From: Herminiimonas sp.
GTDB lineage: Bacteria; Pseudomonadota; Gammaproteobacteria; Burkholderiales; Burkholderiaceae_D
Length of the DNA: 64,000 nucleotides
Direction: 5' to 3'
NCBI GenBank assembly: GCA_028292665.1
Contig: JAQGLW010000074.1
Location: 314 to 64,313, forward strand
Shown: piece after piece, positions 1 to 64,000 of the stretch
How the letters are laid out: each line of letters starts with the position of its first letter
How positions within the stretch are numbered: position 1 is the stretch's first letter
The notes under the pieces: generated by a model
What the model saw: the letters and a program-made list of their open reading frames with translations, nothing else
What the model was told of the DNA's origin: nothing
The model's database searches: none
Translations under genes and position numbers: made by a program

Positions 1-22
1 ATTTATTTAGCGTGGAGTAATT

Positions 23-181
23 GTGGGTCAAAAGATGGTGCGAAACACGGAGTATCTGGCTTGGTCAAGCGAGGAAAAGCTGAAGACAGAAAAGCGAAAG
101 AGATTACGTTGGTTTTACATCGCAATCGGGCTGATTTCGGGAATCGCCGTGTGGCAATTTTTTAAATGGTTTATATCCTAG
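23..181 (+). CDS. hypothetical small single-pass membrane protein (52 codons, below the ORF-track cutoff)
   Basis: GTG at 23 lies 5 nt after GGAG (14-17); an in-frame ATG is at 35. Translation is ..SSEEKLKTEKRKRLRWFYIAIGLISGIAVWQFFKWFIS*, a basic patch followed by a hydrophobic helix. It is paralogous to the next small ORF. Confidence 0.35.
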   Translation: MGQKMVRNTEYLAWSSEEKLKTEKRKRLRWFYIAIGLISGIAVWQFFKWFIS

Positions 182-199
182 CTTTTGAACGGACTGCTC

Positions 200-343
200 A
201 TGGATACTGAGGAACCGGCACTCGAGCAGCGGCTTAGGGAAGAAAGAGGATTCAGGGCCGAAAAAAGGAAGCGTTTGGCGTGGATGGCTTTCACCGTTTT
301 AATCTGTATTGCCGCTGCCTGCGCACTTTTCTATCGTACATGA
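200..343 (+). CDS. hypothetical small single-pass membrane protein (47 codons)
   Basis: ATG at 200 and TGA at 341-343. Translation is MDTEEPALEQRLREERGFRAEKRKRLAWMAFTVLICIAAACALFYRT*. It shares the EKRKRLxW-plus-TM architecture with ORF 23..181. Confidence 0.35.
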   Translation: MDTEEPALEQRLREERGFRAEKRKRLAWMAFTVLICIAAACALFYRT

Positions 344-384
344 CAGCACACTTCATAGGAATGAAGAATGCTGAAGCCATGAGG

Positions 385-777
385 CTATCGCTCCAGAAGA
401 TTAAGAATCTCGGACAGCTCATTGCGAATCGCAACGGTGTCGACGTCCAGCGGAGGTAAACCGGCCGTCGGGTCGCTCTCTCCATCGACAAAATTGGCGG
501 CGCGGCTGTCGAGTTTGTTACGGGCGCCGCTGATGGTGAATCCCTGCTCATACAGCAGCTCGCGAATGCGTCGGATGAGCAGCACTTCGTGATGTTGATA
601 ATAGCGGCGATTACCACGTCGCTTCACAGGTTTCAGTTGCGTGAATTCCTGTTCCCAATAACGCAAAACATGCGGTTTAACGCCACACAGATCACTGACT
701 TCGCCAATCGTGAAATAGCGTTTTGCCGGAATTGGCGGCAAAACGATTAGCTCTGGTTTACTGACTCGATCGTTCAT
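385..777 (-). CDS. MerR-family transcriptional regulator
   Basis: 130 aa. The N-terminal HTH (YFTIGEVSDLCGVKPHVLRYWEQEF...RRGNRRYY) is typical of the MerR family. It sits just downstream of ihfA. Confidence 0.85.
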   Translation of the reverse strand: MNDRVSKPELIVLPPIPAKRYFTIGEVSDLCGVKPHVLRYWEQEFTQLKPVKRRGNRRYYQHHEVLLIRRIRELLYEQGFTISGARNKLDSRAANFVDGESDPTAGLPPLDVDTVAIRNELSEILNLLER

Positions 778-788
778 GATTGGCTAAT

Positions 789-1202
789 TTAAACAACGTG
801 CACAAGCGTCTTTTGTCTGGCGATTTCAACCATGCCCTTGAGTTTTTGGCTTGCGTGGAAAGTGACGACGCGGCGCGCAGTAATCGGTATCTCTTCCCCG
901 GTTTTTGGATTGCGGCCGGGCCGTTGCGGTTTGTCACGCAACTGGAAATTACCAAAGCCGGACAATTTTACCGACTCACCCCGCTCCAACGCATTGCGGA
1001 TTTCGTCGAAAAATGTTTCCACCATATCCTTGGCTTCACGCTTGTTCAAGCCGACTTGTTCAAAAAGAAGTTCGGCCAATTCCGCTTTGGTCAGGGTAGG
1101 CAGGCTTTTTTCGACCTGCGAGCGTGCCTGCGCCTCAAGCACTGCGCGATTGAGATCTGCGGCCAAAACAGATTGGAGTTCGGCTGAATTCACGTCATTC
1201 AT
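789..1202 (-). CDS. ihfA: integration host factor subunit alpha
   Basis: [71 protein letters not shown] is the canonical IHF/HU fold. An N-terminal extension as seen here is common in Burkholderiales. Its position after pheT is conserved. Confidence 0.9.
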
Positions 1203-1223
1203 AGTAATTTGTCCCCGCCCGCC

Positions 1224-3656
1224 TCAACTACGCAACCTTGCGCCATATTTTTTATTTGCGGCTGTCACGAACGCGGCCATCGTAGCGTCCACCATGTCGT
1301 CTTGCAGGGTAGTTTGAGTATCTTGCAAGGTGAACCGGAAAGCAAGACTTTTTTCGTCATTTTCCAATCCCTTGCCTCGATATTCATCAAATAAAACAAT
1401 AGCTTGCATGATCTGACAGCGAGAATTTATTTCTTTTTCAGCAATAAAAACATCGATCAGATCCTGCGCTGGAACGGATTGTTTAACGACTAATGCAATA
1501 TCCCGTATCACAGCCGGAAATTTCGAAATCTCCTGATAAACGGGAATGTTCCGCGCCTGCAGTGCCGCCGCCTCGACTTCGAACACGACAGGAGCGAGCG
1601 GCAAGTCATATTTTTGCTGCAAGCGCGGATGCAGCTCGCCTATAAAGCCGATGACTTTATCCTCCAGCACGATGTGAGAAGCACGTCCCGGATGCAGCGC
1701 CGGATGCTCGGCGGCCTTGACGAAGCGAAGCGCTCCCGGAGCAAACAATGCCTCCAGGTCGGCTTTGATATCGAAGTAATCGACATTGCGTGCCGGTTGC
1801 CCCCATTGCTCCTCTGCCACCGGACCATAGGCCAATGCAGCAATGCGTTTTGGCTGATCGTATCCGGCGACCGATAACGGACCGTCTGCAACCTCTGAAT
1901 TGCGCAGGTAAACCGCACCGACCTCGAAAAGGCGCACACGGTCAAGCTTGCGGTTCAAGTTATATCGCACATTCGCGACCAGACTGCCGAGCAACGACGA
2001 ACGCATCACACTCATCTGGCTTGCGATTGGATTAAGCAGCTTGATCGGGCTCGCGTTGCCTGCGAAATCGATTTCCCATGCTTCTTCGACAAAGCTGAAA
2101 TTAATCACTTCCTGATAGTCGAGATCCGCCAGTTGGCGGCGAATCGTAAATATGGAACGCGTGTTTTCCGGCGCGATGCGCATTGCATTCGCTGCAATCG
2201 GCGGTGAAGCCGGAATATTCTCGAAACCATAGACGCGCGCGATTTCTTCGATCAGATCTTCTTCGATCTCGATATCGAAACGATAGGATGGCGGCGTGAC
2301 GGCAAAGACACCCGGCTGTCGGGTGAAAGTCAAACCCAGCCGCGTGAAAATATCGGCAACCTGCTCATCCGACAAAGGCACACCGATCACCCTGACAGCA
2401 CGCGCAGTGCGGACATTGACCGGAAGGCGTTGCGGCAGGCTGATAATATGATCGTCTACCGGCCCGACCGCGGTCTTGCCTTTCTGACCGCAAATTTCGA
2501 CGATGAGCGCAGTGATGCGCTCGATGTGTTCGACGGTGGTTGCGTAATCGACCCCGCGCTCAAAACGATGTGCTGCGTCGGTCGAGAAATTATAGCGTCG
2601 GGCACGCCCCTGAATCGCCTGCGGCCACCAGAACGCGGCTTCGAGATAAATGTCGCGTGTATCGAGCGATACGGCAGTGGCATCACCGCCCATGATGCCG
2701 GCGAGCGATTCGATTTCGCGCTCGTCCGCTATCACGCCGATCCACTCGTCGACCTCGACGGTACTGCCGTTCAAGAGCTTGAGCGATTCGCCCTTTTTGC
2801 CCCATCGAACGTCCAAGCCGCCATGAATTTTGTCGAGGTCAAACACGTGAGTCGGGCGCCCCAGTTCGAGCATCACATAATTGGAAATATCGACCAATGC
2901 GGAAATCGAACGTTGACCGCTGCGCTCCAGACGCTGCTTCATCCAGTCAGGCGTTTTTGCCTTCGCATTGAGGCCGCGGATGATGCGGCCGGAAAAGCGG
3001 CCGCATAAATCAGGAGCAGAAATCCTGACAGGCAATTTATCGTCAATCGTCGCCGCCACCGGCTGGTAGGCCGGCATCTTGACCGGCGTTCCGGTCAAAG
3101 CCGACACTTCACGAGCGACACCCAGCACCGACAGGCAATCGGCCTTGTTCGGCGTCAGCTTGATGGTGAACTTGAGATCGTTCAGTTGATAATAGTCGCG
3201 AAAATTCTGGCCGATCGGCGCATCCTCAGGCAAGTCCAGCAAGCCGCCATGATCTTCCGATAATTTCAGTTCACGCGCGGAACACAGCATCCCCTGCGAT
3301 TCGACGCCGCGCAGTTGACCAACCTTGATTTCGAATGGCTTGCCGTCGTCTCCGGGCGGGAGAACAGCGCCGGCCATCGCGCACGGCACTTTCATGCCGA
3401 CCCTTACGTTGGGTGCGCCGCAGACGATATTCAACAGCGTACCGGTGCCCACATCAACCTGACAAACATTCAGGCGATCGGCGTTGGGATGCTTGGCGAT
3501 TTCGAGTACTTTGGCAACCACCACATTGGAAAATGGCGGCGCGACAGGCTCGACCTCTTCCACTTCCAGGCCCGACATCGTAAGCAAGTGCGCCAATTCG
3601 TCCGAAGTCATTTTCGGATCGACTATCGTACGGAGCCAGCTTTCGGAGAATTGCAT
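1224..3656 (-). CDS. pheT: phenylalanine--tRNA ligase beta subunit
   Basis: 810-aa ORF starting MQFSESWLR..., with tRNA-binding, B3/4 and B5 regions. It lies downstream of pheS. Confidence 0.97.
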
Positions 3657-3820
3657 AGTTAAAACCTTCGGAGACCTTGATTTGTTCCTATCCCGTCAAG
3701 GGAAGGATCGAGCTGGAAGAGGCCAAATGGCACTGCCCCATTCCTCACCTGATCTTTCCCCCTCGTCTTCCAAAGAAACTTCTTCCGGAACGAAGGGGAA
3801 GGAACTTGAATGATTGGTTT

Positions 3821-4837
3821 TTAATTGAATTGCTTCAGGAAACGCAAATCGCCTTCATAGAACAACCGCAAATCGTTGATGCCGTAGCGCAGCATCGTCA
3901 ACCGCTCCAGGCCGGAGCCGAATGCGAAGCCGATGTATTGTTCCGGATCGAGGCCCATGTTGCGCACGACCGTCGGATGCACCTGGCCTGCGCCCGAGAC
4001 TTCCAGCCAGCGCCCTTTCAACGGTCCGCTGCCGAATGCGATATCGATTTCAGCCGAGGGCTCCGTAAACGGGAAATAAGATGGGCGAAAGCGCACCTGC
4101 AAATCGTCGGTTTCAAAAAATGCCTTCACGAAATTCAGATATACGCCCTTCAGGTCAGCGAAGCTGATGTCTTCCGCGATCCACAATCCTTCGACCTGAT
4201 GAAACATCGGTGAATGGGTCGCATCGCTATCGACACGGTAGGTGCGGCCCGGCGCAATCACTTTGATCGGCGGCTTATGCATCCGTGCATAGCGCACCTG
4301 CATCGGACTGGTATGCGTACGCAGCAGCAGCTGCTTGCCCTGGCTATCTTTGCCATCGACGTAAAAGGTGTCCTGCATCGAGCGTGCGGGATGATTTTCC
4401 GGACTGTTCAACGCGGTGAAATTGGTCCAGTCGGTTTCGATTTCAGGTCCGTCGGCAACGTCAAAACCGATGGAACCGAAAATCTCTTCAACCCTTTGCC
4501 AGGTACGCATCACCGGATGGATACCGCCGATGCCGCGACCACGGCCAGGCAGCGTCACATCAATCGCTTCGGCATTCAGGCGCGCCTGCATCTGCGCATT
4601 GGCAAGCGCGTCGCGGCAGGCGTTGAGCGCGGCTTCTATCTGCTCTTTGGCGGCATTGATGACAGCGCCCTGCGTCTTGCGCTGGTCCGGTGCCAGCTTG
4701 CCCAATGCCTTCATCTGCTCGGTGATCTGGCCGGTTTTTCCGAGGTATTTCGCTTTCGCGTTTTCCAGTGCAGCGGCATCCTCCGCATTGGAAAAATCGG
4801 CTTGTGCCTGTGTTACAAGTTGTTCTAAGGAACTCAT
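3821..4837 (-). CDS. pheS: phenylalanine--tRNA ligase alpha subunit
   Basis: Class II aaRS motifs are present ([19 protein letters not shown]). I trimmed the ORF-track start (4885) to the internal ATG at 4837 (MSSLEQLV...), because codons 1-16 read through the rplT terminator T-run. Confidence 0.93.
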
Positions 4838-4868
4838 GCGGTTTTTCCCGCTCGTGGAATGGAAGCTC

Positions 4869-4904
4869 AAAATAAAACGGGGCACAGGTGTTTGCCTTTG
4901 CCCC
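4869..4904 (-). terminator. rho-independent terminator or attenuator after rplT
   Basis: The minus-strand RNA reads GGGGCAAAGG-caaaca-CCTGTGCCCC followed by GUUUUAUUUU. Confidence 0.6.
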
Positions 4905-4947
4905 GCCAGAATACTACAGCATCATCCGGAGATAATGCGTATGAACA

Positions 4948-5307
4948 TTAAGCAGCGATGTTAGCCTTCACCTGATGGACAATCGCGGCAAATGCCGGTT
5001 TGTCCATCACTGCCATATCGGCCAGAACTTTACGGTCCAGCTCGATCGAAGCTTTCTTCAGACCGTTCATGAACACGCTGTAGGTCATGCCGTGCTCGCG
5101 CGATGCGGCATTGATACGGGTGATCCATAGCGCACGGAACACGCGCTTCTTGTTGCGGCGGTCACGATATGCATATTGACCGGCGCGCATGACGGCCTGC
5201 TTGGCGATCCGGTAAACCTTACTGCGACGACCACGATAGCCTTTGGCCTGGTCGAGAACTTTTTTATGACGGGCCCGTGCTGTGACCCCACGTTTTACTC
5301 TAGGCAT
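4948..5307 (-). CDS. rplT: 50S ribosomal protein L20
   Basis: 119 aa, [18 protein letters not shown]... is canonical L20. Confidence 0.97.
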
Positions 5308-5334
5308 GGTTACTCCTTAAATATCGGTGTGAGG

Positions 5335-5532
5335 TTAAGCGAACGGCATCATTGAACGAACGGAGACCATGTTTGTATCATGGACCTCGGTTGCACCGCG
5401 CAATTGACGTTTGGATTTGGTGGTTTTTTTGGTCAGGATGTGCCGCTTGAAGGCTTGACCGCGCTTGACGGTTCCACCCGGACGTACACGAAAACGCTTT
5501 TTAGCGCCGCTCTTCGTCTTCATTTTAGGCAT
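5335..5532 (-). CDS. rpmI: 50S ribosomal protein L35
   Basis: The internal start gives [36 protein letters not shown]... (65 aa). The longer 141-aa ORF in the track is an upstream read-through. Confidence 0.95.
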
Positions 5533-5699
5533 AGCAATAGCTGTCCTTTGGACAGTTCCATATTTAGCATGATTGCAGGTGGCAACACTACGTTGCGCTT
5601 GGGTGCCTGCTTTCACTTGTTTATGCGGCGAAATCGAGTCCGCCGCTATTTGCACAAACCGTCCATTGTTACCGGACGATTCATGCGAATTATCGAAGC

Positions 5700-6221
5700 T
5701 TACTTTTTCTTCTTCGGCGCCAGCACCATGATCATCTGGCGGCCTTCCATCTTGGGCCACTGCTCGACCTGTCCATACGGTTCCAAATCCGCCTTCAGGC
5801 GCTCCAGCATGCGCATGCCGATATCCTGATGCGCCATTTCACGGCCGCGGAAGCGCAACGTGATCTTGGTTTTATCGCCATCGTCCAGAAACTTGACCAG
5901 GTTGCGCAGCTTGATGTTGTAGTCGCCTTCGTCAGTACCCGGACGGAATTTCACTTCCTTGACCAGAATGACCTTCTGCTTCAACTTGGCTTCGTGGGCT
6001 TTTTTCTGTTCCTGGTATTTGAATTTGCCATAGTCCATCAAACGGCACACGGGCGGTTGCGCGGTAGGCGCAATTTCCACCAGATCCACGTTTGCCTCTT
6101 CCGCCATGCGGAAGGCTTCAGCCAAACTCACGATACCGATCGGTTCGTTCTCGACTCCACTTAATCGCACTTCCTGTGCTGTTATTTCGCCGTTGATGCG
6201 ATGCGACTTGTCCGTAGCTAT
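5700..6221 (-). CDS. infC: translation initiation factor IF-3, with a probable non-canonical AUA start
   Basis: The conserved N-terminus (I)[21 protein letters not shown] continues in frame upstream of the track start. An ATA codon at 6221-6219 lies 6 nt after AAGGAA. infC genes classically use a rare AUU-class start. Confidence 0.88.
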
Positions 6222-6269
6222 TGTAGTTTCCTTTTAAAGTCAAATGATTCAGCCGCGCATACATGCGGA

Positions 6270-6416
6270 GTCTCACAAATAACCGAACATCAAAACGCGT
6301 CTTCGAGTCCTGCAGCATTGACGCAAATCATTGCGACAGAAACAGCTGTCGCCACGGTTTGCGCCCAACTGCAAACCAAAATCCTTCGTTTTCGTTCGTT
6401 CGCTTATTTGTGAGAC
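6270..6416 (-). promoter_or_regulatory. structured RNA/DNA element in the thrS-infC spacer
   Basis: A 19-nt inverted repeat (6270-6288 and 6398-6416, 18/19 complementary) encloses three local hairpins at 6322-6335, 6335-6350 and 6356-6377. Confidence 0.45.
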
Positions 6417-6443
6417 CCTGCACTACGCTTCGGTTCGCACCGG

Positions 6444-8351
6444 TCAGGCTTTGGTGGCAACCTCGCTATGGAGGCGTTCCACCAGCTTGTCGATGGACAT
6501 TACGCCCAGATCGACGTTGCCCCGCGCACGCACGGCCACTGTGTTTGCATCCCGCTCCTTATCGCCCACAACGACGATGTAAGGCAGTTTTTGTACAGAA
6601 TGCTCTCGTATTTTATAGGTTATTTTCTCATTACGCAAATCGGCATGTACTCTAAACCCTTGTTTTTTCAGGTTTTGTGCGACATTTTGCGCATAATCGG
6701 CTTGAGCGTCCGAAATGTTGAGCACCGCAATTTGCACCGGCGCCAACCAGAGCGGCAATGCGCCGGCATAGTTTTCAATCAACATGCCGATAAAGCGCTC
6801 GAGCGAACCGAGGATCGCCCGATGCAGCATGACAGGAACCTTGCGGGTATTGTCTTCAGCTACATACTCCGCTTCCAGGCGCACCGGCATTGAAAAGTCC
6901 ACTTGCATCGTGCCGCATTGCCACATACGGCCAATCGCGTCTTTCAGCGTGTATTCGATTTTCGGGCCGTAGAATGCGCCTTCGCCCGGAGAAATTTCGA
7001 ATTCGCATCCGGAGCGTTTCAGCGATTCGATCAATGCATTTTCCGCTTTATCCCATGCCTCATCCGAGCCGACCCGTTTTTCCGGACGGGTTGCGACTTT
7101 GTAAATGATTTCGGTAAAACCAAAGTCCTGATAGACCTTCTGCAATAGCGCCGTGTAGGCTACGCATTCGTCCAGGATCTGGTCTTCGGTACAGAAAATA
7201 TGTCCATCGTCCTGCGTAAAGCCCCGCACCCGCATCATGCCGTGCAGAGAACCCGAGGGCTCGTTCCTATGGCATTGGCCGAATTCGCCGTAGCGCAGCG
7301 GCAATTCCCGATAGGAATGCATGTTGGAACGGAAAATCTGGATATGTCCCGGACAATTCATCGGCTTCACGGCGTAAGAGCGGTTCTCCGACTCGGTCGT
7401 GAACATGTTCTCTTTGTAATTTTCCCAATGGCCGGATTTTTCCCAGAGACTGCGGTCCAGGATTTGCGGCGCTTTCACTTCCTGGTAGCCGTTGTCCTGA
7501 TAAATCCGGCGCATATACTGCTCGACCTGTTGCCATACAGTCCAGCCTTTCGGATGCCAGAAAATCAGGCCCGGCGCCTCGTCCTGGAAATGGAATAAGT
7601 CCAGTGCACGGCCGAGCTTGCGGTGATCGCGCTTTTCGGCTTCCTCCAGCATGTGCAAATAGGCTTCCTGCTCTTCCTTCTTCGCCCATGCAGTGCCGTA
7701 CACGCGTTGCAGCATCTCGTTTTTCGAATCGCCGCGCCAGTAGGCGCCAGCCAGCTTCATCAGCTTGAATACTTTCAGCTTGCCGGTGGACGGCACGTGC
7801 GGCCCGCGGCACAGGTCGGTAAACTTGCCTTCCGTATAGAGCGACACATCCTGGTCTGCCGGAATCGATTCAATGATTTCTGCCTTGTACGCTTCGCCAA
7901 TCGACTTGAAATAGGCAACCGCCTCATCGCGCGGCAACACTTTGCGCGTAACCGGCTCATCTTTTTTGGCAAGTTCCGCCATCTTTTTCTCGATGGTTTC
8001 CAGGTCTTCCGGCGTGAACGGACGCTTATACGAAAAATCATAGTAAAAGCCGTTCTCGATCACCGGTCCGATCGTCACCTGTGCATCCGGAAACAGCTCC
8101 TTGACTGCGTAGGCAAGCAAGTGCGCGGTCGAATGGCGGATCACCTCCAGCCCGCCCGCATCCTTATCCGTCACGATTGCCAGATCGGCATCATGATCGA
8201 TCAAGAAAGCCGTATCGACCAGCTTGCCATCCACTTTGCCGGCAAGCGCTGCTTTGGCAAGACCGGCGCCGATGCTTGCGGCGACTTGCGCAACCGTGAC
8301 GGGTGCGTCGAACTGGCGTTGCGAACCATCGGGAAGTCGGACTGAAACCAT
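6444..8351 (-). CDS. thrS: threonine--tRNA ligase
   Basis: [15 protein letters not shown]... with TGS, editing and class II core regions. I chose the second ATG (8351) because GGAGAG lies 4-6 nt upstream of it. The ORF-track start is 8363. Confidence 0.95.
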
Positions 8352-8424
8352 TTTGCTCTCCATGTCGGCGCTATATCAGAGTACCGACGCCAGATTAATA
8401 TTGAACAACTGAAAAATACGGACG

Positions 8425-8448
8425 AAAAAAAACGCGGACCAGCCGCGC
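8425..8448 (-). terminator. rho-independent terminator after tRNA-Val
   Basis: The minus-strand RNA has a GCGCGG-cugg-uCCGCG(U) hairpin followed by 8 U. Confidence 0.55.
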
Positions 8449-8575
8449 TTTTTCAATTTGCAATGACGAAAAAGATCCCGACTAGCGTCGCTCCCAAACC
8501 GAAGTAGTGGTAGTTCGCGGTGTCATAACCGGATCGCCTTTCTCGCTCTTACAAAGAGGTATTACTGATTTTCGT

Positions 8576-8652
8576 TGGTAGGCACGATTGGACTCGAACC
8601 AACGACCCCTACCATGTCAAGGTAGTGCTCTAACCAGCTGAGCTACGCGCCT
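8576..8652 (-). tRNA. tRNA-Val (anticodon GAC)
   Basis: AGGCGCGTAGCTCAGCTGGTTAGAGCACTACCTTGACATGGTAGGGGTCGTTGGTTCGAGTCCAATCGTGCCTACCA folds as a cloverleaf. It has a 7-bp acceptor stem, anticodon loop TTGACAT, a TPsiC arm and an encoded CCA. Confidence 0.95.
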
Positions 8653-8747
8653 AAAGAAGCGAAATTATAGCGGCAATTTGGTATTTTCGCTAGTGCCTTG
8701 TTCCGACCCGGACATTTCCATTCCGTGTTCCGGTCACGTCCCGATCG

Positions 8748-11006
8748 CTACTGCCTCCTTGCCTCCATCACGCCTTCCACTTCCCGGATTACGGCCAATG
8801 CCTTGAGCAATTGCGCAGTCGAACCGATCTCCGCCGTGAAAGCCATCCGTGCCTGCCCTTTGACGCTTTGGGTGCTGACGCCGATTACATTGATTTTTTC
8901 ACGCAAAAAAATCTCGGAGATGTCGCGCAACAATCCCTGGCGATCGCCCGCAAGGACAAAAATATCGACAGGATAAACGGTTCCCGTATCCGAACCGCCC
9001 CATGCGGTCTGAATCACGCGCTCGGGCGCCTTGATGCGCATCTCGGCAAAGTTTTTGCAGTTTCCGCGGTGAATCGACACGCCTTTGCCGCGCGTGATGA
9101 AGCCGACGATGTCATCGGGCGGCGCAGGTTTGCAACACCGCGCCAGTTGCGTCATCAAACCGTCGGTGCCGACGACCAGTACACCGGATTTTGCGCCTTG
9201 CGCCACGCTGGAAGCACGGCTCTTCCTGGGGACGACCGCGTCGTCCGGATTGATAATCTGTTTTTGTACATCGGCGGCATGCAATGCCTGTTCGACATGG
9301 CGCAGGCTGAATTCGTCCTTGCCGACGGAAAGGAAAAGATCATCGAGTTTCAAAAAACCCAGCTTATGCGCAAGCTCTTCCAGATTGACCGCGGTCTTGC
9401 CCTCACGCTGCAATGTTTTTTCGATCAAGCCGCGGCCGGCCGTCAGCGTTTCCTGCTGTTCGATCGCGTTGAACCATGCACGGATCTTGGAGCGTGTGCG
9501 GGGACTGGCCGCATAATCCGAGCCAAGCCAATCGCGCGAAGGGCCGGCGGCACCTGAAGCGGCAAGGCCGCCTTTGGCGGTGATGATCTCGACCGTCTGG
9601 CCGTTTTTCAGTGCGGTATTGAGCGGCACCATGGCGCCATCCACCCGTGCCCCGCGACAACGGTGACCGACATCGCTGTGCAGGTGATAGGCAAAATCGA
9701 CCGGCGTCGCTCCATTAGGCAGTTCGATCACCCGGGCCTGAGGCGTCAGTACGTAGATGCGATCATCGAGCGCTGCAGATTTGAGTTTTTCCACCCACTC
9801 GCGCCGGCTGTCTTCCTGGCCGACTACCGCATCGACAAGCTCGCTTTTCCACGCGAGCAGTTGCCGCAGCCATGCGATTTTCTCGTCGTATCTTTGTCCT
9901 GCCGAATGCGATCCGCCCGTTTCCTTGTAGCGCCAGTGGGCAGCCACGCCATACTCCGCGAAGTGGTGCATTTCATTGGTGCGTACCTGCACTTCCAGCG
10001 CGCGGCCGTCTTCGGCAACTACCACGGTATGCAGCGATTGGTAGCCGTTTTGCTTGGGGCGCGAAATGTAGTCGTCGAATTCCTCTGGAATCGGCGCCCA
10101 GATGTTGTGGACGATTCCGAGCACCGCATAGCATGTTTTTATGTCGCCCACGATGACGCGAAAAGCGCGAACGTCATACAGTTCCGAAAAGTCGATCGAC
10201 TTGCCCCGCATCTTGCTCCAGATGCTGTATATGTGCTTGGGTCGGCCGAAGACCTCCGCCTTGATGCCGGCTGCGCCGAGCTCGGACCTCAACCGCGCAA
10301 TGGCGGTATTGACGAATCCCTCACGCTCCATGCGCTTTTCTTCGAGCATGCTGGCAATCCGTTTATAGGCTTCCGGCTGGATGAAGCGAAACGATAAATC
10401 TTCGAGCTCCCACTTCAATTGCCACACACCGAGGCGGTTTGCCAGCGGCGCATACAGATCGAATGTTTCGCTTGCATATTGATGGGTTTTGTCGTCTTGC
10501 AGTTTTTGATCCGCGAAATAACGCAACGTCGTCACGCGCGATGCCAGCCGCACCAGCACCACCCTCATGTCAGAAGCCATTGCCAGCAGCATCTTCCGCA
10601 ACGCCTCCACCTGAGCGGCAGCCTGGGATGCATTCTTGCCGCGCGCAGCTTCCTGCTGGCCGAAAGTCTGTTCATGCAGACGCATCAATTGCCGGATCCC
10701 GATTACAAGATCGGCGACCTCCTTTCCGAAACGAGGCTCAATGCTTTCGGCAGCTGCGGCATCAATGACCGGCAGTTCGAACAACAAGGCGGCGATACGC
10801 GTTTCGGCATCGATCTTCAGCGATGCCAGCACCGTCGCCACGCCTTGCGAAAATTCGAATGCGTCCTGTCCCGTTCCCACCGTTCTGCCTGCGTAAAGAG
10901 GCTTGACGAAGGCGAGAGCTGCCATTACCCGCGCACTGTCTTCGGCGGCCAGACCGGCTGACAGCTGAACATGCGTTTCAGTTTGTGCTGCTGCTATCGA
11001 AACCAT
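8748..11006 (-). CDS. relA: GTP pyrophosphokinase, RelA-type (p)ppGpp synthetase
   Basis: 752 aa with the synthetase core (GYQSLHTVV...EVQVRTNEMH) plus TGS and ACT regions. The hydrolase HD dyad is replaced (LLFE instead of LLHD), so this is RelA rather than SpoT. Confidence 0.88.
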   Translation of the reverse strand: MVSIAAAQTETHVQLSAGLAAEDSARVMAALAFVKPLYAGRTVGTGQDAFEFSQGVATVLASLKIDAETRIAALLFELPVIDAAAAESIEPRFGKEVADLVIGIRQLMRLHEQTFGQQEAARGKNASQAAAQVEALRKMLLAMASDMRVVLVRLASRVTTLRYFADQKLQDDKTHQYASETFDLYAPLANRLGVWQLKWELEDLSFRFIQPEAYKRIASMLEEKRMEREGFVNTAIARLRSELGAAGIKAEVFGRPKHIYSIWSKMRGKSIDFSELYDVRAFRVIVGDIKTCYAVLGIVHNIWAPIPEEFDDYISRPKQNGYQSLHTVVVAEDGRALEVQVRTNEMHHFAEYGVAAHWRYKETGGSHSAGQRYDEKIAWLRQLLAWKSELVDAVVGQEDSRREWVEKLKSAALDDRIYVLTPQARVIELPNGATPVDFAYHLHSDVGHRCRGARVDGAMVPLNTALKNGQTVEIITAKGGLAASGAAGPSRDWLGSDYAASPRTRSKIRAWFNAIEQQETLTAGRGLIEKTLQREGKTAVNLEELAHKLGFLKLDDLFLSVGKDEFSLRHVEQALHAADVQKQIINPDDAVVPRKSRASSVAQGAKSGVLVVGTDGLMTQLARCCKPAPPDDIVGFITRGKGVSIHRGNCKNFAEMRIKAPERVIQTAWGGSDTGTVYPVDIFVLAGDRQGLLRDISEIFLREKINVIGVSTQSVKGQARMAFTAEIGSTAQLLKALAVIREVEGVMEARRQ

Positions 11007-11031
11007 AGGCCTTTTATGTCAGGTGATTCTG

Positions 11032-11382
11032 CTATTTTTGCGCCGCGGTCACGATCATTTCGACCAGCCACTCGGGGTTGACGAGCTGCGCCTGAACGGT
11101 AGCGCGCGGCGGAGAATGGCCGTCGGCGACCCATTCGTTCCAGACCGCATTCATGCCGGCAAAATCCTTCACATCCGAAATAAAAATCTGGCACATCAAA
11201 ATGCGGGTCTTGTCGCTGTTCGCTTCAGCCAGCAGGCGATCGATATGGCCCAGAACTTCGCGGGTTTGCCCGTCGATGTTTTGAGTCGCATCTTCGGCAA
11301 TCTGTCCGGCAAGATAGATCGTGCCATTATGAACGGCTATTTCCGAAAGTGTTTTACCAACGTGCAAACGCTTGATATCCAT
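11032..11382 (-). CDS. RidA/YjgF-family protein
   Basis: 116 aa. The size and the C-terminal ...PPRATVQAQLVNPEWLVEMIVTA pattern fit the RidA family. Confidence 0.8.
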   Translation of the reverse strand: MDIKRLHVGKTLSEIAVHNGTIYLAGQIAEDATQNIDGQTREVLGHIDRLLAEANSDKTRILMCQIFISDVKDFAGMNAVWNEWVADGHSPPRATVQAQLVNPEWLVEMIVTAAQK

Positions 11383-11415
11383 GATGTTCCGGCGACGAGA
11401 AATTAAAAATCAGTT

Positions 11416-12282
11416 TTAACCGAGTAAAAATTTTTTTGCAATTGCAATCTGGTCGGCATGCATGAAGGTGGGAGCGTGCCCTATTCCGGCAAACTCGGCG
11501 AGCCCGGGTTTCGGGCCGCGCTGCGTCATCTGTTGCGCCACGTCATGCGTCAGCAGATCGGATTGGGCGCCGCGCACCAGCAAGGTCGGACAAGTGATTG
11601 CATCATAGGCAGCCCACAACATTGTTTCGTTACGCCGGGTGCTTTCGGCGGTTTCCGCCTTGAAAGGGATCGACAAACCCAGATCGTAATGTCGAATCCA
11701 TTGACCGTCTTTATCCTGCCGCAAAACATCCGAGGCGATTTTGTGCCATTCCTCGTCCGTATGCGGGCCGAAGCTTGCCGAAATGGTGTGGATGTAATTT
11801 GCCGCTTCTTCGAAAGTCGGAAACCGTGCCGCCTGACCGATATATTCCCCTATGCGCGACAGCGCCGAAAAGTTCAACACCGGGCCGATATCATTCAGCA
11901 CCAGTTTGCGCACCGGAGTTTTTTCCAGCGAGGCCAAACCCATTCCTATCAGGCCGCCCATCGAAGTGCCGAACCAGTCCACTTTTTCGACGTCAAGCCT
12001 GGCTACCAGCGTCACCATGTCATTCACGTACTGCGGCAACTGGTAATACTGAGGATTACGCAGCCAGTCGGAACGCCCGCGCCCGACGACATCGGGGCAA
12101 ACGACGCGATAGTGCCGACACAGCTCGCGCGCCAGGCTGTCGAAATCGTCCGACACGCGCGTGACGCCATGCACGCACACCAGCACGTTCGGATTGTGCG
12201 GATCGCCCCACTCCTTGTATGCCATCGCATGCAGACCGGCTGGAGAAAGGCATTGAACGGTTTTGATCCGGAGCTCTGTCAT
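11416..12282 (-). CDS. alpha/beta-fold hydrolase
   Basis: 288 aa with an HG oxyanion motif (VCVHGV), a nucleophile elbow (GTSMGG) and a C-terminal GHAP. It is divergent from bdhA. Confidence 0.8.
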   Translation of the reverse strand: MTELRIKTVQCLSPAGLHAMAYKEWGDPHNPNVLVCVHGVTRVSDDFDSLARELCRHYRVVCPDVVGRGRSDWLRNPQYYQLPQYVNDMVTLVARLDVEKVDWFGTSMGGLIGMGLASLEKTPVRKLVLNDIGPVLNFSALSRIGEYIGQAARFPTFEEAANYIHTISASFGPHTDEEWHKIASDVLRQDKDGQWIRHYDLGLSIPFKAETAESTRRNETMLWAAYDAITCPTLLVRGAQSDLLTHDVAQQMTQRGPKPGLAEFAGIGHAPTFMHADQIAIAKKFLLG

Positions 12283-12389
12283 TTTGTATGCAGTAAACTA
12301 GTCGATAGATTCGACATTTTACTGTCCGTTACGCTTAAAATCCTGTTAACTTCATCGCCATTCACAAATTCTTGCGCACAAAGGACATC

Positions 12390-13184
12390 ATGCAAAGTAC
12401 TACGCTCAAAGGAAAGACTGCACTGATTACCGGTTCCACCTCGGGCATTGGGCTTGGAATAGCGAAGGCGCTCGCGGCACAAGGCGCTCATATTGTGTTC
12501 AACGGTTTTGGCGATGCCCGGGAAATTGCAAGGCTGCAGGCCGATGTTGCACGGGAATACGATGTCAAGACGATTTATCACAATGCGGACATGTCGAAAC
12601 CGGCCGAGATCGAAGCGATGATGCGCGCCGCTGCCGACCATCTGGGCGGAGTCGATATCCTGGTCAACAATGCCGGCATTCAGCATGTCGCCAACGTAGA
12701 AGACTTTCCTGTCGAGAAGTGGGATGCGATCATCGCGATCAATCTGACCTCGGCATTTCACACTACACGCCTTGCCTTGCCGCAAATGAAAACCAGAAAC
12801 TGGGGACGCATCATCAATATCGCATCAGCCCATGGATTGGTGGGCTCTGCGCAAAAATCAGCTTACGTTGCGGCCAAGCACGGCATCGTCGGCTTTACCA
12901 AAGTCACCGCATTGGAAACTGCGCAATCCGGCATTACCTGCAATGCGATCTGTCCCGGGTGGGTCTTGACGCCGCTGGTGCAGAAACAGGTCGATGCGCG
13001 CGCCGCCCAAGGCGGAATTTCGAATGAAGAGGCAAAAAAAGGCCTGCTTGCGGAGAAACAACCGTCGGGCGAATTCGTCACACCGGAACAATTGGGTGCG
13101 CTTGCTGTCTTTCTTTGCAGCGCTGCCGCGAACCAGGTACGCGGCGCCGCATGGAATATGGATGGGGGCTGGGTGGCTCAATGA
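12390..13184 (+). CDS. bdhA: D-3-hydroxybutyrate dehydrogenase (SDR)
   Basis: MQSTTLKGKTALITGSTSGIGLGIA...YVAAKHG...GGWVAQ. ATG at 12390 is preceded by AAGGA. The track ORF starts at a TTG (12372). Confidence 0.88.
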   Translation: MQSTTLKGKTALITGSTSGIGLGIAKALAAQGAHIVFNGFGDAREIARLQADVAREYDVKTIYHNADMSKPAEIEAMMRAAADHLGGVDILVNNAGIQHVANVEDFPVEKWDAIIAINLTSAFHTTRLALPQMKTRNWGRIINIASAHGLVGSAQKSAYVAAKHGIVGFTKVTALETAQSGITCNAICPGWVLTPLVQKQVDARAAQGGISNEEAKKGLLAEKQPSGEFVTPEQLGALAVFLCSAAANQVRGAAWNMDGGWVAQ

Positions 13185-13258
13185 CAATCCGAATCATCTG
13201 CTCCGATCCTTTTATATCCGATCAAGCCATCGTTGCCGTGATCAATCGGAAAGAGCGG

Positions 13259-14707
13259 ATGAATCAGTCGCGTAAAAGGCGTTCCAGCCCGGCGCATCCA
13301 AAAGCCGGTCTCCGCATCGGCCGGCTGGCCTTCATCGCCGCGATGGGCATGGCTGCATTCATTCAGCCCTGGAGCGAATGTGGCGCAAGCGCTTCGGCAA
13401 CGACCGTCGCAGCCGCCGGCATCGCATCTTCTGCATCGTCATCCGAACCGTCCGGCAATTCCTTGCCCGTTGCAAGCCGCAGTGTTCGTGTCGCCGTTCC
13501 GGACGGCATGAATACCAGCCCTTTCGATGTGCCTCGCATGCTCGCCGTGCCTCAGGGATTTGCAATTGCGGTATTCGCGCGAGTGGACAATGCGCGCTTC
13601 ATGGCTGTCGCACCGAACGGCGATTTGATGGTATCGAATCCCGAGGCCGGCAAAGTGATTCTGCTGCGCGCAAACGGCAAGGCTGCGCCTCGGCAGTTTG
13701 ACTTTGCATCAGGCTTGCAAAGACCGCATGACATCGTATTCCATACGTCAGGAAAAGCCACCTACATTTATATCGCTGAATCAAACCGCATCATCCGTGC
13801 GCCGTACACCCCGGGCCAAACCGGCATCGGCGCCGTGCAAACAGTGGTCGCCAACCTGCCCGATGCATCGAGCAAGGAGCTCAAGGGCCATTATGGCCAT
13901 CAGTTGAAGAACATCGCGCTCAACGGCAACAAGCTCTATGTATCGATTGCGTCAACCTGCAACGCGTGCGAATCGGATACGGTCTCGGACCCGATCCGCA
14001 GTGCGATCTACGAATACGATGCCGACGGAAAAAACCGGCGCCTGTATGCGCAGGGTTTGCGCAATGCCGAAGGAATCAGGTTCAAGCCCGGCACCAACGA
14101 ACTATGGGCCGTCGTCAATAGCCGGGACAATATCGCCTATCCATATCATAAGGACTGGAATGGCGACGGCAGCGACGATTTCGGTAAAGTGATGCAAAGC
14201 TATGTCGACGGTCATCCGCCGGATCTGCTGGTCAAGGTGAAAGACGGCGGTCGCTACGGCTGGCCGTTTTGCAATTCCAATCCGGATGCAGGGCTCGACA
14301 ACATGCCGTACGACCGCGATGCGCAACTGAATCCGGACGGCAGCATGCTTGATTGCGACAAGATCGATCGCGTCGCAAAAGGCATCCCGGCACATTCTGC
14401 GGCGCTCGGAATGAGCTTTCTGCAGAACTCGGGCTTTCCTGAAATGTATCGCAACGCGCTGGTCACTGCGCTGCACGGTTGCTGGAATTGCAGCTCGTTG
14501 AACGGCCACAAAATCGCGCTCTATCCCTTCAAGGCGGATGGCGGCGTAGGCGATGAAGTCGACCTGGTGACAGGCTGGGTCACCGATGCCAAGGCGAAAA
14601 AGCGCTGGGGCCGCCCGGTCGATGCGGTGCCGGACGGCAAAGGAGGACTATATATTTCGGATGACGATTCGGGGACGATTTATTTGCTTGCAAGTCCCTC
14701 TAAATAA
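13259..14707 (+). CDS. secreted PQQ-dependent sugar/sorbosone dehydrogenase-like beta-propeller protein
   Basis: Signal-like N-terminus MNQSRKRRSS...LAFIAAMGMAAF. Motifs RPHDIVF, NAEGIRFKPGTNELWAVVNSRD, GWPFCN and GRPVDAVPDGKGGLYISDD are present. The start is uncertain (13115, 13181 or 13259). Confidence 0.7.
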   Translation: MNQSRKRRSSPAHPKAGLRIGRLAFIAAMGMAAFIQPWSECGASASATTVAAAGIASSASSSEPSGNSLPVASRSVRVAVPDGMNTSPFDVPRMLAVPQGFAIAVFARVDNARFMAVAPNGDLMVSNPEAGKVILLRANGKAAPRQFDFASGLQRPHDIVFHTSGKATYIYIAESNRIIRAPYTPGQTGIGAVQTVVANLPDASSKELKGHYGHQLKNIALNGNKLYVSIASTCNACESDTVSDPIRSAIYEYDADGKNRRLYAQGLRNAEGIRFKPGTNELWAVVNSRDNIAYPYHKDWNGDGSDDFGKVMQSYVDGHPPDLLVKVKDGGRYGWPFCNSNPDAGLDNMPYDRDAQLNPDGSMLDCDKIDRVAKGIPAHSAALGMSFLQNSGFPEMYRNALVTALHGCWNCSSLNGHKIALYPFKADGGVGDEVDLVTGWVTDAKAKKRWGRPVDAVPDGKGGLYISDDDSGTIYLLASPSK

Positions 14708-14711
14708 AAAC

Positions 14712-14737
14712 CGATGCCGATTTCGCAGCATCGTTTT
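14712..14737. terminator. hairpin terminator between convergent genes
   Basis: CGATGC-cgatttcgca-GCATCG followed by TTTTT, with AAAAA upstream. It lies between the dehydrogenase (+) and scoB (-). Confidence 0.5.
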
Positions 14738-14755
14738 TCGTGAACGATGAATGGA

Positions 14756-15409
14756 TCAGTGAATCGCGCTTGTATCGAGTTCCGCGCCGGTCTTTTCGAT
14801 CACTTCCTGTTGCGTTACGCCGGGGGCCAATTCAACCAGCTTCAAACCGGACTCGGCGACATCGATCACACCGAGGTCGGTGATGATCCGATTGACGACG
14901 CCGACGCCGGTAAGCGGCAAATCGCATTTCTTTAAAATCTTGTGCGAGGTCGAACCATCCTTGGCTTTGGCGACGTGCTCCATCAATACCACGACACGCT
15001 TTACGCCGGCAACCAGATCCATTGCGCCGCCCATTCCCTTGACCATCTTGCCGGGAATCATCCAGTTGGCAAGATCGCCGTTTTCGGATACCTGCATGGC
15101 GCCGAGAATCGCGATGTTGATCTTCCCGCCGCGAATCATCGCAAATGAATCGGCCGAGCTGAAATAGGACGCTCCGGGCAAAGCCGTCACCGTCTGCTTG
15201 CCGGCATTGATGAGGTCAGGGTCGATTTCTTCTTCGGTCGGAAACGGGCCGATGCCCAGCAAGCCGTTTTCCGATTGGAGCCAGACTTCAATATCTCCGG
15301 GTACATAATTGGCGACCATCGTCGGCAGGCCGATACCCAGGTTCACATAGAAACCGTCCTGCAATTCTTTTGCCGCACGCGCGGCCATTTCTTCACGAGT
15401 CCATGCCAT
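14756..15409 (-). CDS. scoB: 3-oxoacid CoA-transferase subunit B
   Basis: 217 aa, [30 protein letters not shown]...SENGLLG is canonical for the B subunit. Confidence 0.93.
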
Positions 15410-15423
15410 GTCAATTCTCCGCT

Positions 15424-16122
15424 CTACTTTGCTCGAATGGTGCGTTGTTCGATCCGTTTTTCCGGTGTCGCATTAAGTACGATGCGGTGCACGAAAATAC
15501 TGGGAGTATGCACATCGTCCGGATCGATTTCGCCGACTTCGACCAGCTTCTCGACTTCGACAACGGTAATTTTTCCGGCCATCGCGACATTCGGGTTGAA
15601 GTTGCGCGCAGTCTTGCGGTACACCAGGTTCCCGGCCTTGTCGGCCATGTACGCCTTGACCAGCGCTATGTCTGCAACCAGCGAGCGTTCCATTACGTAT
15701 TCCTCGCCGTCGAATTCGCGGACCTCCTTGCCCTCGGCGACGATGGTGCCGACACCCGTTTTCGTGAAGAACGCGGGAATGCCTGCGCCGCCGGCCCGCA
15801 GTTTTTCCGCGAGCGTACCTTGCGGCGTGAATTCCAGCTGGAGCTCGCCCGCCAGATATTGGCGTTCGAATTCCTTGTTCTCACCGACATACGATGCAAT
15901 CATTTTCTTGATCTGGCGCGTCGTCAGCAATTGTCCAAGGCCGAAACCGTCGACACCGGCATTATTCGAAATCGCGGTCAGATTCTGCACTCCCGAATCG
16001 CGCAAGGCTGCAATCAGCGCTTCCGGAATACCGCATAAGCCAAAGCCGCCGACGGCGATCGTCTGCCCATCCTTGACAATACCGGACAGGGCAGCGGCGG
16101 CATCAGGATAAACTTTCTTCAT
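15424..16122 (-). CDS. scoA: 3-oxoacid CoA-transferase subunit A
   Basis: The internal ATG gives [34 protein letters not shown]... (232 aa). The longer track ORF (to 16215) adds a non-conserved extension. Confidence 0.93.
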
Positions 16123-16263
16123 ACCAACCCTTTTCTTTATGTAGAGTAGACCCGACCATGGATACGGCTTTTGTTTACCATACCTGCCAGCATATGATGC
16201 TGCATTGGACAACACAATACCGTAGAAGTACCAATTTTAATTCATAAAAAGGCGTGCCACTTC

Positions 16264-16857
16264 ATGAGCGCATTCCAGCCGATTGATTACGAGACGATTT
16301 TCATGCATGCGCCGATCGGCATGTGCATTTCCCAGCACCGCATTATTCAGGCCTGCAATCAGGCATTGGGCGACATGTTCGGATATGAATGCAATGCCTT
16401 GCTGGGACAATCCTTTTCGGTGCTTTATCCGACACCGGATGAATTCGAGCGTACCGGCGCGCGGATTGTGCCGATAATGAATGCCAAAGGTCACTATTCG
16501 GACGAAAGAATCATGAAACGCGCCAGCCAGGAGCTGTTCTGGTGCCATGTAACCGGCGGCTCGCTGGTAAAAAACGATCCGCACGCGGCCGGCATCTGGA
16601 CCTTCGAGGATTTAAGCTCTAAAAGACCGGTTACAGCGGAATTGACGCCGCGTGAGCGGGAAATCGCTGCCCTGCTGGTCGAAGGAAAAACCAGCAAGTT
16701 GATCGCGCGCCAGATCGGACTGAGTCCGCGCACGGTGGAGATGCACCGCGCCAAGCTGATGCGCAAGTTCGCCGCCGCGACGTCAAGCGAACTGGTACAT
16801 CGGCTGTTGGGAGAGGCGCTCCACCCTCTCGGCGCAATAAACACGGCAGCCTCTTAG
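16264..16857 (+). CDS. PAS-domain LuxR-family transcriptional regulator
   Basis: 197 aa with an N-terminal PAS-like region and a C-terminal LuxR HTH (LTPREREIAALLVEGKTSKLIARQIGLSPRTVEMHRAKLMRKF). It is divergent from scoAB. Confidence 0.85.
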   Translation: MSAFQPIDYETIFMHAPIGMCISQHRIIQACNQALGDMFGYECNALLGQSFSVLYPTPDEFERTGARIVPIMNAKGHYSDERIMKRASQELFWCHVTGGSLVKNDPHAAGIWTFEDLSSKRPVTAELTPREREIAALLVEGKTSKLIARQIGLSPRTVEMHRAKLMRKFAAATSSELVHRLLGEALHPLGAINTAAS

Positions 16858-17018
16858 AGCGGTTTTCGTATCAGTGTGAGGGTGATGGGGGTTGGTTTGG
16901 GGTGCAGGGCAAGGCGCGAGGAGCGCAGTGTGGCCAGCCACACAAGCAACGAACAACGCCGCCATGCGCTCCAAAGCGGCCCCCAGCGCCCTCACACTGA
17001 TACGAAAACCGCTCTAAG
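16853..17018. repeat. 166-nt imperfect palindrome (MITE/ERIC-like element or giant 3'-UTR hairpin)
   Basis: Perfect 30-bp terminal inverted repeats: cttagagcggttttcgtatcagtgtgaggg (16853-16882) and its complement (16989-17018). The arms continue to pair for about 28 nt. The apex hairpin gtgtggc/gccacac is centred at 16935.5. Confidence 0.75.
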
Positions 17019-17152
17019 CTGTTCCCCAAGGCGATGTCATGCCCGGCATGGATGAGCCGTCTGCCGCTCGCGGATCGGTAAAGAGAAATATCGAGCCGCT
17101 CCAATATTGAAAAACAGCGATGAGCGCTGCTTCGCAATATTGGATGGCAAAC

Positions 17153-17929
17153 TCAGGAAACGCTCATCCCGTCGTCTGCAGTAACGATCGCACCATTCAT
17201 GAAGTGCGACTCTTCACCTGCGAGCAACAGCAGCAAACCATCCAGGTCTTCCGGCCTGCCGATTCGCTTGCGCGGCAACATGTTGATCAATTGCTGTCCC
17301 CGCTCGCTGTTGAAATGCTCGGCGTTGATTTCGGTACCGATATAACCGGGGCAGATTGCATTCACATTGATACCGTACCTGCCCCATTCGACCGCCATCG
17401 ATTTTGTCATGTGCACCACCGCTGCCTTGCTCATGCAGTAAATTCCGATTTGAGGCAATACCTTCAAGCCCGCAACCGATGCGATATTGATGATGCGGTG
17501 CTGCTTTGTCGGATCGCCTTTGGCGCGGGTGATCATCCGTTTGGCGGTTTCCTGCGCGACAAAAAATGCGCCGCGCTGGTTGGTATCCATGACGTATGCG
17601 TAATCTTCGGGCGTCACATCCACCAGCCGCTGGGTAGTCGACACGCCGGAATTATTGACCAGGATATCGATCGCGCCCGCCTCGGTTTCCGCATGCGCAA
17701 TGGCTGATTTGATGCTGGCATAATCGGTCACATCCAGTGCCACGACATGCGCCGCGCCGCCGCCGGATTCGATCTCGGCACGCAATTCCTTCAGCCGCTC
17801 CACACGGCGCGAAGCCAGCACAACTTGTGCGCCCGCCTTTGCCAGGACTTTGGCAAAGCGTGCGCCCAAACCGCTGGAAGCGCCGGTAATCAGCGCGGTC
17901 TTGCCTTCAAAATTGACTTCAATACCCAC
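17153..17929 (-). CDS. SDR-family oxidoreductase
   Basis: 258 aa with TGASSGLG and YCMSK motifs. It has a GTG start preceded by AGGAGAAG. Confidence 0.9.
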   Translation of the reverse strand: MGIEVNFEGKTALITGASSGLGARFAKVLAKAGAQVVLASRRVERLKELRAEIESGGGAAHVVALDVTDYASIKSAIAHAETEAGAIDILVNNSGVSTTQRLVDVTPEDYAYVMDTNQRGAFFVAQETAKRMITRAKGDPTKQHRIINIASVAGLKVLPQIGIYCMSKAAVVHMTKSMAVEWGRYGINVNAICPGYIGTEINAEHFNSERGQQLINMLPRKRIGRPEDLDGLLLLLAGEESHFMNGAIVTADDGMSVS

Positions 17930-18206
17930 GAACTTCTCCTCTTATTGTCTTGCGATTGACACTGCGGCAGTCTCTGAGACGTTATGATTACGTGAAAGAG
18001 TTTAGATTAAAGTGCAATGTCTGGCATTCCGGCTCAAAATCCCTGACAATTAGCACACTCGTTCGAATCAGTCCGGCACGATCAAGTCTTCATCCAATCG
18101 TGTCGTGTCCTGTTCTCGCCCTCTCCTTCGGGAGGAGAAGTGCGGGAGATGCGGCTCCATAGTTATTCATGCCGCATCGATAATTACACATTTACGGTGA
18201 TAAGAC

Positions 18207-19889
18207 ATGACCCAGAGCCAAACCCAAAGCATTCTCGAACAATATGGCCCGCGCGAAGCGATGGAATACGACGTTGTCATCGTCGGCGGCGGTCCGGCGG
18301 GTTTGTCGGCTGCAATCAGGCTCAAGCAGCTGGCGGCCGACAAAGGCAATGAAGTTTCCGTCTGCGTGCTTGAAAAAGGCGGCGAGCTCGGCGCCCATAT
18401 CCTGTCCGGCGCCGTCATGGATCCGATCGCGATCAACGAACTGTTCCCGGACTGGAAAGAGCGGGGCGCGCCGCTCAATACTCCCGTCAGCGAAGACCGC
18501 TTGCTGTTCCTCACCGAATCCAGGGCATTGAAGACACCGGCATGGATGCTGCCCGGCTGTTTCCGGAATCATGGCAATTACATCGTGTCGCTGGCCAACG
18601 TGGTGCGCTGGCTGGGTGTACAGGCAGAAGCGCTCGGCGTGGAAGTATTTCCCGGCTTTCCGGCAGCCGAAATCCTGTACAACGACGATGATTCGGTCAA
18701 AGGCGTTGCGACCGGCAACATGGGCGTCGACCGCCATGGCAATCCGACCGATGCGTTCCAGCTCGGCATGGAACTGCATGCCAAATACACGCTTTTTGCC
18801 GAAGGCGCACGCGGTCACCTGGGCAAGCAGTTGATCGCCAAATTCAATCTCGACAAAGACAAGGATCCGCAAACCTACGGCATCGGCATCAAGGAATTGT
18901 GGGAAATCGATCCGAAGCTGCACCAGCCCGGCCTGGTGATCCACACTGCCGGCTGGCCGCTCGATACCAGAACCTATGGCGGCTCGTTTCTCTATCATCT
19001 GGAAAATAACCAGGTCGCTGTCGGTTACGTCGTCGGCCTTGCCTATGAGAATCCATACTTGTCGCCGTATGAAGAATTCCAGCGCTACAAGACTCATCCG
19101 GAAATCCGCAAGTTCTTCGAAGGAGGCAAGCGCATCTCGTATGGCGCCCGTGCGATTACCGCAGGCGGTTTGCAATCGCTGCCCAAGCTGGCCTTCCCGG
19201 GCGGCGCCCTGCTCGGCTGCGATGCCGGCTTTTTGAATGCCAGCCGCATCAAAGGCAGCCACGCGGCGATGAAGACGGGCATGCTGGCAGCCGAAGCCGC
19301 GTTCGCCGCGCTGGGCGCCGATCGCCGATACGACGTACTGACCGAGTATGCAGCTGCCTTTGAAAAATCCTGGCTGCATGAAGAGCTGCACAAGGCGCGC
19401 AACTTCAAGCCGTGGATGAACAAGGGACTCTACACCGGCACGCTGATGGTCGGCATCGACCAGATCGTCTTCCGCGGCAAGGCGCCGTGGACGCTGCATC
19501 ATGCCCATGCCGACCATGAATGCCTGAAGCCGGCCGCCGAATGCACACCGATCGCCTATCCGAAGCCGGACGGCAAGATCACGTTCGACCGCCTGTCGTC
19601 GGTGTTCATCTCCAACACCAATCACGCGGAAGACCAGCCGGTGCATCTGACGCTGAAGGATCCGACGATACCGGTGCGGATCAATCTGGACATCTATGCA
19701 GGTCCGGAGGCGCGTTACTGCCCGGCCGGGGTGTATGAATTCGTGAAGGCGGACGACGGTGCGGAACGGTTGCAGATCAATGCGCAGAACTGCGTGCATT
19801 GCAAGACCTGCGACATCAAGGATCCGACGCAGAATATCGTGTGGGTGGCGCCGGAAGGCGGCGGCGGACCGAATTATCCGAATATGTAA
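18207..19889 (+). CDS. electron-transfer flavoprotein:ubiquinone oxidoreductase
   Basis: 560 aa with an FAD motif ([14 protein letters not shown]) and a C-terminal 4Fe-4S region ([12 protein letters not shown]...[12 protein letters not shown]). Confidence 0.95.
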
Positions 19890-19895
19890 ATTGAA

Positions 19896-19921
19896 AGAGC
19901 CGCAATCGCGGCTCTTTTTTC
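19896..19921 (+). terminator. rho-independent terminator of the ETF-QO gene
   Basis: AGAGCCGC-aatc-GCGGCTCT followed by TTTTTT. Confidence 0.75.
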
Positions 19922-19944
19922 ATCCGGCGGATCGGATTCAGCGA

Positions 19945-20502
19945 TTAAAAAGTCCACTGTCCTGTCATGATTTTCTCCAGCCAGAAAGTACCGATCACGG
20001 TTTTCACATCGGTGATCTTCCCTTCTCTTATCCAGGTCAACATTTCGTCAACAGATGCCGTGAGCGTTTCCAGAAACTCGCCGTCGTCAAGCTGACTTTT
20101 GCCTGCGGTCAATCCGCGCGCGACGAAGATATCAAGATGTTCATCCGAATAGGCGATGGCATTATGAATGGTGCAGATGAATTTCCAGTCGATTGCGGTA
20201 TAACCGGTTTCCTCCAGCAGCTCACGCTTGGCGCAAGCGAGCGGCTCTTCGCCCTGATCAATTTTCCCCGCCGGGAATTCAATGAAGACCTGATTGAGAG
20301 GATAACGGAACTGTCGCTCCACCAATACAGTGCCATCGTCGAATAAAGGCAGAATAACCACTGCGCCGGGATGCGTGATGTATTCACGTATTGCGGTTTT
20401 ACCGTCCGGCAAACAGACATCGTCGCGCCGGACTTTGAGGAAATGACCATCGTAGGCAAGCTTGCTCTCGATTTTGGTTTCTTTCAGATGCATGTCTTTC
20501 AT
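19945..20502 (-). CDS. NUDIX hydrolase (ADP-ribose pyrophosphatase-like)
   Basis: The internal ATG gives MKDMHLKETKIES.... The Nudix box is GKIDQGEEPLACAKRELLEETGY. The upstream part of the 261-aa track ORF is Cys/Ser-rich and non-protein-like. Confidence 0.85.
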   Translation of the reverse strand: MKDMHLKETKIESKLAYDGHFLKVRRDDVCLPDGKTAIREYITHPGAVVILPLFDDGTVLVERQFRYPLNQVFIEFPAGKIDQGEEPLACAKRELLEETGYTAIDWKFICTIHNAIAYSDEHLDIFVARGLTAGKSQLDDGEFLETLTASVDEMLTWIREGKITDVKTVIGTFWLEKIMTGQWTF

Positions 20503-20557
20503 CCACAAACTCCGAGAAAGATTGATATGCCGATTTGCGGCGCCGGCCGGATGAATC

Positions 20558-20866
20558 TCAGCCGTGCTGTTTGCGCAAATAGCGGAAGACGAATCCAGGA
20601 TAGGCCAGCACGATAAACATGCACGCTGTGATCGCGTAAAACTCCCAGCCCTGGGTAAAGGTATTGCCGATATGCGATTCAAGCAGATAAGCGATGCCGC
20701 CGACCAGGGCATACAGCATGAACATTTCAAGCAAACGCAGCCAAAACGGTTTGGCCGTCATTCTTTTTACAGGAACCAACGCGAATAGCCGTTCGTTTAC
20801 AAACGGCAGGTTGGCGGCCAGTACCGCCAACAGGATCACGAACCAGCCTGACAGGGAGACATCCAT
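20558..20866 (-). CDS. small multi-pass membrane protein (DUF2818-like) downstream of nuoN
   Basis: 102 aa with three hydrophobic helices. From memory, a small membrane protein of this family commonly follows nuoN in Burkholderiales; this is not verified. Confidence 0.6.
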   Translation of the reverse strand: MDVSLSGWFVILLAVLAANLPFVNERLFALVPVKRMTAKPFWLRLLEMFMLYALVGGIAYLLESHIGNTFTQGWEFYAITACMFIVLAYPGFVFRYLRKQHG

Positions 20867-20892
20867 CGGAAGTTATATCGAAGTCGCAGGAT

Positions 20893-22380
20893 TCAAGACG
20901 CGAGCGTCCTGACGATTGCAGTAACGCATGCAGCCATCAACGGACCGGGAAGCAAACCCAGCAAGACGATCGCCGCGCCATTGATGCTCAGCGCAATCTG
21001 CATATCCTTGTTGACGATGATGTCCGCAGTATCGACAGGATCATCGAAATACATCAACTTGATGACGCGCAGATAATAAAACGCGCCGATCAGCGAAAAC
21101 AGCACCGATACGACAGCCAGCCATATCTGTCCGGTGCCCAGCACCGCCTGCAGCACCGACAGCTTCGCATAGAAACCGACCATCGGCGGCACACCGGCCA
21201 GAGACAGCAGCAAAATCATCATGACCGCAGCGAACCATGGACTGCGCTGGTTCAAGCCTTTGAAGTCATCCAGATTTTCCGCCTCGAACCCGGATCGCGC
21301 AAGCAGCATGATGACGCCGAACGTGCCCAGCGTCGTCAGTACATAGGTAATCGAATAGAACATCGCCGAGCTGTATGCATTCGCGGCAGAAGCTATATTG
21401 CTGCCGCTGAAGACGCCGGACAAAAGGCCGAGCAACAGGAAACCCGTCTGTGAAATCGTCGAGTACGCCAGCATCCGCTTCAGGTTCGTCTGCGCAATTG
21501 CGGTGAGATTGCCGATTGCCATCGACAATACGGCAAGCACGGTAATCATCTGCTGCCAGTCGACTGCCAGCGACCACAGGCCTTCCACCAGCAAACGGAT
21601 GCAGATTGCAAACGTGGCGAGCTTCGGTGCGGCGCCCAGCAGCAGAGTCACGGCAGTCGGGGCACCTTGATAAACATCGGGCACCCACATGTGAAACGGC
21701 GCGGCGCCCAGCTTGAATGCAAGGCCGGCAACCAGGAACACCACACCGAACACCAGCACCGTCTTGTTTACCGTACCGGATGCGGTTGCCTTGGCGACTT
21801 CGGTCAGATCGAGCGAGCCGGTCGCGCCGTACAGCATCGATATGCCATACAGCAAAAAGCCGGACGCCATTGCACCCAGGATGAAATACTTCATCGCGGC
21901 TTCAGTCGATATCGCATGCTCGCGACGCAAGGCGACCAATGCATACAGGGACAAGGACATCAACTCCAGGCCAAGGTAAATGATCAGGAAATTATTGCCT
22001 GACATCATCACCATCTGGCCGAGCAGCGAAAACAGCGCGAGCGCGTAAAACTCTCCGCCGAGATTGCCGCTGAGCATGCCGCGGGCAGTCGCATACTGGC
22101 GCGAATAGATCAATGTCAGGCCGACCGCCAGATATGAAAACAATTTCAGCAGGTTCGACATCGGATCGGACAGGAACATGTTGTGGAACGTATAGCTGGT
22201 CGCTCCGGTATTGAAATCCGACATGGTCAGCACAGCGCAAATCACCAGCGTTGCCATCGACAACGCATAGGTAATGCCGCGTTTCGCGTCCGACAGGAAC
22301 ATGTCGATCAGCAGGATCGCGGACGCTGCAACCAGCAGAAAAATTTCCGGATAAACCGGTATGAGGTTTATGTTATTCAT
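20893..22380 (-). CDS. nuoN: NADH-quinone oxidoreductase subunit N
   Basis: 495-aa antiporter-like polytopic protein, last gene of the nuo operon. Confidence 0.95.
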
Positions 22381-22417
22381 TTCGTCGCCGCTTTATGTAC
22401 GTTCGCCATGGCGTTCA

Positions 22418-23908
22418 TCAATTCAATTTTGAAACCGCGACATGCTTCAGCAAATCCGTAACGGAAGTCTGCATCGCATCGGTGAACGGCGCAGGATACA
22501 GGCCCATTGCGATCACCGCGATTGCCAGCACGCCAAGCATGAAAAATTCGCGTTTATCAAGATCCTTGAGTTGTGCGACATGCGCATTGCCGACCGGGCC
22601 GAACACCACGCGCTTTACCAGCCACAACGAATAGGCGGCACCGAAAATCAGCGCCGTCGCGGCCAGCAAGCCAATCCAGAAATTGAATTTGACCGCGCCC
22701 AGAATCACCATGAATTCGCCGACGAAACCCGAGGTTGCAGGCAAGCCGCAATTGGCCAGCGAGAACAGCACGAAGAACGCGGCGAATTTCGGCATCGTAT
22801 TCACGACGCCGCCGTAATCTGCTATCTGACGCGAATGCATGCGGTCGTACAATACGCCGATACACAAAAACATCGCGCCCGACACGAAACCGTGTGAAAT
22901 CATCTGGACAACGCCACCCTCCACCGACATGTCGTTGAACATGAAGAAACCGAGCGTGGCGAAACCCATGTGGGCGATTGAAGAATAGGCAACCAGCTTC
23001 TTCATGTCAGTCTGCACCAGCGCCACCAGGCCGATATAGATCACGGCGATCAGCGACAGCGTGATGATGAAACCGGACAGATAGTGGCTGGCGTCCGGCG
23101 TGATCGGCAGCGAGAAGCGCAGGAAACCGTATCCTCCCAGCTTCAGCATGATCGCAGCCAGCACGACCGAGCCGCCGGTCGGCGCTTCAACGTGCGCATC
23201 CGGCAGCCATGTATGCACCGGCCACATCGGAACCTTGACGGCGAATGCCATCAGGAACGACAGGAAAATAAGCACTTGCGCGGAAAACGGCAGCGGCAGC
23301 TTGTGCCAGGCCAGAATATCGAAACTGCCGCCCGACTTGAAGTACAGGTACAGAAGCGCAACCAGCATCAACAGCGAACCCAGGAAGGTGTACAGGAAGA
23401 ACTTGACCGCGGCGTAGACGCGATTCGCTCCGCCCCAGACACCGATGATGATGAACATCGGAATCAGCGTCGCTTCGAAAAATACATAGAACAGCAACCC
23501 GTCGAGTGCGCAGAATACGCCGATCATCAGACCGGACAAGATCAGGAAAGCGCCCATGTACTGGGATACCTTCTTTTCAATCACTTTCCATCCTGCGATC
23601 ACGACAATGACGGTGATCAAAGCCGTCAATGGGATGAACCATAGCGACAGGCCATCGATGCCGAGAGAATAGAAAATATTGAAGCGGCCGATCCACGCCT
23701 GCTTTTCGACGAACTGCATGCCGTGCGCCGCGTTGTCGAAATGCTGAATCAGAGGCAGGGTAATCAGAAAGCTGACAATCGAGCCTAGGAGCGATATGCC
23801 TCGAACCAGGGCAGGATTGTCGTCGCGTCCGCATGCCAGAACGAAAATGCCGAATGCGATCGGCAACCAGATCGCCAGGCTGAGTAAAGGGAAAGTTGAC
23901 TGCATCAT
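22418..23908 (-). CDS. nuoM: NADH-quinone oxidoreductase subunit M
   Basis: 496-aa antiporter-like subunit; operon position. Confidence 0.95.
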   Translation of the reverse strand: MMQSTFPLLSLAIWLPIAFGIFVLACGRDDNPALVRGISLLGSIVSFLITLPLIQHFDNAAHGMQFVEKQAWIGRFNIFYSLGIDGLSLWFIPLTALITVIVVIAGWKVIEKKVSQYMGAFLILSGLMIGVFCALDGLLFYVFFEATLIPMFIIIGVWGGANRVYAAVKFFLYTFLGSLLMLVALLYLYFKSGGSFDILAWHKLPLPFSAQVLIFLSFLMAFAVKVPMWPVHTWLPDAHVEAPTGGSVVLAAIMLKLGGYGFLRFSLPITPDASHYLSGFIITLSLIAVIYIGLVALVQTDMKKLVAYSSIAHMGFATLGFFMFNDMSVEGGVVQMISHGFVSGAMFLCIGVLYDRMHSRQIADYGGVVNTMPKFAAFFVLFSLANCGLPATSGFVGEFMVILGAVKFNFWIGLLAATALIFGAAYSLWLVKRVVFGPVGNAHVAQLKDLDKREFFMLGVLAIAVIAMGLYPAPFTDAMQTSVTDLLKHVAVSKLN

Positions 23909-23931
23909 ATTTTTGTTTTACCGACTCGCCG

Positions 23932-25977
23932 TTATTTCATGTAAGGAAGCAGCACCAGATAGCCCAGGTACAAGGCAATACCGAGGATCATCGTAAAAGC
24001 ATAGTGATAGATATAGCCGGTCTGAAACGTCCGTGCGATGGTCGAGAACCAGCCGACCAGCTTCGCGCTGCCATTGACAATCAGACCGTCGATCAAGGTT
24101 CTGTCGCCGAAATTCCACAAACCGCCTCCCAGCAACCGTGCGCCTCCGGCGAAGACAACGTCATTGAACTTGTCCATGTAATACTTGTTGTCGAGCAGTG
24201 CATAGAGCGCATGGAATTTGCTGTAGAACCATGCCGGCACTTTCGGATTCACCATGTAGCAGTAATACGCCGACACGACACCGGCCAGGGCCAGCATGAA
24301 CGGCATTGACGTGAAGGCATGCAGTCCCATTGCCGATGCGCCATGAAATTCCCTGGCGAGCTCTTCCATCGCATGATGCGATTCACCGACGAAAATAACG
24401 CCCTTGAAAAAATCGCCGTACAGCATCGGCCCGATCGTGACGTAGCCGATGATTACGGAAGGAATCGCCAGCAGGATCAGCGGCAGCGTGATGACCCAAG
24501 GCGCTTCATGAGGTTTTTCGCCGGGTGCAAGGCCGTGATGATGTTCGTCTGCAAGCTCGTCATGACTGTGATTCTGATGCTCATCATGGTGCGGTTTTCC
24601 GAAACGCTCTTCCCCGTGGAATACCAGGAAATACATCCGGAACGAATAGAAGGCGGTCACGAACACGCCGGCGAGTACCGCGAAACCGGCAAAACCGGCA
24701 CCGGCGATATGGCTGTTATGCACCGTTTCGATAATGCTGTCTTTCGAATAAAACCCCGAGAAGAACGGCGTGCCGATCAATGCCAGCGAACCGAGCAGCG
24801 ACGTGATCCAGGTGATCGGCATGTACTTGCGCAAGCCGCCCATGTTCCGGATGTCCTGATCGTGATGCATGCCGATGATGACCGCACCTGCCGCAAGGAA
24901 CAGCAAGGCCTTGAAGAATGCGTGGGTCATCAGGTGGAACACGGCGACCGAATAAGCGGATGCGCCGAGAGCCACTGTCATGTAGCCCAATTGCGACAGC
25001 GTCGAATACGCCACCACGCGCTTGATGTCGTTCTGGATAATTCCGAGAAAGCCCATGAACAGCGCGGTGATCGAGCCGATTATCAGCACGAACGACAATG
25101 CCGTATCGGACAATTCGAACAACGGCGACATCCGCGCCACCATGAAGATGCCTGCGGTGACCATCGTGGCCGCATGAATCAATGCGGAAATCGGGGTGGG
25201 ACCTTCCATCGAATCCGGCAGCCAGACATGCAGCGGAAACTGCGCCGATTTCCCCATCGCGCCGATGAAAAGGCAAATGCAGACGACCGTCGGCAACATC
25301 CAGTCGGTACCCGGCAAGACCAGATGGGCGAGCGCTTCCCTTTTAGCGAACACTTCTGCGTAATTCATCGAGCCGGCAAATGCGAACAGCAGGCCGATGC
25401 CGAGGATGAAACCGAAGTCGCCGACACGATTCACCAGGAAGGCCTTCATGTTGGCGAAGATCGCGCTCGGCTTGGTGTACCAGAAACCGATCAGCAGGTA
25501 GGAAACCAGGCCGACCGCTTCCCAGCCGAAGAACAATTGCAGGAAGTTGTTGCTCATTACGAGCATCAGCATCGAGAAGGTAAACAGGGAGATGTAAGCG
25601 AAGAAGCGGTTATAGCCTTCGTCGTCTTTCATGTAGCCGATCGTATAGATATGCACCATCAGCGACACGAAGCTCACCACGCACATCATCATCGCCGTCA
25701 GGCTGTCGATCAGGAAACCGACCTCAAGCTTGATGCCGGCAACCGTCATCCAGTTATAGATGACGCCGTTGAATGTCGCGCCATCCATCACCGCCAAAAG
25801 CGTCTTGAACGAAATGACAAATGCGATCAGCACGCCCAGGATCGTCACAGTATGCGACGTGGCGCGGCCGACTTTGTTGCCGAAGAACCTGGTGCCGAAC
25901 AGGCCGGCAATCATGGAACCGGCAAGCGGCGCCAACGGTACGGCCAGAAGGAGGTTAGGGTTGAGTTGACCCGCCAT
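23932..25977 (-). CDS. nuoL: NADH-quinone oxidoreductase subunit L
   Basis: 681 aa, antiporter-like with a long C-terminal extension. Confidence 0.95.
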   Translation of the reverse strand: MAGQLNPNLLLAVPLAPLAGSMIAGLFGTRFFGNKVGRATSHTVTILGVLIAFVISFKTLLAVMDGATFNGVIYNWMTVAGIKLEVGFLIDSLTAMMMCVVSFVSLMVHIYTIGYMKDDEGYNRFFAYISLFTFSMLMLVMSNNFLQLFFGWEAVGLVSYLLIGFWYTKPSAIFANMKAFLVNRVGDFGFILGIGLLFAFAGSMNYAEVFAKREALAHLVLPGTDWMLPTVVCICLFIGAMGKSAQFPLHVWLPDSMEGPTPISALIHAATMVTAGIFMVARMSPLFELSDTALSFVLIIGSITALFMGFLGIIQNDIKRVVAYSTLSQLGYMTVALGASAYSVAVFHLMTHAFFKALLFLAAGAVIIGMHHDQDIRNMGGLRKYMPITWITSLLGSLALIGTPFFSGFYSKDSIIETVHNSHIAGAGFAGFAVLAGVFVTAFYSFRMYFLVFHGEERFGKPHHDEHQNHSHDELADEHHHGLAPGEKPHEAPWVITLPLILLAIPSVIIGYVTIGPMLYGDFFKGVIFVGESHHAMEELAREFHGASAMGLHAFTSMPFMLALAGVVSAYYCYMVNPKVPAWFYSKFHALYALLDNKYYMDKFNDVVFAGGARLLGGGLWNFGDRTLIDGLIVNGSAKLVGWFSTIARTFQTGYIYHYAFTMILGIALYLGYLVLLPYMK

Positions 25978-25990
25978 GTGATGAACCTTA

Positions 25991-26039
25991 TTTTAAATTA
26001 TTGAGAACAGAATACCGCTGCGCTTGACTCTGTCCCGCC
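25991..26039 (-). repeat. nuo intercistronic repeat, copy A (upstream of nuoL)
   Basis: ttttaaattaTTGAGAACAG-N15-GACTCTGTCCCGCc. It has the same architecture as copy B (27641-27691). Part of it forms the 9-bp hairpin CTCTGTCCC/GGGACAGAG (26028-26059). Confidence 0.6.
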
Positions 26040-26091
26040 CTGATTTGCCGGGGACAGAGTACCACCTCAAGGGTGGCTTGGCCGCTTTGCA

Positions 26092-26110
26092 TGACTCTTT
26101 CCCGCAATAC
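26092..26110 (-). repeat. nuo intercistronic repeat, partial third copy
   Basis: tgactctttcccgcaatac compared with caactctgtcccgcaatgc in copy B (16/19). Confidence 0.5.
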
Positions 26111-26117
26111 ATATCGA

Positions 26118-26426
26118 TTAACCCTTGAGACTGTCAAGGTCTTCCACATTGATGGTATCCAGATTGCGGAACAGCACCACCAGGATGGCGAGACCGATCG
26201 CGGACTCCGCGGCAGCCACAGTGAGGATGAAGAAAACGAAAATCTGTCCGGCCGCATCCCCCAGGTAATACGAGAAAGCGATGAAATTCATGTTGACCGC
26301 CAATAGCATCAGTTCGATCGCCATCAACAGGATGATGATGTTTTTACGATTCAGAAAAATGCCGACGATGGAAATCGCGAACAGGATCGCGCCGAGGATC
26401 AGGTAGTGTGCAAGCGTTAAGGTCAC
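26118..26426 (-). CDS. nuoK: NADH-quinone oxidoreductase subunit K
   Basis: 102 aa, [29 protein letters not shown].... Confidence 0.95.
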
Positions 26427-26437
26427 CGGGCTCTTCC

Positions 26438-27082
26438 TTATTTTCGTTCTGCTGCCGGAGCGGCGGGCAGCGGGTTGCGTGCGCCGCGCTCGGACTCGGT
26501 CTTCATGCTGACGATCCGGATGCGGTCGCTGCTCCTGACCTTGACTGCCGCAGCCGGGTCGAAATATTTGCTGTCCTTGCGGCGGCGAAGCGTCAGTGCA
26601 ACGGCGGCGACAATCGCGACCAGCAATACGACTGCAGCGATTTCAAAGGCATACACATACTGGGTGTAAATCAGCTTGCCCAGTTCCTTGGTATTGCCGA
26701 TATTGCCGGACGCAGCCGGAACCTGCGCATCCATTTTCAGGAACCCGCGGAACAAAACGGCAGCCATTTCGAGTACGATAATGACGCCGATCGTTGCGGC
26801 AAAGGGAAAGTAGCCCCAGAATCCTTCGCGCATCTTGTCCATGTTGATATCCAGCATCATTACCACGAACAGGAACAGCACCATGACCGCGCCGACGTAG
26901 ACCAGCACGAGGACGATTGCGAGAAATTCCGCCTTCAGCAACATCCAGATCGCGGCTGCCGAAAAAAAGGACAGTACGAGGAACAATGCCGCATGGACCG
27001 GATTGCGATCCGTGATGACGCGGGTCGCGGCGAAAATCAATATCGCCGAGAACGCGTAGAACAATACAGTTTTAAATTCCAT
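26438..27082 (-). CDS. nuoJ: NADH-quinone oxidoreductase subunit J
   Basis: 214 aa with the conserved N-terminal TM core and a variable C-terminal tail. Confidence 0.93.
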
Positions 27083-27138
27083 AATGGACCAAAAATATCG
27101 GCTGAAGGCTATAGGTCAACCCGGCCATGGTAATTAAA

Positions 27139-27627
27139 TCAGCGATACGGCGCATCTGCCGCACGATTCGCTGCGATTTCTTTTTCATAACGGTCACCGA
27201 CGGCCAGCAGCATTTCCTTGGTGTAGTACAGATCGCCGCGCTTCTCGCCGTGATATTCCAGGACATGCGTCTCGACGATCGAATCCACCGGACAGGACTC
27301 CTCGCAGAAACCGCAGAAAATGCATTTTGTCAGGTCGATGTCGTATCGGGTCGTCCGGCGCGATCCGTCTTCACGCTGCTCCGATTCAATCGTGATCGCC
27401 AATGCCGGGCAGACCGCTTCGCATAGCTTGCAGGCGATACAGCGTTCTTCCCCGTTCGGATAGCGGCGCAGCGCATGCAGCCCGCGGAAACGCGGCGACT
27501 GCGGCGTTTTTTCTTCCGGAAACTGCACCGTGATCTTGCGGGCGAACATGTACCGTCCGGTCAGCGCCAGACCTTTGAACAACTCTCGGAGCATCAAGCT
27601 GCCGAAAAAATCTTTAATGGCTTCCAT
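27139..27627 (-). CDS. nuoI: NADH-quinone oxidoreductase subunit I
   Basis: 162 aa with two CxxCxxCxxxCP ferredoxin motifs. Confidence 0.96.
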
Positions 27628-27640
27628 TAGCGATCAGCCT

Positions 27641-27691
27641 CTTTAATTTGTTGAGAACAGTGCGCGGTTGCGTCAACTCTGTCCCGCAATG
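27641..27691 (-). repeat. nuo intercistronic repeat, copy B (upstream of nuoI)
   Basis: tttaatttgTTGAGAACAG-N14-AACTCTGTCCCGCaatgc, located in the 69-nt nuoH-nuoI spacer. Confidence 0.6.
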
Positions 27692-27696
27692 CTTGA

Positions 27697-28773
27697 CTAT
27701 TTCCAGATATTCCACGGCGTCTGCATCCACACAGCCACGATCAACAGATAGGCCAGCGTAAGCGGAATGAATACTTTCCAGCCCAGACGCATGATCTGAT
27801 CGTAGCGATAACGCGGGAACGACGCGCGCACCCAGATGAACATCGATACGACGACAAAGGTTTTAACCCCCAGCCAGATCCAGCCCGGTACCCAATTCAG
27901 CAAAACCGAATTGAGCGGCGCGCTCCATCCGCCCAGGAACATCAGCGATGCAAGTGCGGAAATCAGGATCATGTTCGCGTATTCCGCGAGGAAGAACATC
28001 GCGAACGACATGCCCGAATATTCCACCATATGGCCCGCCACGATCTCGGATTCGCCTTCGACGACGTCGAACGGGTGGCGATTGGTTTCCGCAATGCCGG
28101 AAATCACATAAACGAAAAACATCGGCAGCAGCGGCAGCCAGTTCCAGGACAGGAAATTCAATCCCCTGTCCGCAAAATAGCCTTGGGTCTGCACTGTCAC
28201 GATATCGGTGAAATTCAGGCTGCCGGATACCATCAGCACAATCACCAGCACGAAGCCCATCGAAATCTCGTAAGACACCATTTGAGCCGATGCGCGCATC
28301 GCACCCAGAAACGCGTACTTCGAATTGGATGCCCATCCGGCGATGATGACACCGTACACTTCCATCGACGTGATGGCCATTGCAAACAGCAGGCCGGCAT
28401 TGATGTTGGCCAGCGCTTTTTCGGGACCGAAAGGCACTACCACCCAGGCAACCAGCGCCGGCATGATCGTCATGACGGGGGCAATCACGAAAAGCGCCTT
28501 GTTTGCTTTCGCCGGAACAATAATTTCCTTGAGCAGCAACTTCAATGCGTCGGCAATCGGTTGCAACAGGCCCGCCGGGCCGACCCGGTTCGGGCCGATG
28601 CGGACATGCATCCAGCCGATCATCTTGCGTTCCCATAACGTCAGGTACGCGACGCAGGCCATGATCGGCAATACGACGCCGACGATTTTCGCGAGGTTCC
28701 AGACCAGCGGCCAGAAAAAGCCGAACATCTCCTGGCCGCCAGCGTGTATGGTCACGAGCATTTGATCCATCAT
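27697..28773 (-). CDS. nuoH: NADH-quinone oxidoreductase subunit H
   Basis: 358 aa, ...[23 protein letters not shown].... Its start overlaps the nuoG stop by 4 nt. Confidence 0.96.
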
Positions 28774-31109
28774 GCTTTCTCCACGGCGACTGAACCGAAC
28801 ATCGAACCGAGCGCCTTGGTCGAAACATGCGCGGTTGCCACGCGCACCACGCTGTCCGGCAATGCGCTGTCGACAGCTGCCGTCAAAACGGCGCTGCCCT
28901 CGCCTTGCATGACCCTCAACTGCGCGCCGTCGGCCACACCGAGTTTTTGCGACAATGCAGTCGATATCCAGACCTTCGGTTGCGCGGCATCGCTCGTCTT
29001 TTGCAACGGCTCGGAGCGCCGTACGATCGCATCGGTCGAATAGATCGGCACGTCGGCAATGCGTTCCAGTTGATGTCCGGTTCCGCTGGCCATGAACAAT
29101 TGCGGCTGAAGACCGGCGACATTATTCAAGCGAGCAGTCAGATCGGCGTCGCTTGGCGTTGCCGTTCCGAGAACTTCGGTACGGATTGCTTCGGACGTTT
29201 CGTAATCGAATCCCGGCAGTTCCAGCAAATTACCCAGCACACGCAACACCTTCCAGGCCGGGCGTGCTTCCCCCGACGGTTTGACGGTACCGTTGAAACT
29301 TTGCGCACGGCCTTCGCAATTGACAAACGTGCCGGCAGTTTCCGAGAACGGTGCTATAGGCAACAGCACATCGGCATAGTCCATCCCGTGCTTGTAAGCT
29401 GACATTGCAACCACCATCCCGGCTTGATCCAGCGCAGCGCGCGCGGTTTGCGGATCATGGCAATCCAGTTCCGGTTCGGCATTCAACAGCAGATAAGCTT
29501 TGCGCGGCTGATCAAAAAATTGCAATGCGTTGGCGCCATTGGCTGGGAGCGCGTTTGCCAGATAGCCGCCGACGGTGTTTGCCGCCTCGGTCAGATAACC
29601 GAACCTTGCATCCGTATGCTGCGCAATCCACTGCGCAGCCGCATGCAATTCCGATGCTTGCGGATGCTGTGCGGCTGCATTGCCGAGCAAGACCGCTTTC
29701 GGTTCGCCGGACAACAGGCTGGCGGCGGTTTGCTTCGCTTCCGCCGATGGCACGATATGTTCAAAACCGGCCGGAGCGGAAATATTTTTCGCCTGCGCGA
29801 CGGCGGCGATCACTTCGCCAAGCGCGGAAAGCCATGCCGACGGCGCCTTGATCATCTTGTTGGCGACCGGCATCAACAAGTCATCATCGGTCGCATGCAG
29901 AATGCTTATTTTTGCGCCGCGCTTGACCGCCTGGCGCAGACGCGCGGCCAGCAGCGGATGATCCTTGCGCAGGAAAGAGCCGATCACGAATGCGCGCTTC
30001 AATTGGCCGAATTCGGCAATCGACATGCCCAGCCATGGCGTGACCTGGCCATCCAGCGCAAAGTCGGACTGGCGCAGACGAAAATCGACATTCTCCGATC
30101 CGAAGCCGCGCACGAGTTTCTGCAACAGCGCCAGTTCTTCCAGCGTCGAATACGGTGTCGCCAGCGCGGCAATCGCATCCGCGCCATGCTCGTGCCTGAT
30201 GTTGCGCAGGCCGTGCGCAACATATTCCAGTGCGGTCTGCCAATCGATTTCCTGCCACTTTCCATCCTGCTTGATCATCGGCGTCGTCAGACGTTCTTCG
30301 CTGTTCAAGCCTTCGTACGAAAAGCGATCCTTGTCCGAAAGCCAGCATTCATTGACGGCTTCGTTCTCCAGCGGGAGGACGCGCATGACCTTGCTGCCCT
30401 TGACCTGGACAATCAGATTGGAACCCAGGCCGTCATGCGGGCTGACGGACTTGCGGCGCGACAGCTCCCAGGTGCGGGCTTTATAGCGGAACGGCTTGGA
30501 CGTCAATGCACCCACAGGACACAGATCGATCATGTTGCCGGACAATTCCGAATCGACGGTCTTGCCTACGAACGACGTGATTTCCGCGTGTTCGCCGCGT
30601 CCCAGCATGCCGAACTCCATCACGCCGGCTATCTCCTGGCCGAAACGTACGCAGCGCGTGCAGTGAATGCAGCGGCTCATCTCTTTCATCGAAATCAGCG
30701 GCCCGGCGTCCTTGGGCACGACGACACGCTTTTCTTCCTCGTAACGGGAAGAAGACGCGCCGTAGCCGACCGCCAGATCCTGCAGCTGGCATTCGCCGCC
30801 CTGATCGCAAATCGGACAATCGAGCGGATGATTGATCAACAGGAATTCCATCACGCCTTTTTGCGCCTTGACCGCCTTGTCGCTGCTGGAGCGCACGATC
30901 ATGCCGGCGGTCACCGGGGTCGCGCATGCAGGCAACGGCTTGGGAGCCTTCTCGACTTCGACCAGACACATGCGGCAGTTGGCCGCAATGGATAATTTTT
31001 TGTGATAGCAGAAATGCGGGATATACGTGCCGAGTTTATTGGCAGCATCCATTACCATGCTGCCCTCTTGCACCTCGACTTTTTTGCCGTCTATTTCAAT
31101 TTCGACCAT
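28770..31109 (-). CDS. nuoG: NADH-quinone oxidoreductase subunit G
   Basis: The internal ATG gives [36 protein letters not shown]..., with 2Fe-2S and 4Fe-4S Cys clusters. The track ORF extends to 31199. Confidence 0.95.
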
Positions 31110-31174
31110 GGCTCTGTTTTGCCTCGATTGCGCGGGCGGAAAAGCGAAGCGCCTTCCGCCACACATTTGCTTTA

Positions 31175-32470
31175 CTAAACGTAAGCGGGCACCAAGCACC
31201 GCTTGTGCTCGATGTGATATTCAAATTCTTCAGTAAAATTCTTGATCATCGCTCGCACCGGCATTGCGGCCGCATCGCCGAGCGCGCAGATCGTGCGGCC
31301 CTGGATATTGTCGGCAATCGAATTCAGCATGTCCAGATCGTCGGAACGGCCCTGGCCGTGCTCGATCCGGTGCACCATCCTATACAGCCAGCCGGTGCCT
31401 TCGCGGCATGGCGTGCATTGGCCGCAGGACTCTTCGTAATAAAAGTACGACAGGCGCAACAGCGATCTGACCATGCAACGCGTTTCATCCATCACGATTA
31501 CCGCGCCGGAACCCAGCATCGAACCGGCTTTGGCGATCGAGTCGTAATCCATATCGGTCGCCATCATCACATCGCCGGTCAACACCGGCATCGACGAACC
31601 GCCGGGAATGACCGCCTTGATTTTCTTGCCGTCGCGCATGCCGCCTGCCAGCTCCAGCAGTTTGGCGAAGGGCGTGCCCAGCGGCACTTCATAGTTGCCC
31701 GGCTTTGCGACATCGCCCGACATCGAAAAAATCTTGGTGCCGCCGTTGTTCGGCTTGCCCAATGCCGCATACGCTTCCCCGCCCATCTTGAAAACGAACG
31801 GGACGGCGGCAAACGTCTCGGTGTTGTTGATCGTGGTCGGTTTGCCATACAGGCCGAAACTGGCCGGAAACGGCGGCTTGAAACGCGGCTGACCTTTTTT
31901 GCCTTCAAGCGACTCGAGCAACGCAGTCTCTTCGCCGCAGATATAAGCGCCGTATCCGTGGAATGCATGCAGCTGGAAATTGAATTCGCTGCCCATGATC
32001 CGGTCGCCGAGGAGACCGGCGGCGCGCGCTTCTTCCAGCGCTTCTTCGAAGCGCTCGTAATCGGCCCAGATTTCGCCGTGGATATAGTTGTAGCCGACAG
32101 TGATGCCCATCGCATAGGCGCCGATGGCCATGCCTTCGATCAGCGCATGCGGGTTGTAGCGGATGATGTCACGATCCTTGAATGTCCCCGGCTCGCCTTC
32201 ATCCGAATTGCAGACGAGGTATTTTTGTCCAGGGAACTGGCGCGGCATGAAGCTCCATTTCAAACCGGTCGGAAAGCCTGCGCCGCCGCGTCCGCGCAAC
32301 GAGGATGCCTTCAATTCCGCGACGACTTGTTCCGGTGTGATCTTGTCGTTAAGAATGCGTTTCAACGACTCGTATCCGCCGCGTTTGACGTAGTCGGCCA
32401 GGCGCCAGTTCCGGCCGTCGAGATCCGCCAGAATCAGCGGATTGATATGACGATTGTGCAAGCTGGTCAT
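31175..32470 (-). CDS. nuoF: NADH-quinone oxidoreductase subunit F
   Basis: The internal ATG gives [14 protein letters not shown].... [10 protein letters not shown] (FMN/NADH site) and the [10 protein letters not shown] cluster are present. The start abuts the nuoE stop. Confidence 0.95.
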
Positions 32471-32946
32471 TTTTTCAGTTCCTCCACCAGTGCATCGATC
32501 TTGTCGTTCGACATCCAGCTGCACATGCGCTTGTTGTTTACCAACAGGACGGGTGCATCGCCGCACGCGCCCATGCACTCGCCTTCCATCAGCGTGAACT
32601 GGCCGTCCGAGGTGGTTTCCCGGTAATCGATGCCGAGCTTGTGCTTCAGGTAGTGGGCGGCTTTTTCACCGCCGGACAACGCGCATGGCAGGTTGGTGCA
32701 AATCGTGATCTTGTTCTTGCCGACAGGAGTGACGTTATACATCGCGTAAAACGTGGCGACCTCCTGCACCGCGATCGCCGGCATGCCGAGATAATCGGCA
32801 ACTTCCTGCATCACTTCAGGCGCGAGCCAGCCCTTTTCGTCCTGGGCAATGGCGAGTGCAGCCATCACGGCGGACTGCTTTTGATCCGCAGGGAATTTCG
32901 CGATTTCACGATCGATTTTTTTGTACGCTTGCTCTGATAACAGCAT
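32467..32946 (-). CDS. nuoE: NADH-quinone oxidoreductase subunit E
   Basis: 159 aa with 2Fe-2S ligands (CTNLPC...CMGAC). Confidence 0.95.
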
Positions 32947-32988
32947 TATCTATGCCTCGAATATTGACTCGCTTCAGCAGCAGTCAAC

Positions 32989-34242
32989 CTATCTGTCAAT
33001 TTCGCCAAACACAATGTCCTGCGTGCCGATGATCGTTACCGCATCGGCAATCATGTGGCCTTTTGCCATTTCATTCAATCCCTGCAAATGCGGAAATCCG
33101 GGCGCGCGAATCTTCAAGCGATACGGCTTGTTGGCGCCGTCCGAAATCATGTAGATGCCGAACTCACCCTTCGGATGCTCAACTGCCGCATACGCTTCGC
33201 CAGGCGGCACATGGAAGCCTTCAGTGAACAGCTTGAAGTGGTGAATCAGCTCTTCCATGTTGGACTTCATATCCACGCGTGACGGCGGCGCGATCTTGTG
33301 GTTGTCGATCATCACGGGACCGGGATTGTTGCGAAGCCATTCGATGCACTGCTTGATGATTCCGTTGGACTGGCGCATCTCCTCGACCCGCACCAGATAA
33401 CGATCGTAGCAGTCGCCATTGACGCCGATCGGAATATCGAAGTCGAGCAGATCATAGACTTCGTACGGTTGTTTCTTGCGCAGATCCCACTCGATACCCG
33501 AGCCGCGCAGCATCGGGCCGGTAAAGCCCATCGCTTTCGCACGCTCGGGCGACACCACGCCGATACCGACCAGGCGCTGTTTCCATATCCGGTTATCGGT
33601 CAACAGGGTTTCATACTCGTCGACGTAAGTCGGAAACCGATTGGTGAAATCTTCAATGAAGTCGAGCAGAGAACCCTGACGGTTTTCGTTAAGCTGCTTG
33701 ATCGCCTTGGCATTGCGTACGATCGATGCATTATGCTTCGGCATCGCATCCGGCAAATCGCGGTAGACGCCGCCCGGCCGATAATACGCCGCATGCAACC
33801 GGGCGCCGGAGACTGCTTCGTAGCAATCCATCAGATCTTCACGCTCGCGGAATGCGTACAGAAACACGCCCATCGCACCGACGTCCAGCGCATGTGCGCC
33901 GAGCCATAACAAATGATTCAGCAGCCGTGTGATTTCGTCAAACATCACGCGGATATATTGCGCGCGCAACGGCACTTCAATACCCAGCAGCTTCTCGATC
34001 GCCATCACATAAGCATGCTCGTTACACATCATCGACACGTAATCGAGACGGTCCATATACGGCACGGACTGCAGATAGGTTTTTTGCTCGGCCAGCTTTT
34101 CCGTCGCACGATGCAGCAACCCGATATGGGGATCCGCGCGCTGGATCACCTCGCCGTCGAGCTCGAGCACGAGACGCAACACGCCGTGCGCAGCCGGATG
34201 CTGCGGACCGAAGTTCAGTGTGTAATTCTTGATTTCAGCCAT
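32989..34242 (-). CDS. nuoD: NADH-quinone oxidoreductase subunit D
   Basis: 417 aa, [24 protein letters not shown].... Confidence 0.97.
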
Positions 34243-34838
34243 TATTTCATCCCGTATTTTTCTTCACGGATCACACGCGGCACATTTTCACGCGGCTCGA
34301 TCGTCACGGGTTGGTAAATGACCCGCTTCTGCTCGGGATCGTAACGCATCTCGACATAGCCGGTCACCGGGAAATCCTTTCGGAACGGATGACCGATAAA
34401 ACCGTAGTCGGTCAAAATGCGGCGCAGGTCGTTGTGGCCGTCGAACAGAATACCGAAGAAATCGAAAGCTTCGCGTTCATACCAGTCCGCACTCGACCAG
34501 ATATTCGCCACCGAAGCCACCAGGGGCATCTCATCGTCAGGCGCAAATACGCGAACCCGCACGCGCCAGTTATGCGCCATCGACAGCAAGTGCGACACGA
34601 CACCGAAACGGGCTCCGTCCCATGCGCCATCGCCATAGGTTGAATAATCCACGCCGCACAGATCGATCAATTCCTCAAACCGCAAATCGGCGTGATCGCG
34701 CAACACGCGCATCGCCGACAGATAATCGGCGGCTTTGATCACGATGGTGATTTCGCCCAATGCAACAGTCATGGCCTGAATATGATCGCCGAGCGCATTG
34801 CGCAGGGCTGCTTCAAGCGATTCAAGTTTCGTCGTCAT
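34242..34838 (-). CDS. nuoC: NADH-quinone oxidoreductase subunit C
   Basis: 198 aa, ...[29 protein letters not shown].... Confidence 0.95.
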
Positions 34839-34858
34839 ATCTTTTATCGGCCGCCCTG

Positions 34859-35335
34859 TTAGCGTGCAATCGTATTGGTACGCTTGATCTTGTTCTGCAA
34901 CTGCATGATCCCGTAGAGCAGCGCTTCGGCGGTTGGCGGACAGCCCGGCACGTAAATATCAACCGGAACGATACGGTCGCATCCGCGCACGACCGAATAG
35001 GAATAATGATAATAGCCGCCGCCGTTGGCACAGGAACCCATCGAGATTACCCAGCGCGGCTCCGCCATCTGGTCATACACTTTGCGCAGCGCCGGCGCCA
35101 TCTTGTTGCACAAGGTGCCTGCCACGATCATCACATCGGACTGGCGCGGCGATGGGCGGAACACAACACCGAAGCGGTCGAGGTCGTAACGCGAGGCGCC
35201 CGCATGCATCATTTCCACCGCGCAGCAGGCCAGGCCGAACGTCATCGGCCACATCGAGCCGGTACGCGTCCAGTTGATCAGCTTGTCCGCTGTGGTGGTG
35301 ACAAAACCTTCATTCAATACGCCTTCAATTGCCAT
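34859..35335 (-). CDS. nuoB: NADH-quinone oxidoreductase subunit B
   Basis: 158 aa, ...[11 protein letters not shown]...GCPP.... Confidence 0.97.
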
Positions 35336-35338
35336 GGC

Positions 35339-35698
35339 TTATTCCCAATCAAGGGCACCTTTCTTCCAGATGTACCAAAATCCGACCACGAATTCGGCGA
35401 TAAACACCAGCATCGTCACGAAACCGGCCCAGCCAAGCTCGCGCATTGCGACGCCCCAAGGAAAGAAAAAAGCGGTTTCCAGATCGAACAAAATGAACAG
35501 AATCGCAACCAGGTAGTAGCGAACATCAAATTTCATGCGTGCATCTTCGAATGCTTCGAAACCGCACTCGTAGGGCGAATTCTTCTCAACATCCGGCTTG
35601 TGCGGAGCGATTAAACGGCCCAATACCTGCGGAGCGACGCCGACACCGATACCGACCAGAATAAAGAGAAGAACAGGAAAGTAATTTTCGAGGTTCAC
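35339..35698 (-). CDS. nuoA: NADH-quinone oxidoreductase subunit A
   Basis: GTG at 35698 gives (M)[15 protein letters not shown]..., 119 aa, which is the usual NuoA length. The track ORF starts at a TTG (35725). The start is uncertain. Confidence 0.9.
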
Positions 35699-35761
35699 GA
35701 TTACTCGCAATATGTTGAGGGACAAGTCGATTGGTTCAATGACTCAAAGACAATTTCTCGA

Positions 35762-35796
35762 CAAAAAGCCAGCGTAGGCATGTCCTTTGCTGGCTT
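35762..35796 (-). terminator. rho-independent terminator after tRNA-Leu
   Basis: The minus-strand RNA has an AAGCCAGC...GCUGGCUU stem followed by UUUUUGU. Confidence 0.55.
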
Positions 35797-35805
35797 ATTA
35801 TTATT

Positions 35806-35890
35806 TGGTGCCGACGGCGAGACTCGAACTCGCACAGCTTTCGCCACTACCCCCTCAAGATAGCGTGTCTACCAATTTCACCACGTCGGC
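35806..35890 (-). tRNA. tRNA-Leu (anticodon GAG)
   Basis: GCCGACGTGGTGAAATTGGTAGACACGCTATCTTGAGGGGGTAGTGGCGAAAGCTGTGCGAGTTCGAGTCTCGCCGTCGGCACCA. It has a long variable arm, anticodon loop TTGAGGG and an encoded CCA. Confidence 0.95.
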
Positions 35891-35901
35891 ATAAGCCCTA
35901 T

Positions 35902-35931
35902 ATTTTAACCTGTTTTAGCTTTTTTGTTCAA
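35902..35931 (-). promoter_or_regulatory. putative sigma-70 promoter of tRNA-Leu
   Basis: The minus strand carries TTGAAC, an 18-nt spacer and TAAAAT. The -10 element ends 11 nt upstream of the mature tRNA 5' end. Confidence 0.45.
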
Positions 35932-35976
35932 CGCACAATTGAGTTGGCACAAGGAGCACAAGAGCTAAACGATTTA

Positions 35977-36396
35977 CTATTTCGGGATTTGATTCGATTG
36001 GCCCGCGTTGCCGCCGGCAGCACCCGGGGCAGGTGCGTTTGCAGCCGGCGCAGAGGGAGTCGGAGCAGGAGCCGCCGGTGCCGATCCATTAACGGTAGCG
36101 GGTGCCGGAGCGGAAGCGGCGGGCAGCTTGTCCATCACACCGCCACTGCCGGTTGCCGGACGATTGCCTAGAAAAGCCAATCCCAAGGTGGCGCCGAAAA
36201 AGATTGCAGCGGCAACGCCTGTTGATTTGGACAGGAAGTTGGAAGATCCGGTCGCGCCGAACAGGCTGCCGGATGCGCCAGAGCCAAACGCGGCTCCCAT
36301 GTCGGCGCCCTTGCCGTGCTGCAGCAGGACGAGACCGATAATCGTCAAGGCGGACAGCACCTGAATAACGATGATGATGGTAAGCGTAGTGTTCAT
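35977..36396 (-). CDS. secG: preprotein translocase subunit SecG
   Basis: MNTTLTIIIVIQVLSALTIIGLVLLQHGKGADMGAAFGSGASGSLFG... with a low-complexity Ala/Pro tail. It follows tpiA, the conserved order. Confidence 0.92.
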   Translation of the reverse strand: MNTTLTIIIVIQVLSALTIIGLVLLQHGKGADMGAAFGSGASGSLFGATGSSNFLSKSTGVAAAIFFGATLGLAFLGNRPATGSGGVMDKLPAASAPAPATVNGSAPAAPAPTPSAPAANAPAPGAAGGNAGQSNQIPK

Positions 36397-36438
36397 TTAA
36401 TTAATTTCCAGTCTTGGTTAATTCTTTAATCACGGCCT

Positions 36439-37185
36439 TCATGCGGCTCTGATGATTGCGAGGAAATCCGGCGCCTTGAGCGCCGCACCGCCGATCAGGC
36501 CGCCATCGATGTCGGGCATTGCCAGCAATTCTTTCGCATTGTCGGGCTTCATGCTGCCGCCGTATAAAATCCGCACCCCAGCGGCTGCCGCCGTGTTCTT
36601 TGCCGCCAGTGCCGCGCGCAAGATCGCATGCACTTCCTGCGCCATTTGCGGCGTCGCGGTCTTGCCTGTGCCGATAGCCCAAACCGGCTCATAAGCAATC
36701 ACAATGTTCGCCAGAGCCTCGGTATCGACGGCCGCCAGCACTGCATCAATCTGTTGTCCGACGACCCGGCCGGTTTGCTCCGCTTCACGCTCTGCCAATG
36801 TCTCGCCGACGCAAACAATAGGCGTCAGCCCCGCTTTCAACGCACGAAGCATCTTTTGTGCAACGAGCTCATTGGTCTCCGCATGATACGCGCGACGCTC
36901 GGAATGGCCGACGATGACGTATTGACAGCCAAAATCGCGCAGCATCGATGCCGCCACTTCGCCGGTGTATGCGCCCGATTCATGCGCGGATAAGTCCTGT
37001 CCGCCCCACGCAATCGTACTGCCGGACAACGCCGCCTGGCATTGGGCGAAATACGGCGCCGGCGCGCATACGGCTACATCACAGGCCGGCTCTCCGAGTT
37101 CGGCCTTGATGCCGGCGAGCAAAGCGGCGTTGGCCGCGAGGCTGCCATTCATTTTCCAGTTACCGGCGATGAGTTTACGACGCAT
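36439..37185 (-). CDS. tpiA: triose-phosphate isomerase
   Basis: 248 aa with [24 protein letters not shown] and GGSMKP motifs. Confidence 0.97.
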
Positions 37186-37375
37186 AAGGGCCTAAAATTT
37201 CAATAACCCGTCATTTTAGCGCGCCGCAGCAATGATGGTCAAACTACCGGCTGCGGAGACGTCGATTTCCGGTGAGTTTTTGGCATGCTCACTGGTTGAG
37301 CCGGTCATCCGACGATACGGTAAAAATCTTTCGATTTCTATCAGGAAAAACACCTGTTCCCGGTGCCCGGAAATA

Positions 37376-38356
37376 TCAGACCACTTTGAGCATGATTTTG
37401 CCTACATGCGTGCTGGCCTCCATCAGTGCATGCGCCTGCGCGGCCTGTTCAAGTGGAAAGGTCTGGTAAATAACCGGCTTGATTTTGCCGGATTCAAGCA
37501 AAGGCCATACATGCTCGCGCAACCTGGCAGCAATCTGCGCTTTGAATGCGACCGGTCGCGGACGCAATGTCGAACCGGTAATCGTCAAGCGCCGACGCAA
37601 AATCTGTCCTAAATCGGCGCTCGCTTTTGCACCGCCGAGCAGAGCGATCAACACTAGACGCCCGTCGTCAGCGAGACAGCGCAGTTCGCGCGAAACATAG
37701 TCGCCGCCGACCATGTCGAGAATCACATCCACGCCTTTGCCGCCTGTGGCCGCCTTGACGACCTCGGCAAAATCCTCGGTCCGATAATTGATTCCGCGTT
37801 CGGCACCCAATGCTTCGCATGATCGGCACTTCTCATCGGAACCGGCTGTCGCAAATACTCTGTGCCCGAGCGCCTTCGCAAGTTGAATTGCGGTCACGCC
37901 GATACCCGATGTGCCGCCTTGCACCAGCAAGGTTTCCGCACCTGACAGATGGACCCGGTCGAATACGTTGCTCCATACTGTGAAAAAAGTCTCAGGCAAA
38001 GAAGCGGCTTCGATTGCGCTCAAACCTTTTGGCAGCGGCAGACACTGCTCGACAGGCGCGGCGCAATATTCTGCATAACCGCCGCCCTGCACCAGCGCGC
38101 AAACCATATCGCCTTTTTTGAAAGAGGTGCCCGCCAGGTCGCCGTCGACAATTTCACCCGCCACTTCCAGCCCCGGCAAATCCGATGCGCCGGCCGGCAC
38201 CGGGTAATTGCCGGTTCGCTGCAATACATCCGGCCGGTTCACCCCGGCGGCATGAACTTTAATCAGTACCTCGCCGGGCTTCAGCGCGGGCATGGGACGT
38301 TCGCAGAGCTGCAGTACATCGGGCGCGCCGGGATGGGTTATCTCAATAGCTTTCAT
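37376..38356 (-). CDS. NAD(P)H:quinone oxidoreductase (MDR/zeta-crystallin family)
   Basis: 326 aa, ...VHAAGVNRPDVLQRTGNYP...GGTSGIGVTAIQLAK.... Confidence 0.88.
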   Translation of the reverse strand: MKAIEITHPGAPDVLQLCERPMPALKPGEVLIKVHAAGVNRPDVLQRTGNYPVPAGASDLPGLEVAGEIVDGDLAGTSFKKGDMVCALVQGGGYAEYCAAPVEQCLPLPKGLSAIEAASLPETFFTVWSNVFDRVHLSGAETLLVQGGTSGIGVTAIQLAKALGHRVFATAGSDEKCRSCEALGAERGINYRTEDFAEVVKAATGGKGVDVILDMVGGDYVSRELRCLADDGRLVLIALLGGAKASADLGQILRRRLTITGSTLRPRPVAFKAQIAARLREHVWPLLESGKIKPVIYQTFPLEQAAQAHALMEASTHVGKIMLKVV

Positions 38357-38466
38357 GGGAAATCCGTTTGAAAAAAATATTGTATAGGGATTCTGCGAAA
38401 TTTTTTGCTTGTCCTTGGAGGCGCTTGCAGGCCTGACACTGGACTTGAGGCTGCAACAACGTGGTG

Positions 38467-39774
38467 CTACGTCAACTCCTCGGATCTTCTTTTTCTGACC
38501 TTGCCGGTTGTTTGTTGATCCATGCCATCATCCGGACTCACTATGATTCGCGCATTCCGCTTGAACGTGAAATAAGCCCACGCCCAATCCGTCATCACCA
38601 TCAGCCGGCTGCGGAAACCGATCAGAAAATAAATATGCACGAATAGCCAGAACAGCCATGCCGGAAAGCCGGAAAATTTGATCTTGCCTACCATTGCGAC
38701 TGCAGCCTTGCGCCCGATGGTGGCCAGCGCACCATAATCATGGTATCGGAATATCTCCGTTTTTTCATTCCTGACAAGGCGCAAAATATTACGCGCCGCA
38801 GTGCGTCCCATCTGCTTGGCCGCAGGCGACACGCCCGGCACAGGCTTGCCTTGGGATGTGATTGCCGCCAGGTCGCCGATGACGAAAATTTCCGGATGGC
38901 CCGGAACCGTTAAATCCGGTTCGACCGGCACCCGGCCTGCACGATCGAGCGGTACGCCAAGAGACTGTCCTAATGGCGATGCTGCAACACCGGCGGACCA
39001 GATCACCGTCTTCGACAATAATTGCTCATCGCCGCTTGCAGTGGAAAACGTCACGCGCTCTTCGTCAATTCCGGTCACACGGCAGCCGGTGCGCACCTCG
39101 ACACCCAGCTTCGTCAATTGTTTTCGCGCTTTCTCGGATAGATCCGGCGGATAAGAAGGCAATACCCGATCAGCCCCTTCCACCAGCACCACTCGCGCTT
39201 TCCGCGAATCGATACGGCGGAATTCGCCATGCAAGGTATGCCGCGCGATCTCGGCCAATGTGCCTGCCATCTCGACACCGGTAGCTCCCGCCCCGATGAC
39301 AGTGAAAGTGAGCCATGCGGAACGCTTGATAATATCCATCTCGCGTTCGGCATACTCGAAGGCCATCAGTATCCTGCGCCGGATTTCGAATGCATCTCCC
39401 AGGGTTTTCAATCCGGGCGCTACATCGGCCCATTCATCATGCCCGAAATAACTATGCGTCGAACCGGTCGCGACAACCAGATAGTCATAAGCAATTTCGC
39501 TGCGATCGTTGAGTACTGCCACACGGCGCCCGGGATCTATTCCCGACACTGACGCCATCACCGTGGTCAGATTGCGCTGACTGGCGAGAATGTGCCGGAT
39601 CGGTGCGGCAATTGCCGGCGCCGACAGGCCGGCAGTCGCAACCTGATACAGCAAAGGCTGGAAAAGATGATGGTTGCTGCGATCGATCAACGTGATCCGC
39701 ACATCGGCGGAAGCCAATTCGCGCGCAGCCGACAGGCCGCCGAAGCCGCACCCGAGAATAACGATATGAATCAT
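38467..39774 (-). CDS. ndh: type II NADH dehydrogenase (NDH-2)
   Basis: 435 aa, MIHIVILGCGFGGLSAA...HHLFQPLLYQVATAGL..., with a second dinucleotide fold (TVIGAGATGVE). Confidence 0.9.
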   Translation of the reverse strand: MIHIVILGCGFGGLSAARELASADVRITLIDRSNHHLFQPLLYQVATAGLSAPAIAAPIRHILASQRNLTTVMASVSGIDPGRRVAVLNDRSEIAYDYLVVATGSTHSYFGHDEWADVAPGLKTLGDAFEIRRRILMAFEYAEREMDIIKRSAWLTFTVIGAGATGVEMAGTLAEIARHTLHGEFRRIDSRKARVVLVEGADRVLPSYPPDLSEKARKQLTKLGVEVRTGCRVTGIDEERVTFSTASGDEQLLSKTVIWSAGVAASPLGQSLGVPLDRAGRVPVEPDLTVPGHPEIFVIGDLAAITSQGKPVPGVSPAAKQMGRTAARNILRLVRNEKTEIFRYHDYGALATIGRKAAVAMVGKIKFSGFPAWLFWLFVHIYFLIGFRSRLMVMTDWAWAYFTFKRNARIIVSPDDGMDQQTTGKVRKRRSEELT

Positions 39775-39937
39775 AGGAAGAAGCTGCAGGCGCCTGTCTG
39801 GTCAAGGAAAAATCGATACACCAATTCAGCATGCATAGTCAACATGATAACCCAAGCACTGATTTTTTTTGGTTTGCCTCCGCTCGATGTCTACCTGATG
39901 GGCCGGGTGCGGCCTTTTGCGAGACTCAGGCCGACAT

Positions 39938-39975
39938 AAAAAAACCGCCCGGACTTTCGCCTCAAGCGGTTTTTA
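39938..39975 (-). terminator. rho-independent terminator after pnp
   Basis: The minus-strand RNA has an AAAACCGC...GCGG stem followed by 7 U. The stem is short and the loop long. Confidence 0.5.
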
Positions 39976-40005
39976 ATCCAGGCTGAAACAGCCGGACTTG
40001 TTACA

Positions 40006-42138
40006 TTACTGCGCTTGCTGCGCCGTTTCTGTGCCCTCTTCTGCAGCGGCGGCTTTCATCGACAGTTTCAGGCGACCGCGGTCGTCGGTTTCCAATACCT
40101 TGACCCGGACCTGCTGGCCTTCTTTCAGGTAATCGGCGACCGCATTGACGCGCTCGTTGGCGATCTGGCTGATATGCAACAAACCGTCTTTGCCAGGCAT
40201 TACTTGCACGATTGCACCGAAGTCGAGCAGCTTCAGCACGACGCCGTCGTAAACCTTGCCGACTTCAACCGATGCAGTCAACTCCTCGATGCGGCGCTTG
40301 GCTTCCTGACCGGCGGCAGCATCTACCGACGCGATAGTGACCACGCCTTCATCGCTGATATCGATTTGTGTGCCGGTTTCTTCGGTCAATGCGCGAATCA
40401 CCGCGCCGCCTTTGCCGATCACGTCACGGATTTTTTCCGGATTGATCTTGATGGTGATCAGACGCGGTGCAAAGTTGGACAGTTCGGTTTTGCCATGCGG
40501 CACGGCTTCCTGCATCTTGCCGAGGATATGCATGCGGCCTTCTTTAGCCTGCGCCAGAGCGACCTGCATGATTTCCTTGGTAATACCCTGGATTTTGATG
40601 TCCATCTGCAACGCGGTAATGCCGTTGGCGGTACCGGCCACTTTGAAGTCCATGTCGCCGAGGTGATCTTCGTCGCCGAGAATGTCGCTCAATACAGCAA
40701 ACTTGCCGCCATCCTTGATCAAGCCCATCGCGATACCGGCAACGTGCGCCTGCATCGGCACGCCGGCATCCATCAGAGCAAGGCAACCGCCGCAGACTGA
40801 CGCCATCGATGAAGAACCGTTCGATTCGGTGATCTCGGACACCAGACGCACCGAGTAGCTGAATTCTTCCGGCGCCGGCAGTGCAGCCAGCAGTGCGCGC
40901 TTGGCCAAACGACCGTGGCCGATCTCGCGGCGCTTCGGCGTACCGACCCGGCCGGTTTCGCCGGTGGCGAACGGCGGCATGTTGTAATGAAGCATGAAGC
41001 GGTCGCTGTATTCGCCCATCAGCGCATCGATTTTTTGCTCGTCGCGAGCGGTGCCGAGGGTGGCGATTACCAGCGCCTGCGTTTCGCCGCGCGTGAACAA
41101 TGCAGAACCGTGAGTCCGCGGCAATACGCCTGTACGTATCGAGATCGGGCGCACGGTGCGGGTGTCGCGGCCATCGATACGCGGTTCGCCGTCAAGAATT
41201 TGCGAACGCACGATCTTTGCTTCCAGATCGAACAGAATGCTGCCGACTTCCGCTGCGTCCGGTGCCGTGCCGCCGATCGAAGCGGCTTCAGCGGCCAATG
41301 CAATATTGACTTCAGCTGTGGCATCCTTGAGCTTGGCGGTACGCGCCTGCTTGTCTTTGGTTTGATACGCTTCACGCAGTTTTGCTTCGGCAAAATGCCC
41401 GACGCGTGAAATCAGCGCTTCGTTTTTCAGCGCCGGTTTCCATTCCACTTCGGGCTTGCCGCCGTCACGTACCAGATCATGAATCGCGTTGATCACCGCT
41501 TTCATCTGATCATGGCCGTATACGACTGCGCCGAGCATGACTTCCTCGGACAATTGCTTGGCTTCGGATTCGACCATCAGAACAGCCTGCTCGGTACCGG
41601 CAACGACCAGATCAAGATCGGACGTGGCAAGCTGAGACACGGTCGGATTCAGCACATACTGGCCGTTGATATAACCTACACGTGCAGCGCCGACCGGACC
41701 GTTAAACGGTATGCCGGCAACGCACAACGCGGCGGAAGAAGCGATCATCGCAGCGATGTCGGGATCGATTTCAGGATTGACGGACAGGACATGAACAATG
41801 ACCTGCACTTCGTTCAGGTAACCTTCCGGGAATAGCGGACGAATCGGCCGGTCGATCAGGCGCGAAGTCAGCGTCTCTTTTTCGGACGGACGGCCTTCAC
41901 GCTTGAAAAAGCCGCCGGGGATACGGCCGGCAGCATAACTTTTCTCGACATAGTCGACGGTCAACGGGAAAAAATCCTGGCCAGGCTTGGCATCTTTACG
42001 TGCGACAACGGTCGCGAGCACGACGGTATCTTCAATCGACACCATCACGGCGCCGGAAGCTTGACGAGCGATTTCGCCGGTTTCGAGCGTGACCTGGTGT
42101 TGCCCGTACTGGAAGGTCTTGGTAACTTTATTAAACAC
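40006..42138 (-). CDS. pnp: polyribonucleotide nucleotidyltransferase (PNPase)
   Basis: 710 aa with two RNase PH domains plus KH and S1 domains. Confidence 0.97.
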
Positions 42139-42274
42139 GGTGTTTCCTTTCTATTTTTGCCGACAGATTTTCAGGCGCTGTCGTTCACCTCACCACGGAT
42201 GACTTGTCACGTATGACGTATCATCTTATTACTCGCCTAAGAGGGCGTTCAAATTACAAAGTGCGAAAGGACAA

Positions 42275-42305
42275 AATGCCTGCATCAGTGAACTGACGCA
42301 GGCAT
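42275..42305 (-). terminator. rpsO terminator / pnp-leader hairpin
   Basis: ATGCCTGC-a-TCAGT-ga-ACTGA-c-GCAGGCAT followed on the minus strand by UUUUGUCCUUU. The position matches the rpsO-pnp attenuator / RNase III site architecture known from E. coli. Confidence 0.6.
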
Positions 42306-42340
42306 CTCTGCAATAGAACCTGGAATGGAATGCAACGAGA

Positions 42341-42610
42341 TTACTTACGCAGACCGAGTTTTTCAATCAAGGCACGATAACGGTTTGCGTCTTTACCCTT
42401 CAGGTACGAGAGCAAACTTTTACGACGGTTGACCATCATGATCAAGCCGCGGCGGGAGTGGTGATCCTTGGCGTGGGCTTTGAAGTGGCCGTTGAGTTCA
42501 TTGATGCGGGCGGTCAGCAGCGCAACTTGTACTTCCGGAGATCCCGTATCGTTTTGACCGCGTGCGTTATCCGCAATAATAGCGGCCTTGGTGTTTTTCT
42601 CTACAGACAT
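42341..42610 (-). CDS. rpsO: 30S ribosomal protein S15
   Basis: 89 aa, ...[34 protein letters not shown].... Confidence 0.97.
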
Positions 42611-42769
42611 GATTTACCTTTCACATGCGGTGCATAGAGTCGCAACCCCATACACCGTGAACAAACAATTAAAAGAACAGGTCAAACAGACCAGACGCGC
42701 AGTATAGCGGAAATATCTTAATGATTCAAACACTTAGAATGATTTTGCATATTTTCAGGAGTAAATTCC

Positions 42770-43285
42770 ATGAAGCATCTCTTCCATGCGGTACTTGCCG
42801 TTTTACTGTCGATGCTTGGCGCCTGCGCAGGTTTCGGAACAGTGCCGGTGAATGCCGGCGATACCGAGTCCCAAGTCGTTGCCAAATTAGGGAAGCCTAC
42901 TCACCGTTACCAGAACGGCACGGACCACCTGCTTGAGTATATGAACGGCCCGTTCGGACAAACCACTTACATGGCGCGGATCGGGCCGGACAACAGACTT
43001 ATTTCCTATGAACAAGTTTTAACAACGCAGAAATTTGCCATGCTCAAACCAGGACAGGCAACCAAGGATGATGTCCTCCACACTATCGGCGCTCCCAGCG
43101 ACACTTCGTATCTACCTCTGTCGGAACTCGAAGTATGGTCTTACCCATACAAGGAAAGTAACGTATGGAATTCGTTAATGAATGTGCATTTCGATAAAAC
43201 CGGCATTGTGCGCAGGATGCAAAACGGCCCTGATCCGCGGCATGACCCGGATTCTCGTTTCCCGTTCGGACTGATGGGACTGTAA
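42770..43285 (+). CDS. lipoprotein (BamE/SmpA-OmlA-like fold suspected)
   Basis: 171 aa with a lipobox (LLSMLGAC) after a signal peptide. The function is uncertain. Confidence 0.6.
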   Translation: MKHLFHAVLAVLLSMLGACAGFGTVPVNAGDTESQVVAKLGKPTHRYQNGTDHLLEYMNGPFGQTTYMARIGPDNRLISYEQVLTTQKFAMLKPGQATKDDVLHTIGAPSDTSYLPLSELEVWSYPYKESNVWNSLMNVHFDKTGIVRRMQNGPDPRHDPDSRFPFGLMGL

Positions 43286-43317
43286 ATATTCGTTCGGCCG
43301 GCTTGTATTTGCGAACT

Positions 43318-43346
43318 CTTGAAATCGTAATTCCACGCCCTATTTA
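43318..43346 (+). promoter_or_regulatory. sigma-32 (RpoH)-type heat-shock promoter
   Basis: CTTGAAA, a 13-nt spacer and CCCTATTTA, compared with the consensus CTTGAAA-N13-15-CCCCATnT. It lies 42 nt upstream of the hsp20 ATG. Confidence 0.6.
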
Positions 43347-43387
43347 TCGGAGGTCGGAGCGATGCTCCACTACTTGAACAGGAGGAA

Positions 43388-43864
43388 GTGATGAATTTGA
43401 TTTTACGTAATCGTAATGGCTTTGCTGTTCCCGTTGCCTTCCGTCCCGCCGCATTTGATAGACCGTCCGAGCGCTTTGTCAGTAGCATGCTCGATGATTT
43501 TGTCAATCCCTTGTCTGCCCCACGGCAGGGATCCCCCGTATCCGGCGCCCGAATAAACGTGGTGGAAACCGACAAGGCATACGAAGTCGAGGCGGAATTG
43601 CCGGGAGTAGCGAAAAGTGATGTCAGAATTACCGTTGAAAATCGACATGTGTCGATCGAGGCTGAAGTCAAACACGATTCCGGGTGCAAGGAAGGCGAAC
43701 AGCTTATTCATGCAGAGCGCGTGATCAAGAAATTTGCACGCAGCTTTACACTGCCGGCTGAAATCGACGATGCGCGTGCAGCAGCGAAGCTGGAAAATGG
43801 TGTGCTGACGCTGACGCTGCCGAAGAAGGAAGAAATGCAGCCGAAGCAAATTACGGTTCAGTAA
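43388..43864 (+). CDS. Hsp20/alpha-crystallin small heat-shock protein
   Basis: 158 aa with the alpha-crystallin core (...VVETDKAYEVEAELPGVAKSDVRITVENRHVSIEAEV...FARSFTLPAEID...AKLENGVLTLTLPK). AGGAGG precedes the ATG. Confidence 0.92.
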   Translation: MMNLILRNRNGFAVPVAFRPAAFDRPSERFVSSMLDDFVNPLSAPRQGSPVSGARINVVETDKAYEVEAELPGVAKSDVRITVENRHVSIEAEVKHDSGCKEGEQLIHAERVIKKFARSFTLPAEIDDARAAAKLENGVLTLTLPKKEEMQPKQITVQ

Positions 43865-43884
43865 AGAGCAATCGCATCATTGTC

Positions 43885-43914
43885 AAAAAGGTCGTGCATA
43901 GGCACGACCTTTTT
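43885..43914. terminator. bidirectional rho-independent terminator (hsp20 / leuA)
   Basis: AAAAAGGTCGTGC-atag-GCACGACCTTTTT has a perfect 9-bp stem with A and T runs on both sides. Confidence 0.8.
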
Positions 43915-43956
43915 GCTGACACAACCGGCATCTATACGACGTTCGCCCGCACAAGA

Positions 43957-45507
43957 TTACAGCTGCGGATTGAGCTTCACCGTCTTTGAATGCAATTTGT
44001 TCAAAGCCGACAAATAAGCCTTGGCAGATGCAACGACGATATCGAGATCGGCGCCGACACCGTTGACGATCCGGCCCGCCTTTGACAGGCGCATGGTCAC
44101 TTCCCCCTGCGATTGTGTTCCGGTAGTGATTGCATTTACCGAAAACAGCAGCAACTCCGCACCGCTTGCGGTCTTCGATTCGATCGCATTGACGATTGCA
44201 TCGACCGGCCCATTGCCCTGCCCCTCGCACTCGGCTTCCTTGCCCTCTATTGAAAACACCACTTTTGCAGTGGGCTTCCCTCCGGTTTCGGAATGCTGCG
44301 ACAACGATACGAAACGATAGTATTCATTTTCGTGCGAATGCTCCTCATCCGATACCAGCGCCATGATGTCTTCATCGAAAATGTCCGATTTGCGGTCAGC
44401 CAGCTCTTTAAAGCGGGTGAAAGCGGCGTTGACTTCCGTTTCCGATTCCAGTGCGATGCCGAGCTCTTCGAGACGTTGTTTGAATGCATTGCGTCCGGAT
44501 AATTTGCCCAACACGATTTTGTTGGCGCTCCAGCCCACATCTTCGGCACGCATGATTTCGTAGGTATCGCGCGCTTTCAATACGCCATCCTGATGAATGC
44601 CGGATGCGTGCGCGAAGGCATTGGCGCCGACCACCGCCTTGTTCGGCTGTACGGCGAAACCGGTAATCTGCGACACCAGCTTGGAGGTCGACACGATTTG
44701 CGACGAATCGATCCCGATATCGAGATTAAAATGGTCCTTGCGTGTGCGCACCGCCATCACGATTTCTTCCAGCGCGGTATTGCCGGCACGCTCACCCAGA
44801 CCGTTTATCGTGCATTCGACCTGACGCGCGCCGCCGATCATCACGCCGGCCAAAGAATTGGCAACCGCCATGCCCAGATCGTTATGGCAATGCACCGACC
44901 AGATCGCTTTATCGGAATTGGGAATGCGTTCGCGCAAGGTCCTGAGCATATTGCCGTACAACTCGGGCACCCCATAACCGACGGTATCGGCAAAATTGAT
45001 CGTGGTCGCGCCTTCGGCGATCACTGCTTCAAGTATCCGGCACAGAAAATCCATATCCGAACGGCTGCCGTCTTCCGGGCTGAACTCGACATCGTCGGTA
45101 AATTTACGCGCAAATCGGACCGCCTGTTTTGCCTGTTCGAATACCTGATCGGGCGTCATCCGCAGTTTCTTTTCCATATGCAGCGACGAAGTCGCGATGA
45201 AAGTATGGATGCGCTTTCTGGCTGCGGGCGCAAGCGCTTCGGCAGCACGTGAAATATCCCGGTCATTGGCGCGCGACAAGGAGCAAACGGTCGAATCCTT
45301 GATCAGGCCGGCGATCGCCTTGATCGCTTCGAAATCGCCCTGTGACGAGGCCGCAAAACCCGCTTCAATCACATCCACCTTCAGGCGTTCAAGTTGCTTG
45401 GCGATGCGGATTTTTTCATCCTTGGTCATCGACGCGCCCGGAGACTGTTCACCATCCCGCAAGGTGGTATCGAAAATGATCAGCTTATTTGATGAACTGG
45501 CGGCCAT
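43957..45507 (-). CDS. leuA: 2-isopropylmalate synthase
   Basis: 516 aa, ...[17 protein letters not shown]...[14 protein letters not shown].... Confidence 0.96.
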
Positions 45508-45823
45508 GCTGGACTCCTTAGGAAAATTCTGTGAATGCGTCGTTTTTAAATGGTTTTTCGCCTGCCCTTGCTAAATCAGCATGAGCCCGAGACGACATAA
45601 ATTGTGGGGGTATGGGATTTTGCGCGTTAGCGCAGTAGAAATAGCGATGGCAGCAGGCCTAGCTCCAGGCTGCCTGGTAAAGCAAATGCAGAAGTGTGAA
45701 TTTCGCGTGACATTCAAAAACTATAAGCGGAATTCTGAAAAAGTGCAACTTTTTCACATGCAGACACATTTACCGCGCGGTTTCTATTTTGGAAGAACGA
45801 CATGATGTTCAGACAAATGTTCA

Positions 45824-46705
45824 TCAGTCCTTGTCGTCTGCCGCCTCCGTCTCCGTCTCGGTTTGAATAATGCTCACAGGCTTGCCTTTGAACAAGCGCC
45901 AGAAATAAACACCGTATCCCGATAAACCATAAAGCACGAACAAACCGAACAGCACTTTGGGCGGGTCACTCGACACGGCGACAAATATGAGAACGATCAG
46001 GAAGACCGCGATGAACGGAACCGACTTCCGGAAATTGACATCCTTGAAGCTGTAAAACGGTACGTTGGTAACCATGGTCAGACCCGCATACAAGGTGATA
46101 ATCCACGACACCAGGGTCAAATCAGTGCCCGCATAGCGCAAATCGTCCATCAGCCAGATAAAACCGGCAACCAGCGCCGCCGCCGCCGGACTTGGCAAAC
46201 CTTGAAAATAACGCTTGTCGACCACGGCAATGTTGGTGTTGAACCGCGCCAATCGCAGCGCCGCGCCGGCACAATAAACAAACGCCGCCAGCCAACCCCA
46301 CTTGCCCAACCCGCGCAACGACCATTCATAGACAACCAAAGCGGGCGCGGCGCCGAACGACACCATATCGGACAGGCTGTCGTATTGCGCGCCGAATTCG
46401 CTTTGCGTATTGGTAAGCCGTGCGACACGACCATCGATTGCATCCAGTACCATCGCCGCAAAAATCGCAATTGATGCATAGTCGAATTTCAGGTTCATCG
46501 CCATCACGATTGCGTAGAAGCCGCAAAATAATGCCGCCGTCGTAAATGCATTCGGCAACAGGTAAATGCTCCGCCGGCGCAAGGTAGGACGAGCCAATGC
46601 GCTGTCATCCCGATGCGGACGGCGCAGGCTGTGTTTATACACGCGCGGCGTTTTCGGGAATTGCGTCACGTTATTTTTGGCTTTGCGACGGTTGAAGGTT
46701 GCCAT
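45824..46705 (-). CDS. pssA: CDP-diacylglycerol--serine O-phosphatidyltransferase
   Basis: 293 aa with the CDP-alcohol phosphatidyltransferase motif DGRVARLTNTQSEFGAQYDSLSD. Confidence 0.9.
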   Translation of the reverse strand: MATFNRRKAKNNVTQFPKTPRVYKHSLRRPHRDDSALARPTLRRRSIYLLPNAFTTAALFCGFYAIVMAMNLKFDYASIAIFAAMVLDAIDGRVARLTNTQSEFGAQYDSLSDMVSFGAAPALVVYEWSLRGLGKWGWLAAFVYCAGAALRLARFNTNIAVVDKRYFQGLPSPAAAALVAGFIWLMDDLRYAGTDLTLVSWIITLYAGLTMVTNVPFYSFKDVNFRKSVPFIAVFLIVLIFVAVSSDPPKVLFGLFVLYGLSGYGVYFWRLFKGKPVSIIQTETETEAADDKD

Positions 46706-46745
46706 ATGGATTCCGCTTCAATGTATTACGACAAGAAATGAGAAA

Positions 46746-47384
46746 TCAGAACTCGGCCAAAATCGTTTCGGTCGCCGACACTTTATCGCCGACTGTAACC
46801 TTGGGTATTGCGGTGAGCGGCAAATAGACATCGACGCGCGAACCGAAACGGATAAAGCCGTAACGCTGCCCACGCATGAGCATATCACCTGTCTTTACGT
46901 AGCAAAGTATGCGGCGAGCGATCAATCCGGCGACTTGCACGCATGTCACCGTTTGCCCGTTTACTGCCGTGATGGTCAAAGCATTGCGCTCGTTTTCGAT
47001 CGACGCCTTGTCGAGGTCTGCATTCACGAATTTGCCGGGAAAATACTGCATGTTCTCAATCTTGCCATCTACCGGAGCGCGATTCGAGTGTACATTGAAT
47101 ACGTTCATGAACACGCTGATTTTGAGCGCTTCGCGTCCGGCATAGGGATCCTGGGTTTTTTCGACCACGACGATGCGTCCGTCCGCCGGAGACAGAACGG
47201 CATTTGGATTTTGCGGAATCACACGCGCCGGATCCCGGAAAAATTGCAGGATGAACAGGGCAATGATCCATAGCGGAATCGACCATGCGCCCGCAAAAAA
47301 AGTTGCCAAGGCAGCGAATGCTGTCGCGATGCCCAAAAAAGGCCAGCCCTCACGGGCGATAATAGGATGCGGATAATTATTCAA
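46746..47384 (-). CDS. psd: phosphatidylserine decarboxylase (short form)
   Basis: 212 aa with a C-terminal FGSR self-cleavage-type motif. It is adjacent to pssA. Confidence 0.88.
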
Positions 47385-47505
47385 TGTCGCTCCGGTTCAT
47401 TATTGTTGTCGATTGATATGTATTGAAATGGAAAAGCGTGGCCATTCTAGACGAGCGGCGGCTAAATACAACAGTCGGCAAGCTTGCACGAATTGGCGAA
47501 CCAAG

Positions 47506-47703
47506 TCATTTTTGTGCTGCGTCAATCGCGCTTTTTTGCTCTTCTGCCTGCTGCTGCAATTGTCCTTCAACCGCCCTGGCTTTAGTCAATCCTTCGCGCT
47601 GAGTTTTGATCAAATCAGGCGGCGGCCCTTCAGGCTTGCATCCTGATAATGCCAAACCAAAAAATCCGGCAATCATTATCGGTTTTAAATTCATCGTCGC
47701 CAT
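47506..47703 (-). CDS. small lipoprotein, hypothetical
   Basis: 65 aa with a signal peptide plus lipobox (GLALSGC), then a Gln/Glu-rich helix. Confidence 0.45.
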   Translation of the reverse strand: MATMNLKPIMIAGFFGLALSGCKPEGPPPDLIKTQREGLTKARAVEGQLQQQAEEQKSAIDAAQK

Positions 47704-47718
47704 GACCCCCTCCCACTC

Positions 47719-48483
47719 TCACTTGAATTTGACTTTACCGACGACACGCATCTGCAATGTCGTCTCGCCCGGTTCAAAGCTCGGTTCTTCAATCGGCCCT
47801 GCTTCCTGCATCGAAGCAGAACGCATTGCCATTTTGGGAACCGATGCGTCCGTCTGTTGCGCATAAGCGCCGGAACCTTCAAAGTCTACCGTATCCAGCA
47901 CCGCATCAGACAGATTGCGCCCCATCGCTTTGGCAATCGACGCAATCCGTTCGTTTAAATTTTTATATGTCGCGTCGATGCGTTTCTCATCCAGTTTTCT
48001 GCTTGTCGATTCGGCCAAACCAAAATGCAGTCCATTCAGCGCCAATACCCGTTGAACCGCAGCGACTGTTTTCGGCAAGTGGTCCAGGTTTGTCGTGGTC
48101 ACTTCAAGGTATTGACCGACTCGCCAGCCGGTCGCCTGCCGGACCTTGTTATTCTGACGCGGCTGATCTTCCTGATAAACAGGATATGTATAGTAACCTC
48201 GTGTCTTGAAAGTCGCCTGCAGGTCCTCCCGTTTGACAATGTCGGCACCCTGCTTCATTTTCTGGTTGACGCGCGACGCGGCGGCGGCCTTGTCCTTGTC
48301 CTGCTCTTCGATCATCAGTGTGACGTGCGCTTCATCATTGGCTTGCCTGACCTCACTGTAGGCAGGCACGACGATCAGCGCTCCGCTGGTTTGCATTGCC
48401 GTTTCAGCCCGCACCGCCGTGCCGGCAATCAATAAAGCCAATGGCAAGAATAATTTTACGCAGTGCGCCATGACATTCTCCAT
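47719..48483 (-). CDS. SIMPL/DUF541-domain periplasmic protein
   Basis: 254 aa with a signal peptide. The overall pattern resembles the YggE/SIMPL family, recognised by eye only. Confidence 0.6.
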   Translation of the reverse strand: MENVMAHCVKLFLPLALLIAGTAVRAETAMQTSGALIVVPAYSEVRQANDEAHVTLMIEEQDKDKAAAASRVNQKMKQGADIVKREDLQATFKTRGYYTYPVYQEDQPRQNNKVRQATGWRVGQYLEVTTTNLDHLPKTVAAVQRVLALNGLHFGLAESTSRKLDEKRIDATYKNLNERIASIAKAMGRNLSDAVLDTVDFEGSGAYAQQTDASVPKMAMRSASMQEAGPIEEPSFEPGETTLQMRVVGKVKFK

Positions 48484-48568
48484 TAAAAAAGGGGCGATAC
48501 CCGAAGTACGCCCCTCTTGTAAAACTAAAAAATTTCAGCAGCCGAATATCGGATTGGTTGCAATTGAT

Positions 48569-48613
48569 TTAGTTCTTGCTCTGATCGGCCAACTTGTTCT
48601 TTGCGATCCAACC
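48569..48613 (-). pseudogene. relic copy of the ilvC 3' end
   Basis: The reverse complement reads GWIAKNKLADQSKN*, against the ilvC C-terminus [14 protein letters not shown] located 22 nt away. Nucleotide identity is 33/45, and most differences are synonymous. Confidence 0.7.
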
Positions 48614-48635
48614 CGCGTCCGGCTGTCGCCGAAAC

Positions 48636-49709
<1,074 letters not shown>

Positions 49710-49740
49710 TCAAGCGAAGCGGCGCCCTGTTTCCGACACG

Positions 49741-50232
49741 TTACACTTTGAGAATGCGCTCGCCGCGACCGATGCCGGAACCGCCTGTACGGACGGTTTC
49801 CAGAATCGCAGTGCGGTCGATCGAGTCGATGAACGCGTCGAGCTTTCCTTTGTTGCCGGTCAGTTCGATCGTGTAAGTCTTCTCGGTGACGTCGATGATG
49901 CGGCCGCGGAAAATGTCTGCAGTACGCTTCATTTCTTCGCGCTCCTTGCCGACCGCACGCACCTTGATCAGCATCAGTTCACGCTCGATGTGAGCGCCTT
50001 CCGTCAGGTCGACAACTTTCACGACTTCGATCAGGCGGTTCAGATGCTTGGTGATTTGTTCAATCACGTCATCCGAACCGGAAGTCACGATCGTCATCCG
50101 CGACAAAGTCGCGTCTTCAGTCGGCGCCACCGTCAAGGTTTCGATATTGTAACCGCGCGCAGAGAACAGGCCCACCACGCGAGACAAGGCGCCCGCTTCA
50201 TTTTCCAGCAAAACAGAAACGATATGTCGCAT
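49741..50232 (-). CDS. ilvH: acetolactate synthase small (regulatory) subunit
   Basis: 163 aa, MRHIVSVLLENEAGALSRVVGLFSARGYNIETLTVAPTED... (ACT domain). Confidence 0.95.
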   Translation of the reverse strand: MRHIVSVLLENEAGALSRVVGLFSARGYNIETLTVAPTEDATLSRMTIVTSGSDDVIEQITKHLNRLIEVVKVVDLTEGAHIERELMLIKVRAVGKEREEMKRTADIFRGRIIDVTEKTYTIELTGNKGKLDAFIDSIDRTAILETVRTGGSGIGRGERILKV

Positions 50233-50234
50233 GG

Positions 50235-51962
50235 TTACAGATCCTCCGAACCCAAAAGCATTTCAGTCAAGCCTTTGCCGGCCTTGACCATCGGCCAGAC
50301 ATTTTCGGTTTGATCCGTGATGAAATTCATGAACACCAACCGGTCTTTCATCGCAAATGCTTCTTTCAATGCACCATCTACATCGTTGGGATTTTCGATC
50401 TTCATGCCGACATGGCCATACGATTCAGCCAGCTTGTTGAAGTCCGGCAGTGAATCCATGTACGATTCGGAATAACGGGAGCCGTAATCGATCTGCTGCC
50501 ACTGACGCACCATGCCGAGGAAGCGATTATTCAGCAGGATGATCTTGGGCGTCAGGTGGTATTGCTTGCAGGTCGCGAGTTCCTGGATGCACATCTGAAT
50601 CGATGCTTCGCCGGTAATGCAAGCGACGGTAGATCCGGGGTTCGCCATCTGCACGCCCATTGCGTACGGCAGCCCAACGCCCATCGTGCCCAATCCGCCG
50701 GAATTGATCCAGCGTCTCGGCTTGTCGAAAGGATAGTACTGTGCAGCCCACATCTGGTGCTGACCAACATCCGACGTAATGAAGGCATCGCCTTTTGTGA
50801 CTTCCCAGACTTTCTGGATTACGGATTGCGGTTTGATCACTTCACTCGAAGTCGGATATTTCAGGCAATCGCGCTCGCGCCATTCATTGATCTGCTTCCA
50901 CCAGTTGGCAAGCGAAGCCGCGTTCGACCTGGAAGGTGCGGCCGCTTCAGCCGCATCGAGTTGCGACAGCAATTCCTGCAGCACGTCCTTCACATTGCCA
51001 ACGATCGGAATATCGACCTTCACGCGTTTTGAAATTGACGACGGATCGATGTCGATATGGATAATCTTGCGCGGATGCGACGCGAAATGTTTTGGATTTC
51101 CAATCACCCGGTCATCGAAGCGGGCGCCGATAGAGATCAATACATCCGAATGCTGCATTGCCATGTTGGCTTCATACGTGCCGTGCATGCCGGGCATGCC
51201 GACGAACTTGTCGCTCGACGCTCGATAAGCTCCCAGTCCCATCAGCGTATTAGTGCAGGGGAAGCCGAGCCTGTCGACCAGCTTGTTCAATTCGGGCGCT
51301 GCATTGGCAAGGATCACGCCGCCGCCGGAATAAATCATCGGGCGCTCGGCATTCAGAAGCAATTGCAACGCCTTGCGAATCTGGCCGGAATGGCCTTTAT
51401 CGACCGGCTTGTAAGAGCGCATTTCGAGTTCCTTCGGATACTCGTATGCGCACTTGTGCATCGTGATGTCTTTGGGAATATCGACCAGAACCGGGCCGGG
51501 CCGGCCGGTGGTGGCGATATAAAACGCTTTTTTTATCGTTTCTGCCAAATCCTTGACATCCTTGACAAGGAAATTGTGCTTGACGCATGGACGGGTAATG
51601 CCGACCGTATCGCATTCCTGGAACGCATCCTGTCCGATTGCATGGGATGGCACCTGGCCGGAAATGACCACCATCGGGATCGAATCCATGTAGGCTGTTG
51701 CCAGGCCTGTAACGGCATTGGTCACACCGGGCCCCGAAGTGACAAGCGCAACGCCGACCTTGTGCGAACTGCGCGAATAGGCATCGGCCGCATGAACCGC
51801 AGCCTGCTCATGGCGTACCAGAATATGCTGGAATTTGTCTTGATTGAAGATTGCGTCGTAAATGTAGAGCACCGCGCCGCCTGGATAGCCGAACACATGT
51901 TCGACGCCCTCTTCGGCCAAACAGCGCACGACAATTTCCGCGCCTGTGATTTCTGAGGTCAT
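50235..51962 (-). CDS. ilvI: acetolactate synthase large subunit (biosynthetic type)
   Basis: 575 aa with ThDP-binding motifs (...GGLGTMGVGLPYAMG...). Confidence 0.96.
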   Translation of the reverse strand: MTSEITGAEIVVRCLAEEGVEHVFGYPGGAVLYIYDAIFNQDKFQHILVRHEQAAVHAADAYSRSSHKVGVALVTSGPGVTNAVTGLATAYMDSIPMVVISGQVPSHAIGQDAFQECDTVGITRPCVKHNFLVKDVKDLAETIKKAFYIATTGRPGPVLVDIPKDITMHKCAYEYPKELEMRSYKPVDKGHSGQIRKALQLLLNAERPMIYSGGGVILANAAPELNKLVDRLGFPCTNTLMGLGAYRASSDKFVGMPGMHGTYEANMAMQHSDVLISIGARFDDRVIGNPKHFASHPRKIIHIDIDPSSISKRVKVDIPIVGNVKDVLQELLSQLDAAEAAAPSRSNAASLANWWKQINEWRERDCLKYPTSSEVIKPQSVIQKVWEVTKGDAFITSDVGQHQMWAAQYYPFDKPRRWINSGGLGTMGVGLPYAMGVQMANPGSTVACITGEASIQMCIQELATCKQYHLTPKIILLNNRFLGMVRQWQQIDYGSRYSESYMDSLPDFNKLAESYGHVGMKIENPNDVDGALKEAFAMKDRLVFMNFITDQTENVWPMVKAGKGLTEMLLGSEDL

Positions 51963-52473
51963 ACTACGTTCCTTTCAAGGTCCATTGGAGATTGATCGGA
52001 TGCTCTCTCCTTACGAAATCGCGCAACCGGACAGTACTGAGGCATTCCTTTTTTGTGCGGTCACGCCAATTCGTCCAGCACCCGTTGGTGCGGTTCAAAA
52101 TGGCGCTAAACGCGACTCGTTCAGCCAAAGTTTCTGTAGTATCGCTACGAATTCCTCGCGCTTGTGGCGCGGGTTAGAGCAAACAGCTTTCAAATGAAGC
52201 GCGTCTTGACGTTGGGCGGCATTATGCGTCGCGCGCGAAAAGACCATGGATTCCCTTCGAGATTGCGAAGGGATTGATACGTTAATGCGTTGCACCATTC
52301 TGGTCAAGTCAAATTATGCCGAATCCGTTTAAAATCAAGCGTTTTCAAGAAAAATCGCCCACAAACCGGGCTTTTTTGCTAGCATGCGCACAGTTTATGA
52401 ACGACAACCAATAGTGTTAACCGGCGTCAACGTTATATTCACTTGATAAAAAAGAAATACCGCGCCGCATCGA

Positions 52474-53043
52474 ATGGCAACTGATAAAGAACTTTCCGAC
52501 TTCCTTGAGAATGTGGAACGCCGCGCATTTAAACAAGCTGTGTATGCAGTGCGCAAAGACGAGGCTGCGTTCGATATTGTCCAGGATGCAATGATCAAGC
52601 TGGCTGAAAAGTATGGCGATAAGCCTGCGGCTGAGCTGCCTTTGCTATTTCAGCGTATATTGCAAAATACGATTCACGACTATTTTCGCCGTGAAAAAGT
52701 GCGCAATACCTGGGTCAGCCTTTTTTCCAGCATTGGCGGCAATTCAGAAGACCACGAGGATTTCGACATACTGGAAACCTACGAGGCTGAAGAAGGGACA
52801 CAAGCCGCTGAATCCAGTGAAGACAAGGTCGCACGAGACCAGATTCTGGCGGCGATTGACGAAGAAGTACAAAGGCTCCCGACGCGTCAACGCGAAGCCT
52901 TTCTCATGCGTTATTGGCAGGATATGGATGTTGCTGAAACGGCTGCAGCAATGGGATGTTCCGAGGGAAGTGTCAAAACTCATTGCTCTCGTGCAACACA
53001 TACCTTAGCCCAAGCCTTAAGAGCCAAAGGAATACGCTTATGA
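52474..53043 (+). CDS. ECF-type RNA polymerase sigma factor
   Basis: 189 aa with region 2 (..AFDIVQDAMIKL...) and region 4 (LPTRQREAFLMRYWQDMDVAETAAAMGCSEGSVKTHCSRA). Confidence 0.9.
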   Translation: MATDKELSDFLENVERRAFKQAVYAVRKDEAAFDIVQDAMIKLAEKYGDKPAAELPLLFQRILQNTIHDYFRREKVRNTWVSLFSSIGGNSEDHEDFDILETYEAEEGTQAAESSEDKVARDQILAAIDEEVQRLPTRQREAFLMRYWQDMDVAETAAAMGCSEGSVKTHCSRATHTLAQALRAKGIRL

Positions 53044-53444
53044 ATCCTAAAGAACTTGATTTCGCTTACAAAGTGCGGCATGCACTTAATGAAAACCTTG
53101 ACTATCTCCCGTCTTCTACTGCTGAAAGACTGGCTTCTGCGCGCAATTTAGCCTTATCTCGCAAGAAAAAAGATTCTCCTCTACGCGCATATGTCCCGCA
53201 ATATAAATTGGCAGGTCAAGTTGGCAGTTTTTTCAGTGAACCCTTGTCTTGGTTGAGCCGGGTAAGTCTGGCAGTACCTGTTGTTGTTTTAGCTCTTGGA
53301 TTAACCGGTATTTATCAATTCGAAAAACAGCAGCGCATTACCGAAATCGCTGAGATAGATGCGCTTGTTTTAGCTGATGAATTACCTCTGTCCGCCTATG
53401 CGGATCATGGCTTTAATGCTTACCTCGCCAAGCGAGGGGAGTAA
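53040..53444 (+). CDS. DUF3619-like single-pass membrane protein (candidate anti-sigma factor)
   Basis: Its ATG overlaps the sigma-gene stop (ATGA). 134 aa with one TM helix (LAVPVVVLALGLTGIY). The family name is from memory. Confidence 0.7.
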   Translation: MNPKELDFAYKVRHALNENLDYLPSSTAERLASARNLALSRKKKDSPLRAYVPQYKLAGQVGSFFSEPLSWLSRVSLAVPVVVLALGLTGIYQFEKQQRITEIAEIDALVLADELPLSAYADHGFNAYLAKRGE

Positions 53445-53445
53445 A

Positions 53446-54153
53446 ATGACGAGCGTTTCATCGAGTACAGTCGCCCGCTTCGTGCGGGCGGCACGCATTT
53501 TAGCTGTCCTGATCGGGGTTAGCTCGATTGCTCACGGGGCCACTGAAACGGCGTACGGTACCAATGCAACTGATGGGACGCCGGCTCTTAAAACCAAACC
53601 TGCCGCCACATCATCAACCAACACGGGCAAAGGCGCGGCAAAATCAGCACCAAGTCAATTGGCAAAACCGTTGTGGGCTGAACTGACTCCCGCTCAACAA
53701 CAAGCACTTGCGCCACTGGCAGTTGAATGGGACAAGCTTGATGCACAACACAAGAAAAAATGGCTGACGATCGGTAATCGATATGGATCTCTTAAACCCG
53801 ATCAGCAGATCCGCCTGCAGAACCGGATGCGTGATTGGACCAAGCTTACGCCGGAACAACGGCGTGTAGCACGCGAAAGTTATTCGCGAGCCAAAAAATT
53901 GAATCCAGTCCAAAAAAGCGCTGAGTGGCAGCAATATCAGCAATTGCCTGAAGAACAGAAAAAGAAACTTGCAGCAGAAGCCGCTGCTAAAAAACCAGTA
54001 GCCAATCTTCCCCCTGCTTATCAAAGCAAAGCCAAAGTAACGCCGCCGCCTAAATCGGCACTGAAAGCCCATTCCGGCTCGAATCAAACTGTTATTCCAC
54101 CGGCAACGGAGACATCCGCAGCTCAGCCTGTCACGCAACCTGCCGTTAAATAA
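53446..54153 (+). CDS. DUF3106-like secreted repeat protein
   Basis: GAGGGGA precedes the ATG. It has a signal peptide and three W-x2-LTP/LP-E/Q-Q helical repeats (WAELTPAQQQAL, WTKLTPEQRRVA, WQQYQQLPEEQKKKL). The family name is from memory. Confidence 0.7.
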   Translation: MTSVSSSTVARFVRAARILAVLIGVSSIAHGATETAYGTNATDGTPALKTKPAATSSTNTGKGAAKSAPSQLAKPLWAELTPAQQQALAPLAVEWDKLDAQHKKKWLTIGNRYGSLKPDQQIRLQNRMRDWTKLTPEQRRVARESYSRAKKLNPVQKSAEWQQYQQLPEEQKKKLAAEAAAKKPVANLPPAYQSKAKVTPPPKSALKAHSGSNQTVIPPATETSAAQPVTQPAVK

Positions 54154-54672
54154 TTGCTGCCGTTGAACATCATAGCAACTCCTTCTTTGAAAAGCCGCCT
54201 TGCCAGCATGGTGTATGAAGGCATGCTGCTGTTCGGCGTTCTTTTCATCGCTGTCTGGCTGTTTTCAACATTATTGCAGCAACGTCATGCACTCTATCTT
54301 CGCAATGCATTACAGGAATGGCTGTTTGTGGTGCTCGGCGTTTATTTTGCATGGTTCTGGAGCCATGGCGGACAAACGCTGGCCATGAAAACCTGGCATA
54401 TTCGTTTAGTAAAGGCAAATGGGCAACCGCTAACGTTTTGGCGTGCCGCTTTTCGATACTTGCTGGCTTGGCTTTGGTTTTTACCCGGCTTGGCGTTAGC
54501 GTGGGCATTAGGCGCAAAAGCCTGGATGCTGGTGGCGATTCCGGCTGCAAACGTAGCGCTATGGGCATTTGCCGTTTATCTTGATCCGCATCGCCAGTTT
54601 CTGCATGACCGATTAGCGGGCACGCGCCTGGTCGCGACTGCTGATAAATTGCCGAGAACAACCTCGACCTGA
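54154..54672 (+). CDS. RDD-family membrane protein
   Basis: 172 aa with 3-4 TM helices and the C-terminal ...HRQFLHDRLAGTRLV typical of RDD proteins. The start is uncertain (TTG 54154 or ATG 54208). Confidence 0.75.
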   Translation: MLPLNIIATPSLKSRLASMVYEGMLLFGVLFIAVWLFSTLLQQRHALYLRNALQEWLFVVLGVYFAWFWSHGGQTLAMKTWHIRLVKANGQPLTFWRAAFRYLLAWLWFLPGLALAWALGAKAWMLVAIPAANVALWAFAVYLDPHRQFLHDRLAGTRLVATADKLPRTTST

Positions 54673-55065
54673 TTGTCGTCGTACATTTGCATACTCCTGT
54701 CTGTTACAGAGATGACAGGGCCGGATCAATCGACTCTTGAAGTACCTCTGAGATCTTGATCGGCAAATGCAATTGTATTTGCCTGTCAATCCGCCATATT
54801 TCAAATTGCAGCAACTTTATCCTCTGCATTAAACATTCCTCAATCGCAATATTAAGCGTTGCACAGCGGCAAAAACTTCGTCAGAATGACATTCAGAATT
54901 AGCGCCGATATTTGTCAAGCGGACCGATCGAGAGCTGGCGCTTTTATAGACGAAAGCTGTTTCATTGACGATATTCAGTGAGAAGCCCGTGCGATCGAGC
55001 AGTGCTTGTGCGGTAACCGGAAAGCGGCGATCGCCTCGATGGATACGGATTTCATCGCAATATGC

Positions 55066-57363
55066 ATGACGCCGCGCAGCCATGATCCGAAGCGTGAAAT
55101 AAAAAAAGAAAGATCGTCGAACGCAATCGAGGAGAAACCGCTCTTGAAACAATATGCGATTCGCTATGCGTCGGGCCTGCTGCTTCTGTTCGGGTTGCTT
55201 GGCCACGTAAGCGGCGTATACAACTTATCCTTCATTGATTCTCTTGACAGGGTTATATACGACGCCAAATTACGATTGACCATGCCGCAAACAGTCGACG
55301 ATCGTGTGGTCATCCTCGATATCGACGAGAAAAGTATTGCCGAAATAGGCCGCTGGCCCTGGAACCGCGACAAAATGGCAGCGCTGGTGAACAAACTGTT
55401 CGAGCGCTACCATATTCGGCTGCTCGGATTCGATGTTGTCCTGGCCGAGCCCGACGAAAGTTCCGGGCTGAAAATTCTGCAAGGATTGGGGCAGCACGAA
55501 CTCAAGCACAACCAGCAGTACCTGGCCGCAGTGAAGCAGATGAGTCCGCAACTCGACTACGACAAGCTGTTTGCCAAATCGCTGCAAGGCAGGCCGGTTA
55601 TTCTCGGTTATTACATGGCTCACGGACAGATCGGCAGCGGTGCGATACCACAGCCCGTGCTATCCGCCAGGGCCTTTCAGGGACGCAGTATCCCTTTCTC
55701 TACCTGGTCAAGCTATGGCGGCAATTTGCCTGAATTCCAGGCTGCCGCTTCAGGCGGAGGGCACTTCAGTCCGATCCCCGATGCCGATGGCAGCATACGG
55801 CGCGTACCCCTGCTGGCCAAGTACAAGGATGCCTATTACGAAGCCTTTTCTCTCGCCATGGTGCGGGCGCTGCTCGACAATCCTCCGATTGTTCCCGGAT
55901 TCGGTGAAGAAACCTCCGGCGGTGACTACGCAGCCGTGGAATGGCTTGAATTGCCGACTGCCCGCGGCACCATGCGAATACCTGTGGATGGAAACGTTAC
56001 CGCATTGGTGCCGTACCGCGGTTACGAAAAAAGCTATCCATATTATTCAATCGCCGATGTGCTGGCTGATCGTATCAAGCCTGAACAACTTCAAGGAAAA
56101 ATCGCTTTGGTCGGAACCACGACACCTGGCCTGCGAGACCAACGTACGACACCGGTCGGAGAAGTGTATTCAGGAGTCGAGGTGCATGCCAACCTGATCA
56201 GCGGCATGCTCGACGGCACCATCAAACTCAAACCGCAATATGTCAATGCTGTTGAACTGATGCTTCTGATCCTGACCGGCGCACTGATGATCTTCCTGTT
56301 CCCGTGGCGATCGCCATTGCGCGCAACTCTGTCAACCTTGCTGATTCTGACAGCCGCCGTCGGGATCAACCTTGCATTCTGGCAGTACGCCAACTGGGTG
56401 CTGCCGCTGGCGACAAGTCTGCTTTTGATAAGCAGCTTGTTCATATTCAATATGTCGTACGGCTATTTTGTCGAATCCAGATCGAAACGCCAGTTCACCG
56501 AATTGTTCGGTCAATACGTGCCGCCTGAACTGGTGGAAAAAATGAGCCTCAATCCTCAGAGCTATAGCATGGCAGGCCGCAAGGCAGCGCTTACGGTGCT
56601 ATTCTCCGATGTGCGCGGCTTTACTACCATTTCGGAGGGAATGGAACCCGATCAGCTGGCGCAACTGATGAACGAATATCTCAGCGCCATGACTGTGGTG
56701 GTGCGCAAGCACCGGGGCACGCTTGACAAATATATAGGCGATGCAATCATGGCGTTCTGGGGCGCTCCTGTAGATGACCCTGAGCACGCCCGCCATGCCA
56801 TCGTCACTGCACTCGAAATGCAGCAGGCATTGCGTGATCTGAACCGGACGCTGGTCGCCAGAGGCTCACCGGCAATGGAAATCGGTATAGGGATCAATAC
56901 CGGAACGATGACTGTCGGCGACATGGGATCGGTGGTGCGCAAGGCTTATACCGTGATGGGCGATGCCGTCAATCTCGGCTCGCGCCTGGAAAGCATTACG
57001 AAGCAGTATGGCGTTGGTATCATCGTCGGCGCAACGACTCGCAATGAGGCAACCGACATGTTATTTCGTGAGATCGATCTGGTCCAGGTCAAGGGCAAAG
57101 AGGAACCTGTGGCAATTTACGAACCGCTGGGCTTTGAAGGAGAACTTTCAGAAGAAATGCTCGATGAACTGGAGCGATGGCATCAGGCATTGCATGATTA
57201 TCGGATGCGGAAGTGGAATGCGGCAGATGCGGCACTGGCGGACCTTGCACAATTGCGGCCCGATTCCAGGCTCTATGCACTCTACAGGGAGAGGATTGCG
57301 GCTTTTCAGGTGACCCCGCCAGACCCGGAGTGGATCGGAGTAACCAGGTTCGATACAAAATAG
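55066..57363 (+). CDS. CHASE2-sensor class III adenylate/guanylate cyclase (predicted adenylate cyclase)
   Basis: One N-terminal TM, a periplasmic CHASE2-like region of about 330 aa, then 3 TM. The cyclase core reads LTVLFSDVRGFT...LDKYIGDAIMAFWGAP...AYTVMGDAVNLGSRLE. The start is ambiguous (TTG 55006, ATG 55039, ATG 55066). Confidence 0.88.
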   Translation: MTPRSHDPKREIKKERSSNAIEEKPLLKQYAIRYASGLLLLFGLLGHVSGVYNLSFIDSLDRVIYDAKLRLTMPQTVDDRVVILDIDEKSIAEIGRWPWNRDKMAALVNKLFERYHIRLLGFDVVLAEPDESSGLKILQGLGQHELKHNQQYLAAVKQMSPQLDYDKLFAKSLQGRPVILGYYMAHGQIGSGAIPQPVLSARAFQGRSIPFSTWSSYGGNLPEFQAAASGGGHFSPIPDADGSIRRVPLLAKYKDAYYEAFSLAMVRALLDNPPIVPGFGEETSGGDYAAVEWLELPTARGTMRIPVDGNVTALVPYRGYEKSYPYYSIADVLADRIKPEQLQGKIALVGTTTPGLRDQRTTPVGEVYSGVEVHANLISGMLDGTIKLKPQYVNAVELMLLILTGALMIFLFPWRSPLRATLSTLLILTAAVGINLAFWQYANWVLPLATSLLLISSLFIFNMSYGYFVESRSKRQFTELFGQYVPPELVEKMSLNPQSYSMAGRKAALTVLFSDVRGFTTISEGMEPDQLAQLMNEYLSAMTVVVRKHRGTLDKYIGDAIMAFWGAPVDDPEHARHAIVTALEMQQALRDLNRTLVARGSPAMEIGIGINTGTMTVGDMGSVVRKAYTVMGDAVNLGSRLESITKQYGVGIIVGATTRNEATDMLFREIDLVQVKGKEEPVAIYEPLGFEGELSEEMLDELERWHQALHDYRMRKWNAADAALADLAQLRPDSRLYALYRERIAAFQVTPPDPEWIGVTRFDTK

Positions 57364-57375
57364 GCCAAATATAAA

Positions 57376-58143
57376 ATGAAATTAAGAGTTCTCGGCTGCA
57401 GCGGAGGAATCGGAGGACGGCACTTGCATACGACTTCGATGCTGGTCGATCATGACATCCTGATCGATGCCGGCACCGGGGTGGGCGATTTGAGTGTCGC
57501 GGAGCTTGTGCTGATCGATCATGTATTCATTACGCATTCGCATCTCGATCATATTGCCTGCCTGCCGTTCATCCTCGATACAGTGGGCGATATGCGCAGC
57601 AAACCGCTGACAATGTATGCGACGCAGGCGACACAGGAAATCATCAGGACCCATATTTTCAACTGGGCGATCTGGCCCGACTTCAGCGAAATTCCGGATG
57701 CGGAAAATCCTTACCTGCGTTTTCATACCATTCGCCTTGGAGAGAACGTATGTCTGAACGGGCGCAATATCACCGCTTTGCCTGCCATGCACACGGTTCC
57801 CGCAGTCGGATACCACCTCGATAGCGGTGCCGCAAGCCTGGTGTTTACAGGTGATACGACAGCCAACGACGAATTCTGGAATGAAGTGAACAAGATTGAC
57901 AATCTGCGTTATTTGATCATCGAGACCGCCTTTTCCAACAGTGAAAAGCAACTTGCGATCATTTCCAGACATCTGTGCCCCAGCATGCTCGGCGAAGAAC
58001 TTCAAAAGCTCCGGCACAATCCGGAAATATACATTACGCATTTGAAGCCTGGACAAATCGAAGTCACCATGCGGGAAATCGAGGAAGGCATCGGCCAGTA
58101 CAAGCCTCGCATGCTGCAGAATGACCAGGTATTCGAATTTTAA
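57376..58143 (+). CDS. MBL-fold hydrolase, class-II-like 3',5'-cyclic-nucleotide phosphodiesterase
   Basis: 255 aa, MKLRVLGCSGGIGG.... The THSHLDH motif (57532-57552) matches the HxHLDH signature of class II cAMP phosphodiesterases. It starts 12 nt after the cyclase stop. Confidence 0.72.
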   Translation: MKLRVLGCSGGIGGRHLHTTSMLVDHDILIDAGTGVGDLSVAELVLIDHVFITHSHLDHIACLPFILDTVGDMRSKPLTMYATQATQEIIRTHIFNWAIWPDFSEIPDAENPYLRFHTIRLGENVCLNGRNITALPAMHTVPAVGYHLDSGAASLVFTGDTTANDEFWNEVNKIDNLRYLIIETAFSNSEKQLAIISRHLCPSMLGEELQKLRHNPEIYITHLKPGQIEVTMREIEEGIGQYKPRMLQNDQVFEF

Positions 58144-58346
58144 AGTTCGCCGGACGATATCCGCCCGGCATCGATGAAAGAATCAGAAAATTCCCATGCA
58201 ATCCTCATCGATCGGACAGTTCGGCAATCCGGCACTGCTTGCACTGCTGCCGCCCCGGAGTATGCGAAAGAGCGCCGTTTTGCCATACGAGGCAATCACC
58301 CGTGACGCTGCGATCAGTGCAAACAAAGATGAATGGATGAGATGAC

Positions 58347-60716
58347 ATGAGTGCAGTTCTCGGAACACAGCAAATCAACGGCGACATCGGCGACGTCAAA
58401 AGCCGTCTGGAGTTTTCACAGAGGCTTCAGGCAGTCACCAACAAGATTCACGCGACCAGCAACATAGACGAGATCATGCTCGATCTGCCGCTGGATATAT
58501 GCAACCTGTTCGATTGCGATCGATTCACCCTGTATGCCGTCAGCGATGACAAAGCCTTCATCGTTTCAAAAATCAAAACCGGGCTCAAGGCATTCAACAA
58601 TCTGACGCTGCCTATCTCTGAAAAAAGCATTGCGGGACATGCCGCACTTTTCAAAAGAACTATCCGGCTAAGCGATGTGTACGATGAGGCAGAGCTGGAA
58701 TCCTATTCGCCGAAGCTGCAATTTCTGCAAGAGGTGGACAAGCAGACCGGTTATCGCACCAAGCAGATGCTGGTTGCCCCTTTGATCAACGTGCAGAGCA
58801 ACGAATTGCTAGGCGTTATACAGCTTATCAACAATCGTGCCGGCGGACCTTTTACAGCGATGGCCGAGGACGGCGTCAAGGAATTATGCGCTACCCTTGT
58901 AATTGCGTTCACGCAGAGGCTGCGCCCGCCTCCGCCGATTCGTTCGAAATACGATCCGCTGGTATCCGGCGCAATTCTGTCGGCGCCCGAGTTTGAACTT
59001 GCCACACGTTCGGCACGGCGCCAGGAAATCGACATCGAAGAAGTGCTGCTCAATGAATTCAATGTCAAATTGCCGTCTATCGGCCAGGCGCTCGGCACGT
59101 TCTTCGGCGTTCCCTACGAGCCTTACAAGGCCGAACGGATCAAGCCGATCGATCTTTTAAAAAATCTCAAGCGTGACTATGTAGAGCAGAATCGCTGGTT
59201 GCCGATCGAAGACGGCAAGGAAGGCCTGATTATCCTTGCGCTTGATCCCGAGCAGGTAAAAAGCGTGCGCGTCGTCAACAATATTTTTCCAAAAGCCAAA
59301 CTGGCCTATCGAGTTACGACGAATGCCGAGTTCAAGCAGACAGTCGATCAATTTTTCGGCATTGCGGACGATCCAACTTCCGTTGACGATCTCCTGTCGG
59401 GCATGGAGGACGGCGACGAAGAGAACGAAGTTTCCGCTACCGATATTTCTGCGGCCGCCGAGAATGAGCTCGTCAAACTGGTCAACAAGATCATTGTCGA
59501 CGCCCATCGTCAAGGCGCTTCCGACATTCATATCGAACCGCGGCCCGGGAAAGAAAAAACGCTGATCCGTTTTCGCAAGGATGGTTCGCTGGAACCCTAT
59601 ATCGAAATCCCGCCGAGCTATCGTAACGCCCTCCTGGCGCGTATCAAGATCATGTGCGATCTCGATATTTCGGAACGACGAAAGCCGCAGGATGGAAAAA
59701 TAAAATTCAAGAAATACGGTCCGCTCGACATTGAGTTGCGGGTTGCAACGATTCCGTCGGCCGGCGGCGTCGAAGACGTTGTAATGCGGATTCTCGCAGC
59801 CGGCGAGCCGATTCCGCTCGACAAGCTGGGTGTGCTGCCATACAACCTCGAGCGACTCAAGGAAACAGTCGAAAAACCCTACGGAATATTTTTTGTGTGC
59901 GGCCCGACCGGTTCCGGCAAAACCACGACGCTGCATTCGGTGCTCAGCTATCTCAACAAACCCGACACCAAGATATGGACAGCGGAAGATCCGGTGGAAA
60001 TCACCCAGAAAGGATTGCGCCAGGTTCAGGTGAACCGCAAGGCCGGGCTCGATTTCGCCACTGTCATGCGCGCATTTCTGCGGGCCGACCCGGACATTAT
60101 CATGGTCGGCGAAATGCGCGACAAGGAAACGGTTTCGATCGGCCTTGAAGCTTCCCTGACCGGCCATCTGGTTTTCGCCACCTTGCATACGAACAGTGCG
60201 CCGGAATCGATCGTTCGGCTTCTGGACATGGGCATGGACCCATTCAATTTTGCAGATGCATTGCTCGGCGTTTTGGCGCAGCGGCTGGCCAAACGCCTAT
60301 GCACAAAATGCAAAACGGCTTATCAGCCTTCGCCGGAAGAAATACAAGGCCTGCTGACCGAGTATTGCGAAGAACTAATGAATACCGAGGCTTTTATCAA
60401 AGACCCGCAAGCCGGGCGCAGCAAGGTGCTCGGCACATGGATGGAAAGATACGCCGACGACAATGGGAAATTCACTCTTTACCGCGCGGTCGGATGCGAA
60501 CAATGCAGCAAAGGCTACAAGGGCCGGGTCGGCTTGCATGAATTGATGGTCGGCTCCGACAAAGTCAAGCGATTGCTCCAGGAGCATGCTCGCGTAGCGC
60601 AACTGCTCGCGGCGGCACTGGAAGACGGCATGCTTACGCTCAAAATGGATGGTATTGAAAAGGTGCTCTCCGGCGCTACCGACATCAAGCAGGTGCGCCA
60701 GGTCTGCATCAAGTAA
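58347..60716 (+). CDS. GAF-domain fused GspE/PilB-family secretion ATPase
   Basis: 789 aa. The N-terminal GAF-like domain spans about aa 25-190 (..CDRFTLYAV...IAGHAA...LVAPLIN..LLGVIQLINN). A T2SSE_N-like domain follows. The ATPase core has Walker A GPTGSGKTT (59901-59927), an Asp box, Walker B IIMVGEMRD, a His box (TGHLVFATLHTN) and tetra-Cys CTKC...CEQC. Confidence 0.88.
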   Translation: MSAVLGTQQINGDIGDVKSRLEFSQRLQAVTNKIHATSNIDEIMLDLPLDICNLFDCDRFTLYAVSDDKAFIVSKIKTGLKAFNNLTLPISEKSIAGHAALFKRTIRLSDVYDEAELESYSPKLQFLQEVDKQTGYRTKQMLVAPLINVQSNELLGVIQLINNRAGGPFTAMAEDGVKELCATLVIAFTQRLRPPPPIRSKYDPLVSGAILSAPEFELATRSARRQEIDIEEVLLNEFNVKLPSIGQALGTFFGVPYEPYKAERIKPIDLLKNLKRDYVEQNRWLPIEDGKEGLIILALDPEQVKSVRVVNNIFPKAKLAYRVTTNAEFKQTVDQFFGIADDPTSVDDLLSGMEDGDEENEVSATDISAAAENELVKLVNKIIVDAHRQGASDIHIEPRPGKEKTLIRFRKDGSLEPYIEIPPSYRNALLARIKIMCDLDISERRKPQDGKIKFKKYGPLDIELRVATIPSAGGVEDVVMRILAAGEPIPLDKLGVLPYNLERLKETVEKPYGIFFVCGPTGSGKTTTLHSVLSYLNKPDTKIWTAEDPVEITQKGLRQVQVNRKAGLDFATVMRAFLRADPDIIMVGEMRDKETVSIGLEASLTGHLVFATLHTNSAPESIVRLLDMGMDPFNFADALLGVLAQRLAKRLCTKCKTAYQPSPEEIQGLLTEYCEELMNTEAFIKDPQAGRSKVLGTWMERYADDNGKFTLYRAVGCEQCSKGYKGRVGLHELMVGSDKVKRLLQEHARVAQLLAAALEDGMLTLKMDGIEKVLSGATDIKQVRQVCIK

Positions 60717-60727
60717 AGGAGGTCGTA

Positions 60728-62386
60728 GTGGGCACAGTAGATGATCTTTTGCGCCGTCTTGACCAGCTTAACGAGGTCGGCGCCGCGCTGTCGAACGAGC
60801 GCGACATCAAGCGCCTGCTGGAAAAAATCCTGATTGCAGCCCAAAAAATCACGCAGGCTGACGGCGGCACGCTTTACTCGATGACTGAAGACAAGTCCAG
60901 CCTGCAGTTCGAAATTCTCAGAAATACCAGCCTGGCAATCGCTCTTGGGGGAACCTCCGACAAGCCGATCCCGTTTGCAGCGCTGCCGCTGACAACGGAA
61001 GATGGATTGCCGAACACCTCGATGATCGCGGCGTATTGCGCAATTCATCGAAAAACGGTGAATATTCCGGATGCATACGAAGCAAAAGGCTTCGATTTTT
61101 CCGGAACACGCAGATTCGATGAAGGTATCGGTTATCGTTCGAAATCGTTTCTCACCGTACCGATGAAAAATCACGAGGACGAAATAATCGGCGTGCTGCA
61201 ACTGATCAATGCCATCGATGCAGATACGAATCAGGTGGTGCCGTTTTCAGCGGCAGCCCAGCGTCTGGCCGAGTCGCTCGCATCGCAAGCTGCGATTGCG
61301 CTTTCCAATCGCCAGTTGATCCTGCAGCAGGAAGCCTTGTTCGAATCGTTCATCGGCATGATCAACTTCGCCATTGACGACAAATCCCCCTATACCGGCG
61401 GACACTGCCAGCGTGTTCCTGCGCTTACGATGATGCTTGCCGAAGCGGTCGAGGAAACCACCGAGGGGCCGTTTGCGTCGTTCAGCATGACCGAGCAGGA
61501 TCGTTACGAATTGAAGATCGCCGGACTTCTGCATGACTGCGGCAAAATCACGACGCCGGTTCATGTCGTGGACAAGGAAACCAAGCTGCAAACCATTTTT
61601 GATCGCATCGATCTGGTGGATACGCGCTTTGAAGTACTGAAACGGGATGCTGAAATCGCGATGCTCGAAGCCAGGCTTGCATTGCGTGCCGCAGAAAATC
61701 CTGCCGCCGAAAAGGCTTTGGAATCCGGGTTCAGGCAACAGGTGGAACAGCTCGATAGCGAGCGCGAATTTCTGCGCCGGGCGAATATCGGCAGCGAGGC
61801 GATGCGGTCGGAAGACCAGCAGGCCGTACGCGATATCGGTGCAAGTCATCGATGGATCAATCCCCAAGGGGAAACGGTAAATTTTCTTACCGATAACGAA
61901 ACGGAAAATCTGGTCATACGTGCCGGCACGCTTACTCCGTCCGAACGTGAAATCATTAACAATCACATCGTCGTCACCATCAAGATGCTCGAAAGCCTGC
62001 CTTGGGTCAAGCATCTCAAACGCGTGCCGGAATATGCCGGCGGGCATCATGAACGGATGGATGGCAAAGGCTATCCACGCGGTCTTACGCGTGATCAGAT
62101 GTCGGTGCAGGCCCGGATCATGGGCATCGCCGACATCTTCGAGGCACTTACCGCAAAAGACCGCCCTTACAAACCCGGCAAAACGCTTTCCGAATCATTA
62201 AGCATCTTGGCCAAACTCAATCGCAACGGCCACATCGATCCCGATCTGTTCAATATTTTCGTGCGCAGCAAGGTCTATCTCAAATATGGATTGGAGTTTC
62301 TCGACCCTGAACAGATTGATGAAGTGGATGAATCCAAAGTCATTGAATTTGCCGCCGGGTCCGACAAACCGCATAACAATTCTTAA
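60728..62386 (+). CDS. GAF-domain fused HD-GYP phosphohydrolase
   Basis: GTG start 5 nt after AAGGAGG. 552 aa with an N-terminal GAF-like domain (..DGGTLYSM...FLTVPMKNHEDEIIGVLQLINA). HD is at 61532-61537 (LLHDCGK) and HHERMDGKGYPRGL at about 62045-62085, separated by an unusually long insert of about 170 aa. Confidence 0.88.
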   Translation: MGTVDDLLRRLDQLNEVGAALSNERDIKRLLEKILIAAQKITQADGGTLYSMTEDKSSLQFEILRNTSLAIALGGTSDKPIPFAALPLTTEDGLPNTSMIAAYCAIHRKTVNIPDAYEAKGFDFSGTRRFDEGIGYRSKSFLTVPMKNHEDEIIGVLQLINAIDADTNQVVPFSAAAQRLAESLASQAAIALSNRQLILQQEALFESFIGMINFAIDDKSPYTGGHCQRVPALTMMLAEAVEETTEGPFASFSMTEQDRYELKIAGLLHDCGKITTPVHVVDKETKLQTIFDRIDLVDTRFEVLKRDAEIAMLEARLALRAAENPAAEKALESGFRQQVEQLDSEREFLRRANIGSEAMRSEDQQAVRDIGASHRWINPQGETVNFLTDNETENLVIRAGTLTPSEREIINNHIVVTIKMLESLPWVKHLKRVPEYAGGHHERMDGKGYPRGLTRDQMSVQARIMGIADIFEALTAKDRPYKPGKTLSESLSILAKLNRNGHIDPDLFNIFVRSKVYLKYGLEFLDPEQIDEVDESKVIEFAAGSDKPHNNS

Positions 62387-62692
62387 AGCTTCAGTACAAA
62401 CGGCAGCGCTCTGCCCGCATAAACATTCGCGCAACAGCATCGTCCGTCCAACGATCGCCGCCGCGAATGCAGGGGACTCGCGTTGCAGCTTTTGCTGTTT
62501 TCCACCAAGATGCATGGATTCCATGCACGGCAGCCTATGATGCTGCAACAGTTTCCATATCGTCATGCCCTGCTTGCACTATTGCGCCGACCTTGGCGAT
62601 GACTACGGCAATGGCACAGTACAATACGGAATGATGGACGTCTTCCACAAGTGTTATCACGGCATATCGAATTTATCCGTACACGGCATTTC

Positions 62693-63661
62693 ATGGTAAC
62701 CCGCATCACACGCATACTTATTTTTTTTCAGATCGCCGTCGCGATCGCACTGTGCGCGCTCATGATCAAGGCAGGCCACATCGACAGTTCGATGCTGGCT
62801 GTGGGTTTGAGTATCGGGCTTGTTTTGCTGATGCGCCTTTTGATTACCGCCAATAATTTTTTCATTGCGTGGCTGTATCGCAGCGAAACGCCGAATTTGC
62901 TCCATCTCAACTATCGTCAGGCCTGCCGGTTATTCATAGACGAATTTTATGCATCAATGTCAAGTTCTTCCTGGACGATGGCTTTTCATTCATTCACCAA
63001 ACGTCCGGCGGAAGATCCAATCGGATTGCCGGTTCTGCTTATTCATGGTTATGGCTGCAACAGCGGCTACTGGCATGCAATGAGCAGGAGATTGAAACGG
63101 GAGCGCATCACCCACTACGCTGTTGACCTGGAGCCGGTATTGGCCGGCATCGATGACTATGTGCCCGCGGTAAATGACACTGTGGAAACGCTATGCAGGG
63201 AAACCGGCCATGACAAAGTCATCATCGTCGCCCACAGCATGGGTGGTTTGGTGGCACGCGCTTATCTGCGCGACTACGGCAATGCACGTATCGCCAAAGT
63301 AATTACGCTCGGGACGCCGCATCGCGGGACAGGTCTGGCGAATTTCGGCGCAGGCCCGAATTCAAAGCAGATGCGTTGGAAAGGGAAAGCAGGAAACGGC
63401 GTGCCAAGCGAATGGTTGCGCAAACTGGAAGCTGCTGAAGACAATGCTGTCCGGGCATTATTCGTATCGATTTATTCGCATCATGACAATATCGTTTCGC
63501 CGCAAATTTCATCTCGCTTCGCCGGCGCTGCAAATATCGAATTTCATGGTGTCGGGCATGTTGCGTTGGCATTCAACCCAGCCATTCAGACGCGTGTAGT
63601 TGAAGAAATTCAAAATACGCCGCAAAAAATATCTGCCGTGTCTGAAGAAAAATTTGCCTGA
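62693..63661 (+). CDS. membrane-anchored alpha/beta hydrolase (lipase-like)
   Basis: ATG at 62693 gives MVTRITRILIFFQIAVAIALCAL... (2 TM). Then PVLLIHGYGCNSGYW, the nucleophile elbow AHSMGG, and GTPHRGT. Confidence 0.78.
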   Translation: MVTRITRILIFFQIAVAIALCALMIKAGHIDSSMLAVGLSIGLVLLMRLLITANNFFIAWLYRSETPNLLHLNYRQACRLFIDEFYASMSSSSWTMAFHSFTKRPAEDPIGLPVLLIHGYGCNSGYWHAMSRRLKRERITHYAVDLEPVLAGIDDYVPAVNDTVETLCRETGHDKVIIVAHSMGGLVARAYLRDYGNARIAKVITLGTPHRGTGLANFGAGPNSKQMRWKGKAGNGVPSEWLRKLEAAEDNAVRALFVSIYSHHDNIVSPQISSRFAGAANIEFHGVGHVALAFNPAIQTRVVEEIQNTPQKISAVSEEKFA

Positions 63662-63898
63662 TACATTGATCAATCCGGATGGTGGATGTAATTCAATCGC
63701 TCTCCATACTCATTTTTGCGACAGCAATTCATGAAAAAAAGTATATATGGCAACCGGTTTACTTGAACTTTTTTTATTAAATGACAACTCAATAGCTATA
63801 ACCCGATTTTTGCAATCGCGTTAGTTAGCGCGACACGCATGCCTGTCAATTTGACGGTTAATTGCCGTTATTTTTGCCATCATACCAAGGAAACTGCC

Positions 63899-64000
63899 AT
63901 GAAAAATCACTATCGGAAGGTCGCAGCCATCATTGCGCTGTCCTTTGGAATCGCGCCTGTTTTTGCGGCGGATATCGTTGATACTGCAACAGCAGCCGGA
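63899..64000 (+). CDS. fasciclin-domain protein (5' fragment, truncated by the window end)
   Basis: AAGGA lies 7 nt upstream of the ATG. MKNHYRKVAAIIALSFGIAPVFA|ADIVDTATAAG has a signal peptide plus the typical fasciclin N-terminus. Only 34 codons are visible. Confidence 0.5.
   Translation, partial: MKNHYRKVAAIIALSFGIAPVFAADIVDTATAAG

Follow-up and report, generated by a model that had tools for sequence, protein, structure and literature searches.

A conserved four-gene module that may link cyclic AMP to a pilus-type ATPase and c-di-GMP hydrolysis

Layout and conservation of the four genes

Four open reading frames on the plus strand (55006–57363, 57376–58143, 58347–60716 and 60728–62386) lie together in the 64-kb stretch of Herminiimonas DNA analysed here (the window), separated in order by spacers of 12, 203 and 11 nt. 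This layout was borne out as given in the initial annotation, with only the start of gene 1 corrected. The longest possible ORF runs from 55006; gene 1 most likely occupies 55144–57363 (739 aa) with a TTG start, because its orthologues begin there and a GAGGAG Shine-Dalgarno sequence lies 9 nt upstream. The upstream non-coding stretch is therefore ~470 nt long, not 390 as first estimated, and its reported AT-richness proved modest (GC 0.46 over 54673–55065 versus 0.53 in the cluster). The flanking genes are unrelated, as had been noted, and encode an RDD protein upstream (54154–54672) and an alpha/beta hydrolase downstream (62651–63661) according to Pfam. The features are as follows.

54673–55143, plus strand: upstream non-coding region, from the end of the RDD gene to the likely start codon of gene 1, presumed to bear the promoter
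55144–57363, plus strand: gene 1, predicted class IIIb-type CHASE2 receptor adenylate cyclase (Pfam, orthologue alignment, ribosome-binding site)
~55210–56283, plus strand: gene 1 CHASE2 domain
~56578–57105, plus strand: gene 1 cyclase domain
57376–58143, plus strand: gene 2, MBL-fold class-II-like cyclic-nucleotide phosphodiesterase (Pfam, PDB match, conserved motif)
58144–58346, plus strand: 203-nt spacer between genes 2 and 3
58347–60716, plus strand: gene 3, GAF-fused PilB/GspE-type ATPase (Pfam, PDB matches, AF2 model with Foldseek)
~58419–58922, plus strand: gene 3 GAF domain
~58944–59366, plus strand: gene 3 helical linker and T2SSE_N-like N1 domain
~59460–60695, plus strand: gene 3 ATPase domain
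60728–62386, plus strand: gene 4, GAF-HD-GYP phosphodiesterase (Pfam, PDB matches, conserved motifs)
~60797–61309, plus strand: gene 4 GAF domain
~61340–62272, plus strand: gene 4 HD-GYP domain

Promoter scans of the upstream region gave hits no more frequent than in shuffled sequence, and promoter and terminator scans were uninformative on the operon structure of the four genes. Rfam matched neither the upstream region nor the 203-nt spacer, and no sequence conservation of the spacer was found among close relatives. In 13–17 relatives the position of this spacer holds a cNMP_binding–rhodanese gene.

Gene neighbourhoods were surveyed at 50 species-level loci whose flanks were complete. The GAF-ATPase gene adjoins the GAF-HD-GYP gene in 49 of them and is accompanied by the CHASE2 cyclase in 44 and by the MBL phosphodiesterase in 39, or ~48 when 9 divergent copies are included. 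The association holds in two different gene orders, and synteny of all four genes extends to dozens of species across the Betaproteobacteria (culturable carriers include Janthinobacterium sp. 17J80-10 and Undibacterium pigrum DSM 19792), so that the cluster is more than a chance arrangement. These data strongly support the view, raised by the initial annotation, that the four genes are a co-conserved unit. Two departures were seen: a close relative (L085) has no cyclase gene at the module site, and a distant GAF-ATPase member from Nitrospirota stands as a lone gene.

Cyclase, phosphodiesterases and GAF receptors

Pfam profile searches confirmed the domains first assigned to all four proteins; the GAF_3 match of gene 3 was weak and was corroborated by other means. 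Gene 1 matches CHASE2 (192 bits, 1.9e-56) and Guanylate_cyc (82 bits, 6.7e-23). In PDB alignments its substrate pair, the lysine of LDKYIGD and the threonine of AYTVMGDAVN, is identical to that of CyaB from Pseudomonas aeruginosa (3R5G) and CyaC from Spirulina (1WC0), and the two metal-binding aspartates together with the Lys, Thr, Asn and Arg residues are kept in 39/39 orthologues. The Lys/Thr pair of class IIIb thus supports a predicted adenylate-cyclase specificity. Published CHASE2 adenylate cyclases of Sinorhizobium meliloti (CyaD1, CyaD2 and CyaK; PMC13001267) likewise fuse a CHASE2 sensor to a class III cyclase; their output is the transcription factor Clr, whereas the outputs linked to gene 1 are two GAF-fused enzymes. 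In type B relatives, FecR, TPS and ShlB genes adjoin the cyclase gene.

Gene 2 matches Lactamase_B_2 (4e-17) and, partially, PDEase_II (1.4e-12); its top PDB match is yeast PDE1 (4OJV), and the HxHxDH motif is kept in 53/53 sequences. Its orthologues also carry precomputed Pfam matches to PF23023, the Apyc1 (Anti-Pycsar) family. Since the cyclase domain in turn matches PADLOC PycC models (best 2.3e-29), the cluster might be read as a Pycsar-kind anti-phage system, in which a cyclic nucleotide activates effectors and an Apyc1-like phosphodiesterase is encoded alongside. However, the PycC matches reflect shared class III cyclase homology, and the proteins of genes 2, 3 and 4 have no meaningful PADLOC match. 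Housekeeping genes surround the module in a chromosomal setting that is itself conserved, plasmid matches were absent, and an extracytoplasmic CHASE2 sensor with Lys/Thr purine specificity fits such a system poorly. We consider an anti-phage role extremely improbable.

Both effector genes encode an N-terminal GAF domain. For that of gene 3, each of the 18 PDB sequence matches is a GAF from a cNMP-regulated enzyme or from PmGH, including CyaB2 (1YKD, 2.4e-21), PDE5, PDE2 and PDE10, and its model has PmGH, PDE5A, CyaB2 and PDE2A as top Foldseek neighbours, followed by cAMP-bound Lcd1 and PDE10A, with generic GAFs (PtsP, phytochromes) joining from rank 10. Orthologue matches to PF01590 further back the assignment. 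The gene 4 GAF matches PDE5, CyaB2 and PDE2 in the PDB, and the two GAF domains resemble one another. In a diverse 14-sequence family alignment, D131, T138, N162 and F169 of the gene 3 GAF are invariant, as is the whole TGYRT segment in close relatives. The GAF-like N-termini first noticed in both proteins were thus confirmed, with cAMP/cGMP-binding GAFs as best matches. The matches support placing both domains in the cyclic-mononucleotide-binding GAF group, and we infer cAMP as the ligand.

The GAFs might instead sense cGMP, another nucleotide or a non-nucleotide, with the cyclase and phosphodiesterase acting via other receptors such as CAP-type cNMP-binding proteins. Consistent with this, the NKFDE signature is degenerate in the betaproteobacterial copies, reading NN...F...AE in gene 3 and NA...F...AQ in gene 4, and PmGH, the closest full-length structural match, has a GAF without known ligand. 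Separate cNMP_binding proteins are present in many loci (in relatives, the rhodanese fusion, a Ser/Thr kinase–cNMP_binding fusion and a small cNMP_binding protein), and L085 has both GAF effectors without the cyclase. On the other hand, cNMP-regulated GAFs are the nearest solved domains by sequence and head the structural neighbours, betaproteobacterial orthologues all share the pocket-region D..TGYRT segment, and the two GAF effectors stay tightly linked to the cyclase and phosphodiesterase despite gene-order rearrangement. A cAMP-activated precedent also exists in Tlr0485 (below). A ligand other than cAMP is therefore improbable.

Gene 4 matches HD_5 (2.5e-43), GAF (6.7e-13) and HD in Pfam, and PmGH (4MCW) and V-cGAP3 (5Z7C) are its top PDB matches. 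The HD and HHERMDGxGYP motifs are conserved in 48/48 sequences, and the HD-GYP domain, which is interrupted by a ~100-aa insertion, retains every catalytic motif. For Tlr0485 of Thermosynechococcus vulcanus, a c-di-GMP phosphodiesterase combining GAF and HD-GYP domains, activation by cAMP has been described (Enomoto et al. 2020, as cited in PMC8846402, bioRxiv 10.1101/2021.11.05.467447). Gene 4 shares the architecture of Tlr0485 and PmGH, with HD and HHExxDGxGYP intact; relative to these proteins as described there, the insertion is a feature of gene 4, as is its place in a fixed gene unit alongside cyclase, phosphodiesterase and GAF-ATPase genes. The same source lists Lcd1 of Leptospira (PDB 5W10), a cAMP-GAF-GGDEF protein whose cAMP-bound GAF is the Foldseek neighbour of gene 3 noted above, and Bd1971 of Bdellovibrio, a cNMP_binding-EAL protein. 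Both likewise pass cAMP signals to c-di-GMP through a fused cNMP sensor; their output domains differ, and no secretion or pilus ATPase is associated with either in that account.

The GAF-fused ATPase and its relation to pili

Besides its GAF, gene 3 matches T2SSE (381 bits, 5.5e-114) and MshEN/T2SSE_N (6.8e-07). Walker A, Walker B and the His box were found intact in 68/68 sequences, and the four Zn-site cysteines show at least 90% conservation in a 20-sequence alignment, so that the ATPase, retaining every catalytic motif, is predicted to be catalytically intact. PilB and PilF outrank GspE among its PDB matches and the best NCBIfam match is also PilB-type, with scores that fall short of the equivalog cut-off for PilB as well as for GspE. 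Second-messenger control of such motors has been described for Vibrio cholerae MshE, where c-di-GMP regulates MshE/PilB-type ATPases via the MshEN domain (Wang et al. 2016, PMC5013675). Gene 3 is also a GspE/PilB-family protein with a T2SSE_N region and a second-messenger receptor N-terminal to the motor. In contrast to MshE, it lacks the c-di-GMP-binding tandem RLGxx(L/V/I)(L/V/I)xxG motif, which is retained in the genuine MshE of a related genome, and carries an added cAMP-type GAF domain. We found no publication on a GAF-fused PilB/GspE ATPase.

The initial annotation called this ATPase an orphan, which holds within the window: 35 of the larger ORFs outside the cluster yielded no match to platform, secretin or prepilin peptidase families, and the 64 kb contain no prepilin N-terminal motif, in agreement with its claim of no such gene or pseudopilin there. 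Beyond the window the term does not hold. In 27 species, a type IVa pilin gene (GFTLIELMI) directly follows the GAF-ATPase, GAF-HD-GYP string on the same strand; the species belong to several families, and the extended string is seen in Rhodocyclales and Gallionellaceae. Moreover, MshL secretin, MshM and MshN are encoded on the window's own contig, in an MSHA pilus cluster ~4.5 kb past the window end.

This cluster has no mshE or mshG after mshN, a gap shared by L088 and L089, and gene 3 might accordingly be an ATPase displaced from a pilus or secretion cluster that is itself incomplete, such as this one, a scenario that the initial annotation had named as contradicting its own reading. However, in the relative Janthinobacterium sp. 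17J80-10 an MshE of 567 aa with canonical RLG motifs opens the MSHA cluster, together with MshG and MshF, and gene 3 is just 35% identical to that MshE; in Noviherbaspirillum ST 5-3, 2.6 Mb separate the module from the MSHA cluster. Because the relative's cluster has its own MshE and MshG, the GAF-ATPase is best regarded as an extra paralog, and displacement is very unlikely.

A cAMP module could also hold while the GAF-ATPase serves a T2SS-like or other machine, or is a regulatory NTPase, the pilin adjacency being incidental. Across the loci examined it has no adjacent platform (PilC/GspF), secretin or peptidase gene, a neighbouring pilin was found neither in the window nor in any type B (Oxalobacteraceae) locus, the protein fails both equivalog cut-offs, and the Nitrospirota member stands alone. 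Yet the same-strand pilin gene recurs across 27 species of several families, PilB-type proteins are the closest matches in both PDB and NCBIfam, and the protein keeps every motif expected of an active assembly ATPase, Zn-site cysteines included. We regard a role unrelated to type IV pili as unlikely, though the least so of the alternatives.

Proposed signalling circuit

We somewhat favour a model in which the four genes make up a cAMP signalling module that is complete in itself and gates a pilus-type ATPase and c-di-GMP hydrolysis, where ligand, machine, direction and co-transcription are inferred. An extracytoplasmic cue would act on the CHASE2 membrane receptor, whose class IIIb cyclase domain would make cAMP, and the MBL-fold phosphodiesterase would reset the signal. 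The two paralogous cAMP-type GAF domains of genes 3 and 4 would read it. Binding to the gene 3 GAF may control ATPase activity or platform docking via the conserved helical linker and N1 domain, the platform presumably being of type IV pilus type, and binding to the gene 4 GAF may switch on c-di-GMP hydrolysis by HD-GYP, as described for Tlr0485. An outside cue would thus promote filament assembly and lower c-di-GMP together. This route from cue through cAMP to motor and c-di-GMP had been proposed initially; the conserved unit, cyclase residues, GAF group and catalytic motifs agree with it, while ligand and machine stand as putative assignments. The accompanying statement that no system of such architecture has been characterised appears to hold for the GAF-ATPase, whereas GAF-HD-GYP proteins (Tlr0485, in the source cited above) and CHASE2 cyclases have been published.

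In P. aeruginosa, type IV pilus biogenesis is under the transcriptional control of class IIIb cyclase cAMP, exerted via the CRP-family regulator Vfr. Class IIIb cyclase cAMP would be linked to type IV pili in the present module too, but in gene 3 the receptor domain and the ATPase are one protein, which implies post-translational rather than transcriptional control. Second-messenger control of pilus ATPases is already known; a version based on a cAMP-type GAF would be new. If the model is true, it suggests that cAMP directly controls a pilus motor, a mode of regulation hitherto uncharacterised.

The four genes and their surroundings

The cluster consists of four forward-strand open reading frames separated by spacers of 12, 203 and 11 nt, confirming the layout of the initial annotation. 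Pfam searches recovered every domain that had been assigned to them from the sequence alone, with a weak GAF_3 match in gene 3 and a partial PDEase_II match in gene 2.

Genes of the cluster and their Pfam domains
Gene 1, 55144-57363, plus strand: CHASE2 and Guanylate_cyc
Gene 2, 57376-58143, plus strand: Lactamase_B_2 and partial PDEase_II
Gene 3, 58347-60716, plus strand: T2SSE, T2SSE_N (now named MshEN) and weak GAF_3
Gene 4, 60728-62386, plus strand: GAF and HD_5/HD

Because the orthologues of gene 1 start at residues encoded from the TTG at 55144, and a GAGGAG ribosome-binding site lies 9 nt upstream of this codon, gene 1 probably encodes 739 aa and is preceded by about 470 nt of non-coding DNA. 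This stretch had been described as AT-richer and about 390 nt long; its lower GC content holds (0.46, measured over 54673-55065, versus 0.53 in the cluster), and its length changes with the new start. Pfam also bore out the flanking genes, an RDD protein on one side and an alpha/beta hydrolase on the other. The remainder of the window is occupied by housekeeping genes (pheST, thrS, infC, spoT, the nuo operon, tpiA, pnp, leuA and ilvBHC) and, directly upstream of the module at 52474-54672, by a conserved same-strand string of genes for an ECF sigma factor, a probable DUF3619 protein (inferred from relatives), a DUF3106 protein and the RDD protein, which is also present in two related loci, L085 and L086. 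Gene calls are ambiguous at 11000-16200, where minus-strand ORFs overlap the longest plus-strand ORFs; apart from a weak GSDH match, no Pfam family was assigned to the latter, one of which (13115-14707) is 530 aa long. Promoter and terminator scans gave the same counts as shuffled sequence and are uninformative on an operon, an Rfam scan found two tRNAs only, both outside the cluster, and alignment of the gene 2-gene 3 spacer with two close relatives revealed no conserved element. As reported initially, pilus and secretion genes were not found: no platform, secretin or peptidase family occurs among the larger ORFs of the window, and no prepilin motif was found in its entire length.

The CHASE2 domain of gene 1 scores above the Pfam gathering threshold (PF05226, 191.9 bits against a cut-off of 26.3), and its translation has hydrophobic segments on both sides of this domain. 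In alignments with PDB sequences, the FSD, IGD, DKYIGD, AYTVMGD, VN and SRLE segments all align to P. aeruginosa CyaB (3R5G) and Spirulina CyaC (1WC0), both of them adenylate cyclases. At both substrate-specifying positions gene 1 carries the same residues as these two enzymes: Lys, within LDKYIGD, and Thr, within AYTVMGDAVN. In the guanylate cyclase Cya2 (2W01) these positions are occupied by Glu and Gly. The class IIIb residue set, comprising two metal Asp, the Lys/Thr pair, the transition-state Asn and the Arg, is complete in gene 1 and kept in 39 of 39 orthologues. In the subclass definition of Linder and Schultz, class IIIb adenylate cyclases are reportedly those with the Lys/Thr pair, Thr standing in place of Asp. 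Since this pair is a hallmark of the class, the predicted product of gene 1 is likely cAMP. The cyclase domain also matches PycC models in PADLOC, which would fit a Pycsar-like phage defence; we regard this reading as extremely improbable, given that the PycC homology is generic and that the module stands in a housekeeping-gene context. The combination that defines Pycsar, PycC with an adjacent cNMP-activated TM or TIR effector, was not found by PADLOC, which matched no such effector, and a search of a plasmid collection with the module returned no match.

Gene 2 has an MBL fold whose HxHxDH motif (HSHLDH) is invariant in 53/53 orthologues, and its closest solved relative in the PDB is the yeast class II enzyme PDE1 (1.3e-05). 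It scores 47.9 bits against PF02112, which is above the cut-off yet covers only profile positions 84-144 of 340, and 36 bits against the NCBIfam model cyc_nuc_deg_phdiest. Because the equivalog cut-off of the latter is 400, we classify gene 2 from its sequence as class-II-like and not as a member of the family. Precomputed matches to PF23023 (Apyc1-family) were found among its orthologues.

Gene 4 carries the motifs of an HD-GYP enzyme (HD dyad and HHExxDGxGYP), with the dyad LLHDCGK and the HHERMDGxGYP motif (GGHHERMDGKGYP) present in 48 of 48 orthologues and an HD_5 score of 148 bits in Pfam; its predicted substrate is c-di-GMP or cGAMP. The best-matching structures in the PDB are PmGH (4MCW), which likewise joins GAF and HD-GYP, and V-cGAP3. 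Its HD-GYP domain is interrupted by about 100 aa (residues 288-393, window 61589-61906) that PmGH lacks; a similar GAF-associated HD-GYP insertion has been described in Leptospira LIC_11189.

The GAF-fused ATPase

All hallmarks of the GspE/PilB superfamily (Walker A, Asp box, Walker B, His box and tetracysteine Zn site) are present in gene 3, which scores 381 bits against T2SSE in Pfam. Its Walker A, Walker B and His-box sequences (GPTGSGKT, DPDIIMVGEMRD and TGHLVFATLHTN) are kept in 68/68 orthologues, and AEDPVEI and the CxxC...CxxC cysteines of the Zn site show at least 90% conservation in an alignment of 20 sequences. PilB of M. xanthus and Geobacter and PilF rank ahead of GspE/EpsE among its PDB matches, and the PilB equivalog TIGR02538 is its top NCBIfam model. 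The scores nevertheless fall below both equivalog cut-offs (470.9 bits against 675.65 for TIGR02538, and 439.4 against 630.25 for the GspE model TIGR02533), so that on sequence criteria gene 3 forms a distinct ATPase subfamily. At three loci from Massilia-like or related MAGs (L019:8288-10072, L026:13370-15157 and L032:12928-14712), a second ATPase of about 594 aa, without a GAF and about 70% identical to gene 3, lies 0.6-1 kb downstream of the GAF-ATPase, which points to recent tandem duplication.

The GAF domain preceding this ATPase is weak in Pfam for the window copy. A PDB sequence search matched it to CyaB2 (1YKD, solved with cAMP) at 2.4e-21, and its remaining matches were only the GAFs of PDE5, PDE2, PDE10, PDE6, Lcd1 and PmGH. 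The GAF of gene 4 matches PDE5, CyaB2 and PDE2 and is related to that of gene 3 (25% identity, E = 4e-13); the PDB sequence matches of both GAFs all come from cNMP-regulated enzymes or PmGH. An AlphaFold model of residues 1-370 of gene 3 has a mean pLDDT of 76, with 10-residue blocks of the GAF at about 65-87, mostly 70-87. Foldseek placed PmGH, PDE5A, CyaB2 and PDE2A at the top of the matches to the modelled GAF, followed by Lcd1 with cAMP and PDE10A, and generic GAFs (PtsP, phytochromes) are interspersed from rank 10. By sequence, and for gene 3 also by model, both domains have the GAF fold with cNMP-binding GAFs as their nearest neighbours, and they are predicted to bind a cNMP.

Residues D131, T138, N162 and F169 of the gene 3 GAF are invariant among 14 diverse family members, and close relatives all keep the whole TGYRT segment. 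The NKFDE signature (N-K-x(n)-F-x3-D-E) is kept in the consensus of distant GAF-T2SSE members; in betaproteobacterial gene 3 copies its N and F are kept, with N replacing K and A-E replacing D-E, and in gene 4 it reads N-A...F...[D]-Q. At the D of the latter segment the window copy has Ala where 46/48 orthologues carry Asp, and in the xGYRS segment it has Ile where 30/48 carry Thr. This degeneracy would suit GAF domains that bind something other than cAMP, a reading we consider improbable.

The region between the GAF and the ATPase was modelled as a helix (171-192), a low-confidence hinge (193-198), helices (203-253) and an alpha/beta subdomain (268-337), and only the last is covered by the Pfam MshEN match (PF05157). 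MshE, which is under c-di-GMP control, binds its ligand through a tandem 24-residue motif, RLGxx(L/V/I)(L/V/I)xxG(L/V/I)(L/V/I)xxxxLxxxLxxQ, in the helical region (PMC5013675). This tandem motif is absent from the gene 3 family, both from 68 orthologues and from 14 diverse members, where the equivalent positions read K[TS]KYDxLVx[DE]AVLS... and xDIEEVLxxEFxV...; the MshE of a related genome retains RLGELLV...RKLGRVFIENGF. The best alignment of the helical region of gene 3, a weak one (E 0.39), is with the third GSPII repeat of PilF. Since the motif is missing, gene 3 is predicted not to bind c-di-GMP in the manner of MshE. As judged from its sequence, the motor has exchanged a c-di-GMP-binding N-terminus for a cAMP-type GAF. 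In Undibacterium (L082:9893-11296 and L083), a 467-aa protein with GAF and T2SSE_N/MshEN but without an ATPase domain is encoded beside a CHASE2 protein and a gene of ShlB type, so the sensor half of gene 3 can occur without the motor.

Conservation, gene order and pilus neighbours

The N-terminal half of gene 3 has 206 relatives among clusters at 50% identity (E <1e-30). A search of species-representative genomes with a 4-sequence alignment yielded at least 505 relatives; nearly all of the best 80 carry a Betaproteobacteria label. The four window proteins were placed on these loci by tblastn, all flanking ORFs were clustered de novo, and neighbours were counted at the 50 loci flanked by 6 kb or more on either side. 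The GAF-ATPase is adjoined by the GAF-HD-GYP gene in 49 of these 50 loci, by the CHASE2 cyclase in 44 and by the phosphodiesterase in 39, with 9 more having a divergent MBL gene at the same position, and the gene-neighbourhood survey that the initial annotation had called for thus finds the four genes co-occurring as a unit. In type A, the order of the window, cyclase, phosphodiesterase, GAF-ATPase and GAF-HD-GYP follow one another on one strand; its carriers are Rhodocyclales, Gallionellaceae, Nitrosomonadales and Sterolibacteriaceae. In type B, carried by most Oxalobacteraceae, cyclase, HD-GYP and phosphodiesterase share one strand, the GAF-ATPase is divergent, and FecR, TPS and ShlB genes are neighbours. 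Because the same four genes stay together through this rearrangement, there is strong evidence for their functional coupling, and the synteny rules out that they are neighbours by chance.

At most type A loci the string is longer. In order, it encodes a CHASE2-Ser/Thr kinase, PP2C, an FHA protein, the cyclase, the phosphodiesterase, in some cases a cNMP_binding-rhodanese protein, the GAF-ATPase, the GAF-HD-GYP protein, a type IVa pilin, and after these a TPR protein and glycosyltransferases. The pilin has PF00114 and N_methyl domains, with GFTLIELMI in 29/29 copies. A member of the family in Nitrospirota is a lone gene, and the four-gene unit therefore appears to be betaproteobacterial: a conserved module whose ancestral or extended form has a type IVa pilin. 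A platform gene was found beside gene 3 in no locus examined, which would be expected if the ATPase did not serve a pilus at all; with a type IVa pilin in the extended loci, we hold this to be rather unlikely.

Several further features of these loci were observed. Beside the CHASE2 cyclase at type B loci L001-L003, L005, L008, L012 and L020-L034 lie FecR-domain, TPS (filamentous-haemagglutinin-like, 1200-2150 aa) and ShlB/POTRA transporter genes, which by analogy with NsrA of S. meliloti may provide an outer-membrane input. A few kb downstream of the module, two Gallionella loci (L045:16305-17930 and L037:17806-19131) encode a fusion of a Ser/Thr kinase with a CAP-type cNMP_binding domain, a putative further cyclic-nucleotide reader in the neighbourhood. 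Across loci L005-L084, the window cyclase, phosphodiesterase and HD-GYP protein are 50-73% identical to type A copies of Rhodocyclales and Gallionellaceae versus 41-60% to those of other Oxalobacteraceae, and the ATPase is at least as close to Oxalobacteraceae copies (75%), which suggests either that the module has long existed in two versions or that lineages have exchanged it.

In close relatives of the window the module stands among the same ilv, ECF-sigma and RDD genes. One of them, L086, has all four genes; another (L085:8198-9795) has the phosphodiesterase, a GAF-ATPase (80% identical) and the GAF-HD-GYP gene without the CHASE2 cyclase at the site; a few kb further downstream it carries a secretin cluster of MSHA type. 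A Logan contig with a Herminiimonas MshL overlaps window positions 62832-64000 with two mismatches. Beyond the window, at about 64.0-71.5 kb in window coordinates (L087:1-9441, the continuation of the same contig), a fasciclin gene and a LOG gene are followed, on the opposite strand, by genes for a PLP enzyme, MshN (about 66.9-68.1 kb), MshM and the MshL secretin (about 69.0-70.7 kb) and by three small genes. An MSHA-type pilus cluster is thus located about 4.5 kb downstream of the module. No mshE or mshG was found after mshN on this contig or in two relatives, as would be the case if gene 3 were a displaced part of another cluster, a scenario that the initial annotation had raised for pilus or type II secretion clusters without an ATPase of their own. 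For MSHA it failed in a relative, because the cluster of Janthinobacterium sp. 17J80-10 starts with its own MshE (567 aa), MshG (T2SSF) and MshF. Identity between that MshE and the GAF-ATPase is only 35%, and in Noviherbaspirillum ST 5-3 a distance of 2.6 Mb separates the module from the MSHA cluster. Displacement of gene 3 from another cluster is accordingly very unlikely, and its identity as a displaced MshE was rejected over three genomes. In the Janthinobacterium genome, a separate 379-aa HD-GYP protein (L088:16592-17731) and a FimV_N protein are encoded right after mshN.

A predicted cAMP circuit

The best-supported reading of the module is a cAMP circuit made up of a single writer, a single eraser and a pair of fused readers. 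CHASE2 would sense one extracytoplasmic cue and the cyclase would make cAMP, the presumed ligand of both GAF domains. Occupancy of the gene 3 GAF may act on the activity or docking of the ATPase through the conserved helix, hinge and N1 segment, and the ATPase would serve a type IV pilus-type machine; the sister GAF of gene 4 would switch on the HD-GYP enzyme in the same circuit, and the four genes would be co-transcribed. With both GAFs reading the cAMP of one cue, the pilus motor would be fired and c-di-GMP drained together. We tentatively propose, as a possibility we take seriously without thinking it probable as a whole, that across Betaproteobacteria cAMP on the gene 3 GAF directly gates the assembly of a type IV pilus-type filament, replacing the role of c-di-GMP and MshEN, while the sister GAF activates the HD-GYP enzyme. 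The earlier interpretation, in which a CHASE2 cue is converted to cAMP that gates both a motor and c-di-GMP turnover, is partly supported, by the conserved module and its domain content, and is sharpened by the pilin neighbour and the GAF swap.

To our knowledge, pilus and secretion ATPases have so far been placed under second-messenger control by c-di-GMP only, via MshEN, PilZ and FimX, and type IV pili under cAMP at the transcriptional level only, via Vfr and CRP. The initial annotation knew of no characterised system with this architecture. Within an incomplete literature coverage we likewise found no publication on a GAF-fused PilB/GspE ATPase, which is absence of evidence only; the parts do have precedents. 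Tlr0485 is cited in PMC8846402 as a cAMP-activated GAF-HD-GYP enzyme, Lcd1 and Bd1971 are cited there for cAMP to c-di-GMP cross-talk, and S. meliloti has CHASE2 adenylate cyclases (PMC13001267). The module is therefore not categorically new and belongs with second-messenger-gated pilus or secretion ATPases and with cAMP/c-di-GMP cross-talk.

If the proposal is true, a GAF on the motor, syntenic with cyclase, phosphodiesterase and HD-GYP genes, would mean direct cAMP gating of a PilB-family motor, and the module would offer a compact model, open to genetics, of cross-talk from cAMP to c-di-GMP. It belongs to a large family, which extends to the iron oxidisers Gallionella and Sideroxydans, to Accumulibacter, Propionivibrio and Dechloromonas, and to culturable Oxalobacteraceae, and the presence of the latter makes the prediction directly testable. 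Across Betaproteobacteria, the module would then constitute a hard-wired post-translational switch towards surface motility.

Follow-up and report, generated by a model that had tools for sequence, protein, structure and literature searches.

A PilB/GspE-superfamily ATPase with a GAF domain of the cyclic-nucleotide-binding type, encoded beside cyclase and phosphodiesterase genes

Genes at the locus

The ATPase gene occupies positions 58347–60716 of the forward strand in the window (the whole stretch of DNA that we analysed, 64 kb) and encodes a protein of 789 aa. Its open reading frame begins at the earliest possible start codon, and its N-terminus (MSAVLGT) is common to the ATPase homologues. 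Pfam matches to GAF_3, MshEN and T2SSE correspond to a three-part layout that was confirmed by further analysis: a GAF domain, an MshEN/GSPII domain, and a PilB/GspE-type ATPase core.

Three further genes lie close by on the same strand. The first (55006–57363; Pfam CHASE2 and Guanylate_cyc) joins a CHASE2 sensor to a class III nucleotide cyclase. The specificity residues of this cyclase are a Lys (in DKYIGD) and a Thr (in AYTVMGD). In alignments this pair matches Pseudomonas aeruginosa CyaB (3r5g), a class IIIb Lys/Thr adenylyl cyclase and the third-best match of the cyclase domain, whereas the guanylyl cyclase Cya2 (2w01) has Glu and Gly. On these residues the CHASE2 protein is predicted to be an adenylyl cyclase. 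The second gene (57376–58143) follows 12 nt downstream of the cyclase and encodes a class-II cyclic-nucleotide phosphodiesterase (PDE) of 255 aa and of the metallo-beta-lactamase fold, with an HSHLDH motif and Pfam matches to Lactamase_B_2 and PDEase_II (47.9 bits, cut-off 23.7).

The third gene (60728–62386) begins 11 nt past the ATPase stop codon and encodes a GAF-HD-GYP phosphodiesterase. Its product matches Pfam GAF (49.8 bits), HD and HD_5 (148.2 bits), and contains both HDCGK and GKGYPRG, with a GYP motif reading HHERMDGKGYPRG. This combination of a GAF domain with an HD-GYP domain carrying HD and GYP motifs is the architecture of Thermosynechococcus Tlr0485. The GAF domain is of the cyclic nucleotide (cNMP) type, though with Gly at the counterpart of CyaB2 R291. 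In the PDB the protein matches PmGH (5e-27) and the PDE5A GAF (9e-17), and the GAF domains of the ATPase and the HD-GYP protein match each other by BLASTP (5e-13).

The first-pass annotation had found no cognate machinery near the ATPase, and this holds: the 64-kb window contains no type II secretion (T2SS) genes, type IV pilus (T4P) genes, or pilin motif. A promoter and terminator scan of positions 54600–64000 gave counts equal to the shuffled expectation and is uninformative on operon structure.

Domains of the ATPase

The ATPase core comprises the N2 and C-terminal domains (aa 372–783; 59460–60695, forward strand) and matches Pfam T2SSE (PF00437) at 381.1 bits (cut-off 24.9; E = 5.5e-114). 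Regular-expression searches located Walker A (GPTGSGKT, aa 519–526; 59901–59924, forward strand) and a tetra-Cys zinc site (60300–60506, forward strand) made up of CTKC (aa 652–655) and CEQC (aa 717–720). The Asp box (AEDPVE), Walker B (DIIMVGEMRD), and His box (TGHLVFATLHTN) are also present, so the catalytic core appears as intact in sequence as had been claimed. The T2SSE score together with Walker A, the Asp box, Walker B and the His box places the protein in the GspE/PilB superfamily, as does the tetra-Cys site. In sequence and profile searches alike it comes closest to PilB and PilF; the PDB matches of the core are PilB (7e-105), PilF (3e-103), and GspE (1e-92). The NCBIfam equivalog cut-offs are reached neither for PilB (TIGR02538, 470.9 against 675.65 bits) nor for GspE (TIGR02533, 439.4 against 630.25 bits).

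The protein shares most of its plan with the PilBs of Myxococcus xanthus (3jc8) and Geobacter (5tsg, 5zfr): an MshEN-fold N-domain, an acidic linker, N2, and a C-terminal ATPase domain with the tetra-Cys site. The linker (aa 346–371; 59382–59459, forward strand) is D/E-rich and probably flexible, with low pLDDT at residues 150–175 of the second AF2 model. It differs from them in falling below the PilB equivalog cut-off, in having an additional GAF domain of about 195 aa in front, and in a gene that is not beside pilC or pilD. The Arg of the N2 motif PQDGR, present in the M. xanthus and Geobacter proteins, is Lys in this ATPase family (PQDGK, K451).

The GAF domain spans aa ~20–192 (58404–58922, forward strand). 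Pfam alone is weak here (GAF_3, E = 0.0036, under the cut-off). Single-sequence phmmer against the PDB retrieved the GAFs of Anabaena CyaB2 (3e-20) and GAF-A of PDE5A (5e-10), and the family profile retrieved CyaB2 (9e-33) and PDE10A (1.6e-15). Nearly all PDB matches below 1e-5 are cNMP binders (CyaB2, PDE5, PDE10, PDE2, PDE6), the sole exception being the GAF of the HD-GYP protein PmGH (4mcw). An AF2 model of aa 1–198 (pLDDT 76.6) gave a Foldseek probability of 1.00 to the GAFs of PmGH, PDE5A, CyaB2, PDE2A, PDE10A, and Leptospira Lcd1 (entries 4mcw, 3lfv, 1ykd, 2zmf and 5w10 among them), with PmGH structurally the closest. The earlier description of some 190 N-terminal residues as GAF-like is thus borne out by sequence matches and by the predicted fold.

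In CyaB2 GAF-B, cAMP is contacted by R291, T293, I308, D356 and N359 (PMC4411481). In the sequence alignment these residues map without gaps to R59, T61, I76, D131 and T134 of the ATPase, the predicted ligand contacts. Four of the five are identical; T134 takes the place of N359, and CyaB2 GAF-A and PDE5 have Thr there too. R59, T61, D131 and T134 are invariant across fifty-two ATPase family members. The NKFDE region, as defined in PMC4411481, reads N163-R164 ... F169-x4-E174-D175, with a spacing one residue longer than the canonical NK...Fx3DE. Judged on sequence, the domain is a member of the cyclic-nucleotide-binding GAF clade. It could instead be a GAF that binds no cyclic nucleotide but mediates dimerisation, acts as a scaffold or binds another small molecule; the linkage to the neighbouring genes would then reflect co-regulation only. 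The sub-threshold Pfam match and the deviant NKFDE spacing are in line with this, as is the structural proximity to PmGH, whose GAF has no assigned ligand. We consider it unlikely in view of the identical, family-invariant cAMP contacts and of PDB neighbours that are nearly all cNMP binders.

Between the GAF domain and the linker lies an MshEN/GSPII-fold domain (aa ~201–345; 58947–59381, forward strand), consisting of a four-helix bundle (aa 201–257) followed by an alpha/beta subdomain. A single-sequence phmmer search of aa 191–370 against the PDB returned nothing at E ≤ 10, and the domain was instead detected by family profile and structure prediction. Pfam MshEN covers aa 253–340 (29.6 bits, cut-off 23.1). 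The AF2 model of aa 196–370 (pLDDT 86.4) has MshE bound to c-di-GMP (5htl) as its top Foldseek match (TM 0.70 on target), a structure that also came sixth in a sequence search (2.2e-15). The model further matches 8pdk and 2d27. Pfam and the model together identify a complete MshEN/GSPII fold, in agreement with the T2SSE_N-like domain that had been placed at aa ~200–330. MshE of Vibrio cholerae and the GSPII-B domain of Thermus PilF, from the same ATPase superfamily, have a like N-terminal fold (TM 0.70–0.72 on target).

The residues that bind c-di-GMP in this fold are lost. The binding motif consists of two tandem stretches of 24 residues, RLGxx(L/V/I)(L/V/I)xxG(L/V/I)(L/V/I)xxxxLxxxLxxQ, for which a relaxed form has also been given (Wang et al. 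2016). Neither the strict nor the relaxed form matches anywhere in the 789-aa protein, and the relaxed form matches none of twenty-eight diverse family representatives (twenty-nine sequences scanned, including the query). This differs from MshE and PilF, which carry two motifs of the form RLGxx(L)(V/I)xxG(I/F)(L/V)xxxxLxxxLxxQ, and from the PilBs of M. xanthus and Geobacter, which bear the canonical motif and served as our reference. Aligned to these PilBs, the ATPase has S200, K201, Y202, F216, T220 and A223 where motif I calls for R, L, G, L, L and Q, and D229, I230, E231, I245, L249 and F252 at the six key places of motif II. Every Arg, Gly and Gln ligand position of the two motifs is therefore substituted, the second Gly position by an acidic residue, and the family consensus shows the same losses. 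The peptide LVSGAILSAPEFELATRSARRQ (aa 205–226), which had seemed by eye to resemble half of an MshEN motif, is the positional counterpart of motif I and does not fit it: G208-A-I is followed after four residues by E215 in place of Leu, and its Gln comes four residues late. G208 itself is Asp or Ala in the family consensus.

These substitutions bear on the proposal that the ATPase integrates two messengers, a cNMP at the GAF domain and c-di-GMP at the MshEN domain, with the neighbouring HD-GYP protein setting the c-di-GMP input. The complete MshEN fold, with c-di-GMP-bound MshE as its best structural match, and the closely spaced, co-conserved HD-GYP gene speak for it. Against it stand the motif losses (S/Y/A at the Arg, Gly and Gln positions of motif I, D/E/F at those of motif II), shared by the consensus and the diverse representatives, in a motif where mutating any single conserved hydrophobic residue costs more than 10-fold in affinity (Wang et al.). 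The N-domains of Xanthomonas PilB and of XpsE (structural matches 7lkm and 2d27) likewise have the MshEN fold with degenerate motifs and do not bind c-di-GMP themselves. Those proteins lack a GAF domain and receive c-di-GMP input through the adaptors PilZ and FimX; no adaptor is encoded nearby here. Since c-di-GMP sensing through this domain is unsupported in sequence, so is two-messenger integration on the ATPase, and we regard it as very improbable. The link to the HD-GYP gene does stand, but with a cNMP-type GAF of its own the HD-GYP protein does not point to a setter of a ligand for the ATPase. A likelier role for the MshEN-fold domain is to anchor the ATPase on a partner protein or on a machine. 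For annotation, neither a Pfam MshEN match nor a by-eye likeness to the motif is enough to call a c-di-GMP receptor.

Family distribution, gene linkage, and the partner machine

At least 577 species genomes carry the ATPase family, and most of them are betaproteobacterial; among the carriers are Rhodocyclales, both denitrifying and sulfur-oxidising, and Oxalobacteraceae from soil. Noviherbaspirillum autotrophicum and Sulfuritalea hydrogenivorans are culturable carriers, and AP021857.1 and NZ_CP176528.1 are complete genomes with the gene. Loci were searched with the closer family alignment, and linkage was counted over the forty-six with sufficient flanking DNA. The class-II PDE and the GAF-HD-GYP gene are each linked to the ATPase in 44/46, the CHASE2 cyclase in 40/46, and all three together in 40/46. 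As the arrangement is colinear in fifty-two loci and divergent in eighteen, the linkage outlasts rearrangement. The retained cyclase and PDE count further against a GAF that binds no cyclic nucleotide, a reading with which the distant family members (Nitrospinota, Desulfobacterales) would agree: their genes are found in housekeeping surroundings and have no cyclase as a neighbour. A truly split ATPase was considered for two Desulfobacterales loci (L082 and L083) and rejected; assembly frameshifts are more likely, because the two genes are broken at different points and numerous further genes of L083 are split as well.

In all thirty evaluable colinear loci, a type IV pilin gene is found downstream of the ATPase module, no more than 6 kb away. 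This adjacency is limited to Rhodocyclales, and the gene is missing from the 64-kb window and from 12/13 evaluable divergent loci. Given the median gap of 226 bp before the pilin gene and a sigma-54-like promoter within the gap in 16/34 loci, we rejected the idea that it belongs to the same operon. Because the pilin often has its own promoter and is absent from the window and most divergent loci, its adjacency may be lineage synteny only. Neither the window nor the annotated loci contain pilC, pilD, or pilMNOPQ.

We infer a partner machine encoded elsewhere, with the type IVa pilus apparatus as the likeliest candidate. The top sequence and profile matches to PilB and PilF, an N-domain that aligns to PilB N-termini end to end, and the adjacent pilin gene of Rhodocyclales all favour this over service to type II secretion, to another filament machine (MSHA-like or a competence pilus), or to an unknown machine. 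Such alternatives would be easier to reconcile with the nearly equal scores of the GspE and PilB models, with the absence of pilus genes from the window, and with the orphan state of the family in most contexts. Taken together, we think them improbable.

A proposed cAMP-responsive module

Our preferred reading of the sequences is of a hexameric ATPase of the PilB/GspE superfamily whose activity would be gated by cAMP at the N-terminal GAF domain, as part of a conserved four-gene cAMP module; we see this as an even call. Because a cAMP-type sensor domain is fused to the motor, and its gene is kept adjacent to those for cAMP-making, cAMP-degrading and c-di-GMP-degrading enzymes, cAMP probably switches the motor ATPase directly. 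An extracytoplasmic cue would act on the membrane CHASE2 adenylyl cyclase and so produce cAMP, which the class-II phosphodiesterase would clear. Two GAF proteins would read the cAMP, namely the motor ATPase and the GAF-HD-GYP enzyme, the latter responding at the level of c-di-GMP hydrolysis. The MshEN-fold domain, its c-di-GMP residues lost, would hold the ATPase on a partner protein or on the machine encoded elsewhere. The best reading thus has cAMP as a single signal that would be read out twice, by a PilB-like motor and by a c-di-GMP hydrolase, since the HD-GYP protein has its own cNMP-type GAF and is co-conserved with the ATPase, cyclase, and PDE.

There is documented precedent for cAMP-GAF control of an HD-GYP domain, in Tlr0485 (GAF-HD-GYP), and of a GGDEF domain, in Lcd1 (GAF-GGDEF). 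The ATPase GAF belongs to the same subfamily as those of Tlr0485, Lcd1 and CyaB2; Lcd1 and CyaB2 are among its structural matches, and it conserves CyaB2 contact residues. The output domain here, in contrast to these proteins, is a secretion-superfamily ATPase. Our literature search found no report of a GAF-regulated ATPase of this superfamily, and no paper on GAF together with MshEN, T2SSE, GspE, or PilB, or on CHASE2 together with HD-GYP and pili.

The direct regulators known for pilus and secretion ATPases are c-di-GMP, acting via MshEN, and protein adaptors such as PilZ and FimX, while the known action of cAMP on pili is through transcription. P. aeruginosa CyaB is tied to pilus biology, and cAMP acts there on transcription via Vfr. 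Here, in contrast, the putative cAMP sensor is fused to the ATPase itself, which would imply post-translational control. If true, direct gating of the motor by cAMP would be an added regulatory route for pilus and secretion ATPases, this protein would be the first in the secretion ATPase superfamily to be gated by a cyclic mononucleotide, and the module would hard-wire cAMP to c-di-GMP through the GAF-HD-GYP enzyme.

A broader hypothesis, which we offer tentatively and would sooner doubt than accept, is that cAMP directly toggles a type-IV-pilus-type assembly ATPase while a cAMP-responsive HD-GYP protein simultaneously lowers c-di-GMP. A single envelope signal sensed by the CHASE2 cyclase could then, with no transcription involved, move betaproteobacteria of several hundred species from a sessile to a pilus-driven state or back. 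Because the family spans so many species genomes, a finding in one organism should transfer widely. In relatives, additional cNMP_binding genes also lie within the cluster.

Domain layout and the N-terminal GAF domain

The ATPase is encoded by the longest ORF of its region (58347..60716, + strand; 789 aa), which opens with the first start codon that follows a stop; its N-terminal peptide MSAVLGT is shared with close homologues. Pfam identifies a T2SSE domain at aa 372-783 (E 5.5e-114), an MshEN domain (formerly T2SSE_N) at aa 253-340 (29.6 bits, gathering score 23.1), and a sub-threshold GAF_3 match at aa 40-187 (E 0.0036). Motif searches found Walker A (GPTGSGKT, aa 519-526) and two CxxC pairs (aa 652-655 and 717-720); an Asp box, Walker B, and a His box are also present. 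Because these domains and motifs are all there, the first-pass annotation was correct in describing a three-domain protein with an apparently competent catalytic core. In the N2 domain, K451 of PQDGKIKF (window 59697-59699) is Lys throughout the family and Arg in PilB structures, where it forms part of the conserved PQDGR(I) element. The Arg of this element is one residue needed for EpsE ATPase activity.

The Pfam GAF_3 score alone understates the evidence for a GAF domain. A PDB sequence search with aa 1-370 matched CyaB2, an adenylyl cyclase of Anabaena, in both of its GAF domains (E 3e-20), along with PDE5A GAF-A (5e-10), PDE10A GAF-B, and PDE2A GAF-B. A profile of fifty-six family members matched CyaB2 at 9e-33 and PDE10A and PDE2A at about 1e-15. 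GAFs with other ligands appeared only above E 1e-5, except for that of the HD-GYP protein PmGH (4mcw), for which the literature identifies no ligand. The AlphaFold2 model of aa 1-198 (pLDDT 76.6) has a Foldseek probability of 1.00 against the GAFs of PmGH, PDE5A, CyaB2, PDE2A, PDE10A, and cAMP-bound Lcd1.

In CyaB2 GAF-B, cAMP is contacted by R291, T293, I308, D356, and N359 (PMC4411481; the chain index of structure 1ykd is the CyaB2 residue number minus 57). A gap-free HMMER alignment places these at R59, T61, I76, D131, and T134 of the ATPase. Four of the five are identical, and the remaining one is a Thr that CyaB2 GAF-A and PDE5 also have; R59, T61, D131, and T134 are invariant among fifty-two family members. 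The NKFDE signature is approximate (N163-R164, F169, E174-D175, with one extra residue). We conclude that the N-terminal domain is a cyclic-nucleotide-type GAF, the sequence matches, structural matches, and conserved contacts strengthening what had first been proposed from the sequence alone, and cAMP is the more likely predicted ligand. In some family proteins (P0002, P0005, P0012, P0019) two GAFs in tandem, the arrangement known from CyaB2 and mammalian PDEs, precede the MshEN-fold domain, and the tandem forms include longer representatives of 940-1125 aa. Tandem GAFs sharpen specificity for cAMP over cGMP (PMC4411481).

The MshEN-fold domain and its c-di-GMP motifs

For the AlphaFold2 model of aa 196-370 (pLDDT 86.4), the best Foldseek match was the V. 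cholerae MshE c-di-GMP complex (5htl), followed by PilF GSPII-B, PilF GSPII-A, the Xanthomonas PilB N-domain, and XpsE. The modelled MshEN fold is therefore complete, an alpha/beta subdomain coming after the four-helix bundle.

The first-pass annotation saw a resemblance to half of an MshEN c-di-GMP motif at aa 205-226 and proposed that the ATPase could sense c-di-GMP through this domain. This peptide occupies the place of motif I, the first of two 24-residue motifs, without its defining residues, and its Gly is not conserved in the family. Searched over its whole length, the protein matches neither the strict motif nor the relaxed search form that Wang et al. (2016) also give. The family profile and the reference PilBs from M. 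xanthus and Geobacter, whose motif II is canonical (RLGSILIKNGLISEPDLTSFLSKQ), align end to end. The motif positions R, L, G, L, L, and Q are there taken by S200, K201, Y202, F216, T220, and A223 in motif I and by D229, I230, E231, I245, L249, and F252 in motif II. The bundle retains its hydrophobic core; each motif has lost its Arg, its Gly, and its Gln, the second Gly position being acidic. The loss is family-wide (consensus KYDYLVADAVLSAxEFELAxRxARKK...DIExVLxxEFQVKxPAIGxALSKFFGVPY); even the relaxed motif matches none of twenty-eight family representatives, with identities down to 27 per cent. Judged from these substitutions, canonical c-di-GMP binding is very unlikely, and c-di-GMP sensing through this domain finds no support; the sequence is compatible with a non-canonical mode, which may occur. 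The domain resembles the N-domains of Xanthomonas PilB and XpsE, versions of the fold that do not bind c-di-GMP and serve protein contacts.

Relatives and conserved gene linkage

The ATPase is a widespread variant of the PilB/GspE ATPases. Its N-terminal 370 aa match 1068 proteins (90 per cent clusters, E <= 1e-5); named matches among those listed are mostly betaproteobacterial, nearly all have GAF and MshEN, and T2SSE is seen wherever the partial sequence reaches that far. The 50 per cent representative set gives 210 clusters at E <= 1e-30, tandem GAF-GAF forms included. When one genome was scanned for each species, at least 577 genomes carried a relative, the most similar (72 per cent identity) being in Lacisediminimonas and Paucimonas.

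All genes within 55006-62386 lie on the + strand. A CHASE2 class III cyclase (55006-57363, Pfam) is followed after 12 nt by a metallo-beta-lactamase-fold protein (57376-58143, Pfam) that matches class-II cAMP phosphodiesterases and has an HSHLDH motif. The ATPase gene begins 203 nt later and ends 11 nt before a GAF-HD-GYP gene (60728-62386, Pfam). At its substrate-specifying positions the cyclase has Lys (DKYIGD) and Thr (AYTVMGD), the same pair as in CyaB (3r5g), an adenylyl cyclase of P. aeruginosa; Cya2 (2w01), a guanylyl cyclase, carries Glu and Gly there. The GAF-HD-GYP protein has its HD and GYP motifs and matches PmGH (5e-27); its GAF matches PDE5A (9e-17), shows homology to that of the ATPase (BLASTP 5e-13), and has Gly at the CyaB2 R291 position. 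An insertion of about 100 aa (aa 297-393) interrupts its catalytic domain, with Pfam HD ending at aa 296 and HD_5 starting at aa 394. Since its best PDB relatives include a 3'3'-cGAMP-specific HD-GYP (5z7c), its substrate could be cGAMP instead of c-di-GMP.

Among forty-six loci whose flanks extend 6 kb or more upstream and 2.5 kb or more downstream, the phosphodiesterase and GAF-HD-GYP genes are each linked to the ATPase in 44/46 and the cyclase in 40/46; all three occur in 40/46 and none in 2/46. Fifty-two loci, mostly from Rhodocyclales, are colinear like the window, and in eighteen, from Noviherbaspirillum and relatives, the three partners lie on the opposite strand. Because the linkage outlasts this rearrangement, it argues for functional coupling. 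Distant members from Nitrospinota and Desulfobacterales stand as orphans amid housekeeping genes. In two Desulfobacterales assemblies (L082:10001-12318, L083:10001-12320) GAF-MshEN and T2SSE fall in two overlapping ORFs. We rejected a truly split ATPase; these are likely assembly frameshifts, as the two genes are not split at the same point and numerous other genes of L083 are split too.

A 355-aa cNMP_binding-rhodanese gene lies between phosphodiesterase and ATPase in 53/80 loci (e.g. L015:8858-9925), including the closest relative (L002:6860-7864), which shares the upstream ilvB-sigma-DUF3619-DUF3106-RDD synteny with the window. Together with the best identity of 72 per cent, this synteny indicates that the window derives from an Oxalobacteraceae-like betaproteobacterium, itself outside the genome collection scanned. 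In the window the phosphodiesterase and ATPase genes are just 203 bp apart (58144-58346), so a third cyclic-nucleotide receptor is missing at that position. In Noviherbaspirillum a gene for a 186-aa cNMP_binding protein adjoins the ATPase gene; at L011:12335-20738 this protein, a FecR-domain protein, and a 2235-aa TPS (two-partner secretion) domain protein flank the ATPase, and this group may be an envelope system feeding the CHASE2 sensor. In Rhodocyclales the cyclase gene is immediately preceded by genes for a CHASE2-Ser/Thr kinase, a PP2C phosphatase, and an FHA protein (L015:1454-5726; 37-41/80 loci), which puts a second CHASE2 sensor, with phosphorylation output, next to the cAMP module.

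A proposed cAMP module and its machine

The best-supported reading is a cAMP module with a single input and two outputs. The CHASE2 cyclase would supply cAMP, the class-II phosphodiesterase would remove it, and the GAFs of the ATPase and HD-GYP protein would read it. The HD-GYP neighbour had been proposed to control a c-di-GMP input to the ATPase; on this reading c-di-GMP would instead be a module output. Tlr0485, a GAF-HD-GYP protein, is a direct precedent for the HD-GYP arm, and Lcd1 (GAF-GGDEF) for coupling a GAF to a c-di-GMP enzyme. Our literature search found no GAF-regulated secretion or pilus-type ATPase as precedent for the other arm. This ATPase makes direct cAMP gating of a pilus-type motor testable by simple binding and ATPase assays.

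As first noted, no cognate machinery lies nearby: the 64-kb window contains no secretion gene, pilus gene, or pilin motif. Elsewhere it holds pheST, thrS, a RelA/SpoT protein, the nuo operon, tpiA, pnp, leuA, ilv genes, and an ECF sigma cluster. Pfam gives no match at E <= 1e-5 for two long ORFs (13115-14707, +, 530 aa; 18192-19799, -, 535 aa). Both are overlapped by a further long ORF on the other strand, and either pair may therefore contain one spurious member.

The ATPase scores slightly higher with the PilB model (470.9 bits) than with the GspE model (439.4 bits), both below equivalog cut-offs, and PilB and PilF outrank GspE among PDB matches. A type IVa pilus is the most likely output machine, though we put the chances at about even. 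Additional PilB-like motors have precedent in Betaproteobacteria, since the Ramlibacter genome paper describes one pilus machine with three PilB paralogues.

In 30/30 evaluable colinear loci a gene for a type IV major pilin follows within 6 kb, in most cases some 220 bp beyond the HD-GYP gene; the same applies to 1/13 divergent loci. We rejected this gene as an operon member because it often has its own sigma-54-type promoter (16/34 loci); it is a neighbour, and the adjacency may be lineage synteny. At Sulfuritalea-type loci (L032, L043, L045, L046, L054, L066, L071, L075-L077; e.g. L054:14189-14350) very short pilins, about 53-54 aa from GFTLIEL to the stop and sometimes in tandem, lie beside the module, and recall the truncated pilins of Geobacter and Azoarcus.
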